Of a stretch of 64,000 bases of DNA, positions 1 through 64,000 are shown piece by piece (positions within the stretch are counted from its first letter, which is position 1; every line of letters starts with the position of its first letter). The notes under the pieces were generated by a model that saw only the letters and a list, made by a program, of their open reading frames with translations, was not told the DNA's origin and did no database searches. Origin of the DNA: Pocillopora verrucosa (taxonomy: Eukaryota); contig NC_089320.1 of NCBI RefSeq assembly GCF_036669915.1, forward strand, positions 15,915,874 through 15,979,873, given 5' to 3'. Position numbers and translations under genes: made by a program.

Positions 1-700
1 AGGTCATATTTTTGGGCCGAAAGCCTTGGAAAGGTAATGAAGTTTGCAGTGCATGGTCTATGTCTTGAGGTTCTGGCATCTTTTTTTTAAAGCCTGATTT
101 GAAAAAAAATATATGTCTCAATCAGGAGCCCTCTTGTCTCGATATGTTCTTGGTGGCAACTTGAGGTAGATATGCTACAATCTAAGAAAGATGCTCCTTT
201 GGATCGCAAAATAAATAGATTTTCTCTTACCAGGTTCAGGTTTAAACACCTTAAAGGCCACTCTTTAGTGCCCCCTTCCCCCCACCCCTCAGCTGAAATT
301 GTAGCCTCATAAGGGGGCCAAAAGAAAATCAATTTGAGGGACATGATTTCAAATGACACTAAGCCCTTGAAAAATATGAAAAGGACATGGAAAATTAAAT
401 GAAAATAAGTAATCATATTTTGACCTGAAACTGAAATACATGCAAAGAAGAATTCCTTGCAGGTGAGCTGCAATTTAAGAAATTTCAGAAAAGACTCTTG
501 AAACAGTTAAGGCTTTCATGAGATTCAGTTAAACCCACGCCTCCCAGATAGTTGATGGGTGCCACTACCAACTGAGCAATAAAGCAGTCTACTTTAATTG
601 GTTCTTTGTTCCAGTAAAGAAATCAAATCACAATAAATTCAAAAGGTAATGTCTATTTGGATTTATCAGATTTTGATGAAAATTTGTCTAAATGGTAGTT
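1..700. repeat. Intergenic block duplicated at 8101-8760
   Basis: 'aggtcatatttttgggcc..aagccttg..aatgaagtttgcagtgcatggtctatgtcttgaggttctggcat' is present at position 1 and at 8101. Co-linear similarity continues through about 700 and 8760. Confidence 0.75.
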
Positions 701-1518
701 ACGCATTAAGTCACCAAACTTTGTGAGGTTTTGTCGTGTTTATTTTTCATGTTGTTTCCAAGCTGATGACTGACATGGAAAACCTTTTTCTTTAGTTATC
801 TTCTCAACCAATTACATGTGTTGTTTTCACCCCGTCCAATTATTTCACATGGAATTATATATGTGTTTCTTTCGGGTACACTAACAAGCGACTAAATCGA
901 TACAAACGAACTTGTGTACCTTTTTGACTAAAACAATTTCAAAATATGTTATTACCAATTCTTTGTTACAAAAATAAAAATAGTAAAGAATAGAACGTAA
1001 AAGAAAACATTTCGCCCCTCTAAGATGATCCTCCAAAGCCATAAATTGGAGATTCCTGGACGGTGGGTAGAGTAATTGTATCCAGCTTCGAACAACAAAA
1101 CAACTAAACAGCTGTTGAATGTTTTTGATAAACGAAATTGATTGATTTCGATCGAGACAAAGCGACTCTGGAGTTGAGGAGAAGAAGGCATCGGTCGGGC
1201 ATCAGTAAAATCTTGAAAGATTGCCAAATTGGAGATTTTTCTTTTACATTGCACATAACTGTTCCATGTGTTAATTGAACAAAGAAGACATCATGATACG
1301 TGGATTAAAAACTGAATACTTCCAGTGGCTTTTTTCTCAATGGGTGTAATCGAAACAAGATTCATCAAACTGCGAGAGACGACGCGTGAGCTGGGACATT
1401 CATTAAACTTCAAAGGGTAATGTTGCTCTCATGAAAAAGTACTCGGAAAACCAAACGCTTGTATTACCAATCATCCTTCACTCAGGGAGCTTCAAATCTA
1501 CCGAGTTTGCAAACAGAA

Positions 1519-2460
1519 ATGCTGTCCAATTCATCTGACGCATTAGATAGGTTTTGCTCTGCTTTTACTTATAGAAATGAGCATATGAGCATCTCATTTA
1601 ACTATTGGACACTTATGGTAACCAGTGTTTTTGCGTGTCTTCTTGCCCCCATGACAGTGGCTGGGAATGCTTTCGTTTTGGCAGCAATTTGGAGAAACCC
1701 GGCGCTAAGGACTCCATCCCATGTGCTTCTCGCTGGATTGGCCTTCACGGACTTTTGCACAGGACTAATAAGTTTGCCAGTTTTTGCTGCGTTCATGTCA
1801 GCACATTTAAGGGAAAGAAGTCTGAGATGCACTTTTAATCTGATTTCATATGGTGTTGGTAATTTTTTCGGCGTCTCGACGGTCGGTATCATAACGATGG
1901 CTGCTGCAGAAAGATGGCTGTGTATGAGCCGGAGGTCTCTTCTTACAGTACGCCGAGTTACCATTCTTTACATCATAATGGTGTGCTTGATAACTGCCTT
2001 TGTAACTGTCCGCGTTTTCAGTTTTCGGTATCTATCAAAGGACATAGACAATTTGCTGAATGGAGTTTTTCTGACAGCAGCGGCGATTTGTATTCTGGTC
2101 ATAGCAGTTTCGTATTACAAGGTGTTTGGAATAATTCGTCACCATCAAAAAGGAGTTCAAGGAAATCAAAATTCCATTGATATTTCAAAATACAGAAAAT
2201 CTATATTCACCGTTCTGTATATATTTTCACTTTTTGTGATCAGTTACCTCCCCTATTTGGTTAACGCGTTGACCTTTTACGTTTTGCAAGAATTCGGGGA
2301 CACGTTCGTAACATTCAACAGATTAACTACGACTATTGTTTATTCTTCATCGTTTTTAAATCCTTTGCTTTATTGCTGGAGGATGAAGGAGATAAAGATG
2401 GGTGTAAAAAATTTAATGAGAAAGCTATTTTGTAAACAAGCAGCAGAGGATGAGGAATAA
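1519..2460 (+). CDS. Intronless rhodopsin-like (class A) orphan GPCR, copy 1
   Basis: The ORF has 7 hydrophobic segments. N-terminal N-glycosylation sites NSS. TM1 'GNAFVLAAI'. TM2 'LAGLAFTDF'. End of TM3 'AAAERWLCM', an ERW variant of DRY. TM7 'NPLLYCW' (NPxxY). TAA stop at 2458. The start is taken at the conserved MLSNSSD Met; the six-frame ORF extends upstream to 1459. Confidence 0.8.
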   Translation: MLSNSSDALDRFCSAFTYRNEHMSISFNYWTLMVTSVFACLLAPMTVAGNAFVLAAIWRNPALRTPSHVLLAGLAFTDFCTGLISLPVFAAFMSAHLRERSLRCTFNLISYGVGNFFGVSTVGIITMAAAERWLCMSRRSLLTVRRVTILYIIMVCLITAFVTVRVFSFRYLSKDIDNLLNGVFLTAAAICILVIAVSYYKVFGIIRHHQKGVQGNQNSIDISKYRKSIFTVLYIFSLFVISYLPYLVNALTFYVLQEFGDTFVTFNRLTTTIVYSSSFLNPLLYCWRMKEIKMGVKNLMRKLFCKQAAEDEE

Positions 2461-3492
2461 CGCCATATTTTCAGTAGTAAGTTTCCCTTGACAAAAAAAA
2501 CATAAACATACGCATACCTGCTAGAAAATTAATACATAAAGAGAGGACAAGATCATTACACAGAGAAGAAAGAAATTAAATAAGATCAATACTTAGAAAA
2601 GAAGGCGAATAGTAAGATTTGTTTTTAAATGCTTTTGTCTTATTTATAGGAAGTTTTTGCCTCGATTAGTTTACGGTCGTTTTTAGCCACTTGCTTGTTT
2701 TAGCAACTTGTTCGTGTCAATATCTTGGTAGTTTTAGTATTCTGGTTTTATCGACAATAAATCTCTGTAACCGTCACTTTGCTTCTCGTGATTGCGTCCC
2801 GAAAAATAGTCCCAAACACCTTGGTAGCCATACTCCCAAAGTAACGCGTCGCTTGAATTTTGTTCCAGTCGCCGCAAGCGTAACAGGGAAGTTTACTTTG
2901 ACAAGTTTGGTTGTTAATTTTCTTTGTCAACCTGTATACCTAGCACTTTCTCCGTGGCAACTCGGCGCTTGCATGTTGGCAAAAGTTGCAATATTGCAAA
3001 AAAAAGCCTTGAAAGTGTCATTGCTGAACCATGGAAAAAATTATTTCAAGGCACAAATATTTGCATAATGTTGGTATGTTTAATAATCATTTGGTAATTA
3101 TCGAGCTGCACTGAGATATCTCGAACCATTAGGGCCTATTTACATGGAGGTGGAACCCCAGGTAGGTGGGGTAACCCGTTTTTCCATATAATTTCTTATT
3201 TTATTTTGATCGCGTCTATATGATAGGTGGGGTGACCCACCTAGGCGGGTTGCCCGGTCTGCCAGGTAAGGTAACCCTGTCAGCCAGGGTGACAATTTAG
3301 GGAAAAGAAACAACCCTGCCACACCCTTGTACTGACAATAAAAGGTACAGACAAGTCAACATTGTAACTGACTCTGTGCGTGGTATCTTAATAATGACCC
3401 TGGATGATCTCGATGATCATTATCTGCGAGATGCTATAATACTGATCTAAGGATTTTTCAGAGTATTTCTTTGTCTACCATTTCACACACCC

Positions 3493-3690
3493 TCTAGATA
3501 TCAACTCAACCGGCAAAGTTTATTACTAGTCTACCGACTGCTTCCTTATTATGCGGAAGGTTGCTAACTTGATCGTGCGCGATCTGCCTGCATCCATCCA
3601 CAACTTTCTTGGTCCTCTTCAGCAAATCCATGGTGCGTACTTCGCTTAGCAGAGTAGGGTTAGTAAGGAGCTGGATTCTCCTCCAATTAA
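3493..3690. repeat. About 200-bp block shared by GPCR units 1 and 3 (second copy 12338-12531)
   Basis: 'tctagatatcaactcaaccggcaa.gtttattactagtctaccgactg...atgcggaaggttgct.acttga.cgtgcg.gatctgcctgcatcc' is in both copies and absent from unit 2. Confidence 0.6.
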
Positions 3691-4802
3691 TAATATACAA
3701 TGATGTTTTCACATCTTTGAGGCAAAAGAGTTCAAAGTCTGGCTAAACAGTTCAAGGAATTGTTCAGTCTGTGTCAGAAGCACTTTCGATGAAATGGAAT
3801 TGTCGTTTGCGAGGTTTAACCATGTTTGTTTTTAATTTCGGCCTAGGATCGCTCGAGGTATGTGTTAAGCCAGGTCGGCTCGTAATTTTTGATTTTCTTG
3901 TCAATTCCCTTCTCTAAACACCACTTTTTCCAAACCGACAACCAAAAAGCAGTGCTTTTTACAATGTTTTCGTTGTTAGAACTGTCTTTCAGCTGTTTGG
4001 ATAGTTTGGTTTCTTACGGACTCACGGTGGTTTTTAACTTTGCTAGGAATATGGCTGTTGTGAATACAGTCAATTAAATGTGTTGTTTTTACATCGTCCA
4101 ATTATTTTACATGGGAGTATACACTTAAAAGCAATTAAATCGATATAAACCAACTTGTGCACCTTTTTGACTGAAACAATTTCAAAATACCCCATTACCG
4201 ATACTTTGCCAAAAATTAAAATAGTAAAGAATGGAACGTAAAAGAAAAAATTTCGCCCCTTTAAGATGATCCTTCAAAGCCGTAAATTGGAGATTCCAGG
4301 ACGGTGGGTAGAGTAATTGTATTCTTCCAACAGCTGTGTAGCTGTGTAGAGTACTTGTATCCAGCTTCGAACAGGTAAACAAGCTAAACAGCTCTTGAAT
4401 GTTTTTGATATACGAAATTCATTGATTTTGATCGAGACAAAGCGACTTTGGAGGTAAGGAGTAAAAGGCATCGGTCGGGCATCACTAAAATCTTGAAAGA
4501 TTGCCAAATTGGAGATTTTTTTTTCTATTTTGAATATAACTGTTCCTTGTTTTAATTGAACAAAGAGGACATCATGATACGTTGATTAAAAACTGAATAC
4601 CTCCAGTGCTTGTTTTTCAATAGATGTAATCGAAACAAGATTCATCAACTGAACTGCGAGAGACGACGCGTGGGTTAGGACACTCATTAAACTCCACAAG
4701 GGTAATGTTGCTCTAATAAAAAGTTTAACCTAAAATTAACGCTTGTATTACCAATAATCCTTCACTCAGGGAGCTTCAAATCACTCGAGTTTGCATACAG
4801 AA

Positions 4803-5738
4803 ATGCTGTCCAATTCATCTGACGCATTAGATAGGTTTTGCTCTGTTTTTACCTATAGAAATGTAAGCATCTCATTTAACTATTGGACAACTGTGGTAAC
4901 CAGTGTTTTTGCGTTTCTTCTCGCTCCCATGACAGTGACAGGGAATGCTTTTGTTTTGGCAGCAATTTGGAGAAACCCGGCGCTAAGGACTCCATCCTAT
5001 GTGCTTCTTGCTGGATTGGCCTTCCCGAATTTTTGCACAGGACTAATAAGTTTGCCACTTGCAGCTGTGTCCAACTTAGCACTGTTAAGGGAAAGCAGAA
5101 TGACATGCACTCTTGTTCTGATTTCATATTGTGTAAGTCAGTTTTGCGCCTACTTGACGGTCGTTGTCATAGCGGTGGCTGCTGCAGAAAGATGGCTTTG
5201 CATGAGCCGGAGGTCTCTTCTTACAGTACGCCGAGTTACCATTCTTTACATCATAGTGGTGTTCTTAATAACCGCCTTTGTAACTGTCCGCGTTTTCAGT
5301 TTTGGGTATCTATCGAAGGACATAGACAATTTGCTGAATGGAGCTTTTTTGACAGCAGCAGCGATTTGTATTCTGGTTATGGCAGTTTCTTATTACAAGG
5401 TGTTTAGAATAATTCGTCACCATCAAAAAGGAGTTCAAGCAAACCATAGTTCCATCAATATTTCAAAATACAGAAAATCTATATTCACCGTTCTATATAT
5501 ACTTGCACTTTTTGTGATCAGTTACCTTCCCTATCTGGGTAACGCGTTAACCTTTTACGTTTTGCAAGAATTCGGAGACATGTTCCTAGCATGCGTCAAG
5601 TTTACTTCGAGTATAATTTATGTTTCCTCGCTTTTAAATCCTTTGCTTTATTGCTGGAGGATTAAGGAGATAAAGATGGGTGTAAAAAGCTTAGTGAGAA
5701 AACTATTTTGTAAACAAGCAGCAAAGAATGAGGAATAA
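4803..5738 (+). CDS. Intronless rhodopsin-like (class A) orphan GPCR, copy 2 (intact paralog)
   Basis: Complete 312-aa reading frame, about 85% identical to copy 1. It keeps the ERW and NPLLY motifs. TM2 reads 'LAGLAFPNF' instead of 'LAGLAFTDF'. Confidence 0.8.
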   Translation: MLSNSSDALDRFCSVFTYRNVSISFNYWTTVVTSVFAFLLAPMTVTGNAFVLAAIWRNPALRTPSYVLLAGLAFPNFCTGLISLPLAAVSNLALLRESRMTCTLVLISYCVSQFCAYLTVVVIAVAAAERWLCMSRRSLLTVRRVTILYIIVVFLITAFVTVRVFSFGYLSKDIDNLLNGAFLTAAAICILVMAVSYYKVFRIIRHHQKGVQANHSSINISKYRKSIFTVLYILALFVISYLPYLGNALTFYVLQEFGDMFLACVKFTSSIIYVSSLLNPLLYCWRIKEIKMGVKSLVRKLFCKQAAKNEE

Positions 5739-8700
5739 CGACAAATTTTCACTAGTAAGTTTCCCTTGACAAGTTGTGCGTGGCAGAATAGGTAGAAGAA
5801 AACTATCAAAAACGAATACTGATGGTGTAAGTGACTTTTTAAGGACGTTTCCAAAGGAAACAGTAAAAGATTTTAGATTATTACTGCAGGAATGCTAAGG
5901 ATACTAGCCGATTTTCTTGACTATTAACTACCATGAAAACGTTTTTCTCCTCAGTTACAATGTTTATTCATGTTGATTTGCCTATCTATCGTTCTTGAAA
6001 GCTGACCCTTTAGCGTCCTTTTTGCGTCCCACGCGCGCATTAAAGGCGACCTTATCGTCCTTTCTTCAGTTGTATTTAGTAATTCGAAGGATCCTGACGT
6101 TTGCTACATTTGTAACTTTTGAAACCTTTGGCGCAAGTGGGACCGATGTGGAAGTTTATTCTTTTATTTCGCTTGTGTTCAGTTTTCTTTTATTTTGATT
6201 AGATAAAGGTACTCGAAAATCTATTGTACAGTGTACCTTTTTAATTGCTTTCTGATGAGTAGCGAAAATCACGCTTAGCGTTTACGAGTGAACGCCCACC
6301 TTTTAGTTTGAGAACGCTTGGGCCATTGACTGTTTGCTTGAATCTCTTAACGTAGCTTTTTTTTTTTGCCTTTTAGTTTTTTTGTTGCGATTTGAGTTGT
6401 AATTGACCCTGTTTTTGACACACTGTTTATTAAGTAATAAGAGTTAACAAATGAAAGAGAGGTAACTGTACACCGCAGATAGCATAGCTAATCTGGGTGG
6501 TGTAGAGTTTTTGTATTACACAACATAAAATAATAAATATGGGAAAACATATACATATGCATATCTGCTAGAAAATTAATACATAAAGAGAGGACAACAT
6601 CATTACATACAAGAGAAAGAAACTAAATAAGATCAATACTTAGAAAAGAAGGCGAATGGTTAGATTTGTTTTTACATGCTTTGATCTTATATTTAGGAAG
6701 TTTCCGCCTCCATTAATAGGAATTCGTTGCATTATTACTTCAGTTTACGGTCGTTTTTAGCCACTTGCTTTTTTTAGCTACTTGTTCGTCTTAATATCTT
6801 AGTAGTTTTAGTATTCTTGTTTTTATCGACAATAAATCTTTTTTAACCTTCACTTTGGTGCTAGTGATTGCGACCCGTACAGTAGTCCCAAACACCTTGG
6901 TAACCATGTGCCCAGAGCGACGCCTCGCTTGAATTTTGTTTCAGTCGCCGCAAGCGTAACACGGAAGTTTACTTTAACAAGTTTTGTTGTTAATTTTCTT
7001 TGTCAACCTGTATACCTAACACTTTCTCCGTGGCAACTCGTCGCTTGCATGTTGGCAAAAGTTGCAATATTACAAAAAACGACTTAAAAGTGTGATTGCT
7101 AAAGCATGGAAAAAATTATTTCAAGGCACAAATATTTGCATAACATTAGTATGTTTAATCGTTTGGTAATTATCGAGCTACACTGAGATATTTCGAACCG
7201 TTTATCGCACGTTACTTTTACTTCACCATCATATTGCCTTAAAATTGCCAGTGAGTTAGACATGTGATGAATGATAAAAGGATATAAATTGATGTTTTCA
7301 AACTGAATAGTGTTAAATCAGTAAGTGTATTGCGATTATTGCCAGTTGAAATGCTTTTCGTTCCCTAAAGCAGTCCTATGAATTTGATAGGAATGTCTCT
7401 TTCGCGCAGCTTGATTAAGCCTCGCAGGATTCAAAAAATTGTTAGTGTTGTCTTCACCTTCAGCATCACCTAATCAATTACCGGTAAGAAGGTGAGTAAC
7501 TATGGAAAAGAAACAACCCTGCCACACCCTTGTACTGACAGTAAAAGGTGCAGACAGGTCAACACTGCAACTGACACTGTGCGTGGTATCTTTAGAACGA
7601 CCCTGAATGATCTTGATGATTATTATTTGCAAAGGGACGGCTGTATGTTATTTTTTCTTTATTGACGCAACTTATATTGATTTGACCTCGTTGTTTCTGA
7701 CGCAGGCATGCTGAATCAGTAATCAACATGCCATTGCGATTTTGGACTTGATCGGAAACAGAAATCTCAATGCGATGCTTGATAATCCGAGGAAAAATGT
7801 AGAGTAATTCGCACGCAGCAGTAAAATCAACGATGATATTGCAAACCAGATTCGGAAAAGTTTGACCTCCACGGGTAAGTCTTACGATGATTGTTTATAT
7901 TTCAATGATTGACCTCTGGTTTGATAAAAAAAATTTTTATCAGCGTGGCTTAATTCTTTGAGCAAAACAGATGATAAAGCGACAATAAAGCGCTCAATAA
8001 GCAAATCAAACAACAGTAGACCTCTTTCAAGTCCGAGGTATGGGTTTTAGGGGTCTTACAAGTCTCCAACGAGCGATAACGTTTTGCCATTTGGTCTCAA
8101 GATCAGGTCATATTTTTGGGCCAAAAGCCTTGTAAATGTAATGAAGTTTGCAGTGCATGGTCTATGTCTTGAGGTTCTGGCATTTTTTTCTTTTTAACTC
8201 TGATTTGAAGTCTAAGAAAGATGCTCTTAAATTGGATCGCAAAATAAAAAGATTTTCTCTTTCCAGGTTCAGGTTTAAACACCTTATTGGCCACTCTTAA
8301 GTGCCCCCTTCCCCCCACCCCTCAGCTGAAATTGTAGCCTCATGAGAGGACAAAAGAAAATCAATTTGAGGGACATGATTTCAAATGACACTAAGCCCTT
8401 ATAAAATATGGAAAAGGACATGAAAAATTAAGTGAAAATAAGTAATCATATTTTGACCTGAAGATGAAATACATACAAAGAAAAATTCCTTGCAGGTGAG
8501 CTGCAATTTAAGAAATTTCAGAAAAGACTCTTGAAACAGTTGAGGCTTTGATGGGATTTAATCCCACGCCTCCCAGATAGTTGATGGGTGCCACAACTGA
8601 GCAATAAAGCAGCCTACTTTGCTTAGTTCTTTGTTCCTGTAAAGAAACCAAATCCCAATGAATTAAAAAAGGTAATGTCTATTTGGATTTATCAGATTTT

Positions 8701-9550
8701 CGGATGAAAATTTGTCTAAATGGTAGTTACGCATTAAGTCACCAAACTTTGTGAGGTTTTTTCGTGTTTATTTTTCATGTTGTTTCCAAGCTGATGACTG
8801 GCATGGAAAATCTTTTTTTTCAGTTATCTTCTCAACCAATTACATGTGTTGTTTTTACTCCGTCCAATTATTTCACATGGGATTATATAAATGTTTCTTT
8901 CGGGTACACTAACAAGCGACTAAATCGATACAAACGAACTTGTGTACTTTTTTGACTGAAACAATTTCAAAATATCTTTTTACCGATAATTTGTTAAAAA
9001 ATAAATATTATAAAGAATAGAACATCAAAGAAAACATTTCGCCCCTTTAAGATGACCCTGCAAAGCCATAAACTGAAGATTCCAGGACGGTGGGTAGAGT
9101 AATTGTATCCAGCTTCGAACAGGTAAACAAGCTAAACAGCTGTTAAATGTTTTTGATATGCGAAATTCATTTATTTTGATCGAGACAAAGCGACTTTGGA
9201 GGTAGGGAGAAAAAGGTATCGGTCGAGCATCACTAAAATCTTGAAAGATTGTTAAATTGGAGATTTTTTTTTTTTTTTACATTGCATGTAACTGTTCCTG
9301 GTTTTAATTGAACAAAGAGGACATCATGATACGTAGATTAAAAACTGAATAATTTCAGTGGTTATTTTTCAATAGATGCAATCGTAACAAGATTCATCAA
9401 ACTGCGAGAGACGACGCGTGAGCTGGGACACTCATTAAACTCCAAAAGGGTAATGTTTCTCTAATGAAAAAGTTTACTCGGAAAACCAAACACTTGTATT
9501 ACCAATCATCCTTCACTCTGGGAGCTTCAAATCCGAGTTTGCAAACAGAA

Positions 9551-10437
9551 ATGCTGTCCAATTCATCTGACGTATTAGATAGGTTGTGTTATGTTTATAC
9601 TTATAGAAATGTGAGCATCTCATTTAACTATTGGGCAACTCTGGCGAACAGTGTTTTTGCGTTTCTTCTCGCTCCCATGACAGTGACAGGGAATGCTTTC
9701 GTTTTGGCAGCAGTTTGGAGAAACCCGACGCTAAGGACTCCATCCCATGTGCTTCTTGCTGGATTGGCCTTCACGGACTTTTGCACAGGACTAATAACTT
9801 TGCCACTTACAGCTGCGTATAAGTTAGCACATTTAAGGAAAAGCAGTATGACATGCACTCTTGTTCTGATTTCATTTAGTGTTGGTCTGTTTTTTGCCTC
9901 CTTGACGGTCGTTGTCATAGTGATGGCTGCTGCAGAAAGATGGCTTTGCATGAGCCGGAGGTCTCTTCTTACAGTGCGCCGAGTTACCATTCTTTTTACC
10001 ATAATGGTGTGCTTGATAACTGCTTTTGTAACTGTCCGCGTTACCAGTTTTCGGCATCTATCGAAGGACATAGACAATTTGCTAAATGGAGCTTGACGGC
10101 AGCGGCGATTTGTATTCTGGTCATAGCAGTTTCGTATTACAAGGTGTTTGGAATAATTCGTCACCATCAAAAAGGAGTTCAAGCAAATCAAAATTCCATT
10201 GATATTTCAAAATATAGAAAATCTGTATTCACCGTTCTATATATACTTGCACTTTTTGTGATCACTTACCTCCCCTATCTGGGCAACGAGTTAACCTTTT
10301 ACGTTTTGCAAGAATTCGGAGACATGTTCCTAACACGCCATAATTTTACTACGATTTTTGTTTATGTTTCCTCGCTTTTAAATCCTTTGCTTTATTGCTG
10401 GAGGATTAAGGAGATTAAGATAGGTGTAAAAATTTAG
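9551..10437 (+). pseudogene. GPCR copy 3, pseudogene with frameshifts
   Basis: The ORF breaks at 10096 (TGA). Copies 1 and 2 read 'ggagcttttttgacagc' here and copy 3 reads 'ggagcttgacggc', a 4-nt deletion. Homology continues in another frame (ORF 9940-10437). A second 1-nt deletion near the 3' end gives '...GVKI*'. Confidence 0.7.
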
Positions 10438-12644
10438 TCAAAAAATTACTTTGTAAACAAGCAGTAGAGGATGAGGAATAATGATATATAGTTTCCCTAA
10501 ACAAGTTTTGCGTGGCAGAATAGGTGAGAAAAACTATCAAAAACGAATACTGATGGTGTAAGTGACTTTCAAGGATGCTTCCTAAGGAGACGGTTATAGA
10601 TTTTAGATTATTTCGACTTGCAGGAATGTTAAGGATACTAGCCGATTCTATTGACTATTAACTACCCCGAAAACGTTTTTCTCCTTAGTTACGATCTTAG
10701 TTACAATGTTTATTCATGTTGATTTGCCTATCTATCGTTTTTGAAACCTGACCCTTTAGCGCCCTTTTTGCGTCCCACGCGCACATAAAAGGCGAACTTA
10801 TCGTCCTTTCTTCTGTTGTATTTAATAATTCAAAGGATCCTTTGCGATTTGTGACTTTTGAAGGCCTTTGGCACAAGCGGGACCGATATGGAAGTTTATT
10901 CTTTTATTTTGCTCAGGTTTAGTTTTCTTTTACTTTGATAAGATAAAGGTAGTCGAAAATCTTTTGTACAGTGTACCTTTTTAATTGCTTTGTGAGGAGA
11001 AGCGAAAATCACGCTTAGCGTTTACAAGTGAACGCCTACCTTTCAGTCTGAGAACGCTTGAGCTATTGACTGTTTGCGTGAATCACTTTACGTAGTTTTT
11101 TTTTTTTTTTCGCTTTTTAGGTTTTTTTCGCGATTTGAGTTGTAATTGACACTGTTTTTGACACACTGTTTATTAGGTATTGAAAGTTAACTAATGAAAC
11201 CTAATCTGGGCGGTGTAGAGTTAATGTATATTTGTATTTGTACACAACATAAAATAATAATTATGAGAAAACATATACACATGTATATCTGCTAGAAAAT
11301 TAATACATAAAGAGAGGACAAGATCATTACATACAAGAGAAAGAAATTAAATAAGATCAATACTTAGAAAAGAAGGCGAATGGTTAGATTTGTTTTTATA
11401 TGCTTTGATCTCATAGTTAGGAAGTTTCCGCCTCCATTAGTAGGTATTTGTTGTATTATTACTTTAGTTTACGGTCGTTTTTAGCCACTTGCTTGTTTTA
11501 GCTACTTGTTCGTGTTAATGTCTTGGTAGTTTTAGTATTCTGGTTTTTATGGACAATAAATCTCTGTTAACCTTCACTTTGGTTCTCGTGAGTGCGACCC
11601 GAAAAATAGTCCTAAACACCTTGGTAGCCATACGCCTAAAGCGATTCCTCGCTTGAATTTTATTTCATTTGGAATTTTATTTCTTTGTCAACCTGTATAC
11701 CTAACATTTTCTCCGTGGTATCTCGGCGCTTGCATGTTGGCAAAAGTTGCAATATTGCAAAAAAACGGCTTGAAAGTGTGATTGCTAAAGCATGGAAAAA
11801 ATTGTTTTAAGGCACAAATATTTGCATAACATTGGTTCAATAATCATTTGGCAATTATCGAGCTGCACTGAGGTATTTCAAGCCGTTTATTGTACGTTAC
11901 TTTCACTTCACAGCTAAACATCTGCTAAATGATAAAAGGAGATTAATTGATATTTTCTAAATAGTGTTAAATCATTAAGTGTATTACGATTAGTGCCAGT
12001 TAAAATGATTTTCGTTCCCAAAAGCAGTCCCATGAATTTGATAGGAATGTCTCTTTCGCGCAGCTTGATAAGCCTTGCAGGATTCACAAAATTGTCCTTG
12101 TTGTTTTCAGAATCACCAAAGCAATGGCCGGTAAGAAGATAAGTAGGGAAAAAACAACCCTGCTACACCCTTATGCTGACAGTGAAAGGTGCAGACAAGT
12201 CAACACTGAAACTGACTCTGTACGTAGTATCTTAATAACGACCCTGAATGAATTTGATGATCATTGTTTGCGAGATGCTTTACAGGCTGATCTCAGGATT
12301 TTCCTGAGTATTGCTTTGTCTACCATTTCGCACACTCTCTAGATATCAACTCAACCGGCAAGGTTTATTACTAGTCTACCGACTGTTTTCTAATTATGCG
12401 GAAGGTTGCTGACTTGACCGTGCGAGATCTGCCTGCATCCGTTCACAACTTTCCTGATCCTCTCCAGCAAATCCATGGTGTGTACTTCGCTTAGCAGAGT
12501 AAGGTCAGTAAGGAGCTGAATTCTCCTCTAATTATGGCAGTTACGATGATCCCCTTTCCTTTAACTTAGACGTTATTTACGAAAGACGATGGATTCTTGT
12601 CTTTTTATCGGTGTGCCATTGTTTTGGTTTTACTTTACTATGCT

Positions 12645-12715
12645 CAGTGATTGGCCGAGAAACTTCGCGCCAATTGACAGTCTGCCACGTGGAAAAACTT
12701 CAACCAATCACGACT
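12645..12715. promoter_or_regulatory. Cluster of CCAAT boxes and a CACGTG E-box (candidate promoter module, target unknown)
   Basis: gattggcc at 12649, ccaattg at 12671, cacgtg at 12686, ccaatca at 12703. Confidence 0.2.
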
Positions 12716-13371
12716 TAGTCACTCGCGTTTTCTGATCAGTCGTTATCGACTAATACAATTTTGCTCTGACGACAACACACCACAAAATGCGTTGTAAATT
12801 TGAATGCCAAATAACATTTGCTGTTGAAAAGTCCAAGTGTAGCGCCCTAGAAAAACGAACACAATGATTGTTAAGTGCAAACAAGTTATTACGTAACTGT
12901 CTTTGTTCGTGGTTTTCGTTTTTGCTTAGCTTAGTTTTGCGTCCTCGTATCTCTTGTTACCCCTGTTGACTAGTCATATATTGTGAGCAAGACCTTCTCC
13001 GGATCCCATGAAGTATTAGTAACAGAGTGTTAGAGTGCCTTCCGAAGGATCTCGATATTACTTTAATTTTTTGGTGTTTCTTCCGACCATAAGACTGAAG
13101 ACTGAACAATACTCTAGCAGTGAACCTTATTGGTTCCAAAATGTTCACGTGATTCTTGACGTTTTAGTTTACTGCCCAAATAGAAAACATTTTCCATACT
13201 CAAGAAAAACATTCTCCCGTTAATAAATTCTAGTACAGCCTGACTTCATTAAACGAACTGAAACGAAACCGAAAATAATGCAAACATCTTACATCTAAGC
13301 GAAAACAATTCTTTTTTTGTTCATTATTAAACTAAAAGTTACAGCTATAGTCTGGCCCACAGATAGCTTTA

Positions 13372-14274
13372 TCATTTCTTTATCTTTAGAGTGTTCAACA
13401 ACTCCGCCCGGAGGTGCCACAGACTGAATTTCATCCCGTTGATTTTTACCAAGCCCATGGTCATTTCCAGTTCTTCACAAATAGCATTTCGGCGAATAAT
13501 TCCCTTTTGATTCTGGACAAACAGCATCAGTCTGCTACCCAGAGAAGACTTTTTTTCCTCGGGAACATCTCTCTCGAGGTCCTTAGCACTAGACGAAGCT
13601 GGACTAGCTGGTGCAGAGATCACGGGTTGCGCAGAAGTATGCGGAGTCATTGCTTGATTGCAAATATCTTTCAGCCAGAGATCAACTTCTGTGTCTTCTA
13701 CCATCACATCCCTCGATTGTGGCGTTGATTCCGTGTCACCACCAGATAACATAAGCATCACCTCACTAGGAAGACAACCTGTAGGGAGACAGACCTGCAC
13801 ATGACCTGGGTACGTTATGCTGGGAGGACTAAGGCGCGAGGTAAAACATGGCACATTTTCACAATTGTCCGGGTGGTAATCTTTATCTTCAAAGATCTGA
13901 ACGGATGACGATGACTTCTTCTTTCCTTTCCATATGCGCCTTCTAAACAATCGTTTAGATGACAGAAACTTTTTGCAAGGGGGAGAGGCAGCTCCTTCTA
14001 TATCAAAAGGCTCTACTATCAGTTCAGGCTCGTCGCGCGGAAAATCCACTTGTTTGCTGCTTTTTCCGTTGGTACAGGGCCATTCACTTCCCTTTGGTGA
14101 TGAAAAATCATTTGGCATTGGGTGATCTGCTAAAGGGCTTTCCTCATATTCTGCCCATGCAAAAATAGGCTCGATTTTTCGTCCGCTGTTGTTTGCCATG
14201 ACTCGTCTGAATCGGGGCTTAGCAAGACTTGCAATGAGTAGTTTAAAAACAATCGTTTTGTTCAAAACAAACAA
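13372..14274 (-). CDS. Hypothetical single-exon ORF encoding a Ser/Pro/Lys-rich 300-aa protein
   Basis: Uninterrupted 903-nt ORF on the minus strand in unique sequence. No recognisable domain. Low-complexity stretch SAPASPASSSAK. Confidence 0.35.
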   Translation of the reverse strand: MFVLNKTIVFKLLIASLAKPRFRRVMANNSGRKIEPIFAWAEYEESPLADHPMPNDFSSPKGSEWPCTNGKSSKQVDFPRDEPELIVEPFDIEGAASPPCKKFLSSKRLFRRRIWKGKKKSSSSVQIFEDKDYHPDNCENVPCFTSRLSPPSITYPGHVQVCLPTGCLPSEVMLMLSGGDTESTPQSRDVMVEDTEVDLWLKDICNQAMTPHTSAQPVISAPASPASSSAKDLERDVPEEKKSSLGSRLMLFVQNQKGIIRRNAICEELEMTMGLVKINGMKFSLWHLRAELLNTLKIKK

Positions 14275-15452
14275 AACAATTAGAGCTTATGATTAGGAAT
14301 CAAACGAAATGGTCATGGTCATTGTGACTGTATGAGGACGTTCTTGGTTTTGATTGCTCGAAAAACATTGTTTTGCCCTTCGATAAAGGTAAGCCAATTG
14401 CAAATCGGCTTTTATTTTGGATAATATTGATTTGAACCGGTAATTGGGGTAAATGAGTGTATTGTGGCCGCTAATTTAATGAATTACCGGGAAACCTTAA
14501 ATGATTGAGGCCTAATGATGTTGCGCTATTACAAAATCTGGAAAAACAACATTGATTTTATTTGTACAATTGCGGAATTAACCTTCTCTGACCGTTAGGA
14601 ATGACCACTAAGTAACTTCTCCTTCAAAAAAGCAGATTTGTGTGATGGCGAGTAGTCGAAAGAACTTTTCCATCTGAACTTTGGCGGAATTTGTTTGAAA
14701 TCAGACGGAAGCGTCTGAAATGGGACAGAAATCGATTGGATGGAAATCTCACGGAAACCACAAAATCGGAGGAAATGGTCAGAAACGTCCAAGATCAAAT
14801 AGAAGCGACTCGTATTGAAATAAAGCGTATAAAATCTGCAATTACCGTCCAAATTGGACGGAAACGACGAAAATGAGCTATTTTGCCTCTACTGCTCATC
14901 CGGGCACACAAAGTGTTGCTGCCAGGGCGCGCTAGCTAGCCAAGCCACCGAACCGTTTATTTAACACCAGTATGTTTACAAAAGTTTATTACGATGGAAG
15001 GAAACTAATTGCGCCAAAGCCGGACTCGAAAACCTCTGAAAACCAGCAGGTGGAAGAAATGGGGAACGTGTACCCCGGTAGCCGGTCAAGTCGCCCGTAG
15101 AAACAAAGGTTTCGAAGATCAGACTTGCAGACTGCAAACAGGCAATAAAGTCTTCACAGATATTTATAAACTTTTCAATTTTCTTTCGCCTATTTTGCGA
15201 GGCAGTAGTTACATGTTATGTTTTTCTTTGAAATTATTTAGCGGGGGTCGGCCAGAATTGCTCCCTTCGCGCATGCTGGACGTTTGACCGCTGTGTTGTG
15301 ATGATAAAGTCGGCCATTATTGTTGTTGTTCGCCTGACATTTTCTCTGGTGTAAGTTCATTCCCAGGCCATCTCTTTATTTAGCGCTGACAGCGCAGCTA
15401 CCTGCAGAAAGTGCAAAATGAAAACACAAAGTGTATGCCTTCTGTCCTAGAC

Positions 15453-15605
15453 ATGGGTACATTGAAAGTCTCCGGCGTCTTTGAAAATTGCCAGTTCGTG
15501 GTTGATTTTGCTGCTTCCTTGTCGCTAACGTACAAAGGGAAGGAAGAAATTCGACGAAAGATCGTAGAAAATGGCGGTACATTGTCATATGTACTAACAA
15601 AACAG
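15453..15605 (+). CDS. PARP4: PARP4-like exon 1 (start codon, BRCT)
   Basis: ATG at 15453. MGTLKVSGVFENCQF..IVENGGTLSYVLTKQ. Donor GT at 15606. Phase 0. Confidence 0.6.
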
Positions 15606-18600
15606 GTATAAATAATCTTTAGTTTCAGTCGTAGCTTTGCTTATTAACGTAGCTTGGCTCTTCGTCAACTTAGACGACGAGGCTTTTCAACCAGTATAGC
15701 AAAATCCCCTTGGCCACAACGACACTTGAGCCTACAATGTGGGTTGTAAATAGCTGGAGGATTTCATAAGTTCAAACGATTTTTAATCTTTCAATAACCA
15801 AATTTTGGTGATTTTAATTCGGTGTTATGGATGGTCCGACATTCTAAATTGGTCCGTAAGGGGGCATTCGAACTCTGTCACAGAATGATAGGGCAGCTAG
15901 CTATGGGCAAATCGAAGTTAGTTCAACTGAATAATGTATGGGTTGTTGAAAAGAAACTTTCTCTAGCTGATCATAGAAAATGAAATAGTGACTTTTTTTT
16001 ATTTTTGGCTTGAAATTCTCACAGCCTGAAAGGTTTCTGTTTCCTTTTTTTAGGGTTATGACAGTCGAATTTGTCAATAATCATGCTAATGTTGCAATTG
16101 GGGACCCTAGCAGGCTAGGGAGAGGGAGGGGAAAGGGTTTGGTTCAGCATTGCTGTCATTCTGGCCTATGGAGAGTGTATTGATGTAAAGGTGCGATACC
16201 TTTACCAACCTGTCTGAAAAAAAAAAAAAAAACTAAAAACATGTATACTGATACCTACTACAGGGTTTCAAATGTTTTGAAATAGGCATTAGACTTGGCA
16301 AAAGTAGGTGATGGCAAAAAGTACAATAAGAGCATTACAAGGGTAAATATTTTGCTATTAATAACTTAACAGATTTTATGGCACAATAAATTTAAGGGTT
16401 AGTTTGAATAAAGCTCTCAATCTCTACTTATGTACCTTCACTTATTCCTGTCTTCTATGATGGAATATAAGACTGTTTTGTTTGAGAATCTAGCAGTCTA
16501 TAAGAATACACCTCCTATTTGGAAATGCTTGTGTGGCAACAGTTATGTTTTGTTGAAACTTGTATATTTCTGTATTACAAGCTCCATTATCAAAATATCT
16601 ATTTTATTTTTTGTAGACAAACTTTCTGGTGACTGGTGATTCTGAACGAGCTTTGTCATCGTATAAGGGAAGAACTGCAGTGAAGCTTGGAATTCCAGTG
16701 GTTCCATTTGATTTCATTACTGACTGCATCAAGTCTGGAAAACTTGTTGATCCACAGCCTTTTCCTTTGTCAGAAACCCTTGAATCACAGAACTTTAGTT
16801 CAGGCAAGATTGTTGGTAAGCTGTGACAAACTTTTTTGGCATTCATGGTTGTCAATTTTGTGTGAACATTGACTTTGTCAGATCTAACAGTTCAACAGCC
16901 CAATGGCCTCTGTTATTGGTTCATTTAAGATTCCAGATAGGATCTAATACTACAATATCAAATAGTAGGGGTTGGACTTAATTCCATAATGCATTGATTT
17001 TGATCCTGGCAAGATTATTTTGTCAGTTTTGGGCAAAGTACTTCACTTTCATATCACCCAGGAGTAAATTGGTAATCACAAATTGTTAATTAAATTGAGA
17101 CTACTAAACCTGGCATTCAGGGGAAGTTGAAATGCTTCTGGTTATTTATATTGCAGCAGAAACTGGGTTATGGAGGCACATTATGATTGTCAGCTTGGCT
17201 TACTTTTAGATTTTTTTAATCACATCTTAAACTCCAAACTATTAAATCTTGAAAAGTTAGTAGTAAGGTATCAGATACCAAGCAAGTTATTTGAATTCAT
17301 GAAAGGCATACAGATAAAAGCATGCAGTTTTTCCCCTTTAAAATTGACTTCCTTTGATGTGGTTTTGACAAAACAGCTGGAAGAACATAATCATTTGAGT
17401 CAAATTGATCATTGTATTTAAAACATGAAGTCCTCTAATTATTTTCTCTAATTAGCAACCCTATCCATTGCATGTAAATGTCTCCTATTTTTTTCCATCC
17501 TTGAAACAGAAACATCAGAGGTTAAAAAGGAGTTTTACAGTTTCTATCTGTGCTAAATTTGTGCTTATTGTATGCATGCTACATTTATTATTATGATAGC
17601 TAAGAACCAAAGGGAAGATAATGTGACCAAACCTACAAAGAAACAGAAGCTTCCAGATCTCAATAGAATAAAGTAGGTGTAATAAAATACATCAGATATG
17701 TTATTGGTAATGTTGACCATGGACGTGTGGTATATAGTCTTACATTTTGAGTCATACTTTTGGCTCAATACTAACTGATATCTCTTTTTGGAGGTTTCAC
17801 TTTAAGAAAGGGCAATAGTATTAGTGTCCATTGATACTGACTATCAAACTTTTTTACGGCCATCCCTTACAAGTACGTACCACAGTCTTGGGGTTGGTTG
17901 AATCAGTTTCACTCTAGGGTGTGTCCAGTTCTGGTGGCTTAATCCCAGGCTATTAGCAGTAGAGCATATACATTAACCAAGAGCAGGGAGTCGACAGACT
18001 TTGCTGGCCTCTTGGTGATGTTACTGAATTGCTTCATGCTATGGAAACCAGCAAAAACCTTCAATTTGATGTGCCCATAGGCTGGGAAGGTGCTGGTTAG
18101 CTAGCCAACTAAGAAAAATATGATCCTGTAATGCTTTCATTTCAGTCTCAACCTTTCCTTTTAATAGGGTGTGGCCTTACAAAGCAGTTGATGGTCCAGA
18201 ATTTGATGAGCCAAACTGTGAAATTGTTAAAGATGCCCTACTAGCGGTAATGCTTTGTTCAACTTTAAAAGATAAATTATAGATAAGCTATTATGGCTAC
18301 TCAACTTCCAAGATCTAATTACAGCACAGATAAAAAATTATGTGACAGTTAATTGTCTCAAAACACACACCAATCAGGTGGTATTCTCCCGTAAATGGGC
18401 CATTTTAAGTCAGTTTTTCTTATTCAAGATGTTCAGTCAGTGGTTATTTTTGTAACTTGTTTCTTTTCTTTCTATAATATACAAAAATTGCAACTTGGCA
18501 AGAGGTTGACCATACAAATTTGGCAAATGAAAGTGTTGCAAATAAACATGTACCATGTCCTACTGGTTGTTAATGTAGTGGACATGAAATGTCTTCCCAC

Positions 18601-21600
18601 TTATATGAAGGTTATTTTTTTTTTTGGCGGGGGGGGGGGGGGGGGGAACCAGAATTTTTTTCCTGAAAACCATTTTACTATTGAAGGTTGCCAAAAGGTG
18701 GCTTTTTGTAAAGAAAATGACCTTGGAGCCCTACTTTAGCTCTGGAACTCTGGTTGTTACAATTTCAGACATGCGAGAACTTTAAAGATTTGCATGACTT
18801 GGAGAATCCCCACATAGGCTTACAAGATTTGAAGTTTGGGTAAAAATTATGTTAAACCTGAATTTTTTAAAGTAACAATGAAGACCTTTAGTTATTAGGT
18901 AATCATTGATAATAAGCGTAATTGATGCTCTAGATATAGCATTGCTTCTTTCAGAAAACAAATCCTGGTGAGGGTCCTCTTCTTCTTTACTCTCTGGAGT
19001 TGCACTTCATTCCTTCACATGTACCTTGCACCAGCTCAAGATACCGCTTATTTACGCACCAAGGTACCTTGATGGCATTCATCATGGTAAGATCAAATTT
19101 TGGAGTGTTGTTAGACAGTTAAAATCAGTTTGAGTTTTATCTCCTTTTGTGCCAGATTATGATAATGTAGCAATTGAACCACAAATTATATGTAGATACA
19201 AATGTTTCAAATTTGGTCGTTGACAAAATTAGTGCCATCAGCCTTGCTGTTGTAATTTCTTCAGCAAGATGTGGAAAAACAATACTGTGTATCTCTTGCA
19301 TTGTTACTCAGCCCACTCACAGAAATGAAATTAACAACAGCAAACTCTGCTCGAGTATTTAGCCTTGGGTTGTAACTCCAAAGAAAAGCAATGTGATCAG
19401 CAGTTTTGAATATTGACCTCTTAGTAACTAAGTGCAAGGGCAGTACTGAGGAATATTGGCCTAAGGTCATGGCAGTATGGACTGCAGGCCAATATTACCC
19501 AGTGCAGCTCAAGCAAGTAAGGTTAGTAAGTAATTTCATACATCATCATGGCACTTGGATTAAACTTGTCTGGTTTGAATTTACCACCTCTTTGTAAACA
19601 CTTCTGATAATCATTTCTGTGGAAACCATCTGTATGGCAAAATCCCAGCTAAGTAAGAACTAATCAGAATAGTTGGATTAACCTCAAGGCAACCTGGCTG
19701 TAGACATATATGTAATAAGTAATATTGCAGAATTTGGCTTTTTTCTTTTGAAGCAACAAAAATTTTATCCCTCATTAAAAGGTGAATATGAAAAATGTAC
19801 CTGGAGCCCCATTACATAAGATGCACAAGACTTAACAATATGCATTTACTGTATGGATACATCACACCTTAGCAAAACATAATTATTTTTGCTTTAAGTG
19901 TGATTTCTTTTAGGTTACCGGTAACCTTTACATTTGATTCTTGCAGGGATATAATGAAGGAACAAAGGAGTGCAGATATTTCAGCTCTTCTGAGGAGGCA
20001 TTTGGAGCATTCATTGCTATAACAGATCAGCAATTTGCAGACGGTTACAAGAAATTATCAAAGTATCCATCACCTAATATTGGCTCTGACAGACTGAAAC
20101 AGGTGGGTATTAACTTATGTATTTAACAAAAAATGGTAATTTTTGTCTGAGTAAAATAGAAGAAAATGAGAAATTCCTTGATCTAGAGTGAGAGTAGTCC
20201 TGGAAAGGACTATTGTAAGGGAGGGTGACAGAGGCTTTGACAATCTGTTTGGAAATTATCCTCACAGAAAAAAGATATTTGATAGTGTGGTCTGATTGTC
20301 CTAGTGTGAATAGTCCTGAGTCCCAATCGCTTTGACAAAAGGCTAACACTCAAAACGTCAGCCTTTTAACTCTTTATGGTGGCCAATTCGCGTTATCAAC
20401 TTAATTGATAACACTAAATTACACTGTTATACCCTCCCACTGACACAGTACCACTGTTTCTCTAGAAACTTACCCCCTTTATTCATTAGTCCTGAGAGGG
20501 ATTGTTTTTGGTAGAAGTGATTGACACTTTGGCAACCTTTGTGGAAGTCGTCATCAAAGTTGACTCTGACAAGGACTCCAAGAGTTACTTACATCAAGAT
20601 TTTTGAAATTTCAGTGATTTTCTTTCCAACAATAGTCCTTCTTGGGACTACTCTTACCCACTGATAGGACAACAAGATTGAATATTGCTCTGTAAGACAA
20701 ATTTATGGCATAAAAGAGGATGCTCAAATCGTAGTATTTTGTAGAACAAGATACAACATATCTCAAACTTATTTCCCCAGGAAAAATATCTTTTTGTTGT
20801 CTATTGATATATGTCTCTTGTCTATTTTCAGTTGGTGAATGAGGAATCATCTTCTCAAGAAGATTCTTCAATCTCCCCTGAAGTTGCAAACCTTATCAAT
20901 TACATTTGGAATGAGGCAGTAGGCAGTCTGGCAGATATTCTGGCCACTCCTCTCAGTTCCATCAAACTTGAGGATGTAGAGAAAGCTGAAGCAATCTTAC
21001 TTTTATTGAGAAAATCAATAGATGATGGTGAAGGGGTCAGCACTATTCACCAGCTATCTGATGAGTTTTTCTCAGCTATTCCTCACAAGAACAGAGGAGA
21101 AAACATAAGTTCAAAGCGTCTCATTGCTCAAAAACAAGACTTTTGTCAAGTAAGGAACATCTCAGATATTAGAAAAGGTTGATTCATGAGTGTTTTTTAT
21201 CATGTGGGTGGGAATAGTTGTTTAACCCTTAAATTCCTGAGATCTGATTGTTAATTCTCCCCTCTATTTGCTACACATGTTCTTGTAAATTAGTTAGGAG
21301 AATTTGTGATTACAACATCTACCTGAAAAGTTTTAAGTATTTTTATTACCTGTTTGCTGGATATTACATGGAATTAAAGGGAGATGTTATATGTTAGTAA
21401 CTTCTGGGAGTTGAAGAGTTAAATTGCTGGTGTCAGTTATACTGTTGATCATGAACATCCTTTCAAATGGCTTACTGGTAAATTTCATTGTATTTGAAAG
21501 GAAGTTGTTTGATTCACCAGTTCTGAAATACTGGTGACAATTTTAAGATTACAGTTTGGGTAGGTACGGTAAAGCTTATAAGGGTTACCCATTTCTTCTG

Positions 21601-24600
21601 ATTGTATCTTAAATTATCATTATTTGTTGACAGCTTATTAAAGACATGGTGAGCATTGGCGAGTCTACAAACTGGAAAACCAGACAAGATGTACATTCCA
21701 AGTACAGGGCACTCAAGTCCTATATTGAATGCCTTAACCATGAAAGTGATGGCTTCAAAAAAATCCAAAAGCTTGTTAAATCAAGCGAAACAAGGTAAGA
21801 AAATCAAACAACTGAAGTTGAGAACTCCACTGTAAAACAACTACTAATTTTTTTTAGCAACACTTCTGGAGATTTGATAGCATTCTACAAGTGTGTGAAT
21901 CACATTCAAAGAATTGGCTGTAACCACACAAAAGGGTGGGAGACGAGGTAGCCTCACAGTTAGTGCTCTGGACTCAGGGTCAAGCGGCTGGTCTCAAGAC
22001 CTGGTGTTAAGGTTTTTATTGGCTGTATCCTCCCAGAATTAGATTTTATTTGATTCCAAGGCTCTACCTCGTCAAAAAAAACTATCCTTACTCATGAACA
22101 ACAACCTCTCTCAAAGGCTTAAACTCAATTCTGGTATGTGAAAGCTATGCGTGGGTCAATAAACATGCCCTTTGATAGGATAAACAGTATTCGGTTTCAT
22201 GCCAGGTTCTAATTAAAAATTATACAACTGTTGGCAAGGTTCAATTCTGAGATTCTTAAGGTTCAGTTCTTAATGTTCGTGTTCTGTTTCTTCACACCTG
22301 GCCAGGTCACTGTGTTGTGTTCTTTGGCCAAATACTTCACTCTCACAGTGCTTCTCTCCACCCAGGTACCGGCCAGCGGTCAGGGAAGCCTGATGAAAAG
22401 CTGGGTGGTTACCTGGCGATGGACAAGCATGCCATCCAGGGATTTGTGCTTTGGAAACCGGGATAAGCTCCGGATTGGGAGTGGGGAAGGATGGGGGGGG
22501 GAGGGGTAGGATTTAGTCTACCTATCGTGTTAAAGGTGTTCGTGATAGATGTATTTTTAGACATTGAACAGACGTAAGTCAGAGATATAAGAGTTGAATA
22601 TAACTTGTAAATGTTGCTCTCTTTGTCAGTCCTCCAGAGATTGATGTACTCAATGTATACTCTATCCACCGTCCTGTGGAGGAAACTGCCTTTTCTCCCC
22701 ACATTGGAAATAATGCTCTTCTTTTCCATGCATCGAAGGTGAGCGCCATTTGCAAAAGTAACGCTTAACTGTCACGTTCTTGTTAGTAATTCTGCACTCT
22801 TTCCTTTTCTCTAGTTTTCTTCTATAGTTTTGTGTATGTTAATATTCTGTTTTAATTTTAACCGCGCGTGCACTTGATATCTTAAATCGTTAAAAGGAGA
22901 CGGTAACAGGACAAGATATTAAATTGATTTACCCGGAGGTTTCCTGTAAGGAAGATACGTGCGCTAATGGACAGTGGAGCTGAAGACAGTTGGCTGCATA
23001 TATGTAAAGGGTATATGTAATGATGTGACTTTAATTTTATTGCAGGTGGCAAACTTTGTAGGCATACTTTCAAGGTACGTCTTTATGAGTATTATTAAGA
23101 TTGTGGATTGTTGTTGTTATAACATTGTTCGAAATTATATCGAGCTTTCTTTTCTCCTATTTCTCAAACCTTCAAGAGTCATGTACAGTATCATATTTTA
23201 GAGGAGGAGGGGAACATGTAAGATGTACTTTAAATTTCTTGTAGAGGGCTTCTTATGCCTAAAATTGTCGTGGATGACTTTGGAGGACAACGTTCAGACC
23301 CAGGAATGTTAGGAAGTGGGATTTACTTTTCCAATTCTGCCAGGTAGGAGCTACTTGTGTGCTGAATGATCCAGCCTCGATAATCTACAGTCAGTGCCTC
23401 TCAATCGATTCAAACAATGTGGTAATCAATAAAAGATCTCCTCACGGGTTTAACTCTAGAAAGCCACACCTTTACGGGGCGTTGCGATATCTTCCACCGG
23501 TTTTTATTGACTCGCGCCACGTATCACGCTTTGGAGCGGTACTGTTCTTAGTCTGCAGCCAGGATGAAGTTGTCACTTCTCTAAATAAGATACTTCGTCT
23601 TTTTTTTTCTTTTCTTTTTTTTTTTTTCCGGGAGGAAGAGGAGCGTTTGCTGCACACATGCTGGATAACCTGAGTTCCATCTCTTACTGTATCTAAGTGG
23701 GCGAAGTTAGGAAAGTCTTATATCAAAATTAAGCTCAAACCTCATCATTTTCTTACTTTTTCTCATACAGCACCAGTGCCAAGTACTCGGCACCTGGAAG
23801 CAAGGGATCAAGGCTTATGCTTGTGAATGAGGTCGCCTTGGGTAAAGTCAAGGTAACAATCTTGAAACTCATAGTAACACGAGAGGCTTCTAAAAAACCT
23901 TTTAAGATGATGATGAACAACACAATATACCATAGCCTGTATGAAACGTCCTGTATTTCCTCTTTTTCCTACGGAAAACGCTCTGATGAAGTAACAGAAA
24001 TGGGTGAGTTCACATTTCACATTTCACATGTAGGTCGCCCAAAATATGTGGTTTAAGTTCGAGTTACCCCCAAATTGCAGTCAGAGCTTGTTGCGGTTTT
24101 TGTTGCTTGAAACTTGAAACGACCAAGAGTATTGCTACTGCATCTTGATGGGACGTAGGGTTATCTCAGGTTGCCCCCCCCCCTTCCTCTCTAGCCCTTC
24201 CTCCCCCCTCGCCCATTTATACTCATGGGTGGAGAGAGGCTCTGTGACAGTAAAGTGTTTCTCCAAAGTAAACAGCACTATAGTTCTGACCAGAATTCGA
24301 ACTCTTACAATGTGATTGTGAGTCTGGTACCTGAACGTTAATCGTCGAGCCTCTATGTTCGATCCCAAGGGAAGGGGGGGTGGGAAGCCAATTAAGATGT
24401 TTCTATTGGTCAATAAGGTGTGACGTTCAAAGCACAAGCAACAACCGATGTAATTGGTGTTTTGTGGTTCCTCAGGAGTTCAAGACATTTGCCATGGATT
24501 TGACCTCGCCTCCACCAGGTTATAGCAGCTGCCATGGAGTGAGAAACACGGATAATGAGCCTTCTGACTTTAAGGTCGGTTGTGTAGGCATTTAAAGTAA

Positions 24601-27600
24601 GCAAGTTGCTTCCACCAGACTGCTGTAACTGACAAAATCGTTTTTGATCTTCAGGACGACGAGTTTGCCATCTACAACGGGAACCAACAGAAAATAAGGT
24701 AACTGTAACAGTGCTTGGTGTCCATCACCTAGCTTTGAGGGTTGCAGTTAAGAGGACTTCATAGATCTGATTCATAAACTGCTTTACATTTTCTTTTAAA
24801 TTAGTTGGGAGGATTCGGTGTTATATCAACACATATTTTCTTGATAAGATTTTCCATTCTCGGTATTTGTTTGTTGGATAATAGATTCATATTAAAAAGA
24901 GACGGTGCATCTTGATCAATTCTGGATCTGTAAAATAAACTGAGGCCAAGCTTTGGCCGGGAAACGATTTTTCGTTTCTGGAAAAGCCTGAAGTGATACA
25001 GTCTCTCTTCCTTCCCAGAGTTGTTAGGGAGCTTACTTGAGGCTGTTTACTACCCTAAGTCACGTAATGCTAAAAAAAAAAAGTGCGTTAAGCCTCGGCA
25101 GTTATGCAGGGCCAGATTTATTTGATACTTTTTTTAGAACTATAACCTTTATTTACGATACGTGTGTGTAAAATATCTGTCCAAAGATCTTTAAAAATTT
25201 CCATTTTTTTGCAGATATCTGGTTGAGTTTGTGTTGCGTGGTGATGTTGTAGTCGCTGATCGAGATGATGCCTCGATTGATAGCGGGTTTTTCGATGATA
25301 GCTCGGAAGCTGCTCCCGAAGGTATTGAATGAACGTCCTCCATTTTGAAATTTTTTTTGTAGGTTTCTAAAATTAAGGTGACAGGTCGCTGTTATTCAAT
25401 TATATTATGGATAATAAATTGCGATATGAGTCTATTTGCTATTTGTTATTGCTTTTAAGCATGTTCTTACAATAGTTGAAAATGTAACTAGAGTTTTGAA
25501 CTGATTTCAAATGCTTTTTCCTAGACCATCGCGGCAGTGTAGTCCTAACGGATGTGATGTCAATTGTGGATCCTCTGACTAAAGTTGAGGCAGGACTTAA
25601 GGGAACTGGAGACAAGTCCATCCCGTTGCAGTCAGTTCATATTAGAGCTAGGCTGTTGGATTTGGCGGCTCAGGTTGGTCAAATTGCCGAGGAAAATTTG
25701 ATTAAGCTTATTTGGTAGGCTACATCATTCATTCCCTTTCTGATTGAGCTGCATCGCGATCTCTGATATTATGTCACATTTTTTCCGGTTTCTGGGCGCG
25801 AAAAATCAATTTCATCTTGAAGAAGGCTACAAAATATTAGATCGGCAAGGTGGAAAAACATCGAAGGGGAGAAGATAAACCAAGAGGGAGAAGTATGGTC
25901 AAGGATGGCGCAGATTGACACGGATTGCAAATTAGTAATGATTAGTAATGACTAATGATTAGTTTGATTAGACAGGAAAACACCAGAGAGGCAAGACTAA
26001 ACTAAGAAGGAAGACAAGACAAGACAACTTTATTTTACCAGGGTAGCCCAGTTAGCTGCAAGGCTGGTATCCTTAGGGGCCCTGGAAGAAGTAAGGTCAA
26101 GGATGGAGAAGATTCATACGGATTGCAAGCGATCTAGTTTAAGATGCCCGAAGCGTGACGTAGCTCCTATCGTCTCTCTCCAAGAGCTGTTTGAATTTTT
26201 GGCAATGATAAGCTTACAAATCATTTTTATATTCTTTTTTTTTTTTTTACCACAGGTGATAGTTTTTCAAGAGTACAGCAATAACAGCTCGACGCCCATA
26301 GAAGCTAAATACGTTTTCCCTCTCGACGACATGGCAGCAGGTTTGTCTTTAGTCGACGGCCTGATAGTTTATAGAAAAATTCGAAACTCTTTTTAAAAAA
26401 CTTGTGTGATGAACTTTCGAACTCCTGTAATTTGTATCTTGGCTACGGCAGATGACCTTCGGACTTGTGGTTATAGTTGAGGGGTAAACTTTGTTGGATT
26501 CTCATATTATCCAGGTGATTCACTTCTCTGTAATAGTTTTTTCCCTTGTTTTGGTTGAGAGAATGAATTCAAAATTAAGGGTTCACGTTGCCGACGAATC
26601 GGGCCCGCTGTTTTATCTTAACGGGGTTTAAAAAGCTCCCGAAGTACTGTTGAATAGAAGTTTAACATACCTTCTCTGTTGACGTCCTTCTGGTCATAGT
26701 TTGTGGTTTTGAGGCGTTCATCAATGGTAAGCATATCGTTGGTGAAGTGAAGGAAAAAGAACAAGCGCACAAAGAATATAGGGAAGCCATCAGCAAGGGG
26801 CATGGGGCCTACCTTATGGACGAGGAAACTCCGGTAGGTAACGTGTTTTCCACCTGATTTTCAACCACGAAACTTCATCTACGTTGTGTTGTGATATCGA
26901 AGTTGCTCATTTGAATTGAGTGAACACAAGAAGAATTTATAGGTCTAAAACTTCGAAAAGGTTACATTTTTTTAGTTATCCTGTCTCCTTCAAACAAAAT
27001 TTTGGCTATCATGCAATTCGTACACCTCCACCTTTGTAGCGAAGTCTTTGCTATTTTGAGATGAAGGTAATCGTGGATAGCTTTAGTGGTGGCCGAGAGG
27101 GATTACCTCCTCGTAGATTTCTTGAAACGTAGAATCTTTAGAGTAAATGTTCATTTGTTGTTATATGGAGTAAGACTGCGCCACCACCACAACATGTCGG
27201 CCCCTTTCTCCGAATTCTCTGGGTTCCTCAAGGTAACGCTAATAAGATCCCACCCTTTATTTATATCTCATATTTCTCTTGCTTATTTCATATTTACTCA
27301 GGATGTGTTTACAGTCAGTGTTGGAAACCTTCCTCCCGGTGCTCAAGTATTAATCAAGATAACTTATGTCACTGAATTAACAGTGGACGGCGAACACATC
27401 TGTTTCTCTCTCCCAGGCTCCGTGGCTCCGTGGACACGTGACAAGGCCTTAGAAGAAGTAACTCAGGTCATGAGCCACATTTTATGCCTTCTTTTACTTA
27501 CTTCTTTTGTGTTGTTGCGCGTTTGACTTCAACTTCATCGTTGAATCAAGTTCTTTTGTTTTTTTTTCTTATCAGACTTATGTGGATACAGTGCGGATAG

Positions 27601-30600
27601 GGGAAGTGGGACCCTGGTGAGTTCTGGGATGGGAGTGCGTTGATTTGTTGCTCGGGTGCAACCTTGAGAAATTAAGCTGCATTTCCTTTTTTTATTATCC
27701 TTTATTCGTTGTTCTCTTTCAGCGATCCCGCCTTTGACGTTTCTATGAAAGTGTCCGTGGAGATGCCCTTTGAGATTCGCTCACTTGACTCACCGACTCA
27801 TGCGATGAAAGTTAAGGTAATATTCATTCACTCACGCTTTTGTGGAGCACTTTTTCATTGCGTATCGAAAGATGTAACGGACTGCATTGGCTACTTTCAA
27901 CTATGTTTTGTGACTGGTCCAGAAAACTCGCGCCTTCTTCTTCTCAATTAATCAGTTACAAGACTAAACCGATCACGACTTGATCGCCCGCGTTTTCCTG
28001 CGCTTCACGATATTTTTCTCAAGTTTTGGTTTTAAAATACGCAATTGAATAGCGCTCTCTAGTTATATTTCTTGACTTCATTTCTTACTTGTGCCTTTCG
28101 CATTTCCTCTTCTATCCACGATTCTAGAGAGGAAGATTTTAATCGCCTTTTGTCAATTGTAAACTATATGTTGATAAAGGTAGATGAGTCGCTGCAGCGA
28201 ATTTTGAAAACCTAGCGTTTCGAGCATTAGCCCAGCATAACGTTGTTATCTGAATATTCATGTTTGTTTGTTTCTCTATCCAGCGAACAGCCACCAAAGC
28301 AGTGATAGAACTGGAGCCAGGCCAGTCTCTTGGGGATGGATTTCAACTTTTGATTGGTTTAGCAGAGATTCACGTACCCCGGATGTGGGTGGAGCGGCAC
28401 ACCAACAATTCAGATAGACAGGTCAGTGGTCAGCTCTCTAGTGTTATCTTTCACATTGAACACTTACAATCACTTGTACTTTTGATGTAAAGAGGCGGAA
28501 TAGCAAGGTTAATACTCAGGACCTGTGACGACCTGCCTTTCCATTCCAAAGTAGTTAAGATCCTCTTAGTTGCTTTCTGCTGTGGAAGAGCGATGAGGGC
28601 CACGTGTGTTCTTCTCTAAAGACCTTTAATCTCATGGACGCATTTTTCCTCTAGGCTTGTATGCTCACATTTTATCCTGAGTTCGAGGCTAAAAGTCCTT
28701 CTGAAGTTGAAGTGATATTTCTGCTTGATCTCTCCTGCTCAATGAAGGTCAGTGTTGATCTCTGTCAATATATTATTTGTACGTTTCTGTACAGAAGCGC
28801 GTAGTAGTTATGTTCTTCGCATGCTAAAGCAAATCCCTCTGGGGATCAAATGAGAGCTGTTCATTTCCGGCGCTAATCTCAAACTCCAGAACCATTTAAT
28901 TAGGAAATTTGCGTCATTTTTCTATGGTTTGTCCACAGCTGTTTAATCTCAGGTTGTGCTATTTGTACTTTCCGAAGGAAACGATAAGCCAGGGCAAGGA
29001 AGGTTCCTGGGTCAATTTTTGCCGGAAACGTGCCGCTGGCCTCTCAGAACCCCAACCCCATTGTAGTATATACTTTAGCCAATTACAGACCCCATCTTAA
29101 GGTGGTATGATACCTTCAAAAAGGGAAATTTTTTACATTATTTGAAACATTTTTATTAGTCCCTCCAGTGATAACACTCACTGAGAGAAATTGTTTGGCA
29201 CTGTTGTTGACACCATCTGTTACTATAGCAACAGGACCACGCCCACCAAACCCTCATTTTACAGGCATCACGCCAACAACAATAACTCTATAACAAAAAA
29301 TCCCATGGCTCTGAAATTTTCAGGATATCTTATGCATAGATGGATCTGTGCAATGAACCTAAATCATTTTATACAACATGGTTATAACCATGTCAAATAA
29401 TGAAAAACTTTCACATAAACAAATAATGGGCCCCTTCTGGAAAAAAATTTGCCTGCCATTGAATCATCAATTTACCTTTGTACTTTGTTTTAGGTTTATT
29501 GCACAGAAGCATCATTCAAGATTTTCTGTTGAAATTTCATGAAATTATCTTAAATAGTTTTTGAACTGAACATATTGAGCTACTCGGAGTTCTATCAAAA
29601 TGCAGTTTGATGGAAAAATGCATTTAAAAGTTGTATTTGGGTTTGAAAACCCTCTGTTCAATCTCTGAGCAAAGGAAGTGTCTTAAAATGCTCCAGCAGC
29701 ATAAGTAACACCCTCTGCTTGTTGGTCCTTGTCTTCTTTCTTCTTTCTTTGTCCCCTTAGGACCTTTCTCCTCTTTTTCCTTTCCTCGCTGTGTTTGTAC
29801 TCAGCACCACGAATTCGATCCATGTCAAGGTGCCTACACCCCTCTTCAGTGTATTTTCCTGGGGAAATTTTGAGTGCTTTTAGAAGCAGTAGAACAGCCC
29901 TTGCTCCAATATTGAAGTGGTTTATGGCATCAAACAAGCCAAATTCCAGCAAGTCAGCTCCCACGAAAACGTCCTTGGGAATGCGCTCCCACACCATTCC
30001 ATTTACAGCTTCATTCTGATTTTGGGTTTTTCCATGAAGGCATTTTTCTAGCAAAGAATCTTCACTTAATCTTTGGTATACAGGTTTGACTTTTGCAACT
30101 CAAAACTCAAAACTCAACTTTGCCAGGTTTTGATTCCATGGCATCGGACTTCTTAGTATGTTGACCGAGGGTGTTCGAACCATGTGCTTCTTCTTTCGCT
30201 TCTTTCGTCCTCTTGGCATTTTCTTTCGAAGGTTTCGTGAATTGATTTCCCGAAAACTTCCTTTTAGGACGCCTTATTGCACGATGCTTAGGAGGCATGG
30301 TTGTTAACGTGAAAAAAGAACGAGAAACAGGATAAAAAACTCAAAACGCTACGCCACTAGTATTGTTGTGAATTTCGCAACGACAATTTCTAGTGTTTCG
30401 CAGGCTCATCAACTACGACAGGCTAATCGTTGTTATGTACGGGGTAACAGAGAGTCCCTCGTCACGCAACGATCGTTTTCCGGGCGAAAACAACTATTAG
30501 GGGATTGTTTCTTCACTGTAAACAAGATAAAAACAAACCTGTTGCCCCTGGCAACCAAAGACCTGGTCTCAAAAATGAGTAAATACTGGACAACAAATAA

Positions 30601-33600
30601 CATTTTCATGAAAAATTAAACTGTGTCGTTAATACCAAGTGAAATACGGACCTTTTCCAGCAATAAAAATTTTTAGATAAAACTTCGAAATTTTTGCCTT
30701 TTTTAAGGTATCATACCACCTTAATCACTTTTGGTAACATGGTATCAACTTTTTAGCCGGGAATCTTCCCATCTTTAAATCCCTACTTGACAGAAACCTC
30801 CTACCCCTATAATGCCGAAAATGGGCGAACTCATTCTAGTAAATAAAGGGGGTAAGTTTCTAAAGAAACCGTGGTGCTGCATCGGTGGGAGAGTAATGTA
30901 TTATCAACTGAGTTGAAAAGGTAAATTGGCCACCGTAAAGAGTTTAAAAGCTGACGTTTTTAGCGTTAGCCCTTCGTCACACACAACCCACAATTCCTCC
31001 AATCGCTCTGACGAAGGGCTAATGCTTTGAAACTCTTTACGGTGGCCAATTTACGTTATCAATTCAGTTGATAATACTAAATTAACCATTTTAGTAACTC
31101 CATTGAAAATACGACCTCATTGCAGGCAATCCAGTCGTTTGAGCGACCCCATCCAGTGGCACATTCTCATTAGCCTTTTACAAGGAACGAACCAAGCTCT
31201 AGGGTTACTGTGAAATCTGATTTCAGATCTAAAAGCTTTAAAAGAAAATTCAGTCAAATTCTTTTTGTCTAGAATATGTCTATTTGATGCTTTAAAAATA
31301 ACATTGAAAACTACCCCGAAAAGGATTTTGAGTAAAGGAATAAAGAGACCCAGACTAAAATTTAATCCTGGGTTAGCGCTAATCGGCCTTCGAACAACTG
31401 GGCCCAGAACTGGGCCCAGAACTGCACCATTGTCCTTATTGCTCTGAAAAAAATATGTTATACCGCTGACATCTGTTTTCTCTAACAGGGTTCAAATCTT
31501 AACGACGCCAAAAAGATACTACTGATGTGCCTTAGTCTTGTGAAGGAAGGTTGGATTTTCAACGTACTCGTGTTTGGAAGCAGTAAGTTCATTTGTGTGT
31601 TAAAGGGATTTTTTGAAAAAAGATATACCACGGACTTACACATTGCAACTCAAATGCGTTTCTTCATTGGAAAAGAAAGTTTCATGTGTCTTATCTCATA
31701 CTAGTCCATGGTCATATTTTCGTCAGAATAGCTAATTGCACTCGCTCATGCGCCTCACATTCGTAGACTCCGTTGAAGCCACGTTAGACATAAGAAGGCA
31801 CCACTCCTAAAGCACGAAGATCAGAACAGTGCCAAAAGAGAGGCTCGAAAAAAATCTGTTTTAAACGAGACTTAGAGAAAATTTTTTAACAACTAATGTC
31901 TTCAGTTACCACGATGTTTGCACATACTCGTCCCCATGATGTGCAATGTTCCTGGAGCCGACACCACAACTGTGGTGCGATATTCGTGAACCGTTAGAGT
32001 GGAATCGAAATATCTGAAGTTTTAATTTTTGAACACATCTTAAAACACCTGGATTTAGATGTTAAATGGTGTGCATTTTGAAGCGTAATTTTGTAACAAC
32101 TCAAGCGTGCAAATATGAAATAACTATCCTTGAAAAACGCCAGTGCATTTCAGCATGATAATCAGTCACGCGTTAACGTCACGTCGTAACGATTGCGGAT
32201 TTCAAGACATTTAAAAAATTTCACTTATGGTGTGACGTATTTTCCTTTCTTCAAGTACTCCCTTCAAGATTCTTGAGCGTAAGCTTCTTCTCTCCAACCT
32301 TTTTATTTAAACCTCTGTTCAGTGTGTTCATAACTCTCAAATGAACAAAGCAATGGTTTAACTGTGCGAGAGAGAGAGAAAAAGAAACTTGGTTTTGCTT
32401 CATTCTTTACAGATATTGTGAAAATCACTCTATTCTGTCACGAGTCAATTATTTAGTCAAAAGATAATCAGACTCTTTAATTGATAGTAGTTTAAAGTCC
32501 ATATACTCAAAACTTTGAAACCATTATTAAATCCAACAGATACAGATGCTTTAGAAGGATTTTACTGTAAAGTTTTCTCCAGAATGTGTCTTTTAATTTG
32601 TCGTTTTCTAATGATTTTTCGTTATTTAAAATGTGCAACCCACGAAGATGACTTTGAACGTGCGCAAGTTAGATCTGCTCAGTTCTTACGTATTGTTTGG
32701 AATTTGCATAATTGTTTTTACAGTTTGCAATATCGATTCATCAACAAGCGAAGCGCCGGCGCCGGTTCAGAAAAACAAAAATATTTTTAGGAGCGGAGAA
32801 ATCGTTAAAAATGACGAAGGTGCTGACGAGACAAGGAAAGCTTCAACAAGTCGAACGAAACGGTGCGGTGATGTCGCACGATTTAGATGATAGTGTTTAC
32901 AAAAATGGGTCACGGAAAGGAGGTAAAACTGAAGAGGTCCACCGCTACTCCATGTTATTACGTGAAGATCAAATCCCACAAGCTTTCCGCACCGAGTTTC
33001 TTACGACAAGATACCGGCCGCGAAACCTGACCGCTCTCGATAGCGTGAAGAGTGTTTTCTACGCCAACAACGAGACAGTAAATTTCTGGAGCCATGTTCT
33101 CTCCGCCGTGATACTCATTGCCCGCTACTGCTCAGTGGTGTGGAACCATAATCCTTTCACTGATCATTTTTATTTTCCACTGGTGTCGTACACTCTCGGC
33201 TGCTGCATTATGTACACGATGAGTTGTGTGGCCCATATGTTCAGCTCTATGACCGAGCTACAAAACCACATCGGGTACTACCTGGATTACGCTGCTATCA
33301 GCGTATACACATTTACCAATGGCCAAGCCTTCTATTTTTACTGCCATCCGCTGGGATCTGGGCTCCTTTTGTTCGACTGGCGGGAGTTGTTCCTATTCGT
33401 TTCAGCCCTGATTTCGTTCAGTGCCACTTTCAACTGTTGCAAGTCTCGTCATCAGTGGTTCGATCTCCGTTTCATCATCCGCACCGGTTTCTACATCCTA
33501 TCCTGGTTGCACAACTGTTCACCGTACTTCGTTCGTCTGTTCGTGTGCTCTTCTGATCCTGCATGCAATCCCGATTCTCTTGGTCTCTTCGTAGGGTGTC

Positions 33601-36600
33601 TTATCTCGTTCGCCGCCGCTGCCTTAATGAATATGACCCGAATACCTGAACGGTTCGTTCCCGGGTTCTTCGATTTTATCGGGCAAAGTCACAACTTTCT
33701 TCATGTGCTTACCACTACCGGTGACCATTTTGCATTCTCCGTTCTCCTTTCGGATCTCTCAGCCAGAAAAGAATTCCTCATCACGGAACATACACCGAGT
33801 TTTTTCGAGACGATCGGTTTGACTCTTTTAGTTCTGGTTGGGAATCTCGCTATCGTACTCTGGTTTGCTAGGTCTTTAATTTCGAATTCATCCGGTAAAA
33901 TTGGACATGATAAATCTACTTAAACTGAACTTTTAAATTTCTGCGAAGGAAGGCGAGAAGTTCGCCTATGTTGCAAATACTGTAATTTGATCGAAGTGGA
34001 TGTTTCCTCCAAAAGTAAAATTTATGTTAAGTTTGCCATTGTTTTTCTAAAGAGGAACGCGTGAAAATTGTAAAGAAGAACAAGCGGTTTGCTTTCTACT
34101 GTTGAGATACATATAGTATGAATTTAGTTGAATATTTTTTATGTTATTTTAAGTACAGATGTTTTATGTCACCGAGGCAAGTTGTCCTCTTCAGAGAAAT
34201 GTCCGAAACTTTTTCTTTCAATTAGGACTTGATCTTTTAATGAGGTTTTTTATATATATTTTTAATTAGAAAGGTATTTGAATTCATTTTTTGCAGATAT
34301 CAATGGCCTGTTAACACTTCAGTGTTCCACGCTATTCTTGTGCTGATCATTGTAATGTAATGTCCATGAAAATTAGATGAAAATGAACTTTTTACAGACA
34401 TAGTACCTTTGTTCTACTTGTAAATTGATTTCATGATTGTCTTTACTCGCAAAATGTTTTTACCATTGTGGTTAAAACAAATTTTGAGACAGCTTTGGTC
34501 ATCGTACTCGAACTGTTATCAGAATAACTGCTTTTAAGTGGCGCACATTCAATCCTCGTTTCAGCAGCTCTCTTTAAATGAACGGCCCTCCAATAAAAAA
34601 TTAGAAACAATTGAAAAAAGCGCTCTCTTCAGTCCCTTTGTTGTAAGGACGAGTTACAAAACCTTTAAGAACAATGTTTTATTATGAGAGAGGATTAGAT
34701 TTCGGCGTTGATTCTTTGACTGGTTTATCACACTCGTCTATCCTTTCTTCCAATAACTGATAATAGATTCTAACTAAAGCATTTCAATAAAGGAAACCAT
34801 TTCCTTTTCTACATAGCGCTCATTGCAAAATTGTAAGTTGTGACCGATCCTAACATTCACCATCTTTCTATTCTACTCATAGTATCTGGTTTTTTGTTGT
34901 TGTTTTTTTCTTTGTTTTTTTCATTCTGCATCTTAAAGTGACCACATCTGGCCTCGTTTTTGGGAAAAATTCAATGAGTGTCTTCTCTTGCCCTTGTAAA
35001 AGCGCCCATTTATTTCCTATATTAAAATATACGCCCCAAACGCGAGGATTTTCAAAGGTGCTTGCTTCCGGATGTTTTTATGGGTCTGATGTAGTTGTTG
35101 TTTTATCAAGAGCTGCATGGAATTTTGATATGTTTCCTCGTGATACCTAATCTCAAGTAGAGAGAATAATATTATTTTCAGATATTACATCAACTTGTTC
35201 CTGTGGTAGCCCTGCTCGCATTGTGCGGGGCTCCACGTGAAGAGCTATTTTAAGAGCTCTATAAAGCAGTCTACTTTTAGTCTAGTTCAAAGGATATATT
35301 ACGACTTTGGAACTCTATCCACTTAGAGCATCCTTTTGGTGATATGTTATTGCATCTAAAAAATTCTTCTCAATAATTTAAGGGAATTATCCGTCTAGAC
35401 AGAAATTATAACAAGAAGACTGACTGTACGTGCGTTTCATGCATGCGCTTCAACCGTTACATTCAAGCAAACGTCGTGATTTATAGCACTACGATTAGCG
35501 AATTTCCGCTGAAACGCTAACGTTTCCATAGAAATTTGTTAAATAAAACTTTTCTGGTGACTTGATTGTCCAGAGTCATCACCTGCTTTGATGCTATAAA
35601 GAAACAAAAAAAGCGAGAAGCCCTCATGAGGGTACTGCTTCTAGCAACCTGTTTCTCTATCCAATGAATGAATTTTATCGTTTTGTTTCCGCTACAGTAT
35701 TGTATCACCTAGCTTTGTTAGTTCGTTATAATGTCAGTTTAAAGCTCATACCGAAACATCCCGCGAAGAAAACGAGGAAAATCAGATTCTGTTGATTTTT
35801 TCCTAGATAGAATAAATCACAACGGAATTGTTTTACAGATTTTTTACATACATCTCTGTACAATTAACTCCATTTCATGCGGTCCGTTTTTTTGTAATAC
35901 ATTGCAAAGTCGATGGTTCGAATACTCGTGAGTGGAATTGATAAATTTGTGGAGTTTATCACGAACGTTGTTTTTACTTGAAATACCAAATTTTTAACTA
36001 GTATTACTGTTTTGTTTCAAATTATTTTCAGTTTGGCCCATATTTACGCAAATATTCAAATATAACAGAGGGTCCCTCGAGACTTATACAATAAATATTA
36101 ACATGAATAATGGGACTTTCCTAATCTATCAAATTTATGCGCCACAGGCGAAAAAAATCTCTTTTGTTCGCCTTTATAATACTGGCAAAGGTAATTGCTG
36201 GCGTTCTAATGCTGGGAGATGCTTTCTAGAAAGATGATCTGGTAAATATTTAAAATTATATGACGTTAGTCAACGCGAGCAGACGCGCGTGGGATTCTAC
36301 AAGCCAGTTGCAATTGAACTTATTGTGCCATCCATTTCATACCGGTTTTAGCGCTGGCTTGTTTTGTTCGGGAATGTTGTATTAATCTGTGGTTTCGTGT
36401 AGTTCTTAATGAACTTTTCAAGAGAATGTCTGCGTATCTGTCCTGCCAGTGTAGCAGAGAACGATTTTATTTATTCATGATAAGCGTCGCGACTGGTAAG
36501 CGGTCCGATCAGCGCTTGGCGTTTTCAGAACTGGTAGCGGTTTGATATCAGTGCTTGACTTGACACCGGGTAAGCTCAAGGAAATTGAGCAAAAGCGAAA

Positions 36601-39600
36601 GCACCTAGGAAATCAGCCGTAGGTGTGAGCCACATTTTTTATTTAACGGCGGGAATCTTCAAGTGAATGACCCACAAATGAATAAACTGTTGTCTAATTG
36701 AGGAAGACAACGCCATCAATCAATTTTATCGCTGAGTGAAACGAAAGAAGGAGCTGCTAATCCGTGAGAATGCATCTAAAGACGTACAAAAGGCCTCAAC
36801 AACCCAACGAAATGAAAGAAAGAAAGCCGACAAACTGTCACGAATGGGAAAATAATTTTTCAGCCTACGACAATATGAAGAAAACTTCAAGTGTAAAAGA
36901 GAACTCTGAAGGGGCGAACAAGAAAAAGTACGGCTTCTCAAGCAACCAAATCCCTGAAGTGTTCAGGACGCCATTCATCGTGTCTGGTTATCGACGACCC
37001 GGATTAACCTTCTGGGAATGTATCAGAAGTTTGCTCCGATCTTCCAACGAAACTATAAACGTTTGGAGCCACCTGCTTGCTCTAGTACTGTTCGTGTCTG
37101 TAAACATGACGTCCTTACCCACGACTGACCCATTTTTTCTGCCGCTGATCTCCTTCGCCGTGGGAATTTCGGTTCTGTATTTAATGAGTTCCTCTGCACA
37201 TCTTTTCAACTGCATGTCAGAGGATTCCCATAGAATTTGTTTCTTCTTTGACTACGCGGCTATCGGGTTTTACACGTTCACGGCCGGGCAAGCAATGTTT
37301 TCTACTCTAGGACCGCGGGCGCGTCTGCTTGGGCAGTGCACGATTCGCTTACCGTTTTCCAGTCTATTTCGACGTTCTTTTCGTTTTTCATAACTTTTTT
37401 GTGTTGCGCATCAAACCATCCACGTTGTAAAGATTACAAAGCCTTGCTAAGGGTCGGCGTTCTTGCCGTAAATTGGCTTGTTATCACATCACCGTACACG
37501 GTCCGTATTTTGTTATGTGAAAACGCCGACCCAGCGTATAACCGCATATCCACGGTGTATTTCAAACGTCATGTTGTCTTCTGCGGTTTAGGCGCCGCGC
37601 TGTACGCCGCGAGAGTTCCAGAACGTTTAATGGCAGGTGTGTTCGATAATTTTGGCCAAAGCCACAACTTAGCTCATATATTGATCGCCATGGGTATCCA
37701 ACAGGCGTTCAACGCGGCCCAAGTGGATCTTCAAGAAAGGAGATCAGCTCTGTTAGATCGTTTTTCTTCACAGCCCACTCTTATGAACACGGTCGGCGTG
37801 GCCATGTTTGTTCTCTTTGGACATGTTGCTATTGTCTTGTGGTGTGCGGGAAAGCTGCGTTCTGTAAAGCACAAATCTGAGAGTATTAACAATTAGTTAT
37901 CGCATAAACTGAGAATGATTTCAGACTTATTTTTAAGGCTTTAAATATTACATTTTCTTTGAGTCCTTTCCGCATTTTTCAAAAACGGTGATATAAGATC
38001 TCCCTTATAGGAAAGCAAAAATAGTGTAGGAATGAGTTTTATCTCCATTTAATGTAGCTACTTAGCGATGTATTGACTCGTTCTCCGCAGCGTGCAAAAT
38101 TATACTGATGTGATTTATGTAGGCGACAGAGAGCCTTATCCAAGAGTGTTTAGCGGCATAAAGTCGCTCAGGTTGTTTAAAGAACATGAATAACGAGCCG
38201 TTGGGCGAATGATTGTCAGTCTTTCTGAGTATTCTTTGAATATCCCGTGAGTGTTTATCACGGCATAAACCCTTGGAAAATGTATCTTACTTCTTTCATG
38301 ACATAACCTTAACATGGATTTGTCAGGTGGTGAATTAAATTTATTTCAATCATAAAAGCGATTGTTATGTGGTGCTTAATTGTTTATTGGCGTTAGAAAC
38401 CAATCAAAATGCTCGAAAGAGTAAGGAGGACCTGCATTAGCCCAATAGTTGAAAAAAATGAGATGAAAGATTCAGAAGAAGTTACGAAGAGAACTAACCG
38501 GGGCTAACGTAATTTTAAATGAAGCACAACCTCGTTCAGAGACAAATAGACTGATCAATTTTGACAGTGAAATCAAGAATATCGTAACCAGAAATTGTCT
38601 GACGAATGCGAAAGAGTACTACTGCATACAAAACCTTGCAAGCTTAGAACTCAGGTCTGCACCAGGAATTTTTTCTCGGTTTTAGTTTATTTCCGCGAAC
38701 TCTGCTCTTCTAGCGTTTTTCCTATTCTGTTTACTCAATTCGAATTGTATGAAAAGCAGTCATGCCAGAATGCACGAAATGCCATGTACATAAGTTTATA
38801 TTTAGCTACTTTATAGTCACAATGTAGTACCTCTTCTTTAATTAAATGGTTCTAATTTTCCTTGCAGTCAGTACTGAGCAATGGTCATAAATCCTCCTCA
38901 AAACCCTCAACAATTGTTTTACAGAAAAAACCTTCCGAACCAGCTTCAATCGCAGATCAGAGAATCAAAAGTTTCTGTAATTTATTTGAATTAGAATATT
39001 TATTGTCTCGTCAACAATTCAGATGTACATATGAATAGCGTTTGATTTACCAGGTGCTCTCCTCATTTTGTGGGAGTCAATGGCCTGGTAGAACGTGGGC
39101 TCGGAAACGGAATTGACCAATCAACTCGCGCATAACTTAGAATCCTTGGTTATAAATTTGATTGCCATGAACATTGAAGTTAAAATAAGAGTAACACGCT
39201 CCATTTCCATGCTCTTTTCGTAAATCCGTGGACGCTACATTTCTGTCAATGGTTTGTTGACTACAAACAAGAGATTAGTTTATAAATATATATTTAAATA
39301 TATGAAATTCATATATCTAAAATCTTCATTCATTACTTGGATGGTTTATTTGGACTCAACACATTGACCAGCTCCCAGTTGGCTTGTTAGCTCAGTTGGT
39401 AAAGCGCTGCACCGGTATCGCAGAGGTCATGGGCTCAAATCCCGTACGAGCCTGAATTTTTTTCAGGTCCTATTTTCAACTACTCGTTTCAGTAGTGTTC
39501 TTAGCTGCGAGGATCTCTTAATTTCATCTCTTCACCGCAGTGCAAATATATGAAATTCAGATTAGTTTGTAGTTTAACTACTGTGTTTTGACGGCAGGTA

Positions 39601-42600
39601 GGGAGGGACACGTTTAATTGTCAACTTACTCTGTAAACGTTTTTTAGCATTTCCATCGCGTCTTTAGCCCTTTGTGCAGCTTCAAATTGATATTAAATCA
39701 GTTCAGTTAACTGGCTGTACTTGTCTGTTTTCAGAACATTCAGAGCTGTTTCTATATAGCGTACGAAAAGACAAAGATTCTTTTGAAGAAGCTAAAAAAT
39801 TTGTCGAGGTAAGCAAACTCCTAAGCTTCCGTAGGGTGGCTCAGTTGACCAGAGACATATCGGCGTATACTAGGAGCTCATTAATGGGCTCCTGCGTTTA
39901 CTCAGATTCTCGCAATGGTAAAATATGAGCACAGGCTGCATACGATTTTCTCAGTTATTTCACTTGAAAATTTCTCATGCTGGCAAAATTTACCGCGTGT
40001 AAGGCACGTGAAAAGAATTTAAAAACTTGTTGAGAATGTAATTCCTTCCTCAGATTGCCTTCTCATTGAATATAACATTCTTTTTCTGTGCAAACGAATT
40101 AAAATGCCATTCCATTCCTTTGGTTTTCAACCCGGTTGAAAGTCAAGATCGTTAGTTATTACGTCATTTTTTTCCAGTCCTTAACCGCTGACAAAGGCAG
40201 CACAGAGTTGTGGCGAGTCCTTCGGAAGCTGTACATGTTACCCACCTTATCGACCGCTGACCACCCACGCAATCTGTTCTTAATCTCGGATGGCCACGTG
40301 ACAGAAGAGGAAACCACTCTTGGCTTGATCCGCAATCATTGCCAAAGTGACAGGCTCTTTTCCCTTGGTGTGGGGTAAGTAACCGGAAAAGGGCCTTTCC
40401 AGGTTAGGATCGTATTGTACCATATCTCCCAAAGGCTTCAGCTCTGTGTTGGATGCTCAAGCTAAGTTTAAATTTTGCAAACACTCAGGAAGGGCGTTTT
40501 GAGCTCTCAGATTTTGTAAACTTAATGTTTTTTCCATGAGATAAAGCTTCCCTTGTTTTTAATCTTAGCGAAGAGATCCAAAGATGTCGTCCAATTCGGT
40601 CTTCTTTTCTTTTCTGATGACAGTCGACTCAAGTCCGTGTGCTGCGGTTGGATGCCGGTACCAACTGAGCTACGATGCTTCAAGTTAGGATTGGGCAGAT
40701 CTCGGGGTGCGCAGCATCCCGTAAAGAAATGTGATCTCTGATACTAAATTATTTTTTCCTGTTCTACCTGTAGACGATAAGTGACAATTCGGATTTTTGG
40801 TTAAACGCCACCGATGACTTGAGGCGTTACCTTTAAAATTGCTATATATATCCGTTTGTATGCGAGAAGTTTCTCATCACTACACCTTGTTTGGTTCGTT
40901 TCCTTTTCTCCTCAGTTCCACGGCCAATCGTTACCTTCTACGAGCAATGTCCAGAGTTGGAGCTGGTGCCTCAGAGTTTTTGACGGTAGTGCCAAGTCTA
41001 AATGGGAAAGAAAGGTATGGAATTCCTGTCAACAGAAAAGGCTATTATGACTCGAGATGAAAATTGATGGCATGAAATTATTTATCGATGACAACTTCCG
41101 CCAATCTTCATAGTCTCTTAGAAAACGGCCATAGCTTCTGGATAAATTGATTATCCAAAGAATATTTAAGAATTCGTTGTTGAGAAAATAATGTTTATTT
41201 AGGTGAGATCGCAGTTGTCCAAAGCTGAGCAACCAGGCCTGACATCAGTGGGAGTAACCTGGCAGCAGCACGATTCCGGGTCCAGTCCCCCTGTACAAGC
41301 TCCTCACCAACTCTTGTCGCTGTTCAACGGTTCTAGACAAGTGGTTTATGGATTTGTTGATAACTGCACACAGGTAACTACTGATTTTCTGACATCAAGT
41401 TCATTTTAAGGCTACACTGATGCTTTGAATTTTTTCTGAACTCCTACCAGGCCACCTTGAGCGCAGAGGTTAACGGCACAACGGTATCAACCATGGTGTC
41501 TACCGCTGATCTAAATATCACTAAGGGCAAAGTAAGTGCAAGTGGAACAAAACTATCCAGCTTTCAGTGATTGCATTTTTGGTAATTTTCTACAATCGCT
41601 TCCTTGCACAGATTCTTCATCAGCTGACCGCGCGTGCAATCATCAGAGACTGGGACGAAGGTAGCCTGCATGAGCAGCGCACTGGGCACGAGGTTTGTCT
41701 CAAAAACATAGCTAATATTAAATAATATCATTCAACATTGCATTTATTTTAGCCGCATGTTGTCGGTGCTGAGTAATTCAAATCGTGTTGGAGGGAGAAA
41801 GAGGGATTGGCCCTAGTCTCCATAAGATGAGACAGAAACAATGAGGATTATGACGATAACTTCAAATGGTGATTGACACATTACACACTGATTCACTATC
41901 CTGATGGAGGGGTCTGGGTTCAAACCCTGCTCAGGGTTATCATGTTGTGTTCTTGGCGAACACAATTTACTGGCTGCGAGTTGTTCAAGGGGCTGACTAA
42001 GAGGCTAAACTAACACTAAATAACGGATAAGTCGCTATCTAGTGGATAACTGCGAACAAAACGTATTGCGCTATCCACGGGATAGAGATTTGTCTTGGGG
42101 ATTGAGTTATCCACCATTCAAAGAACCGGGGCAGCAGTTGCATGTTAATACCCAAGTGCTTACTTATGTCTAGGCCGTCGAGATTTGCCTTGTTCATGAC
42201 TGAACCGAGGTTGTTGTTATTTTATGATTCCGTAGATTGTGAAGAGAGACAGGAAAGACTTCATCGTTTCCTTGAGCAAGACGTTCTCCGTGGTATCCAA
42301 ATTCACAAGTTTTGTTGCAGTTGAACACAGAGAAAAGGTAGAAATGAGATAAAGGGAGAAATATGCCCAAGAAACCATGCAATTTAGTCTCATTGATGAA
42401 TAGCGTATGTACGAAATTATGATTCTTGCTTCATTTTGAGATTATTAAGAGTAACCGAGCCTTTCTAAGTCTTTTTTCAATTTGCTGAAGATTCGACCAT
42501 GGAGGTCGCCATATTAAATCTTTCTTAGCGATCTGGCTTCTTACCTGTGACATAACAAGGCTCATTCCCCACTCTTCCATCTCTCGCCAATTTGTTTGAA

Positions 42601-44400
42601 GCTACAGGAGCGGCAGAATGTGAACCGTTGCTCATAGGTTATGTGTGCGTTCCCATTTTACTGAATTGTTTTCAAAATGGCGGAGTCTAAAGTTGAATTT
42701 TAAAGCATTAGGAGAAAATTTTCGAATGGCGAGATAACTCTGGAATCTCAAATAGGGGTAAGCTAAGAATTTACATGTAAATGCTTTTTAATAACATGAA
42801 TGATAAGGTTTCCAGAGTATACGTCTCGTTGAAACCCTGTTTAAAGGAGTATTGGCTGGAGTTGAATTACCCATATAACCTCTCAAACTTCTTGACAACA
42901 TGTGTGTTGCTTTTCCGTTTCCTTCTTATAGGACGAGAAATTCAAGGAGGGCCAGGGACCGAGTATACTCCAGTTGGTCTCTACGGAAGATGTAGACATA
43001 TTGGAATACATAGCTTGGGAGAGTCGACCTGTAATGGAGAAAAATCAGGAACTGGTAAGAATGGTCCTTTTTCAGCAGTAGCCTTCAAATCGAGCTTACT
43101 GCAAAGCCTTATATCTTGTTTTTTTTTTATGACCTTAGTCCCAAGATCTAGCTATAAATTTTCTCCATTTTCCAGAACATATTTCTCATTTTAGGTTCGG
43201 AGAATTTACTGTCAAATAAAACAACATCCCCTAGTTGATATTCTGGTATTCCTTTCTTCCCATCAGCTTTCTGCTTGAAAATGTATAGATCTTGTAAAGA
43301 CAAACTTCTTTTGAAGTCACTCCTTGTTGGGAGAGGTTTTAACTTAACAAAAAGAAAAGCGTTTTCGGGGTTTGGTGTTTTGTTACAATGATTTTGGAGG
43401 TCAAGGCTAAGATTGTAATTTTGTCGTTATGTGCAAATCTGCATGATTGCCCTCCACGTTCCAACCACAGAATATTGAAGAGAAACTAGAGAAAAAGCTC
43501 CAAGAGGCGAAGGTGTTGGAGACAAGCTCAGTTTTACAATGCGAGCGCCTTTACAAAGAAATTATTGAAGAAGCGAAGGAAAACCTCGGTGCTGATCAGC
43601 CAGTGACAGTTAAGGTAAACTGGGCCTATTTGATTTCCATGGTTTTTTGTCTACTTGTCTGTTTCTGGTCGTTCATGACTAAAGTGTGGTAGAGTAGACA
43701 AAGACACGCCACGAGATGCAAGAGAGACGTATTTGTCAAGTGGTTAGCCTACTGAACTTCGAAGCGAATAGGTTGGGTTCTAGTTCTTCGTGTTGTATTC
43801 TTGGGCTAGATAATTTATATTGAACAACCCTCTCCTCCTTCTCTCAACTCAGTAGAAATGATAACCATTGAACTGTAAGTAAAATCCAAGGAAATTGGAG
43901 GAGGGGATGTGGTAACCTGTGGTGGACTGACATTTTATTCATGAGAAGTACTCCTAGTTGCTTCATTCCACAGCGCCCGAGCTCAACTACAGCAGCTGTG
44001 TAGGTCAGCCTCGTATACAAACGATGTTAAGACACGAATAAGTTGCCTCTGGAGTCCTTGACTGTCTTTGTCTTTAAAACCAACAATGAAGAGTATTTCT
44101 GGCCGTTTAGTCATGTTTATTTTTTTTTTTAACACAGGCAATAAAAGCCCTTTCACACCTGTACACTTTGATGGGTGAAGAGGAGAAGGCTTGTCGAATT
44201 TTTGAAGAAAACGAGTCGGCTGTCAGTGATTTCAGGTAAGAGCGTACTTATTCCTTTTCTCCTTCATCATTATATTTTAAGTTACTTTTGGCACTTGGAC
44301 AAACTACCTTCATTTTGCGCGACAGAAAGACCAAAACGAAGGAAAGACTCACTAAGAAAGTACAAGGATATAGTGAAGGATAGAAACATTGATACGGATT

Positions 44401-44457
<57 letters not shown>

Positions 44458-47400
44458 TTTAATTATCATGACTGTGACTGTCACTTCATAGGACAAGTTA
44501 CATCTTTTGTCAGTCCCTCCCCTCCCCTCCCCTCCCCTCCCCTCCCCTCTACTCCCCTCCTTTACTTAACCTCTAACCCTTGGATCGAAGTTTGAACTAA
44601 ACTTAACTAAACCTGTTGCTTGCTAGGAATAAAACATTTTCATTTTTTACTTTTTCTCGAAGCACGGAGTAGAACGGGTGATAATATGTGATCACACTTT
44701 TTTGACTCCGTAAAATAGGTCTTTTTGCCTAAAGTTTTCTTAAAAGTTATAACTCGCCATGAAGGGTTGTCGTTAACTGTCGCTGATATTTCCTATTCAT
44801 GTGATGACAATTACTAAACAACTTTCTTGATTTCACGCGATGGTCTGGTTTCCTGTGGCAAGCTATACTTTGGTTATTTTTCATCGGGATCAACCTTTTC
44901 AGTTTGCAGCTTGTTTGAGTTGGAAGTGGTTCAGTCATTCTCTCAATCGAACACTTTACCAATCGTTTGCAGTTGAAGATCGTGTTTTTCTAATGGAACC
45001 TGACCTTTGAATCTTCCCCTACATTAACATTTACATTTACATGTACATTTCAACAACCAAAGGGACTTTTAAATTTTTCTTCTAAGCGAAAATATAAAAA
45101 GCTGGAAATTGATCGATACCATGAGGTAAATAAGAACATCAACAAGAGAAAATCAATTTGAGAATTTCCGCGATTATACATTTTTTCGATTGTAGTCTCG
45201 ATGTGGAAGTGCCACGGAATTCCACAAGCAAAGATTCCGACTGGAGTGATCCTACAGAAGGTAGTGCCTTCTCCTCTGGGGATAGTAGCGACAATAATGT
45301 TTCGGTGGCGGAGGCAGAACTTCTGGATGAAGAGGAGCTTGAATTCTGTGAAATGGACCAGCAAGGTACGAGGAAACTTACACCAAGGGAGCGGCCATTA
45401 TTTAACCCTTTAACTCCTAGATCAAATTTGTAATTCTCCTTGCTATCAACCATACAATTCTTATAATGTTAGTTCAGAGAATTTAGTATTGGATAAACTA
45501 ATTATCCCCAAATTGATATTTTTTTATTCTTATCACTTATCTGGTTGATATTATATCGATATTTTACGGAGAAATTCTGTCTTGGAAAAGAAAAGTACAC
45601 ATAATCATTGTGGGAGCCGGGGAGTGGAGTGTACTTTCCCTCTGTTTATTTCTTGGGATTTATCAAATAGAGAATATTTATGGAAACCTCAACATGATAG
45701 TTTTCTGGGATAAGGATAGACAAAAAGGAGCAAAGAAGCTAACTACACCATGACAACATAAGTTAAATATCAAAATACGAATTATATTTTCAACCTACAG
45801 GCATGGATGAGGAAAAGGAAGCTTCAGAGGCGCCCTTCCCGCGGGTAATCACGAAAGACATGAATTCAGCCTCTAAAACGAGGACCCAAGGTACAGTAGA
45901 ACGTGTTTTCTCTTACTAGTCGGTTTGATGGGTGATGATAGTTAACCTTTGGACCCCTAAGTGTGACAAGCATCTAATTTCTCCTTACAATATCACACCT
46001 GAATCGTACATTAAGGTGTCGAATATAAAGGAAATGATCGCCAATTAAGAAGCTCTTGATTGTTTAACAAATTCTCCTTGTCAGCGCAGTAGGAAATGTG
46101 TGGAGAATAGTAAGGATAATATGCACACTGATGTTAGGATGTAACTACGTCTTGTCAACTTTTTTAAAGCCACTTGCTTGGCTTGGTGACTTTCGGGAAA
46201 TGTATAACATTTCATTAAAAGGAACCGCTTTATCTGGTGATCTTTCGAAGATTGATGCAGTAACTGGTTCTTCGAGCTATAAAAGTGAAATTTGAAAGGT
46301 GAAAATGACATTCCCCTTATCAATCAAGAAGAAGTCTTTCACTATAAAAAATTCAGGTCGTCATTCCTCCAATCATCAGTATGAGTTGGTATGACGTCAA
46401 ATTTCATGGCACATTAATTGAGAAAGCCTTATTGTAGTGAGGTTTTTTGATATGCAAATAATTATTACGGCCCATTAAAGGCTCGAGGTTGGAGGAAAAA
46501 ATTTCAAAAAGCGTATTTTCTTACCAAGTGCGATAATTTATTATTACAAAGAGTGACAGCTTTTTTGTTACATAGTGCGACGAAAAGTTTTTGTAAAGGT
46601 CGCCAGCTATTACAAAGTGCGACAATTTTTATACATAGTGCGACAGGTATTACAGAGTGTGACGATTATTACAAAGTTCGACAGAACAGAGTTTCTTATT
46701 TTGGGCGGACAACTACAAAGGATGATTTTCCAATGGATGTTACTCTGCATTCTCCAAAAGAAAAAGAAAAAAAACTAATTGCCACTAACATGATCCTGTT
46801 TCTGTCCAAACAGACATGGATACAGAGAGTGAATCAAAGCCTGAGCCGGTGAAGAGCATCGGCACTCGTGACGCCGAGAGAAAACCTGAGGCATTATGGC
46901 GAGCTAGGACAAAGTCACGCATGGCTGTGTTCTATAGAGGTTAATGTTAATCTCGTGATTTTGATGTTTTCTTTGTCTTTGTCTTCGTTCTTTTATTAGA
47001 GTTAGCGTATGAATATCAGTATCTGGGCAACTGCCCGCCCACCCACCCCTCCCCTAACTCAACAATAGTCAGTTGACAACAAGTTAAGGTTAATGTTGGC
47101 TTAGGGGAGGGGTAGGTGGGCAGTTGCCCAAATACTGATATTGATCCGAGTTAGCTTGATTTCTACTAGTTTGTATGCTTGCTTATTTTCGTTGTGCAAA
47201 ACTGTGCCTGTTTGCTACAATGTAGACTGCGTAAAGTGTTATCATTACACGTAGTTCGAAGTTCAAACTTAGTACAGTAGAAAAGTATACATAATCATGC
47301 GGGAGCCAGGGAGTGGAATGTACTTTCCCTCTGTTTATTTCTTGGGATTTATCAAATAGAGAATATTGATGGAAACCTCAACATGATAGTTTTCTGGGAT

Positions 47401-50400
47401 AAGGATAGACAAAAAGTAGCAAAGAAGCTAACTACACCATGACAACATAAATTAAATATCAAAATACGAATTATATTTTCAACTTACAGGCATGGATGAG
47501 GATGAGGATGAGGATGAGGAAGAGGAAGCCTTCAGAGGTGCCCTCCCCGCGGGTAATCTCGAGAGACATGAATTCAGCCTCTAAAACGAGGACCGAAGGT
47601 ACAGTAGAACGTGTTTTCTCTTACTAGTCGGTTTGATGGGTGATGATAGTTTACCTTTTGACCCCTAAGTGTGACAAGCATCTAATTTCTCCTTACAATA
47701 TCACACCTGAATCGTACATTAAGGTGTCGAGAATAAAGGAAATGATCGCCAATTAAGAAGCTCTTGATTGTTTAACAAATTCTCCTTGTCAGCGCAGTAG
47801 GAAATGTGTGGAGAATAGTAAGGATAATATGCACACTGATGTTAAGATGTAACTACGTCTTATCAACTTTTTTAAAGCCACTTGCTTGGCTTGGTGACTT
47901 TCGGGAAATGTATAACATTTCATTAAAAGGAACCGCTTTATCTAGTGATCTTTCGAAGATTGATGCAGTAACTGGTTCTTCGAGCTATAAAAGTGAAATT
48001 TGAAAGGTGAAAATGACATTCCCCCTATCAATCAAGAAGAAGTCTTTCACTATAAAAAAATTCAGGTCGTCATTCCTTCGATCATCAGTATGAGTTGGTA
48101 TGACGTCAAATTTTATGGCACATTACTTGAGAAAACCTAATTGTAGCGAAGATTTTTTGATATGCAAATAATTATTACGGCCCATTAAAGGCTCGAGGTT
48201 GGAGGAAAAAATTTCAAAAAGCGTATTTTCTTACCAAGTGCGATAATTTATTATTACAAAGAGTGACAGCTTTTTTGTTACGAAGTGCGACGAAAAGTTT
48301 TTGTAAAGGTCGCCAGCTATTACAAAGTGCGACAATTTTTATACATAGTGCGACAGGTATTACAGAGTGTGACGATTATTACAAAGTTCGACAGAACAGA
48401 GTTTCTTATTTTGGGCGGACAACTACAAAGGATGATTTTCCAATGGATGTTACTCTGCATTCTCCAAAAGAAAAAGAAAAAAAACTAATTGCCACTAACA
48501 TGATCCTGTTTCTGTCCAAACAGACATGGATACAGAGAGTGAATCAAAGCCTGAGCCGGTGAAGAGCATCGGCACTCGTGACGCCGAGAGAAAACCTGAG
48601 GCATTATGGCGAGCTAGGGCAAAGCCACGCATGGCTGCGTTCTCTAGAGGTTAATGTTAATCTCGTGATTTTGATGTTTTCTTTGTCTTCGTTCTTTTAT
48701 TAGAGTTAGCGTATGAATATCAGTATCTGGGCAACTGCCCGCCCACCCACCCCTCCCCTAACTCAACAACAGTCCGTTGACAACAAGTTAAGGTTAATTT
48801 TCGTTGTGCAAAACTGTGCCTGCTTGCTACAATGTAGACTGCGTAAAGTGTTACCATTACACGTAGTTCGAAGTTCAAACTTAGTACAGTAGAAAAGTAT
48901 ACATAATCATTGTGGGAGCCAGGGAGTGGAATGTACTTTCCCTCTGTTTATTTCTTGGGATTTATCAAATAGAGAATATTGACGGAAACCTCAACATGAT
49001 AGTTTTCTGGGATAAGGATAGACAAAAAGGAGCAAAGAAGCTAATCACGCCATGACAACATAAATTAAACATCAAAATACGAATTATATTTTCAACTTAC
49101 AGGCATCGATGAGGAAGCGGAAGCTTCAGAGGTGCCCTCCCCGCGGGTAATCACGAGAGACATGAATTCAGCAACTAAACCGAGGACCGAAGGTACAGTA
49201 GAACGTGTTTTCTCTTACTAGTCGGTTTGATGGGTGATGATAGTTAACCTTTTGACCCCTAAGTGTGACAAGCATCTAATTTCTCCTTACAATATCACAC
49301 CTGAATCACACATTAAGGTCTGGAGAATAAAGGAAATGATCGCCAGTTAAGAAGCTCTTGATTGTTTAACAAATTCTCCTTGTCAGCGCAGTAGGAAATG
49401 TGTGGAGAATAGTAAGGATAATATGCACACTGATGTTAAGATGTAACTACGTCTTGTCAACTTTTTTAAAGCCACTTGCTTTGCTTGGTGACTATCAGGA
49501 AATATATAGCATTTCATCAAAAGGAACCGCTTTATCTGGTGATCTTTCGAAGATTGATGCAGTAACTGGTTCTTCGAGCTATAAAAGTGAAATTTGAAAG
49601 GTGAAAATGACATTCCCCCTATCAATCAAGAAGAAGTCTATACTATAAAAAAATTCAGGTCGTCATTCCTCCAATCATCAGTATGAGTTGGTATGACTTC
49701 AAATTTCATGGCACATTACTTGAGGAAACCTTATTGTTGTGAAGATTTTTTGATCTGCACTAAATAAATAATTATTACGGCGCACTATTTAACTAAAATT
49801 GGTTTGGTACAATTCCATCAATTTCTTGGCTGCAGTCGGACAATTTGCGCAGGAGAGTTTTTCTAATCGAACATTAACTTTTGAAGATAAAAAGTCCTGG
49901 GATGCGTGTACATAAAAAATCGTAGGTCATCTCTGATTAAAAATCAAATTCTCCTCGGGTTTTACAAATAAAAAAGAGACAATTTGAAAGGCGAGTCGAA
50001 GAGTCTACCAGAAGTCACAATTTTGAAAAGGTTATCGCTCCTTTGTTTTCATTTATTGCTTCAAACTTCACTTGACAAACCAAACATTTCTCGACATTTC
50101 ATACTAAGAATTTGTTCCATATTTTCTTCGATACGAGTTTGTGCTCCCTGACCAAAAGAAAAGTCAGTTTAGTAGCGTTTTTGATGGAAAAGAGCGCCAG
50201 TTCACATATTTTTATTCAGGACTGTCTGTCTTAAAATAGAATAAACTACTCTGTTAGGTTTCAGATGAACATTCCATAATTTTTTTGTGTGGATTTCCTA
50301 GCTTTAAACGAACACAAAGATAGGTGTTCTTAGTCGTAACTTAATCTGGCTACTAATTATTTTTTTATTCTTTGATTTATCCCCTTAAGTAGATGAGAGC

Positions 50401-53400
50401 AAGAAGGCAGAAAAGAAAGAAAGTTACAAACCGCAAATGGAGCGAGGCGATGATGCTTCTCTGGTTACGCAAAGAGTCGCTTCGTCCTCATCATCGGCAT
50501 TCTTGCTCCCAAGACAGGATTATCCTTCTAATGTAATTACAAGAGACGGCGTGTCTGCCTTTGAAGCACCTGGTTTTGCTTTCACATCAAAGCTCGCAGC
50601 TCTTCCTACCACTGAGGCATCTTCGTGCCAAGCTGGTTCCGGTTTGTCTGACAAGTTACAACAGCCACAAGAACCATTATTAAAGAAGACAGCACCTGTT
50701 ACCTTTGGAGGAAGAATTGTTCAAAGAGAAGGTATTCCTTTTGGAAGATCTTGTCGTTTTGGTGGACAGAATATGAAGATTTCACAGCAGTCACAGCGAA
50801 ACCAATTATTTGGTAAGTCGGGAGAAGATGATGGATTATTTGATTCATCCAAAAAGAAAGCAATTCAAGAGATACCAACGTTCATGGAAAAGGAAGCAGT
50901 GCCCCCAGTTGTTGGAAGACGCCCAGGTTCTAGTCTGCAGAATATGGAGATGTCTAACTCAGCTCAGTCATCTGGTAGTTCTACGTTTGCCCGATTTCAG
51001 ACGTTGCAGCGAAACCCCTTAAATTTTCCACAAACTGGTGGATTATTTGGTAATTATCAGCAGATCAAAATGTTTTCCCAGCCACTGAAAGCTGCAACCG
51101 ATCCATGTAGCTCTCGTTCCACATTAAACAGAGCAGATCGTCGGATGGAAGAGGAAGTGAGGCAAGAGATACCAGCAACTATCAAAGGAGATGGAGCAGT
51201 TCCAATGAATGCAGAGCCAATGTTAAAACAGGAAACATGTCCAGTCCCAGGAAATCTCCAACAACCTCTTCCTCCACCTCCTGCACCACCACCACCACCA
51301 CCTGCTTCCCTTGCACCCTTGCACCGCCCTACTCTCCTCCCAGGGGGCTCTCGTCCTCCAACCGTTGTACCAGCTAGAGCGTCGTTGATGAAAGATTTCC
51401 CTGGAGTGAGCAAGACGCTAAAGGGAGTAACAGTAGCCTCTAAGCAGTCAGCATCTGCAACCACAACTGCAGTAACCGGATTTGGGGCTCCCCCTCCTCC
51501 TCCTCCTCCTCCGGCCTGTTCAGCAGCAGGCAGCTCTAAACTTCTTTCTGTCGGGTCAAAACCCCCTCCCTCGATCGGTTCAACATACCACGGGATCGTT
51601 TGTACGAGATCTTTAGAGATGAATGAAAATGAGATGAAATGTCGAGAGCTGAGGAAAGCCATCATTCAAGATGAGCGAGAAAAGCTAGAACGGATATTTA
51701 CTGCACAAAATTCGGTAAGTATCGCAAAATGCATACGATTATCCAATTAAGGGTGCTTATTTTCCATTGGTTAAAGTCACACAATCTAGGTGGGATTTCG
51801 TCATATTTCCATCATCAAACTGATCTGGGCAAATTCCAGTTGGTTTTCCGAACCTTAAACCTCAACTCTCTTCCTTAGAACTAACTGTAACGGCTTGAGA
51901 CTACGTGGGGACATGCAATTTTGCTATGAATCAGCAATTGAAATTTCCTAGATTGTAATATCATTCCCCAAATGCAAGTTTGGATTGTTATATCATAAAT
52001 TATTTTTAACTGATATATATTGATAACTCCTTACTCCTCAAATCGAATCATTGATCATATCCAGTAATTTACCGCATAGTAAATAATTTACTTTATCGGC
52101 CAGAGATTTGTTTAGGAATTGGTATTATTTTGGAACTGTAATTGTAAAAATTACAGTTCCATTACTCCTTATAAAAAGGAGGTTTGGTAATAGCCTGTTA
52201 ACTTCAAAATAATGAATATTCTTATGTTATAACAGTCGTGTGATACCATGGCTCCCCTCAGTCCCATGACCGTAACTAATTTAGTCGTAAATAATTGTTA
52301 ATTCTGTCTTCCTTTGGTAAAACAAGCTTCCCAAACGTCAGTGTAAGAAAAAAGATTCTTAAGCTAGAACCACCATTTATGGTGTAAAGAATCCAGGTAA
52401 GGGAGAATTCTTTGCCCTCGACCTTAAGTGTGTTTCAGGTACAGCCCAAGAGTCCTTTGGTTTCAATGATATAAACAGTACAGCTTATATTTTTTAATAA
52501 AATTTGTCGATTTTTTTTATTTGATGAGCTTTTTGGTGTTTTTCAGGAGGGTTTCTGGAATGTGGATGACTTGCCTATCATTGGTATAGACACACAAGGC
52601 TTTACTGATTTGCTGGCAGGTGCTGGTGCCAGGTCTCTTGGTACGCTTCTGTTCTGTTCTGTTCTGTTCTGTTCTGTATTGTTGCTGTTGTTTTATCTAA
52701 GACGGGTACACAATTGAAAGAGTAAAACATAGTCAAACGCCTTTCCTTCAGTACAAGATCTTTTGTTGAAATCTTTATTTCATTACATTTCTACCAACCT
52801 TATCAGCGACAACAGAAGATTCTACCGAGTTGCTAAATTGAGACTTATCTTGAACGTGGCGACATTAACAATGTGGGAATTTGCTGATTCTTTTGTAGAT
52901 TTTATACAGATTAATTCTAATTTATGCTTCGAATTTTTTCGAGATCGGGCAAAATTTAACCAGGATTTAGTTTCTCTCACTTCCTACCCCTCTCCTACGC
53001 TCTTGATTCTTCCCTCCTTGAGCCTTGTGCTTCTCCCGTTTGTCTGAAAAGAAACAGAGACTGCTAGGCGAGCCAAACAAAGTGAGGAATTATTTAATTC
53101 CAAAGGCTTAGCAATTGCCTACGTTTTAAAACAGAGGCTATGAAAATTTCGAAAATGGATAATTTTCCGTAAAACTTTCGTTGGACTTTGATGAGGAAGA
53201 CAAATTTTAATGCAGCCAAATTAAGAAGTAATTCCCTGATTTATTGTTTTACACGGCATTTCACGCGATACACTGCAGGTCTTAAAGTTTTTGAAAGCGT
53301 GAAAAGACTTCTGGCCACCTTCATGATGTTGGCGTTCATGAAACTGAGGCTTCATGTCGTGTTCCCACTGACGCTTCCATTCGGACAACCTGAGTCTGAG

Positions 53401-54152
53401 GTGAGAATTTGTCTCAATATTTTGAGGCACTGTTGTCTTTTGGTCAGAACTTAGAGTGCTTAACCAATCGTTAAAATTAGCTCCAATAACCTGAACAAGC
53501 TGTTAATTCATCAATGGAAGACGTTGGCAGCTAAAACAAGAATTCCTGGACAGGTTCTCCTGGTAGTATAGCTGGGAAAAAAAATTAACAAAGCGTTTTG
53601 ATGGCAAGTCTCCTAAGGTGATACGTGTCCTTTAAGACGCAACAATGGTGAACGCGTTCAAATGTCCCTTTAGCGAAATTAAGAATCTTTAACGCAACGT
53701 AACGTGATAGGACAGTCATTAATTGGCTCTATTTAGGTGATATAGATAGGGAAAAAACTCCTTACTTACTGAATCTTAGCAGTCTCAAACTTCGTTCTCC
53801 GTGTCTTCGTGTTTTTTTTTGTGTTTTTTTTATGTACGCCGGGAAGCCTTCCTGGACACTGGGAACCAAGTCGTATCACTGAAAAATTATTATTAGCGTA
53901 GGGTCTGGGACCTGTTGGCAAAGTCCTAATGGCCCAGTTATTGTTTTTTCAAGGGCAGGTTTTTTAGTTTGACGTTTTGTCTTCTAGGTAACTGTTGGTG
54001 GTTTGGGAGTGAAGTATTCCAAAGACATCACAAAAGCGCTCAAGTGGGTTAAGATCCAGGAAAGGAAGATTCCTCTTCTTTACTCCCGACTGGAATTTGG
54101 AGCCAACTGGGAAGCGGCCACACGAACGATGGCACGGAAGATGAAAATTTAA
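15453..54152 (+). CDS. PARP4: PARP4 (vault PARP)-like gene, full coding span with 39 inferred coding exons. Domain order: BRCT, PARP regulatory, PARP catalytic, VIT, vWA, Pro-rich region, C-terminal region
   Basis: Every exon is bounded by AG/GT and all 39 join with consistent phase and no internal stop. Peptides match PARP4 hallmarks: VIVFQEYSNNSSTPIEAKYVFPLDD and VCGFEAFINGKHIVGEVKEKE (VIT), LPRMWVERH, DLSCSM (MIDAS DxSxS of vWA), LISDGH, GSGIYFSNS and DDEFAIY (catalytic). Confidence 0.8.
16617..16815 (+). CDS. PARP4: PARP4-like exon 2 (BRCT)
   Basis: Acceptor 'ttgtag' at 16616. TNFLVTGDSERALSSYKGRTAVKLGIPVVPFDFITDCIKSGKLVD. Donor GT at 16816. Ends in phase 1. Confidence 0.65.
18146..18246 (+). 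CDS. PARP4: PARP4-like exon 3
   Basis: Acceptor 'catttcag'. Reading is open only in phase 1, matching exon 2. ..VWPYKAVDGPEFDEPNCEIVKDALLA. Donor GT at 18247. Confidence 0.5.
18639..18656. repeat. Poly-G homopolymer of about 18 nt preceded by T12
   Basis: 'ttttttttttggcgggggggggggggggggggaacc' in PARP4-like intron 3. Confidence 0.9.
19947..20102 (+). CDS. PARP4: PARP4-like exon 4
   Basis: AG at 19946 and GT at 20103. 52 codons. GYNEGTKECRYFSSSEEAFGAFIAITDQQFADGYKK. Confidence 0.6.
20330..20430. repeat. Solo half-copy of the same MITE family in PARP4-like intron 4
   Basis: 'ctctttatggtggccaattcgcgttatcaacttaattgataacactaaatt' matches the right arm of the 30890-31085 element at about 85%. 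Confidence 0.5.
20832..21149 (+). CDS. PARP4: PARP4-like exon 5 (PARP alpha-helical regulatory domain)
   Basis: 106 codons. ..ANLINYIWNEAVGSLADILATPLSSIKLEDVEKAEAILLLLRKSI..IPHKNRGE. Resembles PARP4 'MIWAEALGHLEHMLL..VSKAEGILLLV..IPHKG'. Confidence 0.75.
21634..21794 (+). CDS. PARP4: PARP4-like exon 6 (regulatory domain)
   Basis: LIKDMVSIGESTNWK..KYRALKSYIECLNHESDGF. AG and GT sites present. Ends in phase 2. Confidence 0.7.
22630..22738 (+). CDS. PARP4: PARP4-like exon 7 (catalytic domain, H-G-S motif region)
   Basis: SPPEIDVLNVYSIHRPVEETAFSPHIGNNALLFHASK. 'LFHAS' stands in place of the usual 'LHGS'. Confidence 0.7.
23046..23074 (+). CDS. PARP4: PARP4-like exon 8 (29-nt micro-exon)
   Basis: 'tgcag|GTGGCAAACTTTGTAGGCATACTTTCAAG|gtacgt' encodes VANFVGILS(R). 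It is required to keep phase between exons 7 and 9. Confidence 0.6.
23245..23343 (+). CDS. PARP4: PARP4-like exon 9 (catalytic, GSGIYF)
   Basis: RGLLMPKIVVDDFGGQRSDPGMLGSGIYFSNSA. Confidence 0.7.
23771..23852 (+). CDS. PARP4: PARP4-like exon 10 (catalytic)
   Basis: STSAKYSAPGSKGSRLMLVNEVALGKVK. Confidence 0.7.
24476..24574 (+). CDS. PARP4: PARP4-like exon 11 (catalytic)
   Basis: EFKTFAMDLTSPPPGYSSCHGVRNTDNEPSDFK. Confidence 0.7.
24655..24698 (+). CDS. PARP4: PARP4-like exon 12 (catalytic Glu)
   Basis: DDEFAIYNGNQQKI. Corresponds to the PARP 'NEYIVY' catalytic glutamate region. Confidence 0.65.
25215..25321 (+). CDS. PARP4: PARP4-like exon 13
   Basis: RYLVEFVLRGDVVVADRDDASIDSGFFDDSSEAAPE. 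Ends in phase 1. Confidence 0.65.
25525..25673 (+). CDS. PARP4: PARP4-like exon 14 (VIT domain start)
   Basis: DHRGSVVLTDVMSIVDPLTKVEAGLKGTGDKSIPLQSVHIRARLLDLAAQ. Confidence 0.7.
26256..26340 (+). CDS. PARP4: PARP4-like exon 15 (VIT)
   Basis: VIVFQEYSNNSSTPIEAKYVFPLDDMAA. Confidence 0.8.
26700..26833 (+). CDS. PARP4: PARP4-like exon 16 (VIT)
   Basis: VCGFEAFINGKHIVGEVKEKEQAHKEYREAISKGHGAYLMDEETP. Confidence 0.8.
27302..27466 (+). CDS. PARP4: PARP4-like exon 17 (VIT)
   Basis: DVFTVSVGNLPPGAQVLIKITYVTELTVDGEHICFSLPGSVAPWTRDKALEEVTQ. Confidence 0.8.
27566..27606 (+). CDS. PARP4: PARP4-like exon 18 (41 nt)
   Basis: TYVDTVRIGEVGP. 'atcag' acceptor and 'gtgagt' donor. Ends in phase 2. Confidence 0.55.
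27723..27816 (+). CDS. PARP4: PARP4-like exon 19
   Basis: (C)DPAFDVSMKVSVEMPFEIRSLDSPTHAMKVK. Confidence 0.65.
28284..28421 (+). CDS. PARP4: PARP4-like exon 20
   Basis: RTATKAVIELEPGQSLGDGFQLLIGLAEIHVPRMWVERHTNNSDRQ. Confidence 0.75.
28655..28747 (+). CDS. PARP4: PARP4-like exon 21 (vWA start, MIDAS)
   Basis: ACMLTFYPEFEAKSPSEVEVIFLLDLSCSMK. DxSxS motif present. Confidence 0.75.
29097..30723. mobile_element. TIR DNA transposon remnant (about 1.6 kb) in PARP4-like intron 21, flanked by TTAA (or TA) target duplication
   Basis: Left end TTAA|GGTGGTATGATACCTTCAAAAAGG at 29097-29124. Right end CCTTTTTTAAGGTATCATACCACC|TTAA at 30696-30723. These are 24-25 bp inverted repeats with one mismatch. 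Internal minus-strand Lys-rich ORFs 29683-30054 and 30107-30298. Confidence 0.6.
30890..31085. mobile_element. Palindromic MITE-like element (about 200 bp)
   Basis: Arm '..tattatcaactgagttgaaaaggtaaattggccaccgtaaagagtttaaaagc' at 30890-30950 is the reverse complement of 'gctttgaaactctttacggtggccaatttacgttatcaattcagttgataatactaaatt' at 31024-31083. The central part has an inner hairpin tagcccttcgtca/tgacgaagggcta. Confidence 0.6.
31489..31582 (+). CDS. PARP4: PARP4-like exon 22 (vWA)
   Basis: GSNLNDAKKILLMCLSLVKEGWIFNVLVFGS. Ends in phase 1. Confidence 0.65.
32811..33923 (+). CDS. Intronless membrane progestin receptor (mPR)-like PAQR family gene, copy 1. Nested in PARP4-like intron 22 on the same strand
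   Basis: PAQR signature motifs: 'YRP' N-terminal motif, NETVNFWSH (NxxWSH), SCVAHMFSS (SxxxH), LDYAAISVYTF (D-Y-x-x-I), SSDPACNPDSL, ERFVPGFFDFIGQSHNFLHV (HxxxH). Seven hydrophobic segments. The start could instead be the upstream ATG at 32712. Confidence 0.75.
   Translation: MTKVLTRQGKLQQVERNGAVMSHDLDDSVYKNGSRKGGKTEEVHRYSMLLREDQIPQAFRTEFLTTRYRPRNLTALDSVKSVFYANNETVNFWSHVLSAVILIARYCSVVWNHNPFTDHFYFPLVSYTLGCCIMYTMSCVAHMFSSMTELQNHIGYYLDYAAISVYTFTNGQAFYFYCHPLGSGLLLFDWRELFLFVSALISFSATFNCCKSRHQWFDLRFIIRTGFYILSWLHNCSPYFVRLFVCSSDPACNPDSLGLFVGCLISFAAAALMNMTRIPERFVPGFFDFIGQSHNFLHVLTTTGDHFAFSVLLSDLSARKEFLITEHTPSFFETIGLTLLVLVGNLAIVLWFARSLISNSSGKIGHDKST
36770..37896 (+). pseudogene. mPR-like PAQR gene, copy 2, reading frame broken by a single-base indel near 37330-37340 (pseudogene or sequence error)
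   Basis: ORF 36764-37393 carries IPEVFRTPFIVSGYRRP, NETINVWSH, SSSAHLF and DYAAIGFYTF. It then continues in the +1 frame (37336-37896) with SSDPAYNRIS..PERLMAGVFDNFGQSHNLAHIL. Alignment to copy 1 places the shift between '..LGPRARLLGQ' and 'DSLTVFQS..'. Confidence 0.55.
39381..39452 (+). tRNA. tRNA-like Pol III element (cloverleaf-capable 72 nt; tRNA pseudogene or SINE head), anticodon loop CCGGTAT (GGU?)
   Basis: GGCTTGT/ACGAGCC gives a 7-bp acceptor stem. A-box TAGCTCAGTTGG, G18G19, T-stem ATGGG/CCCGT, B-box-like GGGCTCAAATCC, T7 run at 39456-39462. There is a mismatch in the D stem and C at position 33, so it is probably not a canonical functional tRNA. Confidence 0.4.
39734..39807 (+). 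CDS. PARP4: PARP4-like exon 23 (vWA)
   Basis: (K)HSELFLYSVRKDKDSFEEAKKFVE. The phase-1 acceptor matches exon 22. The 8.1 kb upstream intron carries two PAQR genes. Confidence 0.6.
40178..40374 (+). CDS. PARP4: PARP4-like exon 24 (vWA)
   Basis: SLTADKGSTELWRVLRKLYMLPTLSTADHPRNLFLISDGHVTEEETTLGLIRNHCQSDRLFSLGVG. Confidence 0.75.
40610..40695 (-). repeat. Degenerate tRNA-like fragment (minus strand) in PARP4-like intron 24
   Basis: Reverse complement reads 'GCATCGTAGCTCAGTTGGTACCGGCATCCAACCGCAGCACACGGACTTGAGTCGAC'. It has A-box-like TAGCTCAGTTGGTA. Confidence 0.25.
40915..41014 (+). CDS. PARP4: PARP4-like exon 25
   Basis: STANRYLLRAMSRVGAGASEFLTVVPSLNGKER. The human protein has STANRHVLRILSQCGAGVFEY here. 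Confidence 0.75.
41203..41373 (+). CDS. PARP4: PARP4-like exon 26
   Basis: VRSQLSKAEQPGLTSVGVTWQQHDSGSSPPVQAPHQLLSLFNGSRQVVYGFVDNCTQ. Confidence 0.7.
41451..41531 (+). CDS. PARP4: PARP4-like exon 27
   Basis: ATLSAEVNGTTVSTMVSTADLNITKGK. Confidence 0.65.
41612..41692 (+). CDS. PARP4: PARP4-like exon 28
   Basis: ILHQLTARAIIRDWDEGSLHEQRTGHE. Confidence 0.7.
42236..42337 (+). CDS. PARP4: PARP4-like exon 29
   Basis: IVKRDRKDFIVSLSKTFSVVSKFTSFVAVEHREK. Confidence 0.7.
42932..43054 (+). CDS. PARP4: PARP4-like exon 30
   Basis: DEKFKEGQGPSILQLVSTEDVDILEYIAWESRPVMEKNQEL. Confidence 0.65.
43471..43614 (+). CDS. PARP4: PARP4-like exon 31
   Basis: NIEEKLEKKLQEAKVLETSSVLQCERLYKEIIEEAKENLGADQPVTVK. Phase 0 at both ends. 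Confidence 0.55.
44138..44235 (+). CDS. PARP4: PARP4-like exon 32
   Basis: AIKALSHLYTLMGEEEKACRIFEENESAVSDF. Ends in phase 2. Confidence 0.55.
44403..44451. repeat. (TA)n microsatellite
   Basis: About 24 TA units seen directly. Confidence 0.9.
44514..44560. repeat. (CCCCT)n microsatellite
   Basis: 'ccctcccctcccctcccctcccctcccctc'. Confidence 0.9.
45196..45365 (+). CDS. PARP4: PARP4-like exon 33 (acidic/Ser-rich)
   Basis: SLDVEVPRNSTSKDSDWSDPTEGSAFSSGDSSDNNVSVAEAELLDEEELEFCEMDQQ. Phase 2 in and phase 1 out, matching its neighbours. Confidence 0.55.
45801..45890 (+). CDS. PARP4: PARP4-like exon 34 (cassette A, repeat copy 1; phase 1-1)
   Basis: GMDEEKEASEAPFPRVITKDMNSASKTRTQ. Inside the 1.65 kb tandem repeat. 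Confidence 0.5.
46525..46690. repeat. Minisatellite of about 8 degenerate copies of a roughly 20-bp motif TATTACAAAGTGCGACA (also at 48235-48400)
   Basis: 'ctattacaaagtgcgacaatttttatacatagtgcgacaggtattacagagtgtgacgattattacaaagttcgacag'. Confidence 0.7.
46814..46939 (+). CDS. PARP4: PARP4-like exon 35 (cassette B, repeat copy 1; phase 1-1)
   Basis: DMDTESESKPEPVKSIGTRDAERKPEALWRARTKSRMAVFYR. Confidence 0.5.
47015..47141. repeat. Imperfect hairpin palindrome (about 40-bp arms, about 45-bp spacer) in repeat copy 1
   Basis: 'atcagtatctgggcaactgcccgcccacccacccctcccctaa' ... 'ttaggggaggggtaggtgggcagttgcccaaatactgatat'. Copy 2 (48720-48800) keeps only the left arm because of an 85-bp deletion. Confidence 0.7.
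47490..47598 (+). pseudogene. PARP4: Cassette A, repeat copy 2: degenerate exon with +18 nt (GATGAG)n expansion and +1 nt frameshift
   Basis: 109 nt against 90 nt in copies 1 and 3. If spliced in, it reads ..DEDEDEEEEAFRGALPAGNLERHEFSL*. Probably skipped or decayed. Confidence 0.45.
48524..48649 (+). CDS. PARP4: Cassette B, repeat copy 2 (intact, phase 1-1); inclusion uncertain
   Basis: DMDTESESKPEPVKSIGTRDAERKPEALWRARAKPRMAAFSR. Sites are identical to exon 35. Confidence 0.4.
49103..49192 (+). CDS. PARP4: Cassette A, repeat copy 3 (intact, phase 1-1)
   Basis: GIDEEAEASEVPSPRVITRDMNSATKPRTE. Its phase-1 donor fits the acceptor of exon 36. Confidence 0.45.
50390..51714 (+). CDS. PARP4: PARP4-like exon 36 (large Pro/Ser-rich exon, 441 codons)
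   Basis: Acceptor 'cccttaag' with phase 1. A 1.3 kb open frame including PPPPAPPPPPPAS and GAPPPPPPPPA. Donor 'ttcg|gtaagt' at 51715. Confidence 0.65.
52547..52640 (+). CDS. PARP4: PARP4-like exon 37 (C-terminal region)
   Basis: EGFWNVDDLPIIGIDTQGFTDLLAGAGARSL(G). Resembles human 'EDGFWKLTPELGLILNLNTNGLHSFLKQKGIQSLG'. Confidence 0.65.
52647..52678. repeat. (TTCTG)6 microsatellite just after the exon 37 donor
   Basis: 'ttctgttctgttctgttctgttctgttctg'. Confidence 0.9.
53279..53400 (+). CDS. PARP4: PARP4-like exon 38
   Basis: (G)LKVFESVKRLLATFMMLAFMKLRLHVVFPLTLPFGQPESE. Phase 1 in and phase 0 out. Confidence 0.55.
53988..54152 (+). CDS. PARP4: PARP4-like terminal exon 39 (stop TAA at 54150)
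   Basis: VTVGGLGVKYSKDITKALKWVKIQERKIPLLYSRLEFGANWEAATRTMARKMKI*. Confidence 0.6.
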   Translation, partial: VTVGGLGVKYSKDITKALKWVKIQERKIPLLYSRLEFGANWEAATRTMARKMKI

Positions 54153-55985
54153 AAGTGGAAAAAAAAAACTTGTTAGTGAAATTAAAAGCCCATTGTTCCA
54201 TTTTTTTTAAGCTCCGCACAGATCCTTTTATTTTCGTAAACGGATAATATCCACATAATTTTTTTCTATTGGCAGTTGCGATTATTTTGGTTTTAGTTTG
54301 ACGACATCCAGTCAAGTTGCGCTTCAGTGCATGGAATTTCTAAGATAACATTCCAAAATTAACAGGAGTCTTTATTAGAAATTGTAGTTGAATCTCTGAG
54401 ATGTGACGGACTCGCTTTTAAATTTGTCCAAGATTAATCCGGGGAAAGTAATGTAATTGGGACTTAGAGTTGAAACTCCAAAACATAATGAATTTATATT
54501 TTAGTTTGGTCAAGATATGTGAAAGGCCTTTTTGAGTTTCAACCTGGTAAGTAAATGAGAACAATATGATGATGTGTGGTTCTAAAAGAACATTTTAATC
54601 TCTGAAATATTAATTGATACAGGGGTATTACTAAGCAAAATAATAATTGAGATTAAATAATAAAATAAAATAATACTGAGGAAAATAATGATTGAGATTA
54701 TATAAGGCATCTTATAAAGTCTAAATGATTACATGATTTTAATTTTATATTATTGTAAGAGGTTCAAAATCTTCATAATTTTCTGAATATGGCTACTTTT
54801 GTTAACTTGTTCGTCTTGCCATCATGACAACGGGGTAACCATATATCAACAAAAAAGGCAAAAATAAAATTCTATTTAATAAACAAGTATAAGCGTGTGG
54901 ATTGTAATCTTTTATATGATTGGCTGAATCGTGCGCGCAATTTGATTGTGTCTTATGATTTATTGTATGGGACAGAGGCAAAGATGACGTTACCATAAAT
55001 AACATTTTGCCTTTATCTTATAGAAAAATAGTTTCCACGTTGCCGTGTCTTTACAGTAATAGATCACAGAAGACTTCAAATCAGTGACACACTCGGCCAA
55101 CCCTCGTGTGCCTCTTTTTTTTTACCACAATTTTACGTCATCTGTGATTTATTACTGAACAGAAGCACAACAACATGGGATCTATATGGTAAATAGCAAA
55201 ATTTCATAGAAGTCTATTACATGTGGCATGTAGCTGTCACAAAAAAATTGCTTTCTTCATGAGGCTAATGGTTGGAATTGACTAACAAATTTAAGAGTTG
55301 GTTGAGTGTTGTCCGTTATTTTCCGAGCGTTTTCCTTTTTGTAATAAATTCCCATATGTTTATGTGAATTAACTAAACAAGGCGGATAAATTTGGTTGAT
55401 TATTAGATTCTCTTTACGTGTAGACTGGTCTCATTGGCCTGTTTTCGGTTGTCCTCACTCATTCCCGGCTTCGTCCATGCGTCTTAAGCACTCATTAAAA
55501 CACATGGGAAACCATTAGGTAAAAGTACGTTACTGTCGTGTCAGCCGGCGGGAAACTAGCCTGTAAACTGGCTCCCTATTCCAAGTTCGTGCGAAGCGGG
55601 GAGAAAGAGAGCGAGGAGGGGATGAGGGTAGGGAGGACGACGCTGCCTTACCCTTAATCCCCTCTTCCGCTTACTGATTGATTCGCAGCCAGTTGCTCTC
55701 ATCGTTGGCAACCGAACCTTATCATTTGACTATCGTCAAACTGGCCCAGAATGAAAAGGAATTGATTGGCGCCCTCCTCAGCGTTTATTGGAACCCAGAA
55801 ATGACTTTGTTTTGAGTTGCCTTTGTACAAAGATCACAACTTTTCTTAAATAACACTTAATAAACGGATTCATGATTTAAAACGAATGTTAGAGTGCCAC
55901 TGAGAGTGCGAGAGAAAAGATAGATGAAAAGATCGGGAGGGGGGGGGGCGGGGAGCTTATAGGAGAACTCGTTACCAACAGATGA

Positions 55986-56060
55986 TTTCGTAGCTTAGTT
56001 GTTAGTAACAAATCTCCAGCAGGCACGGGGTTGAGCCCCGTTGAACTCTGAATTTTTTCT
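55986..56060 (+). repeat. Second copy of the tRNA-derived element family
   Basis: 'GTAGCTTAGTTGTTAGTAACAAATCTCCAGCAGGCACGGGGTTGAGCCCCGTTGAACTCTGAATTTTTTCTCAGG' is homologous to 39381-39470, including the trailing 'CTGAATTTTTT.TCAGG'. Confidence 0.45.
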
Positions 56061-56515
56061 CAGGCTTCAGTTTTGCGTTTTCTTCGGATCAATTGCAGTT
56101 AGCCCATGATGATCCATTTTTCATTCTTGAGCAGCACACATCACCATCAGTTGAGATTTTTCTTCCATTTTATAGAGTCATTTTGAAATTATTACTTTTC
56201 CTCTACGTACAGTGCTAATACACTCCCATTCAAAATACTCACTTGTTTTCACAACATTAAGCTTCCATATTCAAAAATAAATATTTAACGTTTTGCTGCT
56301 GCTTCGTGAAACGAACATATATACATTAACATTTACATCAACTTCCTTTCGAGTTTCCTAGGCAAACACAATGTGTGTCTCGGGTTTGTCAGTTAAAATT
56401 ACATTCAGTTCTATCTTGCCCTCTCATGAACAACACAATTTACTCTCTGCATTATTCGGAAAAATGAACCAAGATGATAATTTCACGTGTTTGTGTCACA
56501 ATGAACTGTTTAGTT

Positions 56516-57316
56516 CTACTTGCTAAAAAGACGCGACAAAGCGAGCTGTTTTCGTAGATCGTCAACATGCTTTTCTTTGCTTGTAAGTCTCTTGTGTATT
56601 TCTTGAATTACCATTTTTCTTTCTTCGCTTATTCGTTTCTCGTGGCCGGCTTCCTGGCGAAGCTTGTCGACAACAACTTCAAGACGTGTGAGATTGGCGA
56701 CTGCGATGTTTCTCTCGTTTCGCAACTTCTCTGTCTCGTTGAGAATTTTTGCTTTGCTCTGAACTTTCTCCAACTCCTTTGCGTCTTTTACTTCTTTAAC
56801 CTTGTTGCGAAGTTTCAATTTCAGTTCATCGACGGCCAGTTCTGCCACAGACTTGTTGTTGATTGCTTCAGCTCGGTCGTACGACATTTTATGAATTGAT
56901 TCTTTCAGTCTTTTCAATTCCTCGTCTTTTCCGCGGATAACCTGTCCCCAGTTTTCAGGGAACGGAAGCTGAGAAATTTGGGCCTTTAGTTCTTCGTTTT
57001 CCTGGGAAAGAACAAGAAGTTTCGATTTCGTTTGCAGAAGTTCATCTCGTAACTGTTGACCCTCGTGCCTTAAAGCACCATTTTCTTCCCTTATCTCCAG
57101 GTACGCTTTGTAGATGATTTCGTAGTCTTTAGCTTTCGGTCGCTTTGGGGCTCTTTTGATCGGTTCCTCGACTGCGTAAATACCGTTTCTTGTAAACGTT
57201 CCTTTTGTTGGAGCGATAAAAATGTGACTGGTTCTCCGTGAGCCTGCAACGGCTGGTGTTAATCCAGTAAATCTAGAAGGCGCAGAAACTCTGAACTCCA
57301 TGTTAGCAAATGCCAT
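56516..57316 (-). CDS. Hypothetical single-exon coiled-coil protein (266 aa)
   Basis: Uninterrupted minus-strand ORF. The charged heptad-like stretch E/K/L-rich 'ELKAQISQL..KDEELKRLKESIHK..LKLKLRNKVKEVKDAKELEKVQSKAKILNETEKLRNE' covers most of the length. No named family recognised. Confidence 0.4.
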   Translation of the reverse strand: MAFANMEFRVSAPSRFTGLTPAVAGSRRTSHIFIAPTKGTFTRNGIYAVEEPIKRAPKRPKAKDYEIIYKAYLEIREENGALRHEGQQLRDELLQTKSKLLVLSQENEELKAQISQLPFPENWGQVIRGKDEELKRLKESIHKMSYDRAEAINNKSVAELAVDELKLKLRNKVKEVKDAKELEKVQSKAKILNETEKLRNERNIAVANLTRLEVVVDKLRQEAGHEKRISEERKMVIQEIHKRLTSKEKHVDDLRKQLALSRLFSK

Positions 57317-60300
57317 ACCTTACCACTTTACTTCTATTAAATTGTAAACAAACAAGCGCCCTTAATTACTCTCTGCATAAATCCGTCTTCCCGACAGTTA
57401 ATAAAATTTCCTTTCTTTTACAGAAGTTCAAGGTCAAATTACTGCAATCAAGGTATTAACTTTGCCATTGTGACGTGTGTGTGCAATTCATCACTAACTG
57501 TTCAAAATAGAACTGCAAATAAAAGATCAATAAACTTGGCAATTAATTACGTACCCTTATAGATACCAATTTTAGAAGAGGTTTATTGGGCATCCACGTG
57601 GAAAAATGGGTTTTTGTGCTGGGCTGTCTTAATGGATAACTTTGGATAGCTTTCAAAGTCGAGCTCATAAGTGGAAATGTAACTTATAGCCCAAATATGA
57701 TTTGTTTCAAAGCGGCCAGGAAATATAAAGCAATCTCCTGCCAACCTGTAATTCAGCCCATTGTTCCCTACAAAGCGGCGGTCTCTTCACGAAATGAGAC
57801 TTCATTTGAATTCGAAGTTTCCAGAATTTAATAAACAAACAGCACAACAACCATTTTCGCGTACTGTAAAGCCGAACACAAAAGCTTGTCAAAATCTGGC
57901 AAATTTCTCAACCAGTATTTTTTTGGCAACTTTCTCAACTACCTTTAAAACTAATTATAATCAAAGAAAAACTCAGAATTTCATCGGCAATTTAGTGTAA
58001 TGATTTTTCAACAAAAAGTAGCATCGATTTGATTTAACGATTTCTTTGATTAGCTGATTGTTTTACGGCGTCAAGAACTATAATTTCTCCTATCTCTTTT
58101 CGGTTGACGGTGCGAGAGTCAGTAAGGCCCTGAACACACTAATACGAAAATTGTAAGAAAAGGTTCCGACCAGTTAAGAAAAACCGGGGAAGGCGTGTTA
58201 GTCAGGAGCAAGAGAATATAATATTTTGTCAGGAGCGAATAACGACCCGTGGTTTTTTCATACTATGCCAAAACATTGACAGTTACAGCAGAGAAATCAG
58301 TGAACTTTCACCTACAAAGATAAGAAAATCCGTAAATCACGTTTCTTCGAGCGTACGTGAATAAAATCTTGATCACGTTTTCTAGTTTTGTATTGTTTAA
58401 TCCTCGTTTGTCCAGAAGACAATAAAAGTATTAAGTTGGGTCATTGTTAAACACAGGAAGCATCACGTTCAAGCATTCTCGATTTAAAAATGGATTAATC
58501 CTGTTAGCGCTTGTTTACACGTTCGACCTGATACGCAAGAGAGTTACTCAAGCGCAATAAAGTAATGCACTCCTCATTATTTTGTGCTGCCACTCGGTTA
58601 CAAGTATAAAGAAAAATGTATGTTTGAGACTTAATCACTTTATTTATTTAAGTGATCTGCACACTTGGTATAACGACTAGTTTTCAGCTACGCCACTGCG
58701 AGTATGGTTTAATGAAAATTAAATGAAAACATTAAAATAAAGAATCCTCGCGAGGAGTCAGATACGTTCTCGTTTCACGCGCGTGACATATGAAGTGGAC
58801 ATTCTCGTTATTTCCACATTATCGGCAAGTTCGTTTAGATTACTTTGGTTCTTAGTTGGTGCCCGTTGCTTCGACGAATGGCAAAATGCTCATAACGTTT
58901 ATAAAAACATTGAAGTGAGAGAACACTAGAGAAAAGTAACACCGAATCGACGGCGTGTCTTCACGCATTTTCTCGTGTTTTCCCGCGCAAAACAAAAACT
59001 CGCGTTTAGACCTGTGACCCAGTGTGGGACATGACATGAGTATATTGCCCTGCCCACTCTAAATTTAAGGCTCTCTCTCTCACTCTCTTGATTTGGTATT
59101 GTATAAAGATAAATCTCTGAAAGAGATAACTGTCTATTTCTAGGGTTGACTGAGAACTTCCAACAACCTTTCAAATAAGGAAGATGATAAATTTTGAGTT
59201 AAGTAAAGTGGTTGGGAGAGAGAGAGAGAGGTGTTTATTCGTCTTGTCTCTTTTTTATTCTGTTCGCGAATATGACGCTTTCGATATTGTTTATCGCAAC
59301 TGTGTGCAAGACGCGTGACTCATTTAGACCTTGTCATGGCAGAGCTCATCGTGGGGTGTCTGTGACACCTCAAGGTGCACCTTAACTTTACTTCACAGTT
59401 TCAACCTTATCAAAAAAATACCTTACGCATGACAGTAACAGTTATTTGTATCGTGAAATAGGTTTTGGTTAGTCATCGTGGTAAAAGGCACTTTCAAAAG
59501 AGAAATGTAATCGTTTGTCTTACGATGTAGTCACTTTGGACTAGCGACGTATCATACTGTTAGTCGCCTTCAGCTGATGATGCTGAAAATTATTAATATA
59601 TGGAACTATTTAATCCAGAGTTAGAGGAAAAGATCCTCAGGTATCGCTGAATAGGAGGTAAACCTTCTAATGATGGTAGATCAGTTGTAAATCTTTTGTG
59701 GTAAACATCTAAATATGAGATATAGAGGAGACGCGAATAAGGGGCGTTAGTATCAAGTAAACAGCTAAATTCAATTCCTATGGAAATAGAAAATACAGTA
59801 AAAAAAACCTTTTTTCGGCTCAAGATGGCGTGATAAATATGAAATGTCGAGCAGTAATAGTGGAGCAAAAGCAAATTTCACCGGCACAACCATTCACGAG
59901 GAAATATGCTCTTTCAGAGTGGATATGCCAAAACTATTTGCGAGTAAGACTGACACGTGTCATTTCAGGTTGTGCAGTGGGAGGAGAGCGCTCTTACCAC
60001 TGTGCATCCCTTTTCAGCTCACTGCACTCATTTATGAGTAATTCGCACATAAATTTAAAGGTAAGGGTGATGCTATGGTAACCTTTTGTCAGGAAATGGT
60101 CATAAAATAGTGAGGAGTGATTGAATACGTTTTTGGTACCATGCTCTAGGAACACTCAAAAGTTTAGATAGAAAAATCCATCTAAGAATTGGTGTTTAAA
60201 AATAACGAAACTATATTAAACCAACTTAAATTTAAACCAATTGGATTAAATGACTAAAGTACTTTGATAATTCAACTCTAAAAACAGTAGGTTGTGTAGG

Positions 60301-63300
60301 TTACATATAGATTGTGAGTTTTTCCCTCCCCCACCCTCCACTCAACATTAAATCTTGAAGCTTATTTTAAGACAGCGGTTGCAAGTACTTAAGGCCAGAT
60401 GGCCGGAACCTTTTCTCTAATAGTCATAACGGAGCTTTCATCACCCTAAGTTATAAATTCTTCTTGTGGCAAACATTCTTTCAATTATTTATTCTAGGAC
60501 ACCATCGGTTTCGACTTAGCTGGCTTCTGCGGACCTCGACAAGATTGATATTGACTGAATCACGAAAAACGATTCAAAGTTTATTTTTGTCAATCAAAGC
60601 TACGAAGTATTATAACACATTTCTGACATCTTCCCTTTCAAAAAGAAAAGGGAAGATGTTGTCAGAAATGACAAAATTTATTTTTTTCAGTTTCATTTTA
60701 TCTGAGTTCTATACCTAATATTTCTACGATAGTATTTGCTCCTTTCGAAATCTACTAAGTTGAAATCAGCCATCAGCTGGCCTTCCCATTTAGTTATTGA
60801 ATTTAACGATATTAACCGAAGAGCTATTCGATGCTTTTCGGTACGCCTTTCAAAGTCGGAAAAACTCATTTGAATTACAAATAATTTTTACAAGTTAATG
60901 TTCATATTTGCGATCGGTCTCGCACGTGGAAAGAGCGTAAGAAGTTCGAGAGATTTCAGCGTCTTTTGCAGCTTCTCTGGGGCCACAAAACACATCATTT
61001 CCACTGTTATACCTTTAGATATGGTCTGTTCAGTGTCAAGTCCAGCTTGTGTCTCTTTCTTCGCTCGAAGTTGCTGCGTAGGGTGGCTCAAATTCGATGA
61101 CGAGGATTGATGAATGCCATTTTGTCTCGAATTTTCCTGAGGTAAGTAACTAAGTGTAAATGCATATTGAATAGAAATACAGTGCCTCGCCGTTTCCCTT
61201 GAAAATCAGTTTAAATTGTAGAGTACGATACAAAAAGGAAAAGCATACTATACATGGTACAGAATAAGACTACTCCCCAAATGCAGCCGCCATGACGGTT
61301 CTTATTGCGCCATGTGACTCTTTGATTAACAGTGAGAAATTTTTAACATAAAGGTTAGGTTATTGATAGTTTGTTTAGTTATTCATCATTTTTTTATTTC
61401 TACATTTGTTCTTATTCTACGCGATGCAATCACTTATGCTCACAGTATGTCAAAATTATATTTTCCTTAAACGCGCACATCGCTTCCCTGACACGCAAGG
61501 TTAAAACCCTGGCTGGGTCATTGTTTTATGTACTTAGGCGAGAAAATTCAACTCCATAACGTCTCTCTCGACCCATGAATATAAATAATCTAAATAGGTA
61601 CCCGTGAACTGTCGGAGAAATCTGTTAAAATACTTAAGGGGGCTCAGCTCGTCCAGGGAAGAAGCGGAGGCTCCTAAAATCTTCATATCACAGATACCAG
61701 AATATGCTTCGGTAGCAGCCATGGGTGTTAGAATTAGTTTCGTGTGCATAGATTAGATTTTATCTCGGATCACCTTCAAAGGATTTCGAAGGTAATGTAA
61801 CTTCATTGTATTAGAATGGTAACTCTTGTGAACTCTTTTCGATTCTTTCGACATCAAGACATCTAGACATCCTTTTTTATCATTCGCAGCAACCTGAAGT
61901 ACATGTACTTACATAGAGAAGGGTACAATCCCGTTCGAAATCGATTTAAACTGTGTTTTGTGTTTTGGTTCCTTCTTCAGCACAACGTCAAGCATAGAAT
62001 GAATAGAAATAAGAAATTCAAGGAAGGAAATGATAGAAACTGGGCAACTTTTTCTATGTTTGGTAATTAAATTTTTTAAAGTGAATTAGGCGCTTGTATG
62101 TCTGATTTGCTATGAACGCTTAAATCCTTTCATCAATATTCTCTTTACTGTCTTTCAAACAAATCTTATGTCGTTAGTTTGGAGAATTTGGTGCTAACTA
62201 ATGATCTTCTTGTTGATACTGTTCTGTATTCTCATCACTTGTCTGCTTGATATTGTATCAATATTGTATGGGGAAATTCTGTCTCGGTCACTCGTGGGAG
62301 TTTGAGGCATAAACCTGGATTTAATGGACTGAAATACAAAAACTAGTTGGGTTCTAAAACAAAAAATTGATCGAATCTCTTGGCCTACAGCGCTTTTGGT
62401 TTGAGGAATCAATTGCTTTGTTTCTGTTGATAGCAAAACACTGGTGTCAAAGAAATAACTAATGGTTATCATGCATGAAAGTCCACTTGACCTACCTAAT
62501 GTAGCGACAGTTTAGCCTGTCAAATATTCCCTTAATTTCGATATCTTTTCAGAGAATACTAATCTCGAAAAGGGGTTAGAAAAAGAAATACTTATTGAAA
62601 AATGGTATACCTTAAACTATTATTACCAGGGGATTATCTGATAAAAAAGATTATCCGTTGTGTTTTTCTTTTCGAATCCGAAAAAAAGATACTTTTTTTA
62701 GTTAATACGAGTGCTTATCTAAAAGAGGGTATGTATATTTTTTCCTCCCAAGGTAGTGTCAAGCACAGAATGAAAATAAAAACCTAGAAATCAGGAGATA
62801 CAAGGGAGGAAAAAAAACCATAGAAGCATCCAGAAAGGTTTGTTTTTCAGTTAGTAACCACTGACTACTTGTAACTATTTATAGCTTGCAAGGCTGGTTT
62901 CCGAAACTTTGATTTTGCTTACGTTTCGATGACTTATGCGGAAGTCTGCGTAGACTTAAGTGTGTGTCATTCTATTGTTACAAGCCCATTGGGATATTTC
63001 GTCAGACCACGAACAACACTGAGGATCGAACTTTGGAGATTACCGACCTATAGCGACATACTGGTAAACCGGGACTTTTAAAGACTTACCATTGGTAAAT
63101 TTGAAACTGAATTGGCGAGGCGCGCGCCACATAATAGAGAAAATGGCCTAAAAATCACCACAGGGGTGCATTTTTTTCTTGTTTTCACCAAAATCGCTTT
63201 GAATAAACCCCTTTTACCATATGGCCTTTGAAGAAGAGAGATTATGGAGGCCCCCTGTACCTTTGCTGTTACTTTAGGACGTCTAGAAGACATATCAAAT

Positions 63301-64000
63301 CGAGTATGAAAACTAGCTTCTTTACATATTGCTAGTATGAGAAACAGCCCTTTGCCTACTTATGGACGTAATTTTGTGAAGGGGAAATTTCTTTTGTTTT
63401 TTTACCATATGGTTATTTTAACTTAATTGTTGGGGAAACCTTATGGAAAATTTTGGGTTCGAGATTGCATAGAGTGGAAGTCATATCAAATCGTGATTTT
63501 CTGGAAATGTCGCTTATTGCATCGGCTCTTCCGCTAAATTTGTCTTCCACGGATTCCGGTGGGACCTTTACAAAAAGGAATTAACGACAGGTTTTGTGTT
63601 GAAAAACAAAAAATTATGTTGTAGTTTTGACCAATCATTGCCACAATCCCGCAAGTATCCTCCACCAGGATGATGATAATACTTCATTCCTGTTTCTTTA
63701 TTTATAAACTACTAACATGTTGTCATTGCTGTTATTTTCCTATAGAGAAGAAAAAGCGGGCATACAACAAGCTTCCTTCAGCCCAGAAAGAAAAAATAAA
63801 AGCAATATTCTTTATCACGGATAGGTTTTCTATTTCATGGGAGGTCTACCATGAGCCGACACAGCAAGATGAATCACTTGCAAGAACCTTCTTGGTGGAA
63901 GGATGTAAAGCAGTTTTAGACTCCAGATGTAACATTCAAAAAACATCAGAGAATCGGCCAGGAGCTGAGTTGCCACTTGAAGACCTACTTAATCAAAGAA

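Follow-up and report, generated by a model that had tools for sequence, protein, structure and literature searches.

The olfactory and TAAR arrays of vertebrates consist of intronless coding sequences arranged in tandem, with segregating pseudogenes, copy-number variation and nonsynonymous divergence in the helices of the ligand pocket. In corals, an analysis of the Porites lobata and Pocillopora cf. effusa genomes revealed the rhodopsin-like GPCR as the most abundant domain among coral-amplified orthogroups (34 of 192), with largely tandem amplification (Noel et al. 2023, Genome Biol 24:123; PMC10236652). Function was left open in that study, and gene conversion was stated to be very rare in corals (PMC10236652). 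Our literature search for intronless tandem GPCR genes in corals returned only papers on opsins. As the tandem expansion of rhodopsin-like GPCRs ranks among the recognised dominant features of coral genomes, a locus such as the one described here is not surprising in itself.

The stretch of DNA analysed, referred to as the window, comprises 64,000 nucleotides of Pocillopora verrucosa contig NC_089320.1. An exact match of one of its proteins to P. damicornis XP_027051545.1 and the clustering of another with a PARP4-like protein of P. verrucosa likewise point to this genus. We consider it probable that window positions 1-12540 represent the middle of an older, Pocillopora-specific array of single-exon orphan GPCR genes with the order a-b-c1-c2-c3-d, shaped by birth-and-death evolution and conversion, in which c3 is a null allele and c2 has been kept.

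Organisation of the tandem units

Three tandem intronless genes for rhodopsin-type (Pfam 7tm_1) GPCRs, c1, c2 and c3, lie in window 1-12540 as direct repeats that are 85-89% identical. The units and their coding sequences are:

1..3689, + strand: repeat unit c1 (upstream flank, CDS and 3' flank), which runs off the window start (BLASTN and comparison with contig L008)
1519..2460, + strand: c1 CDS, an intact intronless ORF of 313 aa with GN (1.50), TD (2.49-2.50), ERW, SYLP and NPLLY
4071..7630, + strand: repeat unit c2 (BLASTN; repeat families D1-D15), without the distal 808 bp of upstream sequence common to c1 and c3
4803..5738, + strand: c2 CDS, an intact ORF of 311 aa (Pfam 7tm_1)
7681..12534, + strand: repeat unit c3 (BLASTN and comparison with L008)
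9551..10481, + strand: c3 CDS remnant, a pseudogene in the window haplotype; from the ATG at 9551 it encodes 181 aa (TM1-TM4) ending in NLLNGA and a stop

In BLASTN alignments, c1 (809-2494) is 85.2% identical to c2 (4071-5772), and c1 (181-2468) is 89.3% identical to c3 (8211-10489), both with E = 0. The c1/c3 homology falls into the blocks 1-103, 181-2468, 2497-3130 and 3298-3689 in c1 coordinates. A preliminary description of this DNA had proposed 85-90% identity including about 600 bp upstream of the genes. The level of identity holds, but the upstream homology is longer, amounting to 710 bp between c1 and c2 and to 1338 bp between c1 and c3 within the window. Comparison with L008 revealed that the latter continues past window position 1, and the start of the c3 unit is therefore placed near 7681. 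A block of about 775 bp following the CDS is common to c2 and c3 and missing from c1.

The array is older than the sampled Pocillopora lineages

Other Pocillopora contigs, mostly from Tara Pacific coral metagenomes, have c1, c2 and c3 in the same order at 97-99% identity. Window 1-14289 has colinear counterparts in contigs L003, L004 and L005 (97.3-97.6%), and L017 matches window 1-9938 at 98.7%. Exact look-ups of the window c1, c2 and c3 products gave no match, and that of P. damicornis XP_027051553.1 (P0226) gave no contig; the orthologous loci were reached via cluster members. A protein identical to that of c1 is encoded on L017 and listed as P0170. Most of the contigs compared were assembled from short metagenome reads and could include chimeras of paralogs. 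In other contigs, two more copies, a and b, precede the sequence at which the window begins, and a further copy, d, lies downstream, so that the window covers only part of an array with six or more copies. The P. damicornis gene model RMX39680.1 is a concatenation of a-type, c1-type and c2-type units.

According to the preliminary description, the three genes arose by a recent tandem triplication, so that all of them would be young, lineage-specific duplicates in this genome. The 85-89% identity, flanks included, and the near equidistance of the copies (odd-one-out site counts of 83, 83 and 73) would agree with such a scenario. It is, however, refuted by the colinear orthologous loci, and we give it next to no credence: orthologs of each copy occur in the same order and spacing in contigs that differ from the window by only 1.3-2.7%, P. 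damicornis has a-, c1- and c2-type units, and the three genes have the further copies a, b and d on either side. Moreover, dS between paralogs (0.15-0.16) is about five times that between orthologs (0.005-0.035), a rough ratio because the pairwise NG86 values are blurred by gene conversion. As paralog dS exceeds ortholog dS, the duplications predate the sampled lineages, and the array is thus older than their divergence. A search for a branching order among c1, c2 and c3 gave none, the patterns at variable sites being star-like and their runs short.

Orthologous copies are common to the lineages and are accompanied by lineage-specific losses and pseudogenes: c3, d and some a alleles are disrupted by a frameshift or an insertion, and the window haplotype lacks d. 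The array has therefore undergone birth-and-death evolution. Its units may have been made and reshuffled by unequal crossing-over between the 3.3-4.8 kb repeats.

An intronless family of class A receptors

The Pfam model PF00001 (7tm_1; gathering cut-off 30.5 bits) matches c1 over its full length (positions 1-260 of 260; E = 1e-16, 61.7 bits) and c2 with E = 6e-16 and 59.1 bits. In c3, two fragments cover model positions 1-118 and 153-260. Each unit contains a single 7tm_1 ORF, in agreement with the initial assignment to intronless class A GPCR genes. Alignment with 5-HT1A, 5-HT1B and 5-HT1F (phmmer) revealed the class A signatures GNAF (N1.50), LAFTD (D2.50), ERW in place of DRY, SYLP (P6.50) and NPLLY in place of NPIIY. 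The one exception is c2, which has N instead of D2.50. When the sequences were read directly, W4.50, P5.50 and W6.48 were absent from all three copies.

The best matches among solved structures are vertebrate aminergic and adenosine receptors (5-HT1A/1B/1F, histamine H2, TAARs, beta-1 adrenergic, A2A/A2B), with phmmer E values of 1e-9 to 1e-5 that are remote, at bit scores of about 25-40. The array receptors share with them the 7TM architecture, N1.50, LAxxD in TM2, the E/DRY-type ERW, P6.50, NPxxY and helix 8. They differ in that D3.32 is missing, W6.48 is replaced by Tyr (in SYLP), W4.50 and P5.50 are absent, and there is no Cys at 3.25, the nearest being at 3.22. Counted back from E3.49, the position of the amine signature D3.32 is not Asp in any copy (residue 112 of c2 is Ser). 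No aminergic, adenosine, lipid or melanocortin receptor named in bilaterians was recognised as an ortholog, as the best PDB match has E = 1e-9 and the matches are spread over several subfamilies. The NCBI names of relatives (adenosine A3-like, LPA receptor-like, GPR45/63-like, MSH receptor-like) are automatic labels that are inconsistent with each other.

c3 is a young null allele

Two deletions disrupt the c3 reading frame, for which a further in-frame ATG is present upstream, at 9464:

10093..10094, + strand: 4-nt deletion, T6 to T2 (three-way nucleotide alignment); a real allele
10428..10432, + strand: 1-nt deletion, A6 to A5; a secondary lesion or a homopolymer assembly error

The first changes GGAGCTTTTTTGAC to GGAGCTTGAC at 10093/10094. 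Downstream of the lesions the frame is intact, as had been noted: a tblastn alignment showed the corrected frame to be free of stops for 113 codons after the first deletion and for 16 after the second.

A stop-free corrected frame and the location of both lesions in homopolymer runs would also be expected if the deletions were assembly errors and c3 were intact and functional in the sequenced animal. In line with this, many other Pocillopora contigs carry an intact c3 (P0197 is found in 38 contig blocks), the 4-nt site being undisturbed in L001, L003-L007 and L018. In addition, a PAQR ORF of the window is interrupted at about 37297 by the loss of one nucleotide from a homopolymer. Yet L015 and L016, two Illumina metagenome contigs that come independently from different samples and are 99.3-99.5% identical to the window, have exactly the same 4-nt deletion. 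Likewise, at least four distinct called proteins (P0288, P0289, P0290 and P0292) have the junction AKW/SLTAAA that is diagnostic of this deletion. Three long ORFs elsewhere in the window are exact matches to database proteins. An assembly rich in indel errors was considered and rejected, because the ratio of private indels to substitutions in the window (21:171, compared with 8:91 for L005) is not inflated; single homopolymer errors are possible. Taken as an explanation of both lesions, assembly error is very unlikely. It may survive for the 1-nt site only, where L015 and L016, whose c3 CDS is otherwise identical to that of the window, have A6. A5 recurs at this site in L017, on a different c3 haplotype. 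Of the two deletions reported, both are seen in the window, and the 4-nt deletion is genuine.

With a disabling lesion reproduced in independent data, c3 is a genuine null allele of the window lineage, the 4-nt deletion truncating its product after TM4. It is also young. The substitution rate on the window branch of c3 (0.0064 per site) equals that of c2 and is half the non-coding rate (0.0125). Between the window and L003, c3 differs by one synonymous and seven nonsynonymous changes, and only six substitutions are private to the window. The slow branch rate fits a very recent lesion, and the proposal that c3 was freshly pseudogenised is borne out.

Other c3 alleles contain a 682-bp insertion. 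As no copy of it was found within the window, we did not class it as a transposon. Together with the 4-nt deletion, it could provide lineage markers in Pocillopora, a taxonomically difficult genus.

c2 is a retained paralog without Asp2.50

The second copy is altered at two adjacent positions of TM2:

1750..1752, + strand: c1 codon GAC for Asp 2.50 (residue 78; phmmer alignment to 5-HT1A D82 and nucleotide alignment)
5025..5030, + strand: c2 codons CCG AAT for Pro 2.49 and Asn 2.50 (residues 75-76), which differ from ACG GAC at three nucleotides

The nucleotide alignment confirms the reported change from LAGLAFTDF to LAGLAFPNF, as c2 reads TTC CCG AAT TTT (F-P-N-F) where c1 and c3 read TTC ACG GAC TTT (F-T-D-F). 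The missing Asp is indeed D2.50, as had been suspected: phmmer pairs the motif with LIGSLAVTDL of 5-HT1A (D82), N1.50 also being in register, as well as with LIASLAVTDL of 5-HT1B and LICSLAVTDF of 5-HT1F, and 112 of the 116 family members with a residue there have T-D at 2.49-2.50. In class A receptors D2.50 is the core Na+ ligand (PMC6037435). Whereas c1 and c3 have the complete sodium-site pattern (acidic D2.50 with S/T3.39, N/S7.45, S7.46 and N7.49), c2 lacks the acidic residue. Its polar core is otherwise unchanged (N1.50, T3.39, S7.45, S7.46 and N7.49, numbered from ERW and NPLLY). The predicted result is a receptor that has lost its acidic Na+ site, which would render activation insensitive to sodium and alter its set-point or coupling.

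Such a change might also be a first step towards a pseudogene, leaving c2 decaying or non-signalling, or a decoy that binds ligand without activating a G protein. D2.50 substitutions often abolish agonist potency, as in D52(2x50)A of A2AR (PMC6954041), T-D is nearly invariant in the family, and other members of the array do degenerate. Against decay, however, PN is present in every c2 ortholog examined (the five c2 loci of the codon alignment and L017). These orthologs are 98-99% identical and include unit three of the fused P. damicornis model RMX39680.1. All 18 distinct PN-type proteins are of full length and have both ERW and NPLLY. Changes among c2 orthologs (8 synonymous, 7 nonsynonymous) correspond to an omega of about 0.27, which is significantly below 1 (binomial P = 0.011) and also lower than the values for c1 (0.94) and d (1.27). 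We therefore regard a decaying or non-signalling c2 as quite unlikely; a selectively maintained decoy may be compatible with these data. The selection signatures, small in number at 15 changes, indicate that c2 is a retained paralog in which T2.49-D2.50 has become P-N, consistent with the suggestion of divergence after duplication. As a naturally fixed D2.50N/T2.49P receptor that appears to be under purifying selection next to T-D paralogs of about 79% identity, c2 would allow the part played by the sodium site of class A receptors to be studied in a natural experiment.

Gene conversion and proposed diversification of the ligand pocket

Divergence among the copies is concentrated in one segment:

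1783..1890, + strand: c1 ECL1 and upper TM3 block (codons 87-122 in c2 numbering), hypervariable and a conversion tract in common with copy b

In this block the window copies give a pN/pS of 2.3 and six paralogs one of 1.5; when non-independent pairs are left aside, the nonsynonymous excess is no more than suggestive. The ratio is about 1 in ECL3 and 0.2-0.3 in the ERW, NPLLY, helix 8, TM3-bottom/ICL2 and TM5/ICL3 segments. Two haplotypes of the ECL1-TM3 block, H1 and H2, differ at 14 nucleotides, and b and c1 match within each contig: L008 and L010 have H1 at both copies, L009 has H2 at both. The pattern is less exposed to paralog chimeras because it is found on single contigs. In this tract, paralogs within a haplotype are closer than orthologs between haplotypes, which demonstrates local interlocus gene conversion between b and c1. 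Contig L011 combines a copy-a backbone with the c3 4-nt deletion. We discarded it as proof of recurrent mutation: two linked SNPs are likewise found in the tract of about 200 bp that is shared, which makes conversion or an assembly chimera more likely.

The low pN/pS segments suggest that the receptors keep a common coupling surface, and the higher ratios in ECL1, upper TM3 and ECL3 point to a diversifying ligand pocket. If so, the paralogs probably recognise different ligands. A more far-reaching proposal is that conversion shuffles ECL1-TM3 blocks (H1 and H2, whose differences are all nonsynonymous) and null lesions as cassettes among the paralogs of a recognition system, with c2 as a maintained sodium-site-null N2.50 receptor of distinct signalling mode. 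We hold this to be doubtful. Were it true, receptor diversity from colony to colony could be under diversifying selection, for example in the sensing of symbionts, microbes or settlement cues, and the published view of very rare gene conversion in coral tandem arrays would be contradicted.

Comparison with known receptor arrays

In its birth-and-death evolution the Pocillopora array would resemble the olfactory and TAAR arrays, but it is small, with six units seen. With respect to c2, the closest parallel is found in chemokine receptors, where subfamily splits are marked by changes at 2.49, 3.35 and 3.39 (PMC6037435). In both cases, a paralog-defining change of the Na+ pocket that includes 2.49 followed duplication and was then conserved. 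Chemokine receptors, however, keep D2.50, whereas c2 has Asn there and no compensating acidic residue at 7.49, as NPLLY is kept.

The array agrees with the amplified orthogroups of Noel et al. 2023 in genus, domain, mode of amplification and the long-term retention of tandem clusters, and a broken c3 beside a kept c2 without D2.50 is an ordinary pattern for coral receptor families. It departs from them in the concerted ECL1-TM3 blocks of b and c1 and in one frameshift haplotype on two paralog backbones. The locus presents, in compact and population-sampled form, a gene life cycle of duplication, pocket diversification, conversion, segregating nulls and copy loss.

The receptor trio as part of a larger array

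ORF listing, repeat finding and self-BLAST revealed three direct repeat units in the window, each with one uninterrupted ORF matching Pfam 7tm_1, which confirms the intronless class A GPCR family of the preliminary description. The copy 1 match covers the entire model (1-260 of 260, E = 1e-16). When the conserved Met of the MLSNSS motif is taken as the start, the coding sequences are as follows:

1519-2460, copy 1, 313 aa
4803-5738, copy 2, 311 aa
9551-10481, copy 3, broken

Upstream sequence was indeed duplicated together with the gene, as the alignment of copies 1 and 2 (85.2% over 1.7 kb) begins 710 bp and that of copies 1 and 3 (89.3% over 2.3 kb) 1338 bp before the ATG. Comparison with a contig reaching beyond the window start indicated that the latter homology runs on past this point, which places the start of the copy 3 unit near 7681. 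A block of about 775 bp located 3' of the stop codon is common to copies 2 and 3 and missing from copy 1. Copy 3 has an upstream in-frame ATG (window 9464-9550) that adds 29 codons (MKKFTRKTKHLYYQSS...), and the 340-341-aa copy 3 products in many Tara contigs result from gene callers starting there. Since a 2-nt gap shifts this ATG into another frame in copy 1 (1430-1518) and copy 2 lacks it, MLSNSS is probably the conserved start.

Close relatives of the receptors (78-100% identity) come nearly all from Tara Pacific coral metagenome contigs. Three Pocillopora contigs (L003-L005) show colinearity to window 1-14289 with 97.3-97.6% identity and a fourth (L017) to 1-9938 with 98.7%, and all four carry copies 1, 2 and 3 in identical order. 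Contigs L008-L010 have two extra copies (a and b) upstream of copy 1, i.e. beyond the window start, and L003-L005 have another one (d) about 8 kb downstream of copy 3. In addition, units of the a type, the copy 1 type and the copy 2 type are fused in a single 983-aa P. damicornis GenBank model, RMX39680.1. The window trio is thus one section of a larger array, which has six or more units and is shared across the genus. Colinearity with other Pocillopora contigs stops at window 14289; the stretch concerned in L003 is 14818-20284. A tblastn search of the whole 64-kb window, which lacks d, found no fourth GPCR copy; thus, copy number varies in the array.

According to Nei-Gojobori estimates, the window paralogs differ at dS 0.15-0.16 (dN/dS 0.61-0.74), whereas orthologs differ at dS 0.005-0.035. 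By this comparison, the age of the duplications is about five times that of the divergence between the sampled lineages, a rough figure blurred by gene conversion. Because identity falls to 57% or less in the next tier of relatives, the expansion looks genus-level. The conserved order, the additional copies and the paralog dS refute the recent tandem triplication initially proposed.

Loss of D2.50 in a maintained copy 2

In the three-way alignment copy 2 reads TTC CCG AAT TTT (FPNF) in TM2, whereas copies 1 and 3 read TTC ACG GAC TTT (FTDF), just as the preliminary description had it. In a phmmer search, copy 1 'GNAFVLAAI...LLAGLAFTDF' was aligned to 5-HT1A 'GNACVVAAI...LIGSLAVTDL', the Asp and Asn of which are D82 (2.50) and N54 (1.50) in the human numbering. 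Copy 2 was aligned likewise to 5-HT1B (LIASLAVTDL) and 5-HT1F (LICSLAVTDF), with P on T2.49, N on D2.50, ERW on DRY and NPLLY on NPIIY. These alignments uphold the earlier assignment and identify the residue lost in copy 2 as D2.50. Among the 120 best relatives plus copies 1 and 2, these columns are occupied in 116 sequences, in 112 of them by Thr-Asp; the sole exceptions are copy 2 and its two relatives P0008 and P0009 (all Pro-Asn) and one sequence with His. Counted from ERW and NPLLY, the copy 2 pocket is otherwise unaltered (T3.39, S7.45, S7.46, N7.49), and position 7.49 carries no compensating acid.

The Pro-Asn pair occurs in all five copy 2 loci of the codon alignment, and also in L017 and P. 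damicornis. All 18 distinct proteins retrieved with this pair reach the normal C-terminus and retain ERW and NPLLY. Of the 15 changes among copy 2 orthologs, 8 are synonymous and 7 nonsynonymous (omega ~0.27; binomial P versus neutrality = 0.011), an omega below those of copy 1 (0.94) and copy d (1.27). Together, these data argue that copy 2 is a maintained and not a decaying gene, and the presumed functional divergence is strengthened by this evidence of purifying selection. D2.50 is the central Na+ ligand (PMC6037435), and in A2AR the D52(2x50)A mutation abolished agonist potency (PMC6954041). In view of this role and of the retention of copy 2, we would predict that the N2.50 receptor has an altered allosteric set-point or coupling.

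Null alleles of copy 3

The three-way alignment places a 4-nt deletion within a T run (10093/10094) and a 1-nt deletion within an A run (10428-10432) of copy 3, and no stop codon was found in the corrected frame beyond either lesion, in line with the two deletions and intact downstream frame noted before. When the frameshifted ORF was used as query, the junction of out-of-frame AKW and in-frame SLTAAA was also found in the database proteins P0288, P0289, P0290 and P0292. Two contigs from different Tara samples, L015 (99.3% to the window over 3.5 kb) and L016 (99.5% over 2.5 kb), share the copy 3 coding sequence of the window, 4-nt deletion included; the sole difference is A6 versus A5 in the window. 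This recurrence shows that the 4-nt deletion is a real allele in the lineage to which the window belongs. For the 1-nt deletion there are two candidate origins, a private mutation that arose afterwards or an error in the homopolymer. Contig L017 also has A5 at this site, but on another copy 3 haplotype, and the ratio of private indels to substitutions (21:171 in the window versus 8:91 in L005) indicates that the window is not inflated in indels.

Since the private substitution rate of copy 3 (0.0064) is half of that of non-coding sequence (0.0125), the lesion appears to be young, and together with the shared deletion this substantiates the fresh pseudogenisation suspected at the outset. Copy 3 is intact in other lineages (L001, L003-L007, L018). 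Protein P0197 was found in 38 contig blocks.

Further independent null alleles of copy 3 are a TM6 frameshift (P0016) and a 682-bp insertion within the ERW codons in two Tara contigs, at the equivalent of window 9938:

L017 12438-13119, 682-bp insertion
L014 about 831-1517, 682-bp insertion

The inserted element has internal repeats of about 195-230 bp and contains the starts of the called products P0019, P0090 and P0033, the last of which belongs to a cluster of 88; no copy of the element was found within the window. Copy d is frameshifted in L003-L005.

Neighbouring features

Downstream of the receptors the window contains:

13372-14274 (-), 300-aa ORF just 3' of copy 3, rich in Ser, Pro and Lys
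20811-21182, PARP_reg ORF, within 20811-51750 (+)
27086-27526, VIT ORF, within 20811-51750 (+)
29100-30716, 1.6-kb segment
32712-33923, first intronless PAQR/HlyIII gene, intact, exact database-protein match
36764-37896 (+), second, tandem intronless PAQR/HlyIII gene
50437-51750, 437-aa exon clustering with P. verrucosa PARP4-like XP_058952767, within 20811-51750 (+)

No Pfam domain was found in the 300-aa ORF, which is kept as a 248-aa ORF in L003-L005 and L014. The PARP_reg, VIT and PARP4-like elements suggest a single long PARP4-like gene (20811-51750 (+)), one of whose introns would then harbour both PAQR genes in the same orientation. In the second PAQR gene, loss of 1 nt from a T5 run at about 37297 leaves two separate ORFs; the Tara contigs L012 and L013 have an intact 377-aa ORF here. 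This lesion could be either a genuine null allele or an assembly error in the homopolymer. The 1.6-kb segment is missing from the same contigs, which are elsewhere 98-100% identical, and is possibly a mobile-element insertion; its ORF 29683-30054 (-) has no Pfam match. Apart from the receptors, three long window ORFs match database proteins exactly; one of these proteins is P. damicornis XP_027051545.1 and another clusters with a P. verrucosa PARP4-like protein, which assigns the window to Pocillopora.

Paralog divergence and gene conversion

Divergence among the paralogs is distributed unevenly along the receptor.

pN/pS by receptor region (three window copies; six paralogs)
ECL1 plus upper TM3 (codons 87-122, positions 2.61-3.42): 2.3; 1.5
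ECL3: 0.89; 1.03
TM3 bottom/ICL2: 0.33; 0.26
TM5/ICL3: 0.22; 0.23

Such a pattern would be expected if the paralogs retain their coupling surface and change ligand specificity. On single contigs, copies b and 1 carry the same one of two alternative ECL1-TM3 blocks, which differ by 14 nucleotides, nearly all nonsynonymous: one block (H1) is found at both loci in L008 and L010, the other (H2) at both in L009. Contig L011 has a copy a backbone (96% to copy a of L008) and, at position 1050-1080, the copy 3 deletion haplotype of the window (the deletion and two linked SNPs). It stems from the same Tara sample (SAMEA6040191) as L015. This pattern could reflect the spread of a null lesion between paralogs by gene conversion, or a chimeric metagenome assembly.

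Noel et al. 2023 (PMC10236652) found the rhodopsin-like GPCR to be the commonest domain in coral-amplified, largely tandem families, which makes the present locus an ordinary one. They also reported that gene conversion in corals is very rare, a view that our array mildly challenges. The array resembles those families in being a tandem set of rhodopsin-like GPCRs, but differs from them in its signs of conversion.

Follow-up and report, generated by a model that had tools for sequence, protein, structure and literature searches.

The question raised by this locus is whether two PAQR coding regions that lie in one long intron of a PARP4-like gene are separate functional genes or parts of their host, and whether both of them are intact. 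We examined it in the window, which here means the whole 64,000-nucleotide stretch of Pocillopora verrucosa DNA that was analysed. The locus was found to be a real but ordinary nested-gene arrangement. We hold with good confidence that the intron contains two separate, functional PAQR genes of the mPR type, each with a single coding exon, that they are old paralogues nested there since before the sampled coral lineages separated, and that the break in the reading frame of one of them is most likely a consensus error.

A PARP4-like host and its vWA-splitting intron

The host gene is located on the + strand, and Pfam profiles were matched in the order BRCT, PARP_reg, PARP, VIT and vWA (E = 1.6e-12, 3.1e-09, 5.4e-09, 8.4e-40 and, for VWA_3, 6e-16), which is the architecture of PARP4, the vault PARP (vPARP). 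To our knowledge, no PAQR gene is nested in human PARP4. The scan was performed on stop-free segments joined by eye, and the borders of the upstream exons (15390..28801) are approximate. Within these, BRCT was placed at about 15.4-16.8 kb, PARP_reg and PARP at about 20.8-25.3 kb, VIT at about 25.5-27.5 kb, and the beginning of the vWA domain, with the motif DLSCS, at about 28.66-28.75 kb, all on the + strand. A full-length PARP4 homologue was not found; the three vWA exons described below, used as the query, retrieved nothing beyond single-exon metagenomic ORF calls. No Pfam match was obtained for the putative downstream exons or for the ORF at 50389-51747, which may or may not belong to the host gene. 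A long-period repeat was also detected in the repeat search, and Tandem Repeats Finder reported none at a score of at least 200, the period being beyond its limit.

The vWA exon on the 5' side of the intron (31489..31582, +), provisionally exon 22, reads GSNLNDAKKILLMCLSLVKEGWIFNVLVFGS, and its last base opens a split codon. It falls within the VWA_3 match and is 100% conserved in the Tara contigs and 53-81% conserved in the assemblies L005, L006, L007, L009 and L017. The intron that follows (31583..39734, +, 8152 nt) is a phase 1 GT...AG intron with a GTAAGT donor and a TTTTCAG acceptor. A preliminary description of this DNA had ended it at 39733, but the acceptor AG occupies 39733-39734 and the intron therefore ends at 39734. 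On the 3' side, the next exon (39735..39808, +), provisionally exon 23, reads (K)HSELFLYSVRKDKDSFEEAKKFVE before a GTAAGC donor, and its homologue is present in L001, L005, L006, L007 and L017. It is followed by a further vWA exon, provisionally exon 24 (40178..40375, +; SLTADKGSTELW...LFLISDGHV...SLGVG), which is part of the VWA_3 match and is 73-91% conserved at other loci. Joining the two exons that flank the intron restores the split codon A|AA and rebuilds ...FNVLVFGS-K-HSELF..., in agreement with the phase match that had been described for them, and the VWA_3 profile aligns across the join without a break.

PAQR1 and PAQR2 are each contained entirely within this one host intron, where they are arranged head-to-tail, with all three genes on the + strand. 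Together with the HlyIII matches of both copies, the GT-AG borders and the continuous VWA_3 alignment bear out the description of two intronless PAQR genes lying in the direction of their host inside an intron that splits the vWA domain.

Motifs, structure and class of the two PAQR proteins

PAQR1 (32811..33923, +) is, as had been described, a complete single-exon ORF. This intact intronless gene encodes 370 aa and is mPR delta-like. It matches the HlyIII profile (PF03006) with E = 5.6e-25 and 88.8 bits against a gathering cut-off of 26.2, and the two halves of PAQR2 also score above the gathering threshold. The exact PAQR1 protein was present on 20 Tara contigs, and the Stylophora protein XP_022795713.1, named 'membrane progestin receptor delta-like', is 86% identical to it.

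The metal-site motifs ExxNxxxH, SxxxH, the D of DYxxI, and HxxxH were observed in both copies. The earlier statement that both carry every hallmark of the family holds for these motifs and fails for SSDP, which is present in PAQR1 and replaced by NADP in PAQR2. The pattern NxxWSH, taken literally, fits neither copy; the sequences are NFWSH and NVWSH, inside the canonical ExxNxxxH that is common to both. The zinc-site and catalytic residues E88, N91, H95, S138, H142, D159, H294 and H298 are invariant in 32 cnidarian and sponge homologues, and the zinc-site residues of the PAQRs align with the site of AdipoR1. The ligands of the zinc would be the histidines of ExxNxxxH and SxxxH, the aspartate of DYxxI, and HxxxH.

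The AF2 model of PAQR1 (pLDDT 83, pTM 0.81) has eight long helices, and its sole strong matches in the PDB were the class I PAQRs AdipoR1 and AdipoR2 (5lxg, 5lwy). The seven-helix core superimposes on them with a TM of 0.80 by target length (E = 8.6e-09 for AdipoR2, 5lwy), with the zinc-ligand positions aligned. The AdipoRs are nevertheless without an eighth helix, and their sequences match the coral proteins weakly (E~1e-7, 19-22% identity). An eighth C-terminal hydrophobic segment was found in both copies, at 335-353 in PAQR1 (model helix 332-361) and at 342-360 in PAQR2, and an extra transmembrane helix C-terminal to the core has been described for mPRs (PMC9179843). Every named homologue of the two proteins is a 'membrane progestin/progesterone receptor', and none is an AdipoR. 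The RefSeq names, the eighth helix and the weak similarity to AdipoR indirectly support the assignment of both proteins to class II (the mPR type), and the earlier placement in the mPR class and not in the AdipoR class is probably right.

Compared with the vertebrate class II PAQRs (PAQR5-9, or mPR gamma, delta, alpha, beta and epsilon), the coral proteins are alike in the HlyIII domain, in ExxNxxxH, SxxxH, D and HxxxH, and in the eighth helix. RefSeq names the orthologues of PAQR1 and PAQR2 mPR delta-like and mPR gamma-like, respectively, but there is no one-to-one orthology between the paralogues of cnidarians and particular vertebrate subtypes. Several vertebrate mPR genes, like those of the coral, have an intronless coding region. 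Each PAQR protein would combine an AdipoR-like seven-helix core and an intramembrane zinc site with an eighth C-terminal helix, and by analogy with the family, the two most likely work either as receptors that sense lipids or steroids or as hydrolases.

The broken reading frame of PAQR2

PAQR2 (36770..37896, +), which is mPR gamma-like, had been described as a complete ORF. In the window the region is 1127 nt long, a length not divisible by 3, and so does not form an ORF; the intact form found elsewhere has 1128 nt and encodes 375 aa. It falls instead into two ORFs that lie in different frames (36764-37393 and 37336-37896), and the HlyIII matches of its halves cover profile positions 4-89 and 107-220, with 59.8 and 52.9 bits, respectively (cut-off 26.2). 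The frame is shifted by a 1-nt gap in a run of T at about 37294-37297, where alignments showed T4 in the window and T5 in all eight of the conspecific contigs (GQAMF|FYSRT).

Two readings of this gap were weighed. It is possible, though we consider it doubtful, that PAQR2 is truly inactivated in the sequenced colony, as a null allele or a young pseudogene that segregates in Pocillopora: the reading frame is indeed interrupted in the window, and the protein has one private amino-acid change, T19K, relative to the nearly identical haplotype P0180. Against this, intact PAQR2 was found in eight out of eight independent Tara Pacific Pocillopora contigs (L001-L004 and L010-L013), which represent two haplotype groups, and the P. 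verrucosa RefSeq protein XP_058952383.1 is the intact 375-aa form. Among nine sequences, the frameshift is private to the window. Relative to the closest haplotype, L012, the window has five 1-nt indels, and at every one of them it lacks a base of a short run, as is typical of consensus errors. The PAQR2 orthologue group is also under strong purifying selection (dN/dS 0.12-0.16). The exact 207-aa truncated product is nowhere on record, which is weak evidence, since a single substitution would also prevent an exact match. Judged from these sequence comparisons, an assembly error is a likelier explanation of the break than a null allele, and the most probable cause is a single base lost from the consensus in a homopolymer. 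We also considered relaxed constraint on PAQR2 of the window, which has seven private substitutions relative to L001-L004 where PAQR1 has none; this was rejected, as the intact haplotype P0180, seen on many contigs, shares the amino-acid changes with a single exception.

Transcription units and the age of the nesting

Since the PAQRs lie on the strand of their host, they might serve the PARP4-like gene as alternative terminal exons, or be expressed only in obligate read-through or chimeric transcripts. The 33 open codons 5' of the PAQR1 ATG do contain three phase-compatible AGs; these AGs, however, are not conserved and have weak polypyrimidine tracts, and in the window as in L017, the ATG of PAQR2 is preceded by only three open codons, with no AG in a compatible phase. 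Protein conservation starts at the ATG of each gene (MTKVLTRQGK-like and MHLKTYKR-like N-termini), and the stretches upstream are not conserved. RefSeq models the PAQRs as stand-alone proteins of 370-385 aa in Stylophora, Oculina (XP_078372988.1 and XP_078355248.1) and P. verrucosa, and a fusion of half a vWA domain to a PAQR would be without precedent. We give this reading scarcely any chance of being right. Two candidate sources of evidence were rejected. Short Logan contigs with PAQR ORFs (L008, L014, L015 and L016) follow the genomic DNA colinearly and are uninformative about transcription units, and L014 holds host exon 22 together with intron sequence; the Oculina protein KAL9969635.1 (1605 aa) is a PAQR joined to a LINE and not a PARP4-PAQR fusion.

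As separate genes, the PAQRs most likely have transcripts of their own, on which translation begins at their own ATGs, and the copies carried by the host pre-mRNA would be spliced out along with the intron. A conserved non-coding block (36015..36769, +; about 74% to L017 by blastn) is a candidate 5'UTR or promoter of PAQR2; the L017 alignment is continuous from 36015 into the PAQR2 coding sequence, and short conserved islands were also observed in L005. We infer that both genes have promoters of their own and biochemical activity, and the reason proposed below for the stability of the arrangement is likewise conjectural. For transcripts and promoters of their own, the conserved start codons, the missing acceptor upstream of PAQR2, this block and the stand-alone RefSeq models offer indirect support.

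PAQR1 and PAQR2 form two clean orthologue groups and, being only 36-38% identical, are old paralogues. Both are under purifying selection as estimated from coding-sequence comparisons (dN/dS 0.12-0.22), with values of 0.17-0.22 for the PAQR1 orthologues. Nesting was observed in three other coral-like assemblies and in part in two more. The full order of exon 22, PAQR1, PAQR2, exon 23 and exon 24 is present in L005, L007 and L017, and L006 has a single PAQR in the intron, in the order exon 22, PAQR1 and exon 23. The PAQR1 orthologues across the nesting assemblies are only 55-74% identical, and the depth of conservation is an estimate based only on identity and on an NJ tree (L005, L006, L007, L009 and L017). 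At the one Nematostella PAQR locus examined, nesting was absent, the locus lying outside any PARP4 gene. These comparisons suggest that the paralogues entered the vWA-splitting intron before the sampled coral lineages split and have stayed there since.

Such retention may or may not reflect function. Host and nested genes could be co-regulated or could interfere with one another and be kept together for that reason, and the persistence of the arrangement among assemblies with such diverged PAQR1 orthologues, as well as the conserved block 5' of PAQR2, is consistent with this. A rearrangement that removed the nested genes would presumably break the host gene, and this passive constraint predicts the conservation equally well; moreover, the L006 lineage keeps only one PAQR in the intron, and the Nematostella locus is not within PARP4. 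We consider a functional role of the nesting improbable. A bolder form, in which two mPR-type receptors have shared the intron as a regulatory compartment since early in the evolution of stony corals, with host transcription gating the receptors or the reverse, and in which the PAQR2 frameshift is a segregating Pocillopora null allele, seems to us very improbable.

Nested genes, including those on the same strand, are common (PMC13309782, PMC5174743, PMC11694760), and in mammals, pairs on the same strand are found almost as often as pairs on opposite strands (PMC11694760). The coral locus resembles other animal pairs in that a larger gene encloses short intronless genes completely within one of its long introns; it differs in that two old paralogues share one intron and have been retained across several coral-like lineages. 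Our literature search on coral or cnidarian mPR genes and on PAQR nesting in PARP4 returned nothing relevant.

RefSeq already has annotations for the PAQR genes of related corals. Annotation easily loses intronless genes that are nested on the strand of their host, or fuses them to their neighbours, and in a GenBank model of Oculina the orthologue of PAQR1 is joined to the reverse transcriptase of a LINE. The PAQR2 frameshift serves as a warning of possible single-base homopolymer errors in the assembly. Beyond its bearing on annotation, assembly quality and its use as a marker, the locus does not challenge what is known of PAQRs, PARP4 or nested genes. It provides a marker of conserved micro-synteny for the coral-like assemblies that were sampled and a natural cnidarian case in which the transcription of host and nested genes can be studied.

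The PARP4-like host gene and its PAQR-bearing intron

Pfam searches on the hand-joined exon translations of the PARP4-like host gene recovered BRCT (1.6e-12), PARP_reg (3.1e-09), PARP (5.4e-09), VIT (8.4e-40) and VWA_3 (6e-16), which follow one another in genomic order. This domain set and order is that of PARP4 (vault PARP); the homologue search with the host vWA exons returned exon-sized fragments only. The upstream exon (31489-31582, plus strand) ends in ...FNVLVFGS plus one base, and the phase 1 intron that follows on the same strand (31583-39734, 8152 nt) runs from a GTAAGT donor to a TTTTCAG acceptor ending at 39734. After the split codon A|AA, which encodes K, come HSELFLYSVRKDKDSFEEAKKFVE and a GTAAGC donor, and the following host exon encodes SLTADKGSTELW...LFLISDGHV.... 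The VWA_3 match (profile positions 2-155) continues over the exon junction. The phase-matched intron splitting the vWA domain was thus recovered as in the preliminary description, with its 3' border shifted by one nucleotide (39734, not 39733).

To follow the nesting in other assemblies, the provisionally numbered host exons, PAQR1 (32811-33923, plus strand) and PAQR2 (36770-37896, plus strand) were placed by tblastn on loci of other coral-like assemblies. The full order ex21-ex22-PAQR1-PAQR2-ex23-ex24 was found in L017, L005 and L007, of which L017 groups with pocilloporids and L005 with Oculina in the tree. L006 carries a single PAQR, in the order ex22-PAQR1-like-ex23-ex24 (55% identity to PAQR1), and L009 shows ex22-PAQR1, after which the locus sequence ends. 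In Nematostella (DS469507.1, 685665-706693), a COX24_C-domain gene separates two PAQR genes spaced 5 kb apart, and a Peptidase_M13 gene adjoins the pair upstream. PARP4 exons were not detectable at this locus, and therefore at least this Nematostella PAQR pair, which may or may not be orthologous to the coral pair, is not nested.

Reading frames and identity of PAQR1 and PAQR2

ORF listing over 31-40.5 kb gave a single long plus-strand ORF at 32712-33923, whose first ATG at 32811 yields the expected 370-aa PAQR1; 20 Tara Pacific coral metagenome contigs encode the identical protein. The complete second ORF reported at 36770-37896 is absent, as the 1127 nt of this interval are not divisible by three and read as two ORFs in separate frames (36764-37393 and 37336-37896). 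The HlyIII profile (PF03006) was recovered in PAQR1 (E=5.6e-25) and in both PAQR2 fragments, which match its two halves (positions 4-89 and 107-220).

Three-frame reading places the PAQR2 frame switch at GCAATGTTTTCTAC, and adding one T yields ...GQAMFFYSRTAG..., colinear with ...GQAFYFYCHPLG... of PAQR1. PAQR2 is intact (1128 nt, 375 aa) in four Tara Pocillopora contigs (L001-L004), relative to which the window has lost one T from a T5 run; four further contigs, from a second haplotype group (L010-L013), also have T5. An excess of private PAQR2 substitutions in the window, seen against L001-L004, vanished against the common intact haplotype P0180, because the repaired window PAQR2 differs from it by T19K only. 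The window is 99.6% identical over 3.35 kb to L012, its closest haplotype, and all five single-base indels between them are bases absent from short runs in the window. This one-directional loss suggests consensus error, and the frameshift is probably an assembly artefact; a real null allele is the less likely explanation, though a substantial one. No record of the exact truncated product was found elsewhere, which is weak evidence.

PAQR1 and PAQR2 share only 36-38% identity and form two clean orthologue groups in an NJ tree. PAQR1 shares 86% identity with Stylophora pistillata XP_022795713.1, and its group (Stylophora, Oculina) is named 'membrane progestin receptor delta-like' in RefSeq; the PAQR2 group (P. 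verrucosa, including XP_058952383.1, and Oculina) is named 'gamma-A/gamma-B-like'. Together with the 20 Tara contigs, these matches assign the window to Pocillopora. There was no adiponectin receptor among the named homologues, and AdipoR1/2 appeared as the sole PDB sequence matches (E=1e-7 to 1e-5), in agreement with the proposed membrane progestin receptor (mPR) class. The motifs ExxNxxxH, SxxxH, DYxxI and HxxxH are found in both proteins, are unchanged in 32/32 homologues and align to the AdipoR1 zinc site. SSDP, which had been ascribed to both together with the other hallmarks, is confined to PAQR1, PAQR2 reading NADP. Both have an additional strongly hydrophobic C-terminal segment, and the AlphaFold model of PAQR1 (pLDDT 83, pTM 0.81) contains eight long helices, like mPRs, for which an eighth helix is a described distinction from AdipoRs (PMC9179843). 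AdipoR1/2 were the only strong PDB matches to the model (TM 0.80 on target), but at just 19-22% identity. The dN/dS values against two other species are 0.12-0.22 for both genes, and therefore the proteins of both orthologue groups are under constraint.

Evidence on whether the PAQR genes are independent of the host

The sequence evidence favours PAQR1 and PAQR2 being independent genes rather than host exons. Protein conservation begins at the ATGs, and the open stretches 5' of them differ in length and sequence. In both the window and L017, the PAQR2 frame stays open for three codons 5' of its ATG and no phase-compatible AG occurs there; the compatible AGs found 5' of PAQR1 are weak and unconserved. 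About 750 nt directly 5' of PAQR2 are conserved with L017, and conserved islands occur in L005 too. RefSeq models of the orthologues are stand-alone proteins. Short Logan contigs carrying PAQR ORFs are colinear with genomic sequence, and AATAAA/ATTAAA signals 0.4-0.9 kb 3' of both stops are at chance expectation in AT-rich sequence.

Open frames 5' of the PAQR1 ATG (32633-32810) vary among individuals through an indel. In one Logan contig this indel gives rise to a spurious 424-aa 'extended' PAQR1 (P0052); the extension is non-coding and unconserved. KAL9969635.1 (P0065), a 1605-aa 'hypothetical protein' of Oculina patagonica in GenBank, joins the PAQR1 orthologue in-frame with a LINE endonuclease/reverse transcriptase; it is a chimeric annotation of the equivalent locus.

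Neighbouring features and place among nested genes

Upstream of the PARP4-like gene lie three tandem, intronless rhodopsin-type GPCR genes (7tm_1; 1459-2460, 4791-5738 and 9464-10437, plus strand). In the third, a 4-nt gap near 10090 (GGAGC----TTGACGG versus GGAGTTTTTCTGACAG in copy 1) breaks the reading frame in two, and this copy is probably a pseudogene. A Pro/Ser/Ala-rich stop-free stretch of 453 codons (50389-51747, plus strand; ATG ORF 50437-51750, 437 aa), with no Pfam match, may belong to the PARP4-like gene as a large C-terminal exon or form a gene of its own. Minus-strand ORFs occur at 13372-14274 (300 aa, no Pfam match) and 56516-57316 (266 aa, sub-threshold DUF7491 only, 20.3 bits where the cut-off is 30).

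A 1.63-kb element with 37-nt terminal inverted repeats (TTAAGGTGGTATGATACC...) lies at 29097-30724, in the host intron before ex22, and has no Pfam-recognisable ORF. It was found in 0/8 Tara Pocillopora contigs, and is therefore a polymorphic DNA-transposon insertion. In L005, a reverse-transcriptase (RVT_1) fragment (15987-16517) lies in the PAQR-bearing intron, 3' of the PAQR2 orthologue; transposable elements therefore accumulate there independently across lineages. Three copies of a 1.6-1.7-kb tandem repeat unit (about 45590-49770, 74-99% identical) follow the identified vWA exons; at about 44.4 kb there is a (TA)n microsatellite.

Among gene overlaps, nesting is the most frequent type, more than one in ten mammalian genes belong to nested pairs, and same-orientation pairs are almost as common as opposite ones (PMC5174743, PMC13309782, PMC11694760). 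Nothing was found in the literature on coral mPR genes or PARP4-intron nesting. One factual error in the preliminary description (PAQR2 is not intact in the window) and small motif and coordinate slips aside, the locus was described correctly but is ordinary, since nested genes are common and the PAQR genes of related corals are already in RefSeq; it is a further example of host and nested genes.

Follow-up and report, generated by a model that had tools for sequence, protein, structure and literature searches.

An exon-cassette array of differing copy number in the PARP4-like gene of Pocillopora, with exons more diverged than their introns

In the PARP4-like gene of the coral Pocillopora verrucosa, a two-exon cassette is tandemly duplicated, and amino acid replacements in the cassette exons have accumulated about four times faster than changes at synonymous or intron sites, above all in the 3' half of exon B. 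The array lies in a 64,000-nucleotide stretch of P. verrucosa DNA (the window) and has the form A-(B-A)n, with n = 2 in the window and n = 3 in the P. meandrina reference. We consider it probable that these observations are jointly explained by an array whose copy number changes through unequal crossing-over, whose exons are under diversifying selection, and whose second A exon (A2) carries an assembly error. The exon duplication itself, described by an earlier sequence-only reading of this DNA, is an ordinary intragenic one that is already part of the RefSeq gene model; what the present analysis adds is the evolutionary pattern, with exons approximately three times more diverged than introns and exon content that differs between close corals.

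A symmetric exon cassette in the PARP4 linker

The P. verrucosa RefSeq protein XP_058952767.1, annotated as PARP4-like, is collinear with positions 15435-54149 of the window on the + strand (tblastn), and the cassette corresponds to its residues 1398-1577. Its Pfam domains, BRCT (12-95), PARP_reg (282-382), PARP (414-589), VIT (654-764) and VWA (907-1062), follow the PARP4 order of BRCT, PARP regulatory, PARP catalytic, VIT and vWA domains. The C-terminal major-vault-protein interaction family PARP4_MVP-ID (PF26156) is found on the P. meandrina ortholog in a precomputed Pfam list and was not reported by our own Pfam run on XP_058952767.1. Judged by its predicted protein, the window gene is PARP4-like (a vault PARP), with vault association and ADP-ribosyltransferase activity as predicted properties. 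The array falls within the domain-free linker that joins the vWA domain to the C-terminal vault-binding region; the cassette matched no Pfam family, and a phmmer search with the adjoining Pro-rich exon against 1.84 billion representatives returned no relatives outside a Pocillopora cluster.

Self-BLAST pairs 45589-47094 with 47279-48798 (95.7% identity over 1527 nt), 47185-48166 with 48797-49759 (93.9%) and 45589-46456 with 48891-49759 (94.5%), repeat-family analysis recovers families D1-D6 across the array, and edge alignments place its ends at approximately 45589 and 49778, in agreement with the tandem duplication that the sequence-only reading had placed at 45585-49771. This between-unit identity, 94-96% over 0.9-1.5 kb, identifies the array as a tandem exon duplication, in which the third unit is partial and supplies an A exon alone, giving the order A-B-A-B-A (Table 1). 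Every cassette copy is flanked by AG/GT and preceded by a polypyrimidine tract, and the upstream exon ends, and the Pro-rich exon starts, in phase 1, making the cassette phase 1-1; these splice sites, lengths and phases bear out the two-exon, phase 1-1 cassette next to the Pro-rich exon that had been proposed. Given this symmetry, any change in copy number keeps the reading frame. One A-B pair encodes a 72-residue peptide that is rich in charge and cysteine-free. The upstream constitutive exon is acidic and Ser-rich and is fast-changing as well, with 82.5% amino acid identity to the P. meandrina model.

The first 19 residues of A and B show weak similarity (the score is reached in 20 of 5000 shuffles), a hint that the two may be diverged copies of one older exon; at the DNA level no likeness between A and B was seen.

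Table 1. Features of the cassette array and its surroundings (window positions; residues are those of XP_058952767.1)
Feature	Position	Strand	Description	Basis
Constitutive PARP4 exon	40899..41017	+	119 nt; end of vWA domain; T6-to-T5 deletion at ~40977	
Upstream constitutive exon (E33 of the sequence-only reading)	45196..45365	+	170 nt	tblastn, residues 1339-1398; AG/GT
Whole tandem array	45589..49778	+	A-B-A-B-A; 2.5 units of 1.6-1.7 kb	self-BLAST, repeat families, edge alignments
Cassette exon A1	45801..45890	+	90 nt, phase 1-1; encodes MDEEKEASEAPFPRVITKDMNSASKTRTQ	100% identical to residues 1398-1427; AG/GT
Cassette exon B1	46814..46939	+	126 nt, phase 1-1	97.7% identical to residues 1428-1470
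Cassette exon A2	47490..47598	+	109 nt as assembled (without the extra C, 108 nt and in frame)	residues 1470-1505, in two frames
(GATGAG)n acidic expansion in A2	47494..47526	+	18 nt longer than in A1 and A3	TRF, period 6, 5.5 copies
CC in A2	47529..47530	+	single C in each of the 12 other A copies	alignment of A copies
In-frame TAA in A2	47582..47584	+	created by the extra C	
Cassette exon B2	48524..48649	+	126 nt, phase 1-1	100% identical to residues 1506-1548; AG/GT
Cassette exon A3	49103..49192	+	90 nt, phase 1-1; terminal A, 'ATKPRTE' type	96.7% identical to residues 1548-1577
Pro-rich exon	50390..51714	+	1325 nt, largest of the gene; phase 1 start	99.3% identical to residues 1578-2019

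The RefSeq model splices all five cassette exons in frame, whereas the P. meandrina gene model uses three of the seven present in its genome; going by these two computational gene models, which disagree on the number, the cassette exons are predicted to be included in the mRNA. Among the 13 A and 9 B copies recovered from four genomes, A2 of the window is the only one whose frame is not open, and nine units together contain no stop codon in the annotated frame but 36 and 66 in the two alternative ones. When compared with protein cluster representatives, the spliced peptide (upstream exon, cassette and Pro-rich exon) matched three genomic ORF representatives only. The spliced A-to-B junction had no match in a metagenome contig collection, but an invariant stretch of exon B had zero matches there as well; the collection thus contains no Pocillopora DNA, and neither negative is informative.

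Unit counts, which the sequence-only reading had suggested comparing between individuals or haplotypes, do differ between genomes. Three A and two B exons (2.5 units) are present in the window and in L001 and L012, both short-read scaffolds in which chimeras within the repeat are possible, and this layout recurs in the RefSeq P. verrucosa protein, while the P. meandrina reference (L011) contains four A and three B exons (3.5 units). The terminal A exon is missing from three Tara scaffolds (L037, L038 and L042), where it is removed by a 309-nt deletion corresponding to 48940-49248 of the window. L036 was rejected as a witness of copy number because it crosses the array via a 100-N scaffold gap. 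Unequal crossing-over between units would change n while keeping the frame each time, and a separate 309-nt deletion in another lineage would account for the lost last A exon. That assembly collapsed or falsely expanded the repeat, making it or its unit count an artefact, is extremely improbable. Short-read assemblies do fail to cross it, with most contigs (more than 25) stopping at the repeat edge and L036 spanning by an N-gap, but four independent sources (the window, the RefSeq protein, L001 and L012) agree on 2.5 units with unit-specific differences, and the independent P. meandrina reference assembly shows 3.5 units with distinguishable copies.

Amino acid replacements exceed neutral change in the cassette exons

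Between copies, the mean pairwise difference is 9.8% in exon B and 8.3% in exon A, where part of the divergence falls in the slippage-prone (GATGAG)n and the alignment is ambiguous, compared with 2.8-3.0% (2.9%) in the introns. The 3' half of exon B is hypervariable, at 19%. None of approximately 1100 intron blocks of the same size reaches the divergence of the exons, and the excess of segregating sites in exon over intron is highly significant (Fisher p = 4e-10). CpG hypermutation as the source of this divergence was ruled out, as 23% of non-CpG columns are variable in the exons and 6.9% in the introns. Neither the exon-above-intron divergence nor the amino acid excess described below featured in the sequence-only reading.

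For the cassette, pN is 0.102 and pS 0.025 (intron 0.029). A total of 53 nonsynonymous and 5 synonymous events give an omega of ~3 (one-sided p = 0.006) over ~68 codons, in copies that are related by duplication and probably gene conversion, so that the events are not fully independent. The other reading frames give an omega of 0.6-0.9, and a wrong frame or non-coding sequence was ruled out because it is in the annotated frame alone that nonsynonymous events are in excess and stops are absent. The excess persists in long-read assemblies alone, in short-read scaffolds alone and in the window by itself, which contributes 12 nonsynonymous events and no synonymous one; significance by events is modest, overall and in the subsets (p 0.02-0.04). 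In the rest of the gene pN/pS is 0.23-0.90 with a pN of 0.004-0.015, and the Pro-rich largest exon, at 0.90 relative to P. meandrina, is not clearly above 1. By this count-based test, then, nonsynonymous change locally exceeds the synonymous or neutral rate, with purifying selection elsewhere. We infer diversifying selection on a probably disordered and exposed segment of the protein, as in the largest exon of vertebrate PARP4.

That the exons diverged without selection, through relaxed constraint combined with a local mutational or alignment effect, or through gene conversion of the introns that spared old exons, appears rather unlikely to us. The exons are GC-richer than the introns (52% versus 35%) and CpG-richer, but the contrast in variable sites remains after columns in CpG context are removed, and relaxed constraint cannot exceed the neutral rate, whereas the exons are ~3x more diverged than the introns. 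Local effects could include hexamer slippage, the 5' end of exon A being a microsatellite, and a 15-nt duplication-prone stretch; the 3' half of exon B, where variation peaks, is however no microsatellite. Within-genome intron distances of 0.5-2.7% do suggest concerted evolution, and the sample comprises only 68 codons, yet at a hotspot, or in an ancient unconverted exon, synonymous divergence would be elevated as well, whereas pS equals the intron rate and the nonsynonymous excess is confined to the annotated frame.

The one-base insertion in exon A2

The 18-nt (GATGAG)n expansion, one-base insertion and stop that the sequence-only reading had described in A2 are all present (Table 1). Its view of A2 as decayed and probably skipped did not find support, as the extra C is unique among the 13 A copies, the RefSeq ortholog is intact and so are the splice sites. 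In the RefSeq P. verrucosa protein the 18-nt expansion recurs (MDEDEDEDEEEE) and the frame is intact, and of the 13 A and 9 B copies compared across four genomes, none apart from A2 of the window has a change that breaks the frame. Run-length changes of one base also shift the frame at three further places in the window, each in coding sequence found intact elsewhere (at 40977 in the constitutive PARP4 exon, in PAQR copy 2 at 37302 and in GPCR 3), and because these three hit conserved coding sequence, an assembly indel becomes the likelier source of the A2 frameshift. Tara contigs of the window's lineage (L022-L035) all end at the repeat edge, and none spans A2. By comparison of the copies, the extra C is most likely a one-base assembly error, with a private frameshift allele as the other possibility. 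With the error corrected, the gene would encode A1-B1-A2-B2-A3 in frame, like the RefSeq ortholog. Before a single-base frameshift of this assembly is taken as biology, it needs read support.

Two readings in which the lesion is real have to be weighed against an assembly error. A2 may be a truly decayed pseudo-exon that is skipped, or whose inclusion leads to nonsense-mediated decay, giving a protein of A1-B1-B2-A3; this we regard as unlikely. As assembled, the 109-nt exon does run into the TAA, skipping it restores the frame because B1 and B2 are phase-compatible, and the (GATGAG)n expansion marks A2 as mutation-prone, but the ortholog carries that same expansion in frame, the extra C occurs in none of the 12 other A copies, and the splice sites and polypyrimidine tract of A2 are intact. 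A pseudo-exon would combine a real lesion with lost constraint, and A2 shows a single extra C and intact splice sites. Moreover, the 40977 frameshift lies in a constitutive 119-nt exon that cannot be skipped in frame; if it is real, the gene has lost its frame before A2 is reached, and leaving A2 out would be no rescue. Two neighbouring genes are broken likewise, which points to assembly quality. Were the 40977 and A2 frameshifts both real, the whole PARP4-like copy in this haplotype could be a recent pseudogene, as two frame-breaking indels in ~6.4 kb of coding sequence might suggest. This is very unlikely, given that no further disabling changes are seen, that all checked splice sites are intact, that the catalytic, VIT and vWA region has a pN/pS of 0.23, that the RefSeq P. 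verrucosa model is 99% identical and intact, and that the unrelated neighbours PAQR copy 2 and GPCR 3 show the same kind of one-base run-length change.

Comparison with tandem exon duplications and vertebrate PARP4

Tandem duplication of symmetric phase 1-1 exons gives rise to internal protein repeats, in accordance with Patthy's phase-compatibility rule, and the coral array resembles such cases in that phase 1-1 exons have been copied as genomic units that include the introns, with splice sites kept. Folded extracellular modules and mutually exclusive alternative exons account for most described tandem exon duplications, whereas the coral unit is a two-exon cassette that encodes a short, charge-rich and probably disordered peptide of an intracellular protein, and its exon copies diverge faster than their own introns. 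Porites and Pocillopora genomes change in large part by local tandem duplication. Noel et al., in Genome Biology in 2023, reportedly described whole-gene tandem duplicates in the Tara Pacific genomes of these genera; the PARP4 array shares genus and data source with them but is an intragenic exon duplication.

The cassette signal sits where vertebrate PARP4 shows a localised arms-race signature. In vertebrates, positive selection has been reported in the disordered largest exon (human exon 30), with the replacement excess localised to that segment and the rest of the gene under purifying selection (Daugherty et al. 2014, PMC4038475). The coral and vertebrate genes belong to the same family and share a domain-free segment that follows the vWA domain and precedes the vault-binding C-terminus, in which a localised replacement excess, disorder (predicted or compositional) and length differences between species are found together.

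If the reading of diversifying selection is true, rapid evolution of the vault-PARP linker would be no mammalian peculiarity, the hypothesis of a role of vaults and PARP4 in host-pathogen interactions would be strengthened, and the array would offer a compact, PCR-sized locus (~5 kb) for structural and amino acid diversity across Pocillopora populations. A bolder proposal, which we hold to be doubtful, is that diversifying selection has acted on the disordered PARP4 linker recurrently and since ancient times, in cnidarians as in vertebrates, and that in Pocillopora a modular array of phase 1-1 cassettes, its copy number altered by unequal crossing-over and its copies kept different by selection despite homogenisation of the introns, diversifies a vault-associated recognition surface for pathogens or symbionts across populations and perhaps isoforms. 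The coral Pro-rich exon matches the largest exon of vertebrate PARP4 in position only, with no sequence homology of the linker detected. In vertebrates the signal is contained in a single large exon and is produced by point substitutions and indels, whereas the strongest signal in the coral falls in small, tandemly duplicated cassette exons that immediately precede the largest exon, and length changes there come as whole-exon steps via genomic copy number.

Structure and setting of the cassette array

The window is coral DNA. Close relatives of the Pro-rich ORF (92-95% identical) are restricted to coral scaffolds of Tara Pacific and to Logan assemblies, and its protein clusters hold two annotated full-length proteins, XP_058952767.1 from Pocillopora verrucosa ('protein mono-ADP-ribosyltransferase PARP4-like', 2145 aa; the RefSeq protein below) and CAH3035263.1 from P. 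meandrina (2050 aa). Both are collinear by tblastn with 15435-54149 on the + strand. The Pfam domain order is BRCT, PARP regulatory, PARP catalytic, VIT and vWA, and a precomputed match adds a C-terminal vault-protein interaction domain. The cassette occupies RefSeq residues 1398-1577, a domain-free stretch C-terminal of the vWA domain (907-1062), where the protein reads ...EMDQQ-G-[A1]-D-[B1]-G-[A2]-D-[B2]-G-[A3]-V-DESKK..., with junction codons exactly as phase 1-1 splicing predicts. The collinear alignments and these junction codons bear out the sequence-only reading, which had placed the cassette within a PARP4-like gene and ahead of its Pro-rich exon. For this exon, the largest (1325 nt), a phmmer search of 1.84 billion representative proteins returned no relatives outside the Pocillopora cluster; compared with P. 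meandrina it carries two in-frame 15-nt length differences.

The array is built from a unit of 1.6-1.7 kb, present in 2.5 copies arranged head to tail. Self-BLAST identity is 95.7% for units 1 and 2 (1527 nt), 94.5% for units 1 and 3, and 93.9% for units 2 and 3. Edge alignments set its limits at ~45589 and ~49778, in good agreement with the extent first proposed, and self-BLAST and repeat families likewise uphold the tandem duplication of a two-exon cassette. A full unit holds exon A (90 nt) and exon B (126 nt), while the third unit is partial and contains only the A exon, giving the order A1-B1-A2-B2-A3. AG/GT borders and upstream pyrimidine-rich stretches are present at all five cassette exons of the window. 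Since the upstream exon ends with one base of a split codon that the first two bases of the Pro-rich exon complete, the cassette exons are symmetric phase 1-1, as had been read from the sequence.

Positions of features in and around the PARP4-like gene (window coordinates)
Feature	Position	Strand	Remark
Rhodopsin-family GPCR ORFs (7tm_1)	1459-2460, 4791-5738, 9464-10437	+	three in tandem, single-exon
First HlyIII/PAQR ORF	32712-33923	+	intact, 403 aa
Second HlyIII/PAQR ORF	36764-37896	+	split by one-base T-run deletion at 37302
(AT)26 microsatellite	44403-44454		intron two exons upstream of cassette
(CCCTC)9 repeat	44515-44560		same intron
Upstream exon	45196-45365	+	
Repeat array	45589-49778	+	
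Exon A1	45801-45890	+	
Minisatellite, unit 1	46604-46684		A-to-B intron
Exon B1	46814-46939	+	
Palindrome	47006-47148		intron after B1
Exon A2	47490-47598	+	
Minisatellite, unit 2	48314-48394		A-to-B intron
Exon B2	48524-48649	+	
Palindrome counterpart, unit 2	48710-48790		one arm left
Exon A3	49103-49192	+	
Pro-rich exon	50390-51714	+	
266-aa ORF	56516-57316	-	

Several further elements were observed in and around the gene. Both full units carry a 19-nt minisatellite (consensus CAGTTATTACAAAGTGCGA, ~4 copies, 67% matches) in the intron between A and B, and the intron after B1 has a 143-nt palindrome with 44-nt arms (84% complementary) and a GC-rich core, 'CCCACCCACCCCTCCCC', which may be a hairpin-forming insertion or the remnant of a miniature transposon; the Tara scaffold L037 has the full palindrome. 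Two intronless HlyIII/PAQR ORFs (Pfam PF03006) lie within an 8.1 kb PARP4-like intron (31582-39730), in the orientation of the host gene, and P. meandrina has both copies in the corresponding intron. The GPCR ORFs lie upstream of the PARP4-like gene. Downstream, the 266-aa ORF, probably either a conserved gene of one exon or a large exon, has the same called length in essentially every Tara scaffold; its match to DUF7491, a coiled-coil family, is weak and sub-threshold.

Copy number and the frame of exon A2

The predicted variation in copy number is borne out at the level of genomes. The order A-B-A-B-A is found in the window, in two Tara short-read scaffolds (L001 and L012) and in the RefSeq protein, while the P. 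meandrina reference locus (GCA_942486045.1, L011 30507-35494) has A-B-A-B-A-B-A, with seven intact and distinguishable exons, that is, 3.5 units against 2.5. The gene model of CAH3035263.1 passes from the upstream exon straight to cassette exon five and includes A3-B3-A4 alone, an omission that represents either real skipping or an annotation shortcut induced by the repeats. A clean 309-nt deletion is shared by three scaffolds, each from a different Tara sample, of a P. meandrina-like lineage (L037, 1-2400; L038; L042). It corresponds to window 48940-49248, has a CTTT microhomology junction and takes the terminal A exon with its splice sites, so that B adjoins the Pro-rich exon and the frame is kept. 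Over 25 contigs from short reads break off within ~100 nt of the repeat edge, and the Tara scaffold L036 crosses the array only via an N-gap. Unequal crossing-over between units would yield the A-(B-A)n form that the array takes throughout.

As assembled, exon A2 measures 109 nt, comprising the 90 nt of the other A exons, an 18-nt (GATGAG)n expansion (TRF 47494-47526) and one extra C (CC at 47529-47530) that brings a TAA into frame at 47582-47584. Expansion, extra base and stop are thus as the sequence-only reading described them; its view of A2 as a decayed and probably skipped exon fares less well. Among 13 complete A and 9 B copies compared in four genomes (the window, L001, L012 and L011), the extra C is the sole frame-breaking change, all other length differences being multiples of three (+6, +12, -6, +15). 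The RefSeq protein, ~99% identical to the window translation, shares the 18-nt expansion (MDEDEDEDEEEE...) and continues in frame beyond it, and removing one C from the window reproduces its A2 peptide.

Lesions of the same class occur elsewhere in the window. A T6-to-T5 deletion lies at ~40977, in a constitutive PARP4 exon (40899-41017) at the end of the vWA domain. If real, it would cut short the entire protein, but L011, L012 and the RefSeq protein all have this exon intact, and the T5 is probably an assembly error. The second HlyIII/PAQR ORF, broken at a T-run in the window, is intact in L011, and the third GPCR gene is divided into two overlapping ORFs, each matching one half of 7tm_1 (profile positions 1-118 and 153-260), by an apparent one-base frameshift. 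Four single-base run-length frameshifts within 64 kb are the signature of an indel-prone assembly. The unique frame break, the intact RefSeq ortholog and these similar lesions together suggest that the decay reading is probably wrong and that the A2 frameshift is most likely an assembly indel. The assembled stop could also belong to a private allele, or the whole PARP4-like copy could be inactivated; we consider these two possibilities unlikely even jointly, as the other 12 A copies lack the extra C and the RefSeq frame is intact. Were the 40977 lesion real, the gene would be disrupted ~400 codons ahead of A2 and could not be rescued by skipping that exon. Among the Tara contigs, none of the same lineage spanning A2 was found.

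Divergence of cassette exons and their introns

The 180-residue cassette region (A2 corrected) is rich in charged and polar residues (Asp+Glu 24%, Lys+Arg 18%, Ser+Thr 18%), with 8% Pro, 17% bulky hydrophobic residues and no cysteine, and gave no Pfam family match. Each cassette exon encodes an acidic 'MD.E.E' start and a basic end. Exon B has an invariant core, 'SESKPEPVKSIGT.DAER', and a variable tail that ranges from 'ALWRARTKSRMAVFYR' to 'VKRRSGAMPPIAVSLR' and 'ALRRAMAMPAMAMPPLAVSLR'. The first 19 residues of A and B show weak similarity, with a score that 20 of 5000 shuffles attain, a hint that the two may be old duplicates of each other.

In an alignment of the nine complete A-to-A units present in the four genomes, the exons diverge more than the introns between them, with mean pairwise differences of 8.3% in exon A, 9.8% in exon B and 19% in the 3' half of B, against 2.8-3.0% in the two introns; none of ~1100 size-matched contiguous intron blocks matched the exon values. 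Segregating sites make up 25% of exon columns and 8.5% of intron columns (Fisher p = 4e-10). CpG hypermutation was rejected as the cause, since the contrast persists without CpG-context columns (23% versus 6.9% variable). In the annotated frame the mean nonsynonymous difference rate (pN) is 0.102 and the mean synonymous rate (pS) 0.025, the latter the same as the rate in the introns. A count of minimal events for each codon column, in place of non-independent pairs, gave 53 nonsynonymous and 5 synonymous events (omega ~3, one-sided binomial p = 0.006), over a base of ~68 codons in copies related by duplication and conversion, with exon A partly a slippage-prone hexamer repeat. The result holds in the two short-read scaffolds alone, in the two reference-grade assemblies alone (8.4% versus 2.9%; 33.5 versus 3.5 events) and in the window alone (6.5% versus 2.1%; 12 nonsynonymous, 0 synonymous). 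Across the rest of the gene, compared between the window and P. meandrina as a control, pS is ~0.02 and pN 0.004-0.015. By region, pN/pS rises from 0.23 in the catalytic, VIT and vWA part through 0.30 in the C-terminal domain and 0.44 in the stretch behind the vWA domain to 0.90 in the Pro-rich exon.

Relaxed constraint does not raise divergence above the neutral rate, and a mutational hotspot or an old unconverted exon would raise synonymous divergence as well. Given these expectations, the best reading, with moderate support, is that the cassette exons may be under diversifying selection on the encoded peptide. In the other two frames omega is 0.6-0.9 and stop codons number 36 and 66, compared with 0 in the annotated frame; this frame-specific pattern and the lack of stops are independent evidence, at the level of sequence, for A and B being genuine coding exons.

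Relation to vertebrate PARP4

Full-text search found no papers on PARP4 in corals. In primates, bats and other vertebrates, positive selection in PARP4 is confined to a disordered region of ~360 residues that the largest exon (exon 30 in humans) encodes (Daugherty et al. 2014, PMC4038475). The region is highly variable in sequence and length, and the same authors proposed it as a pathogen-recognition surface of vault-associated PARP4. The coral cassette, which sits immediately upstream of the coral gene's own largest exon, resembles this region in lying in the same inter-domain linker and in contrasting with the rest of the gene; this correspondence is positional only. Unlike vertebrate PARP4, the coral linker changes in whole-exon steps, through duplication and deletion of phase 1-1 cassettes, on top of point replacements. 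The coral array adds a new case to two known phenomena, the duplication of exons in tandem and the rapid evolution of the PARP4 linker.
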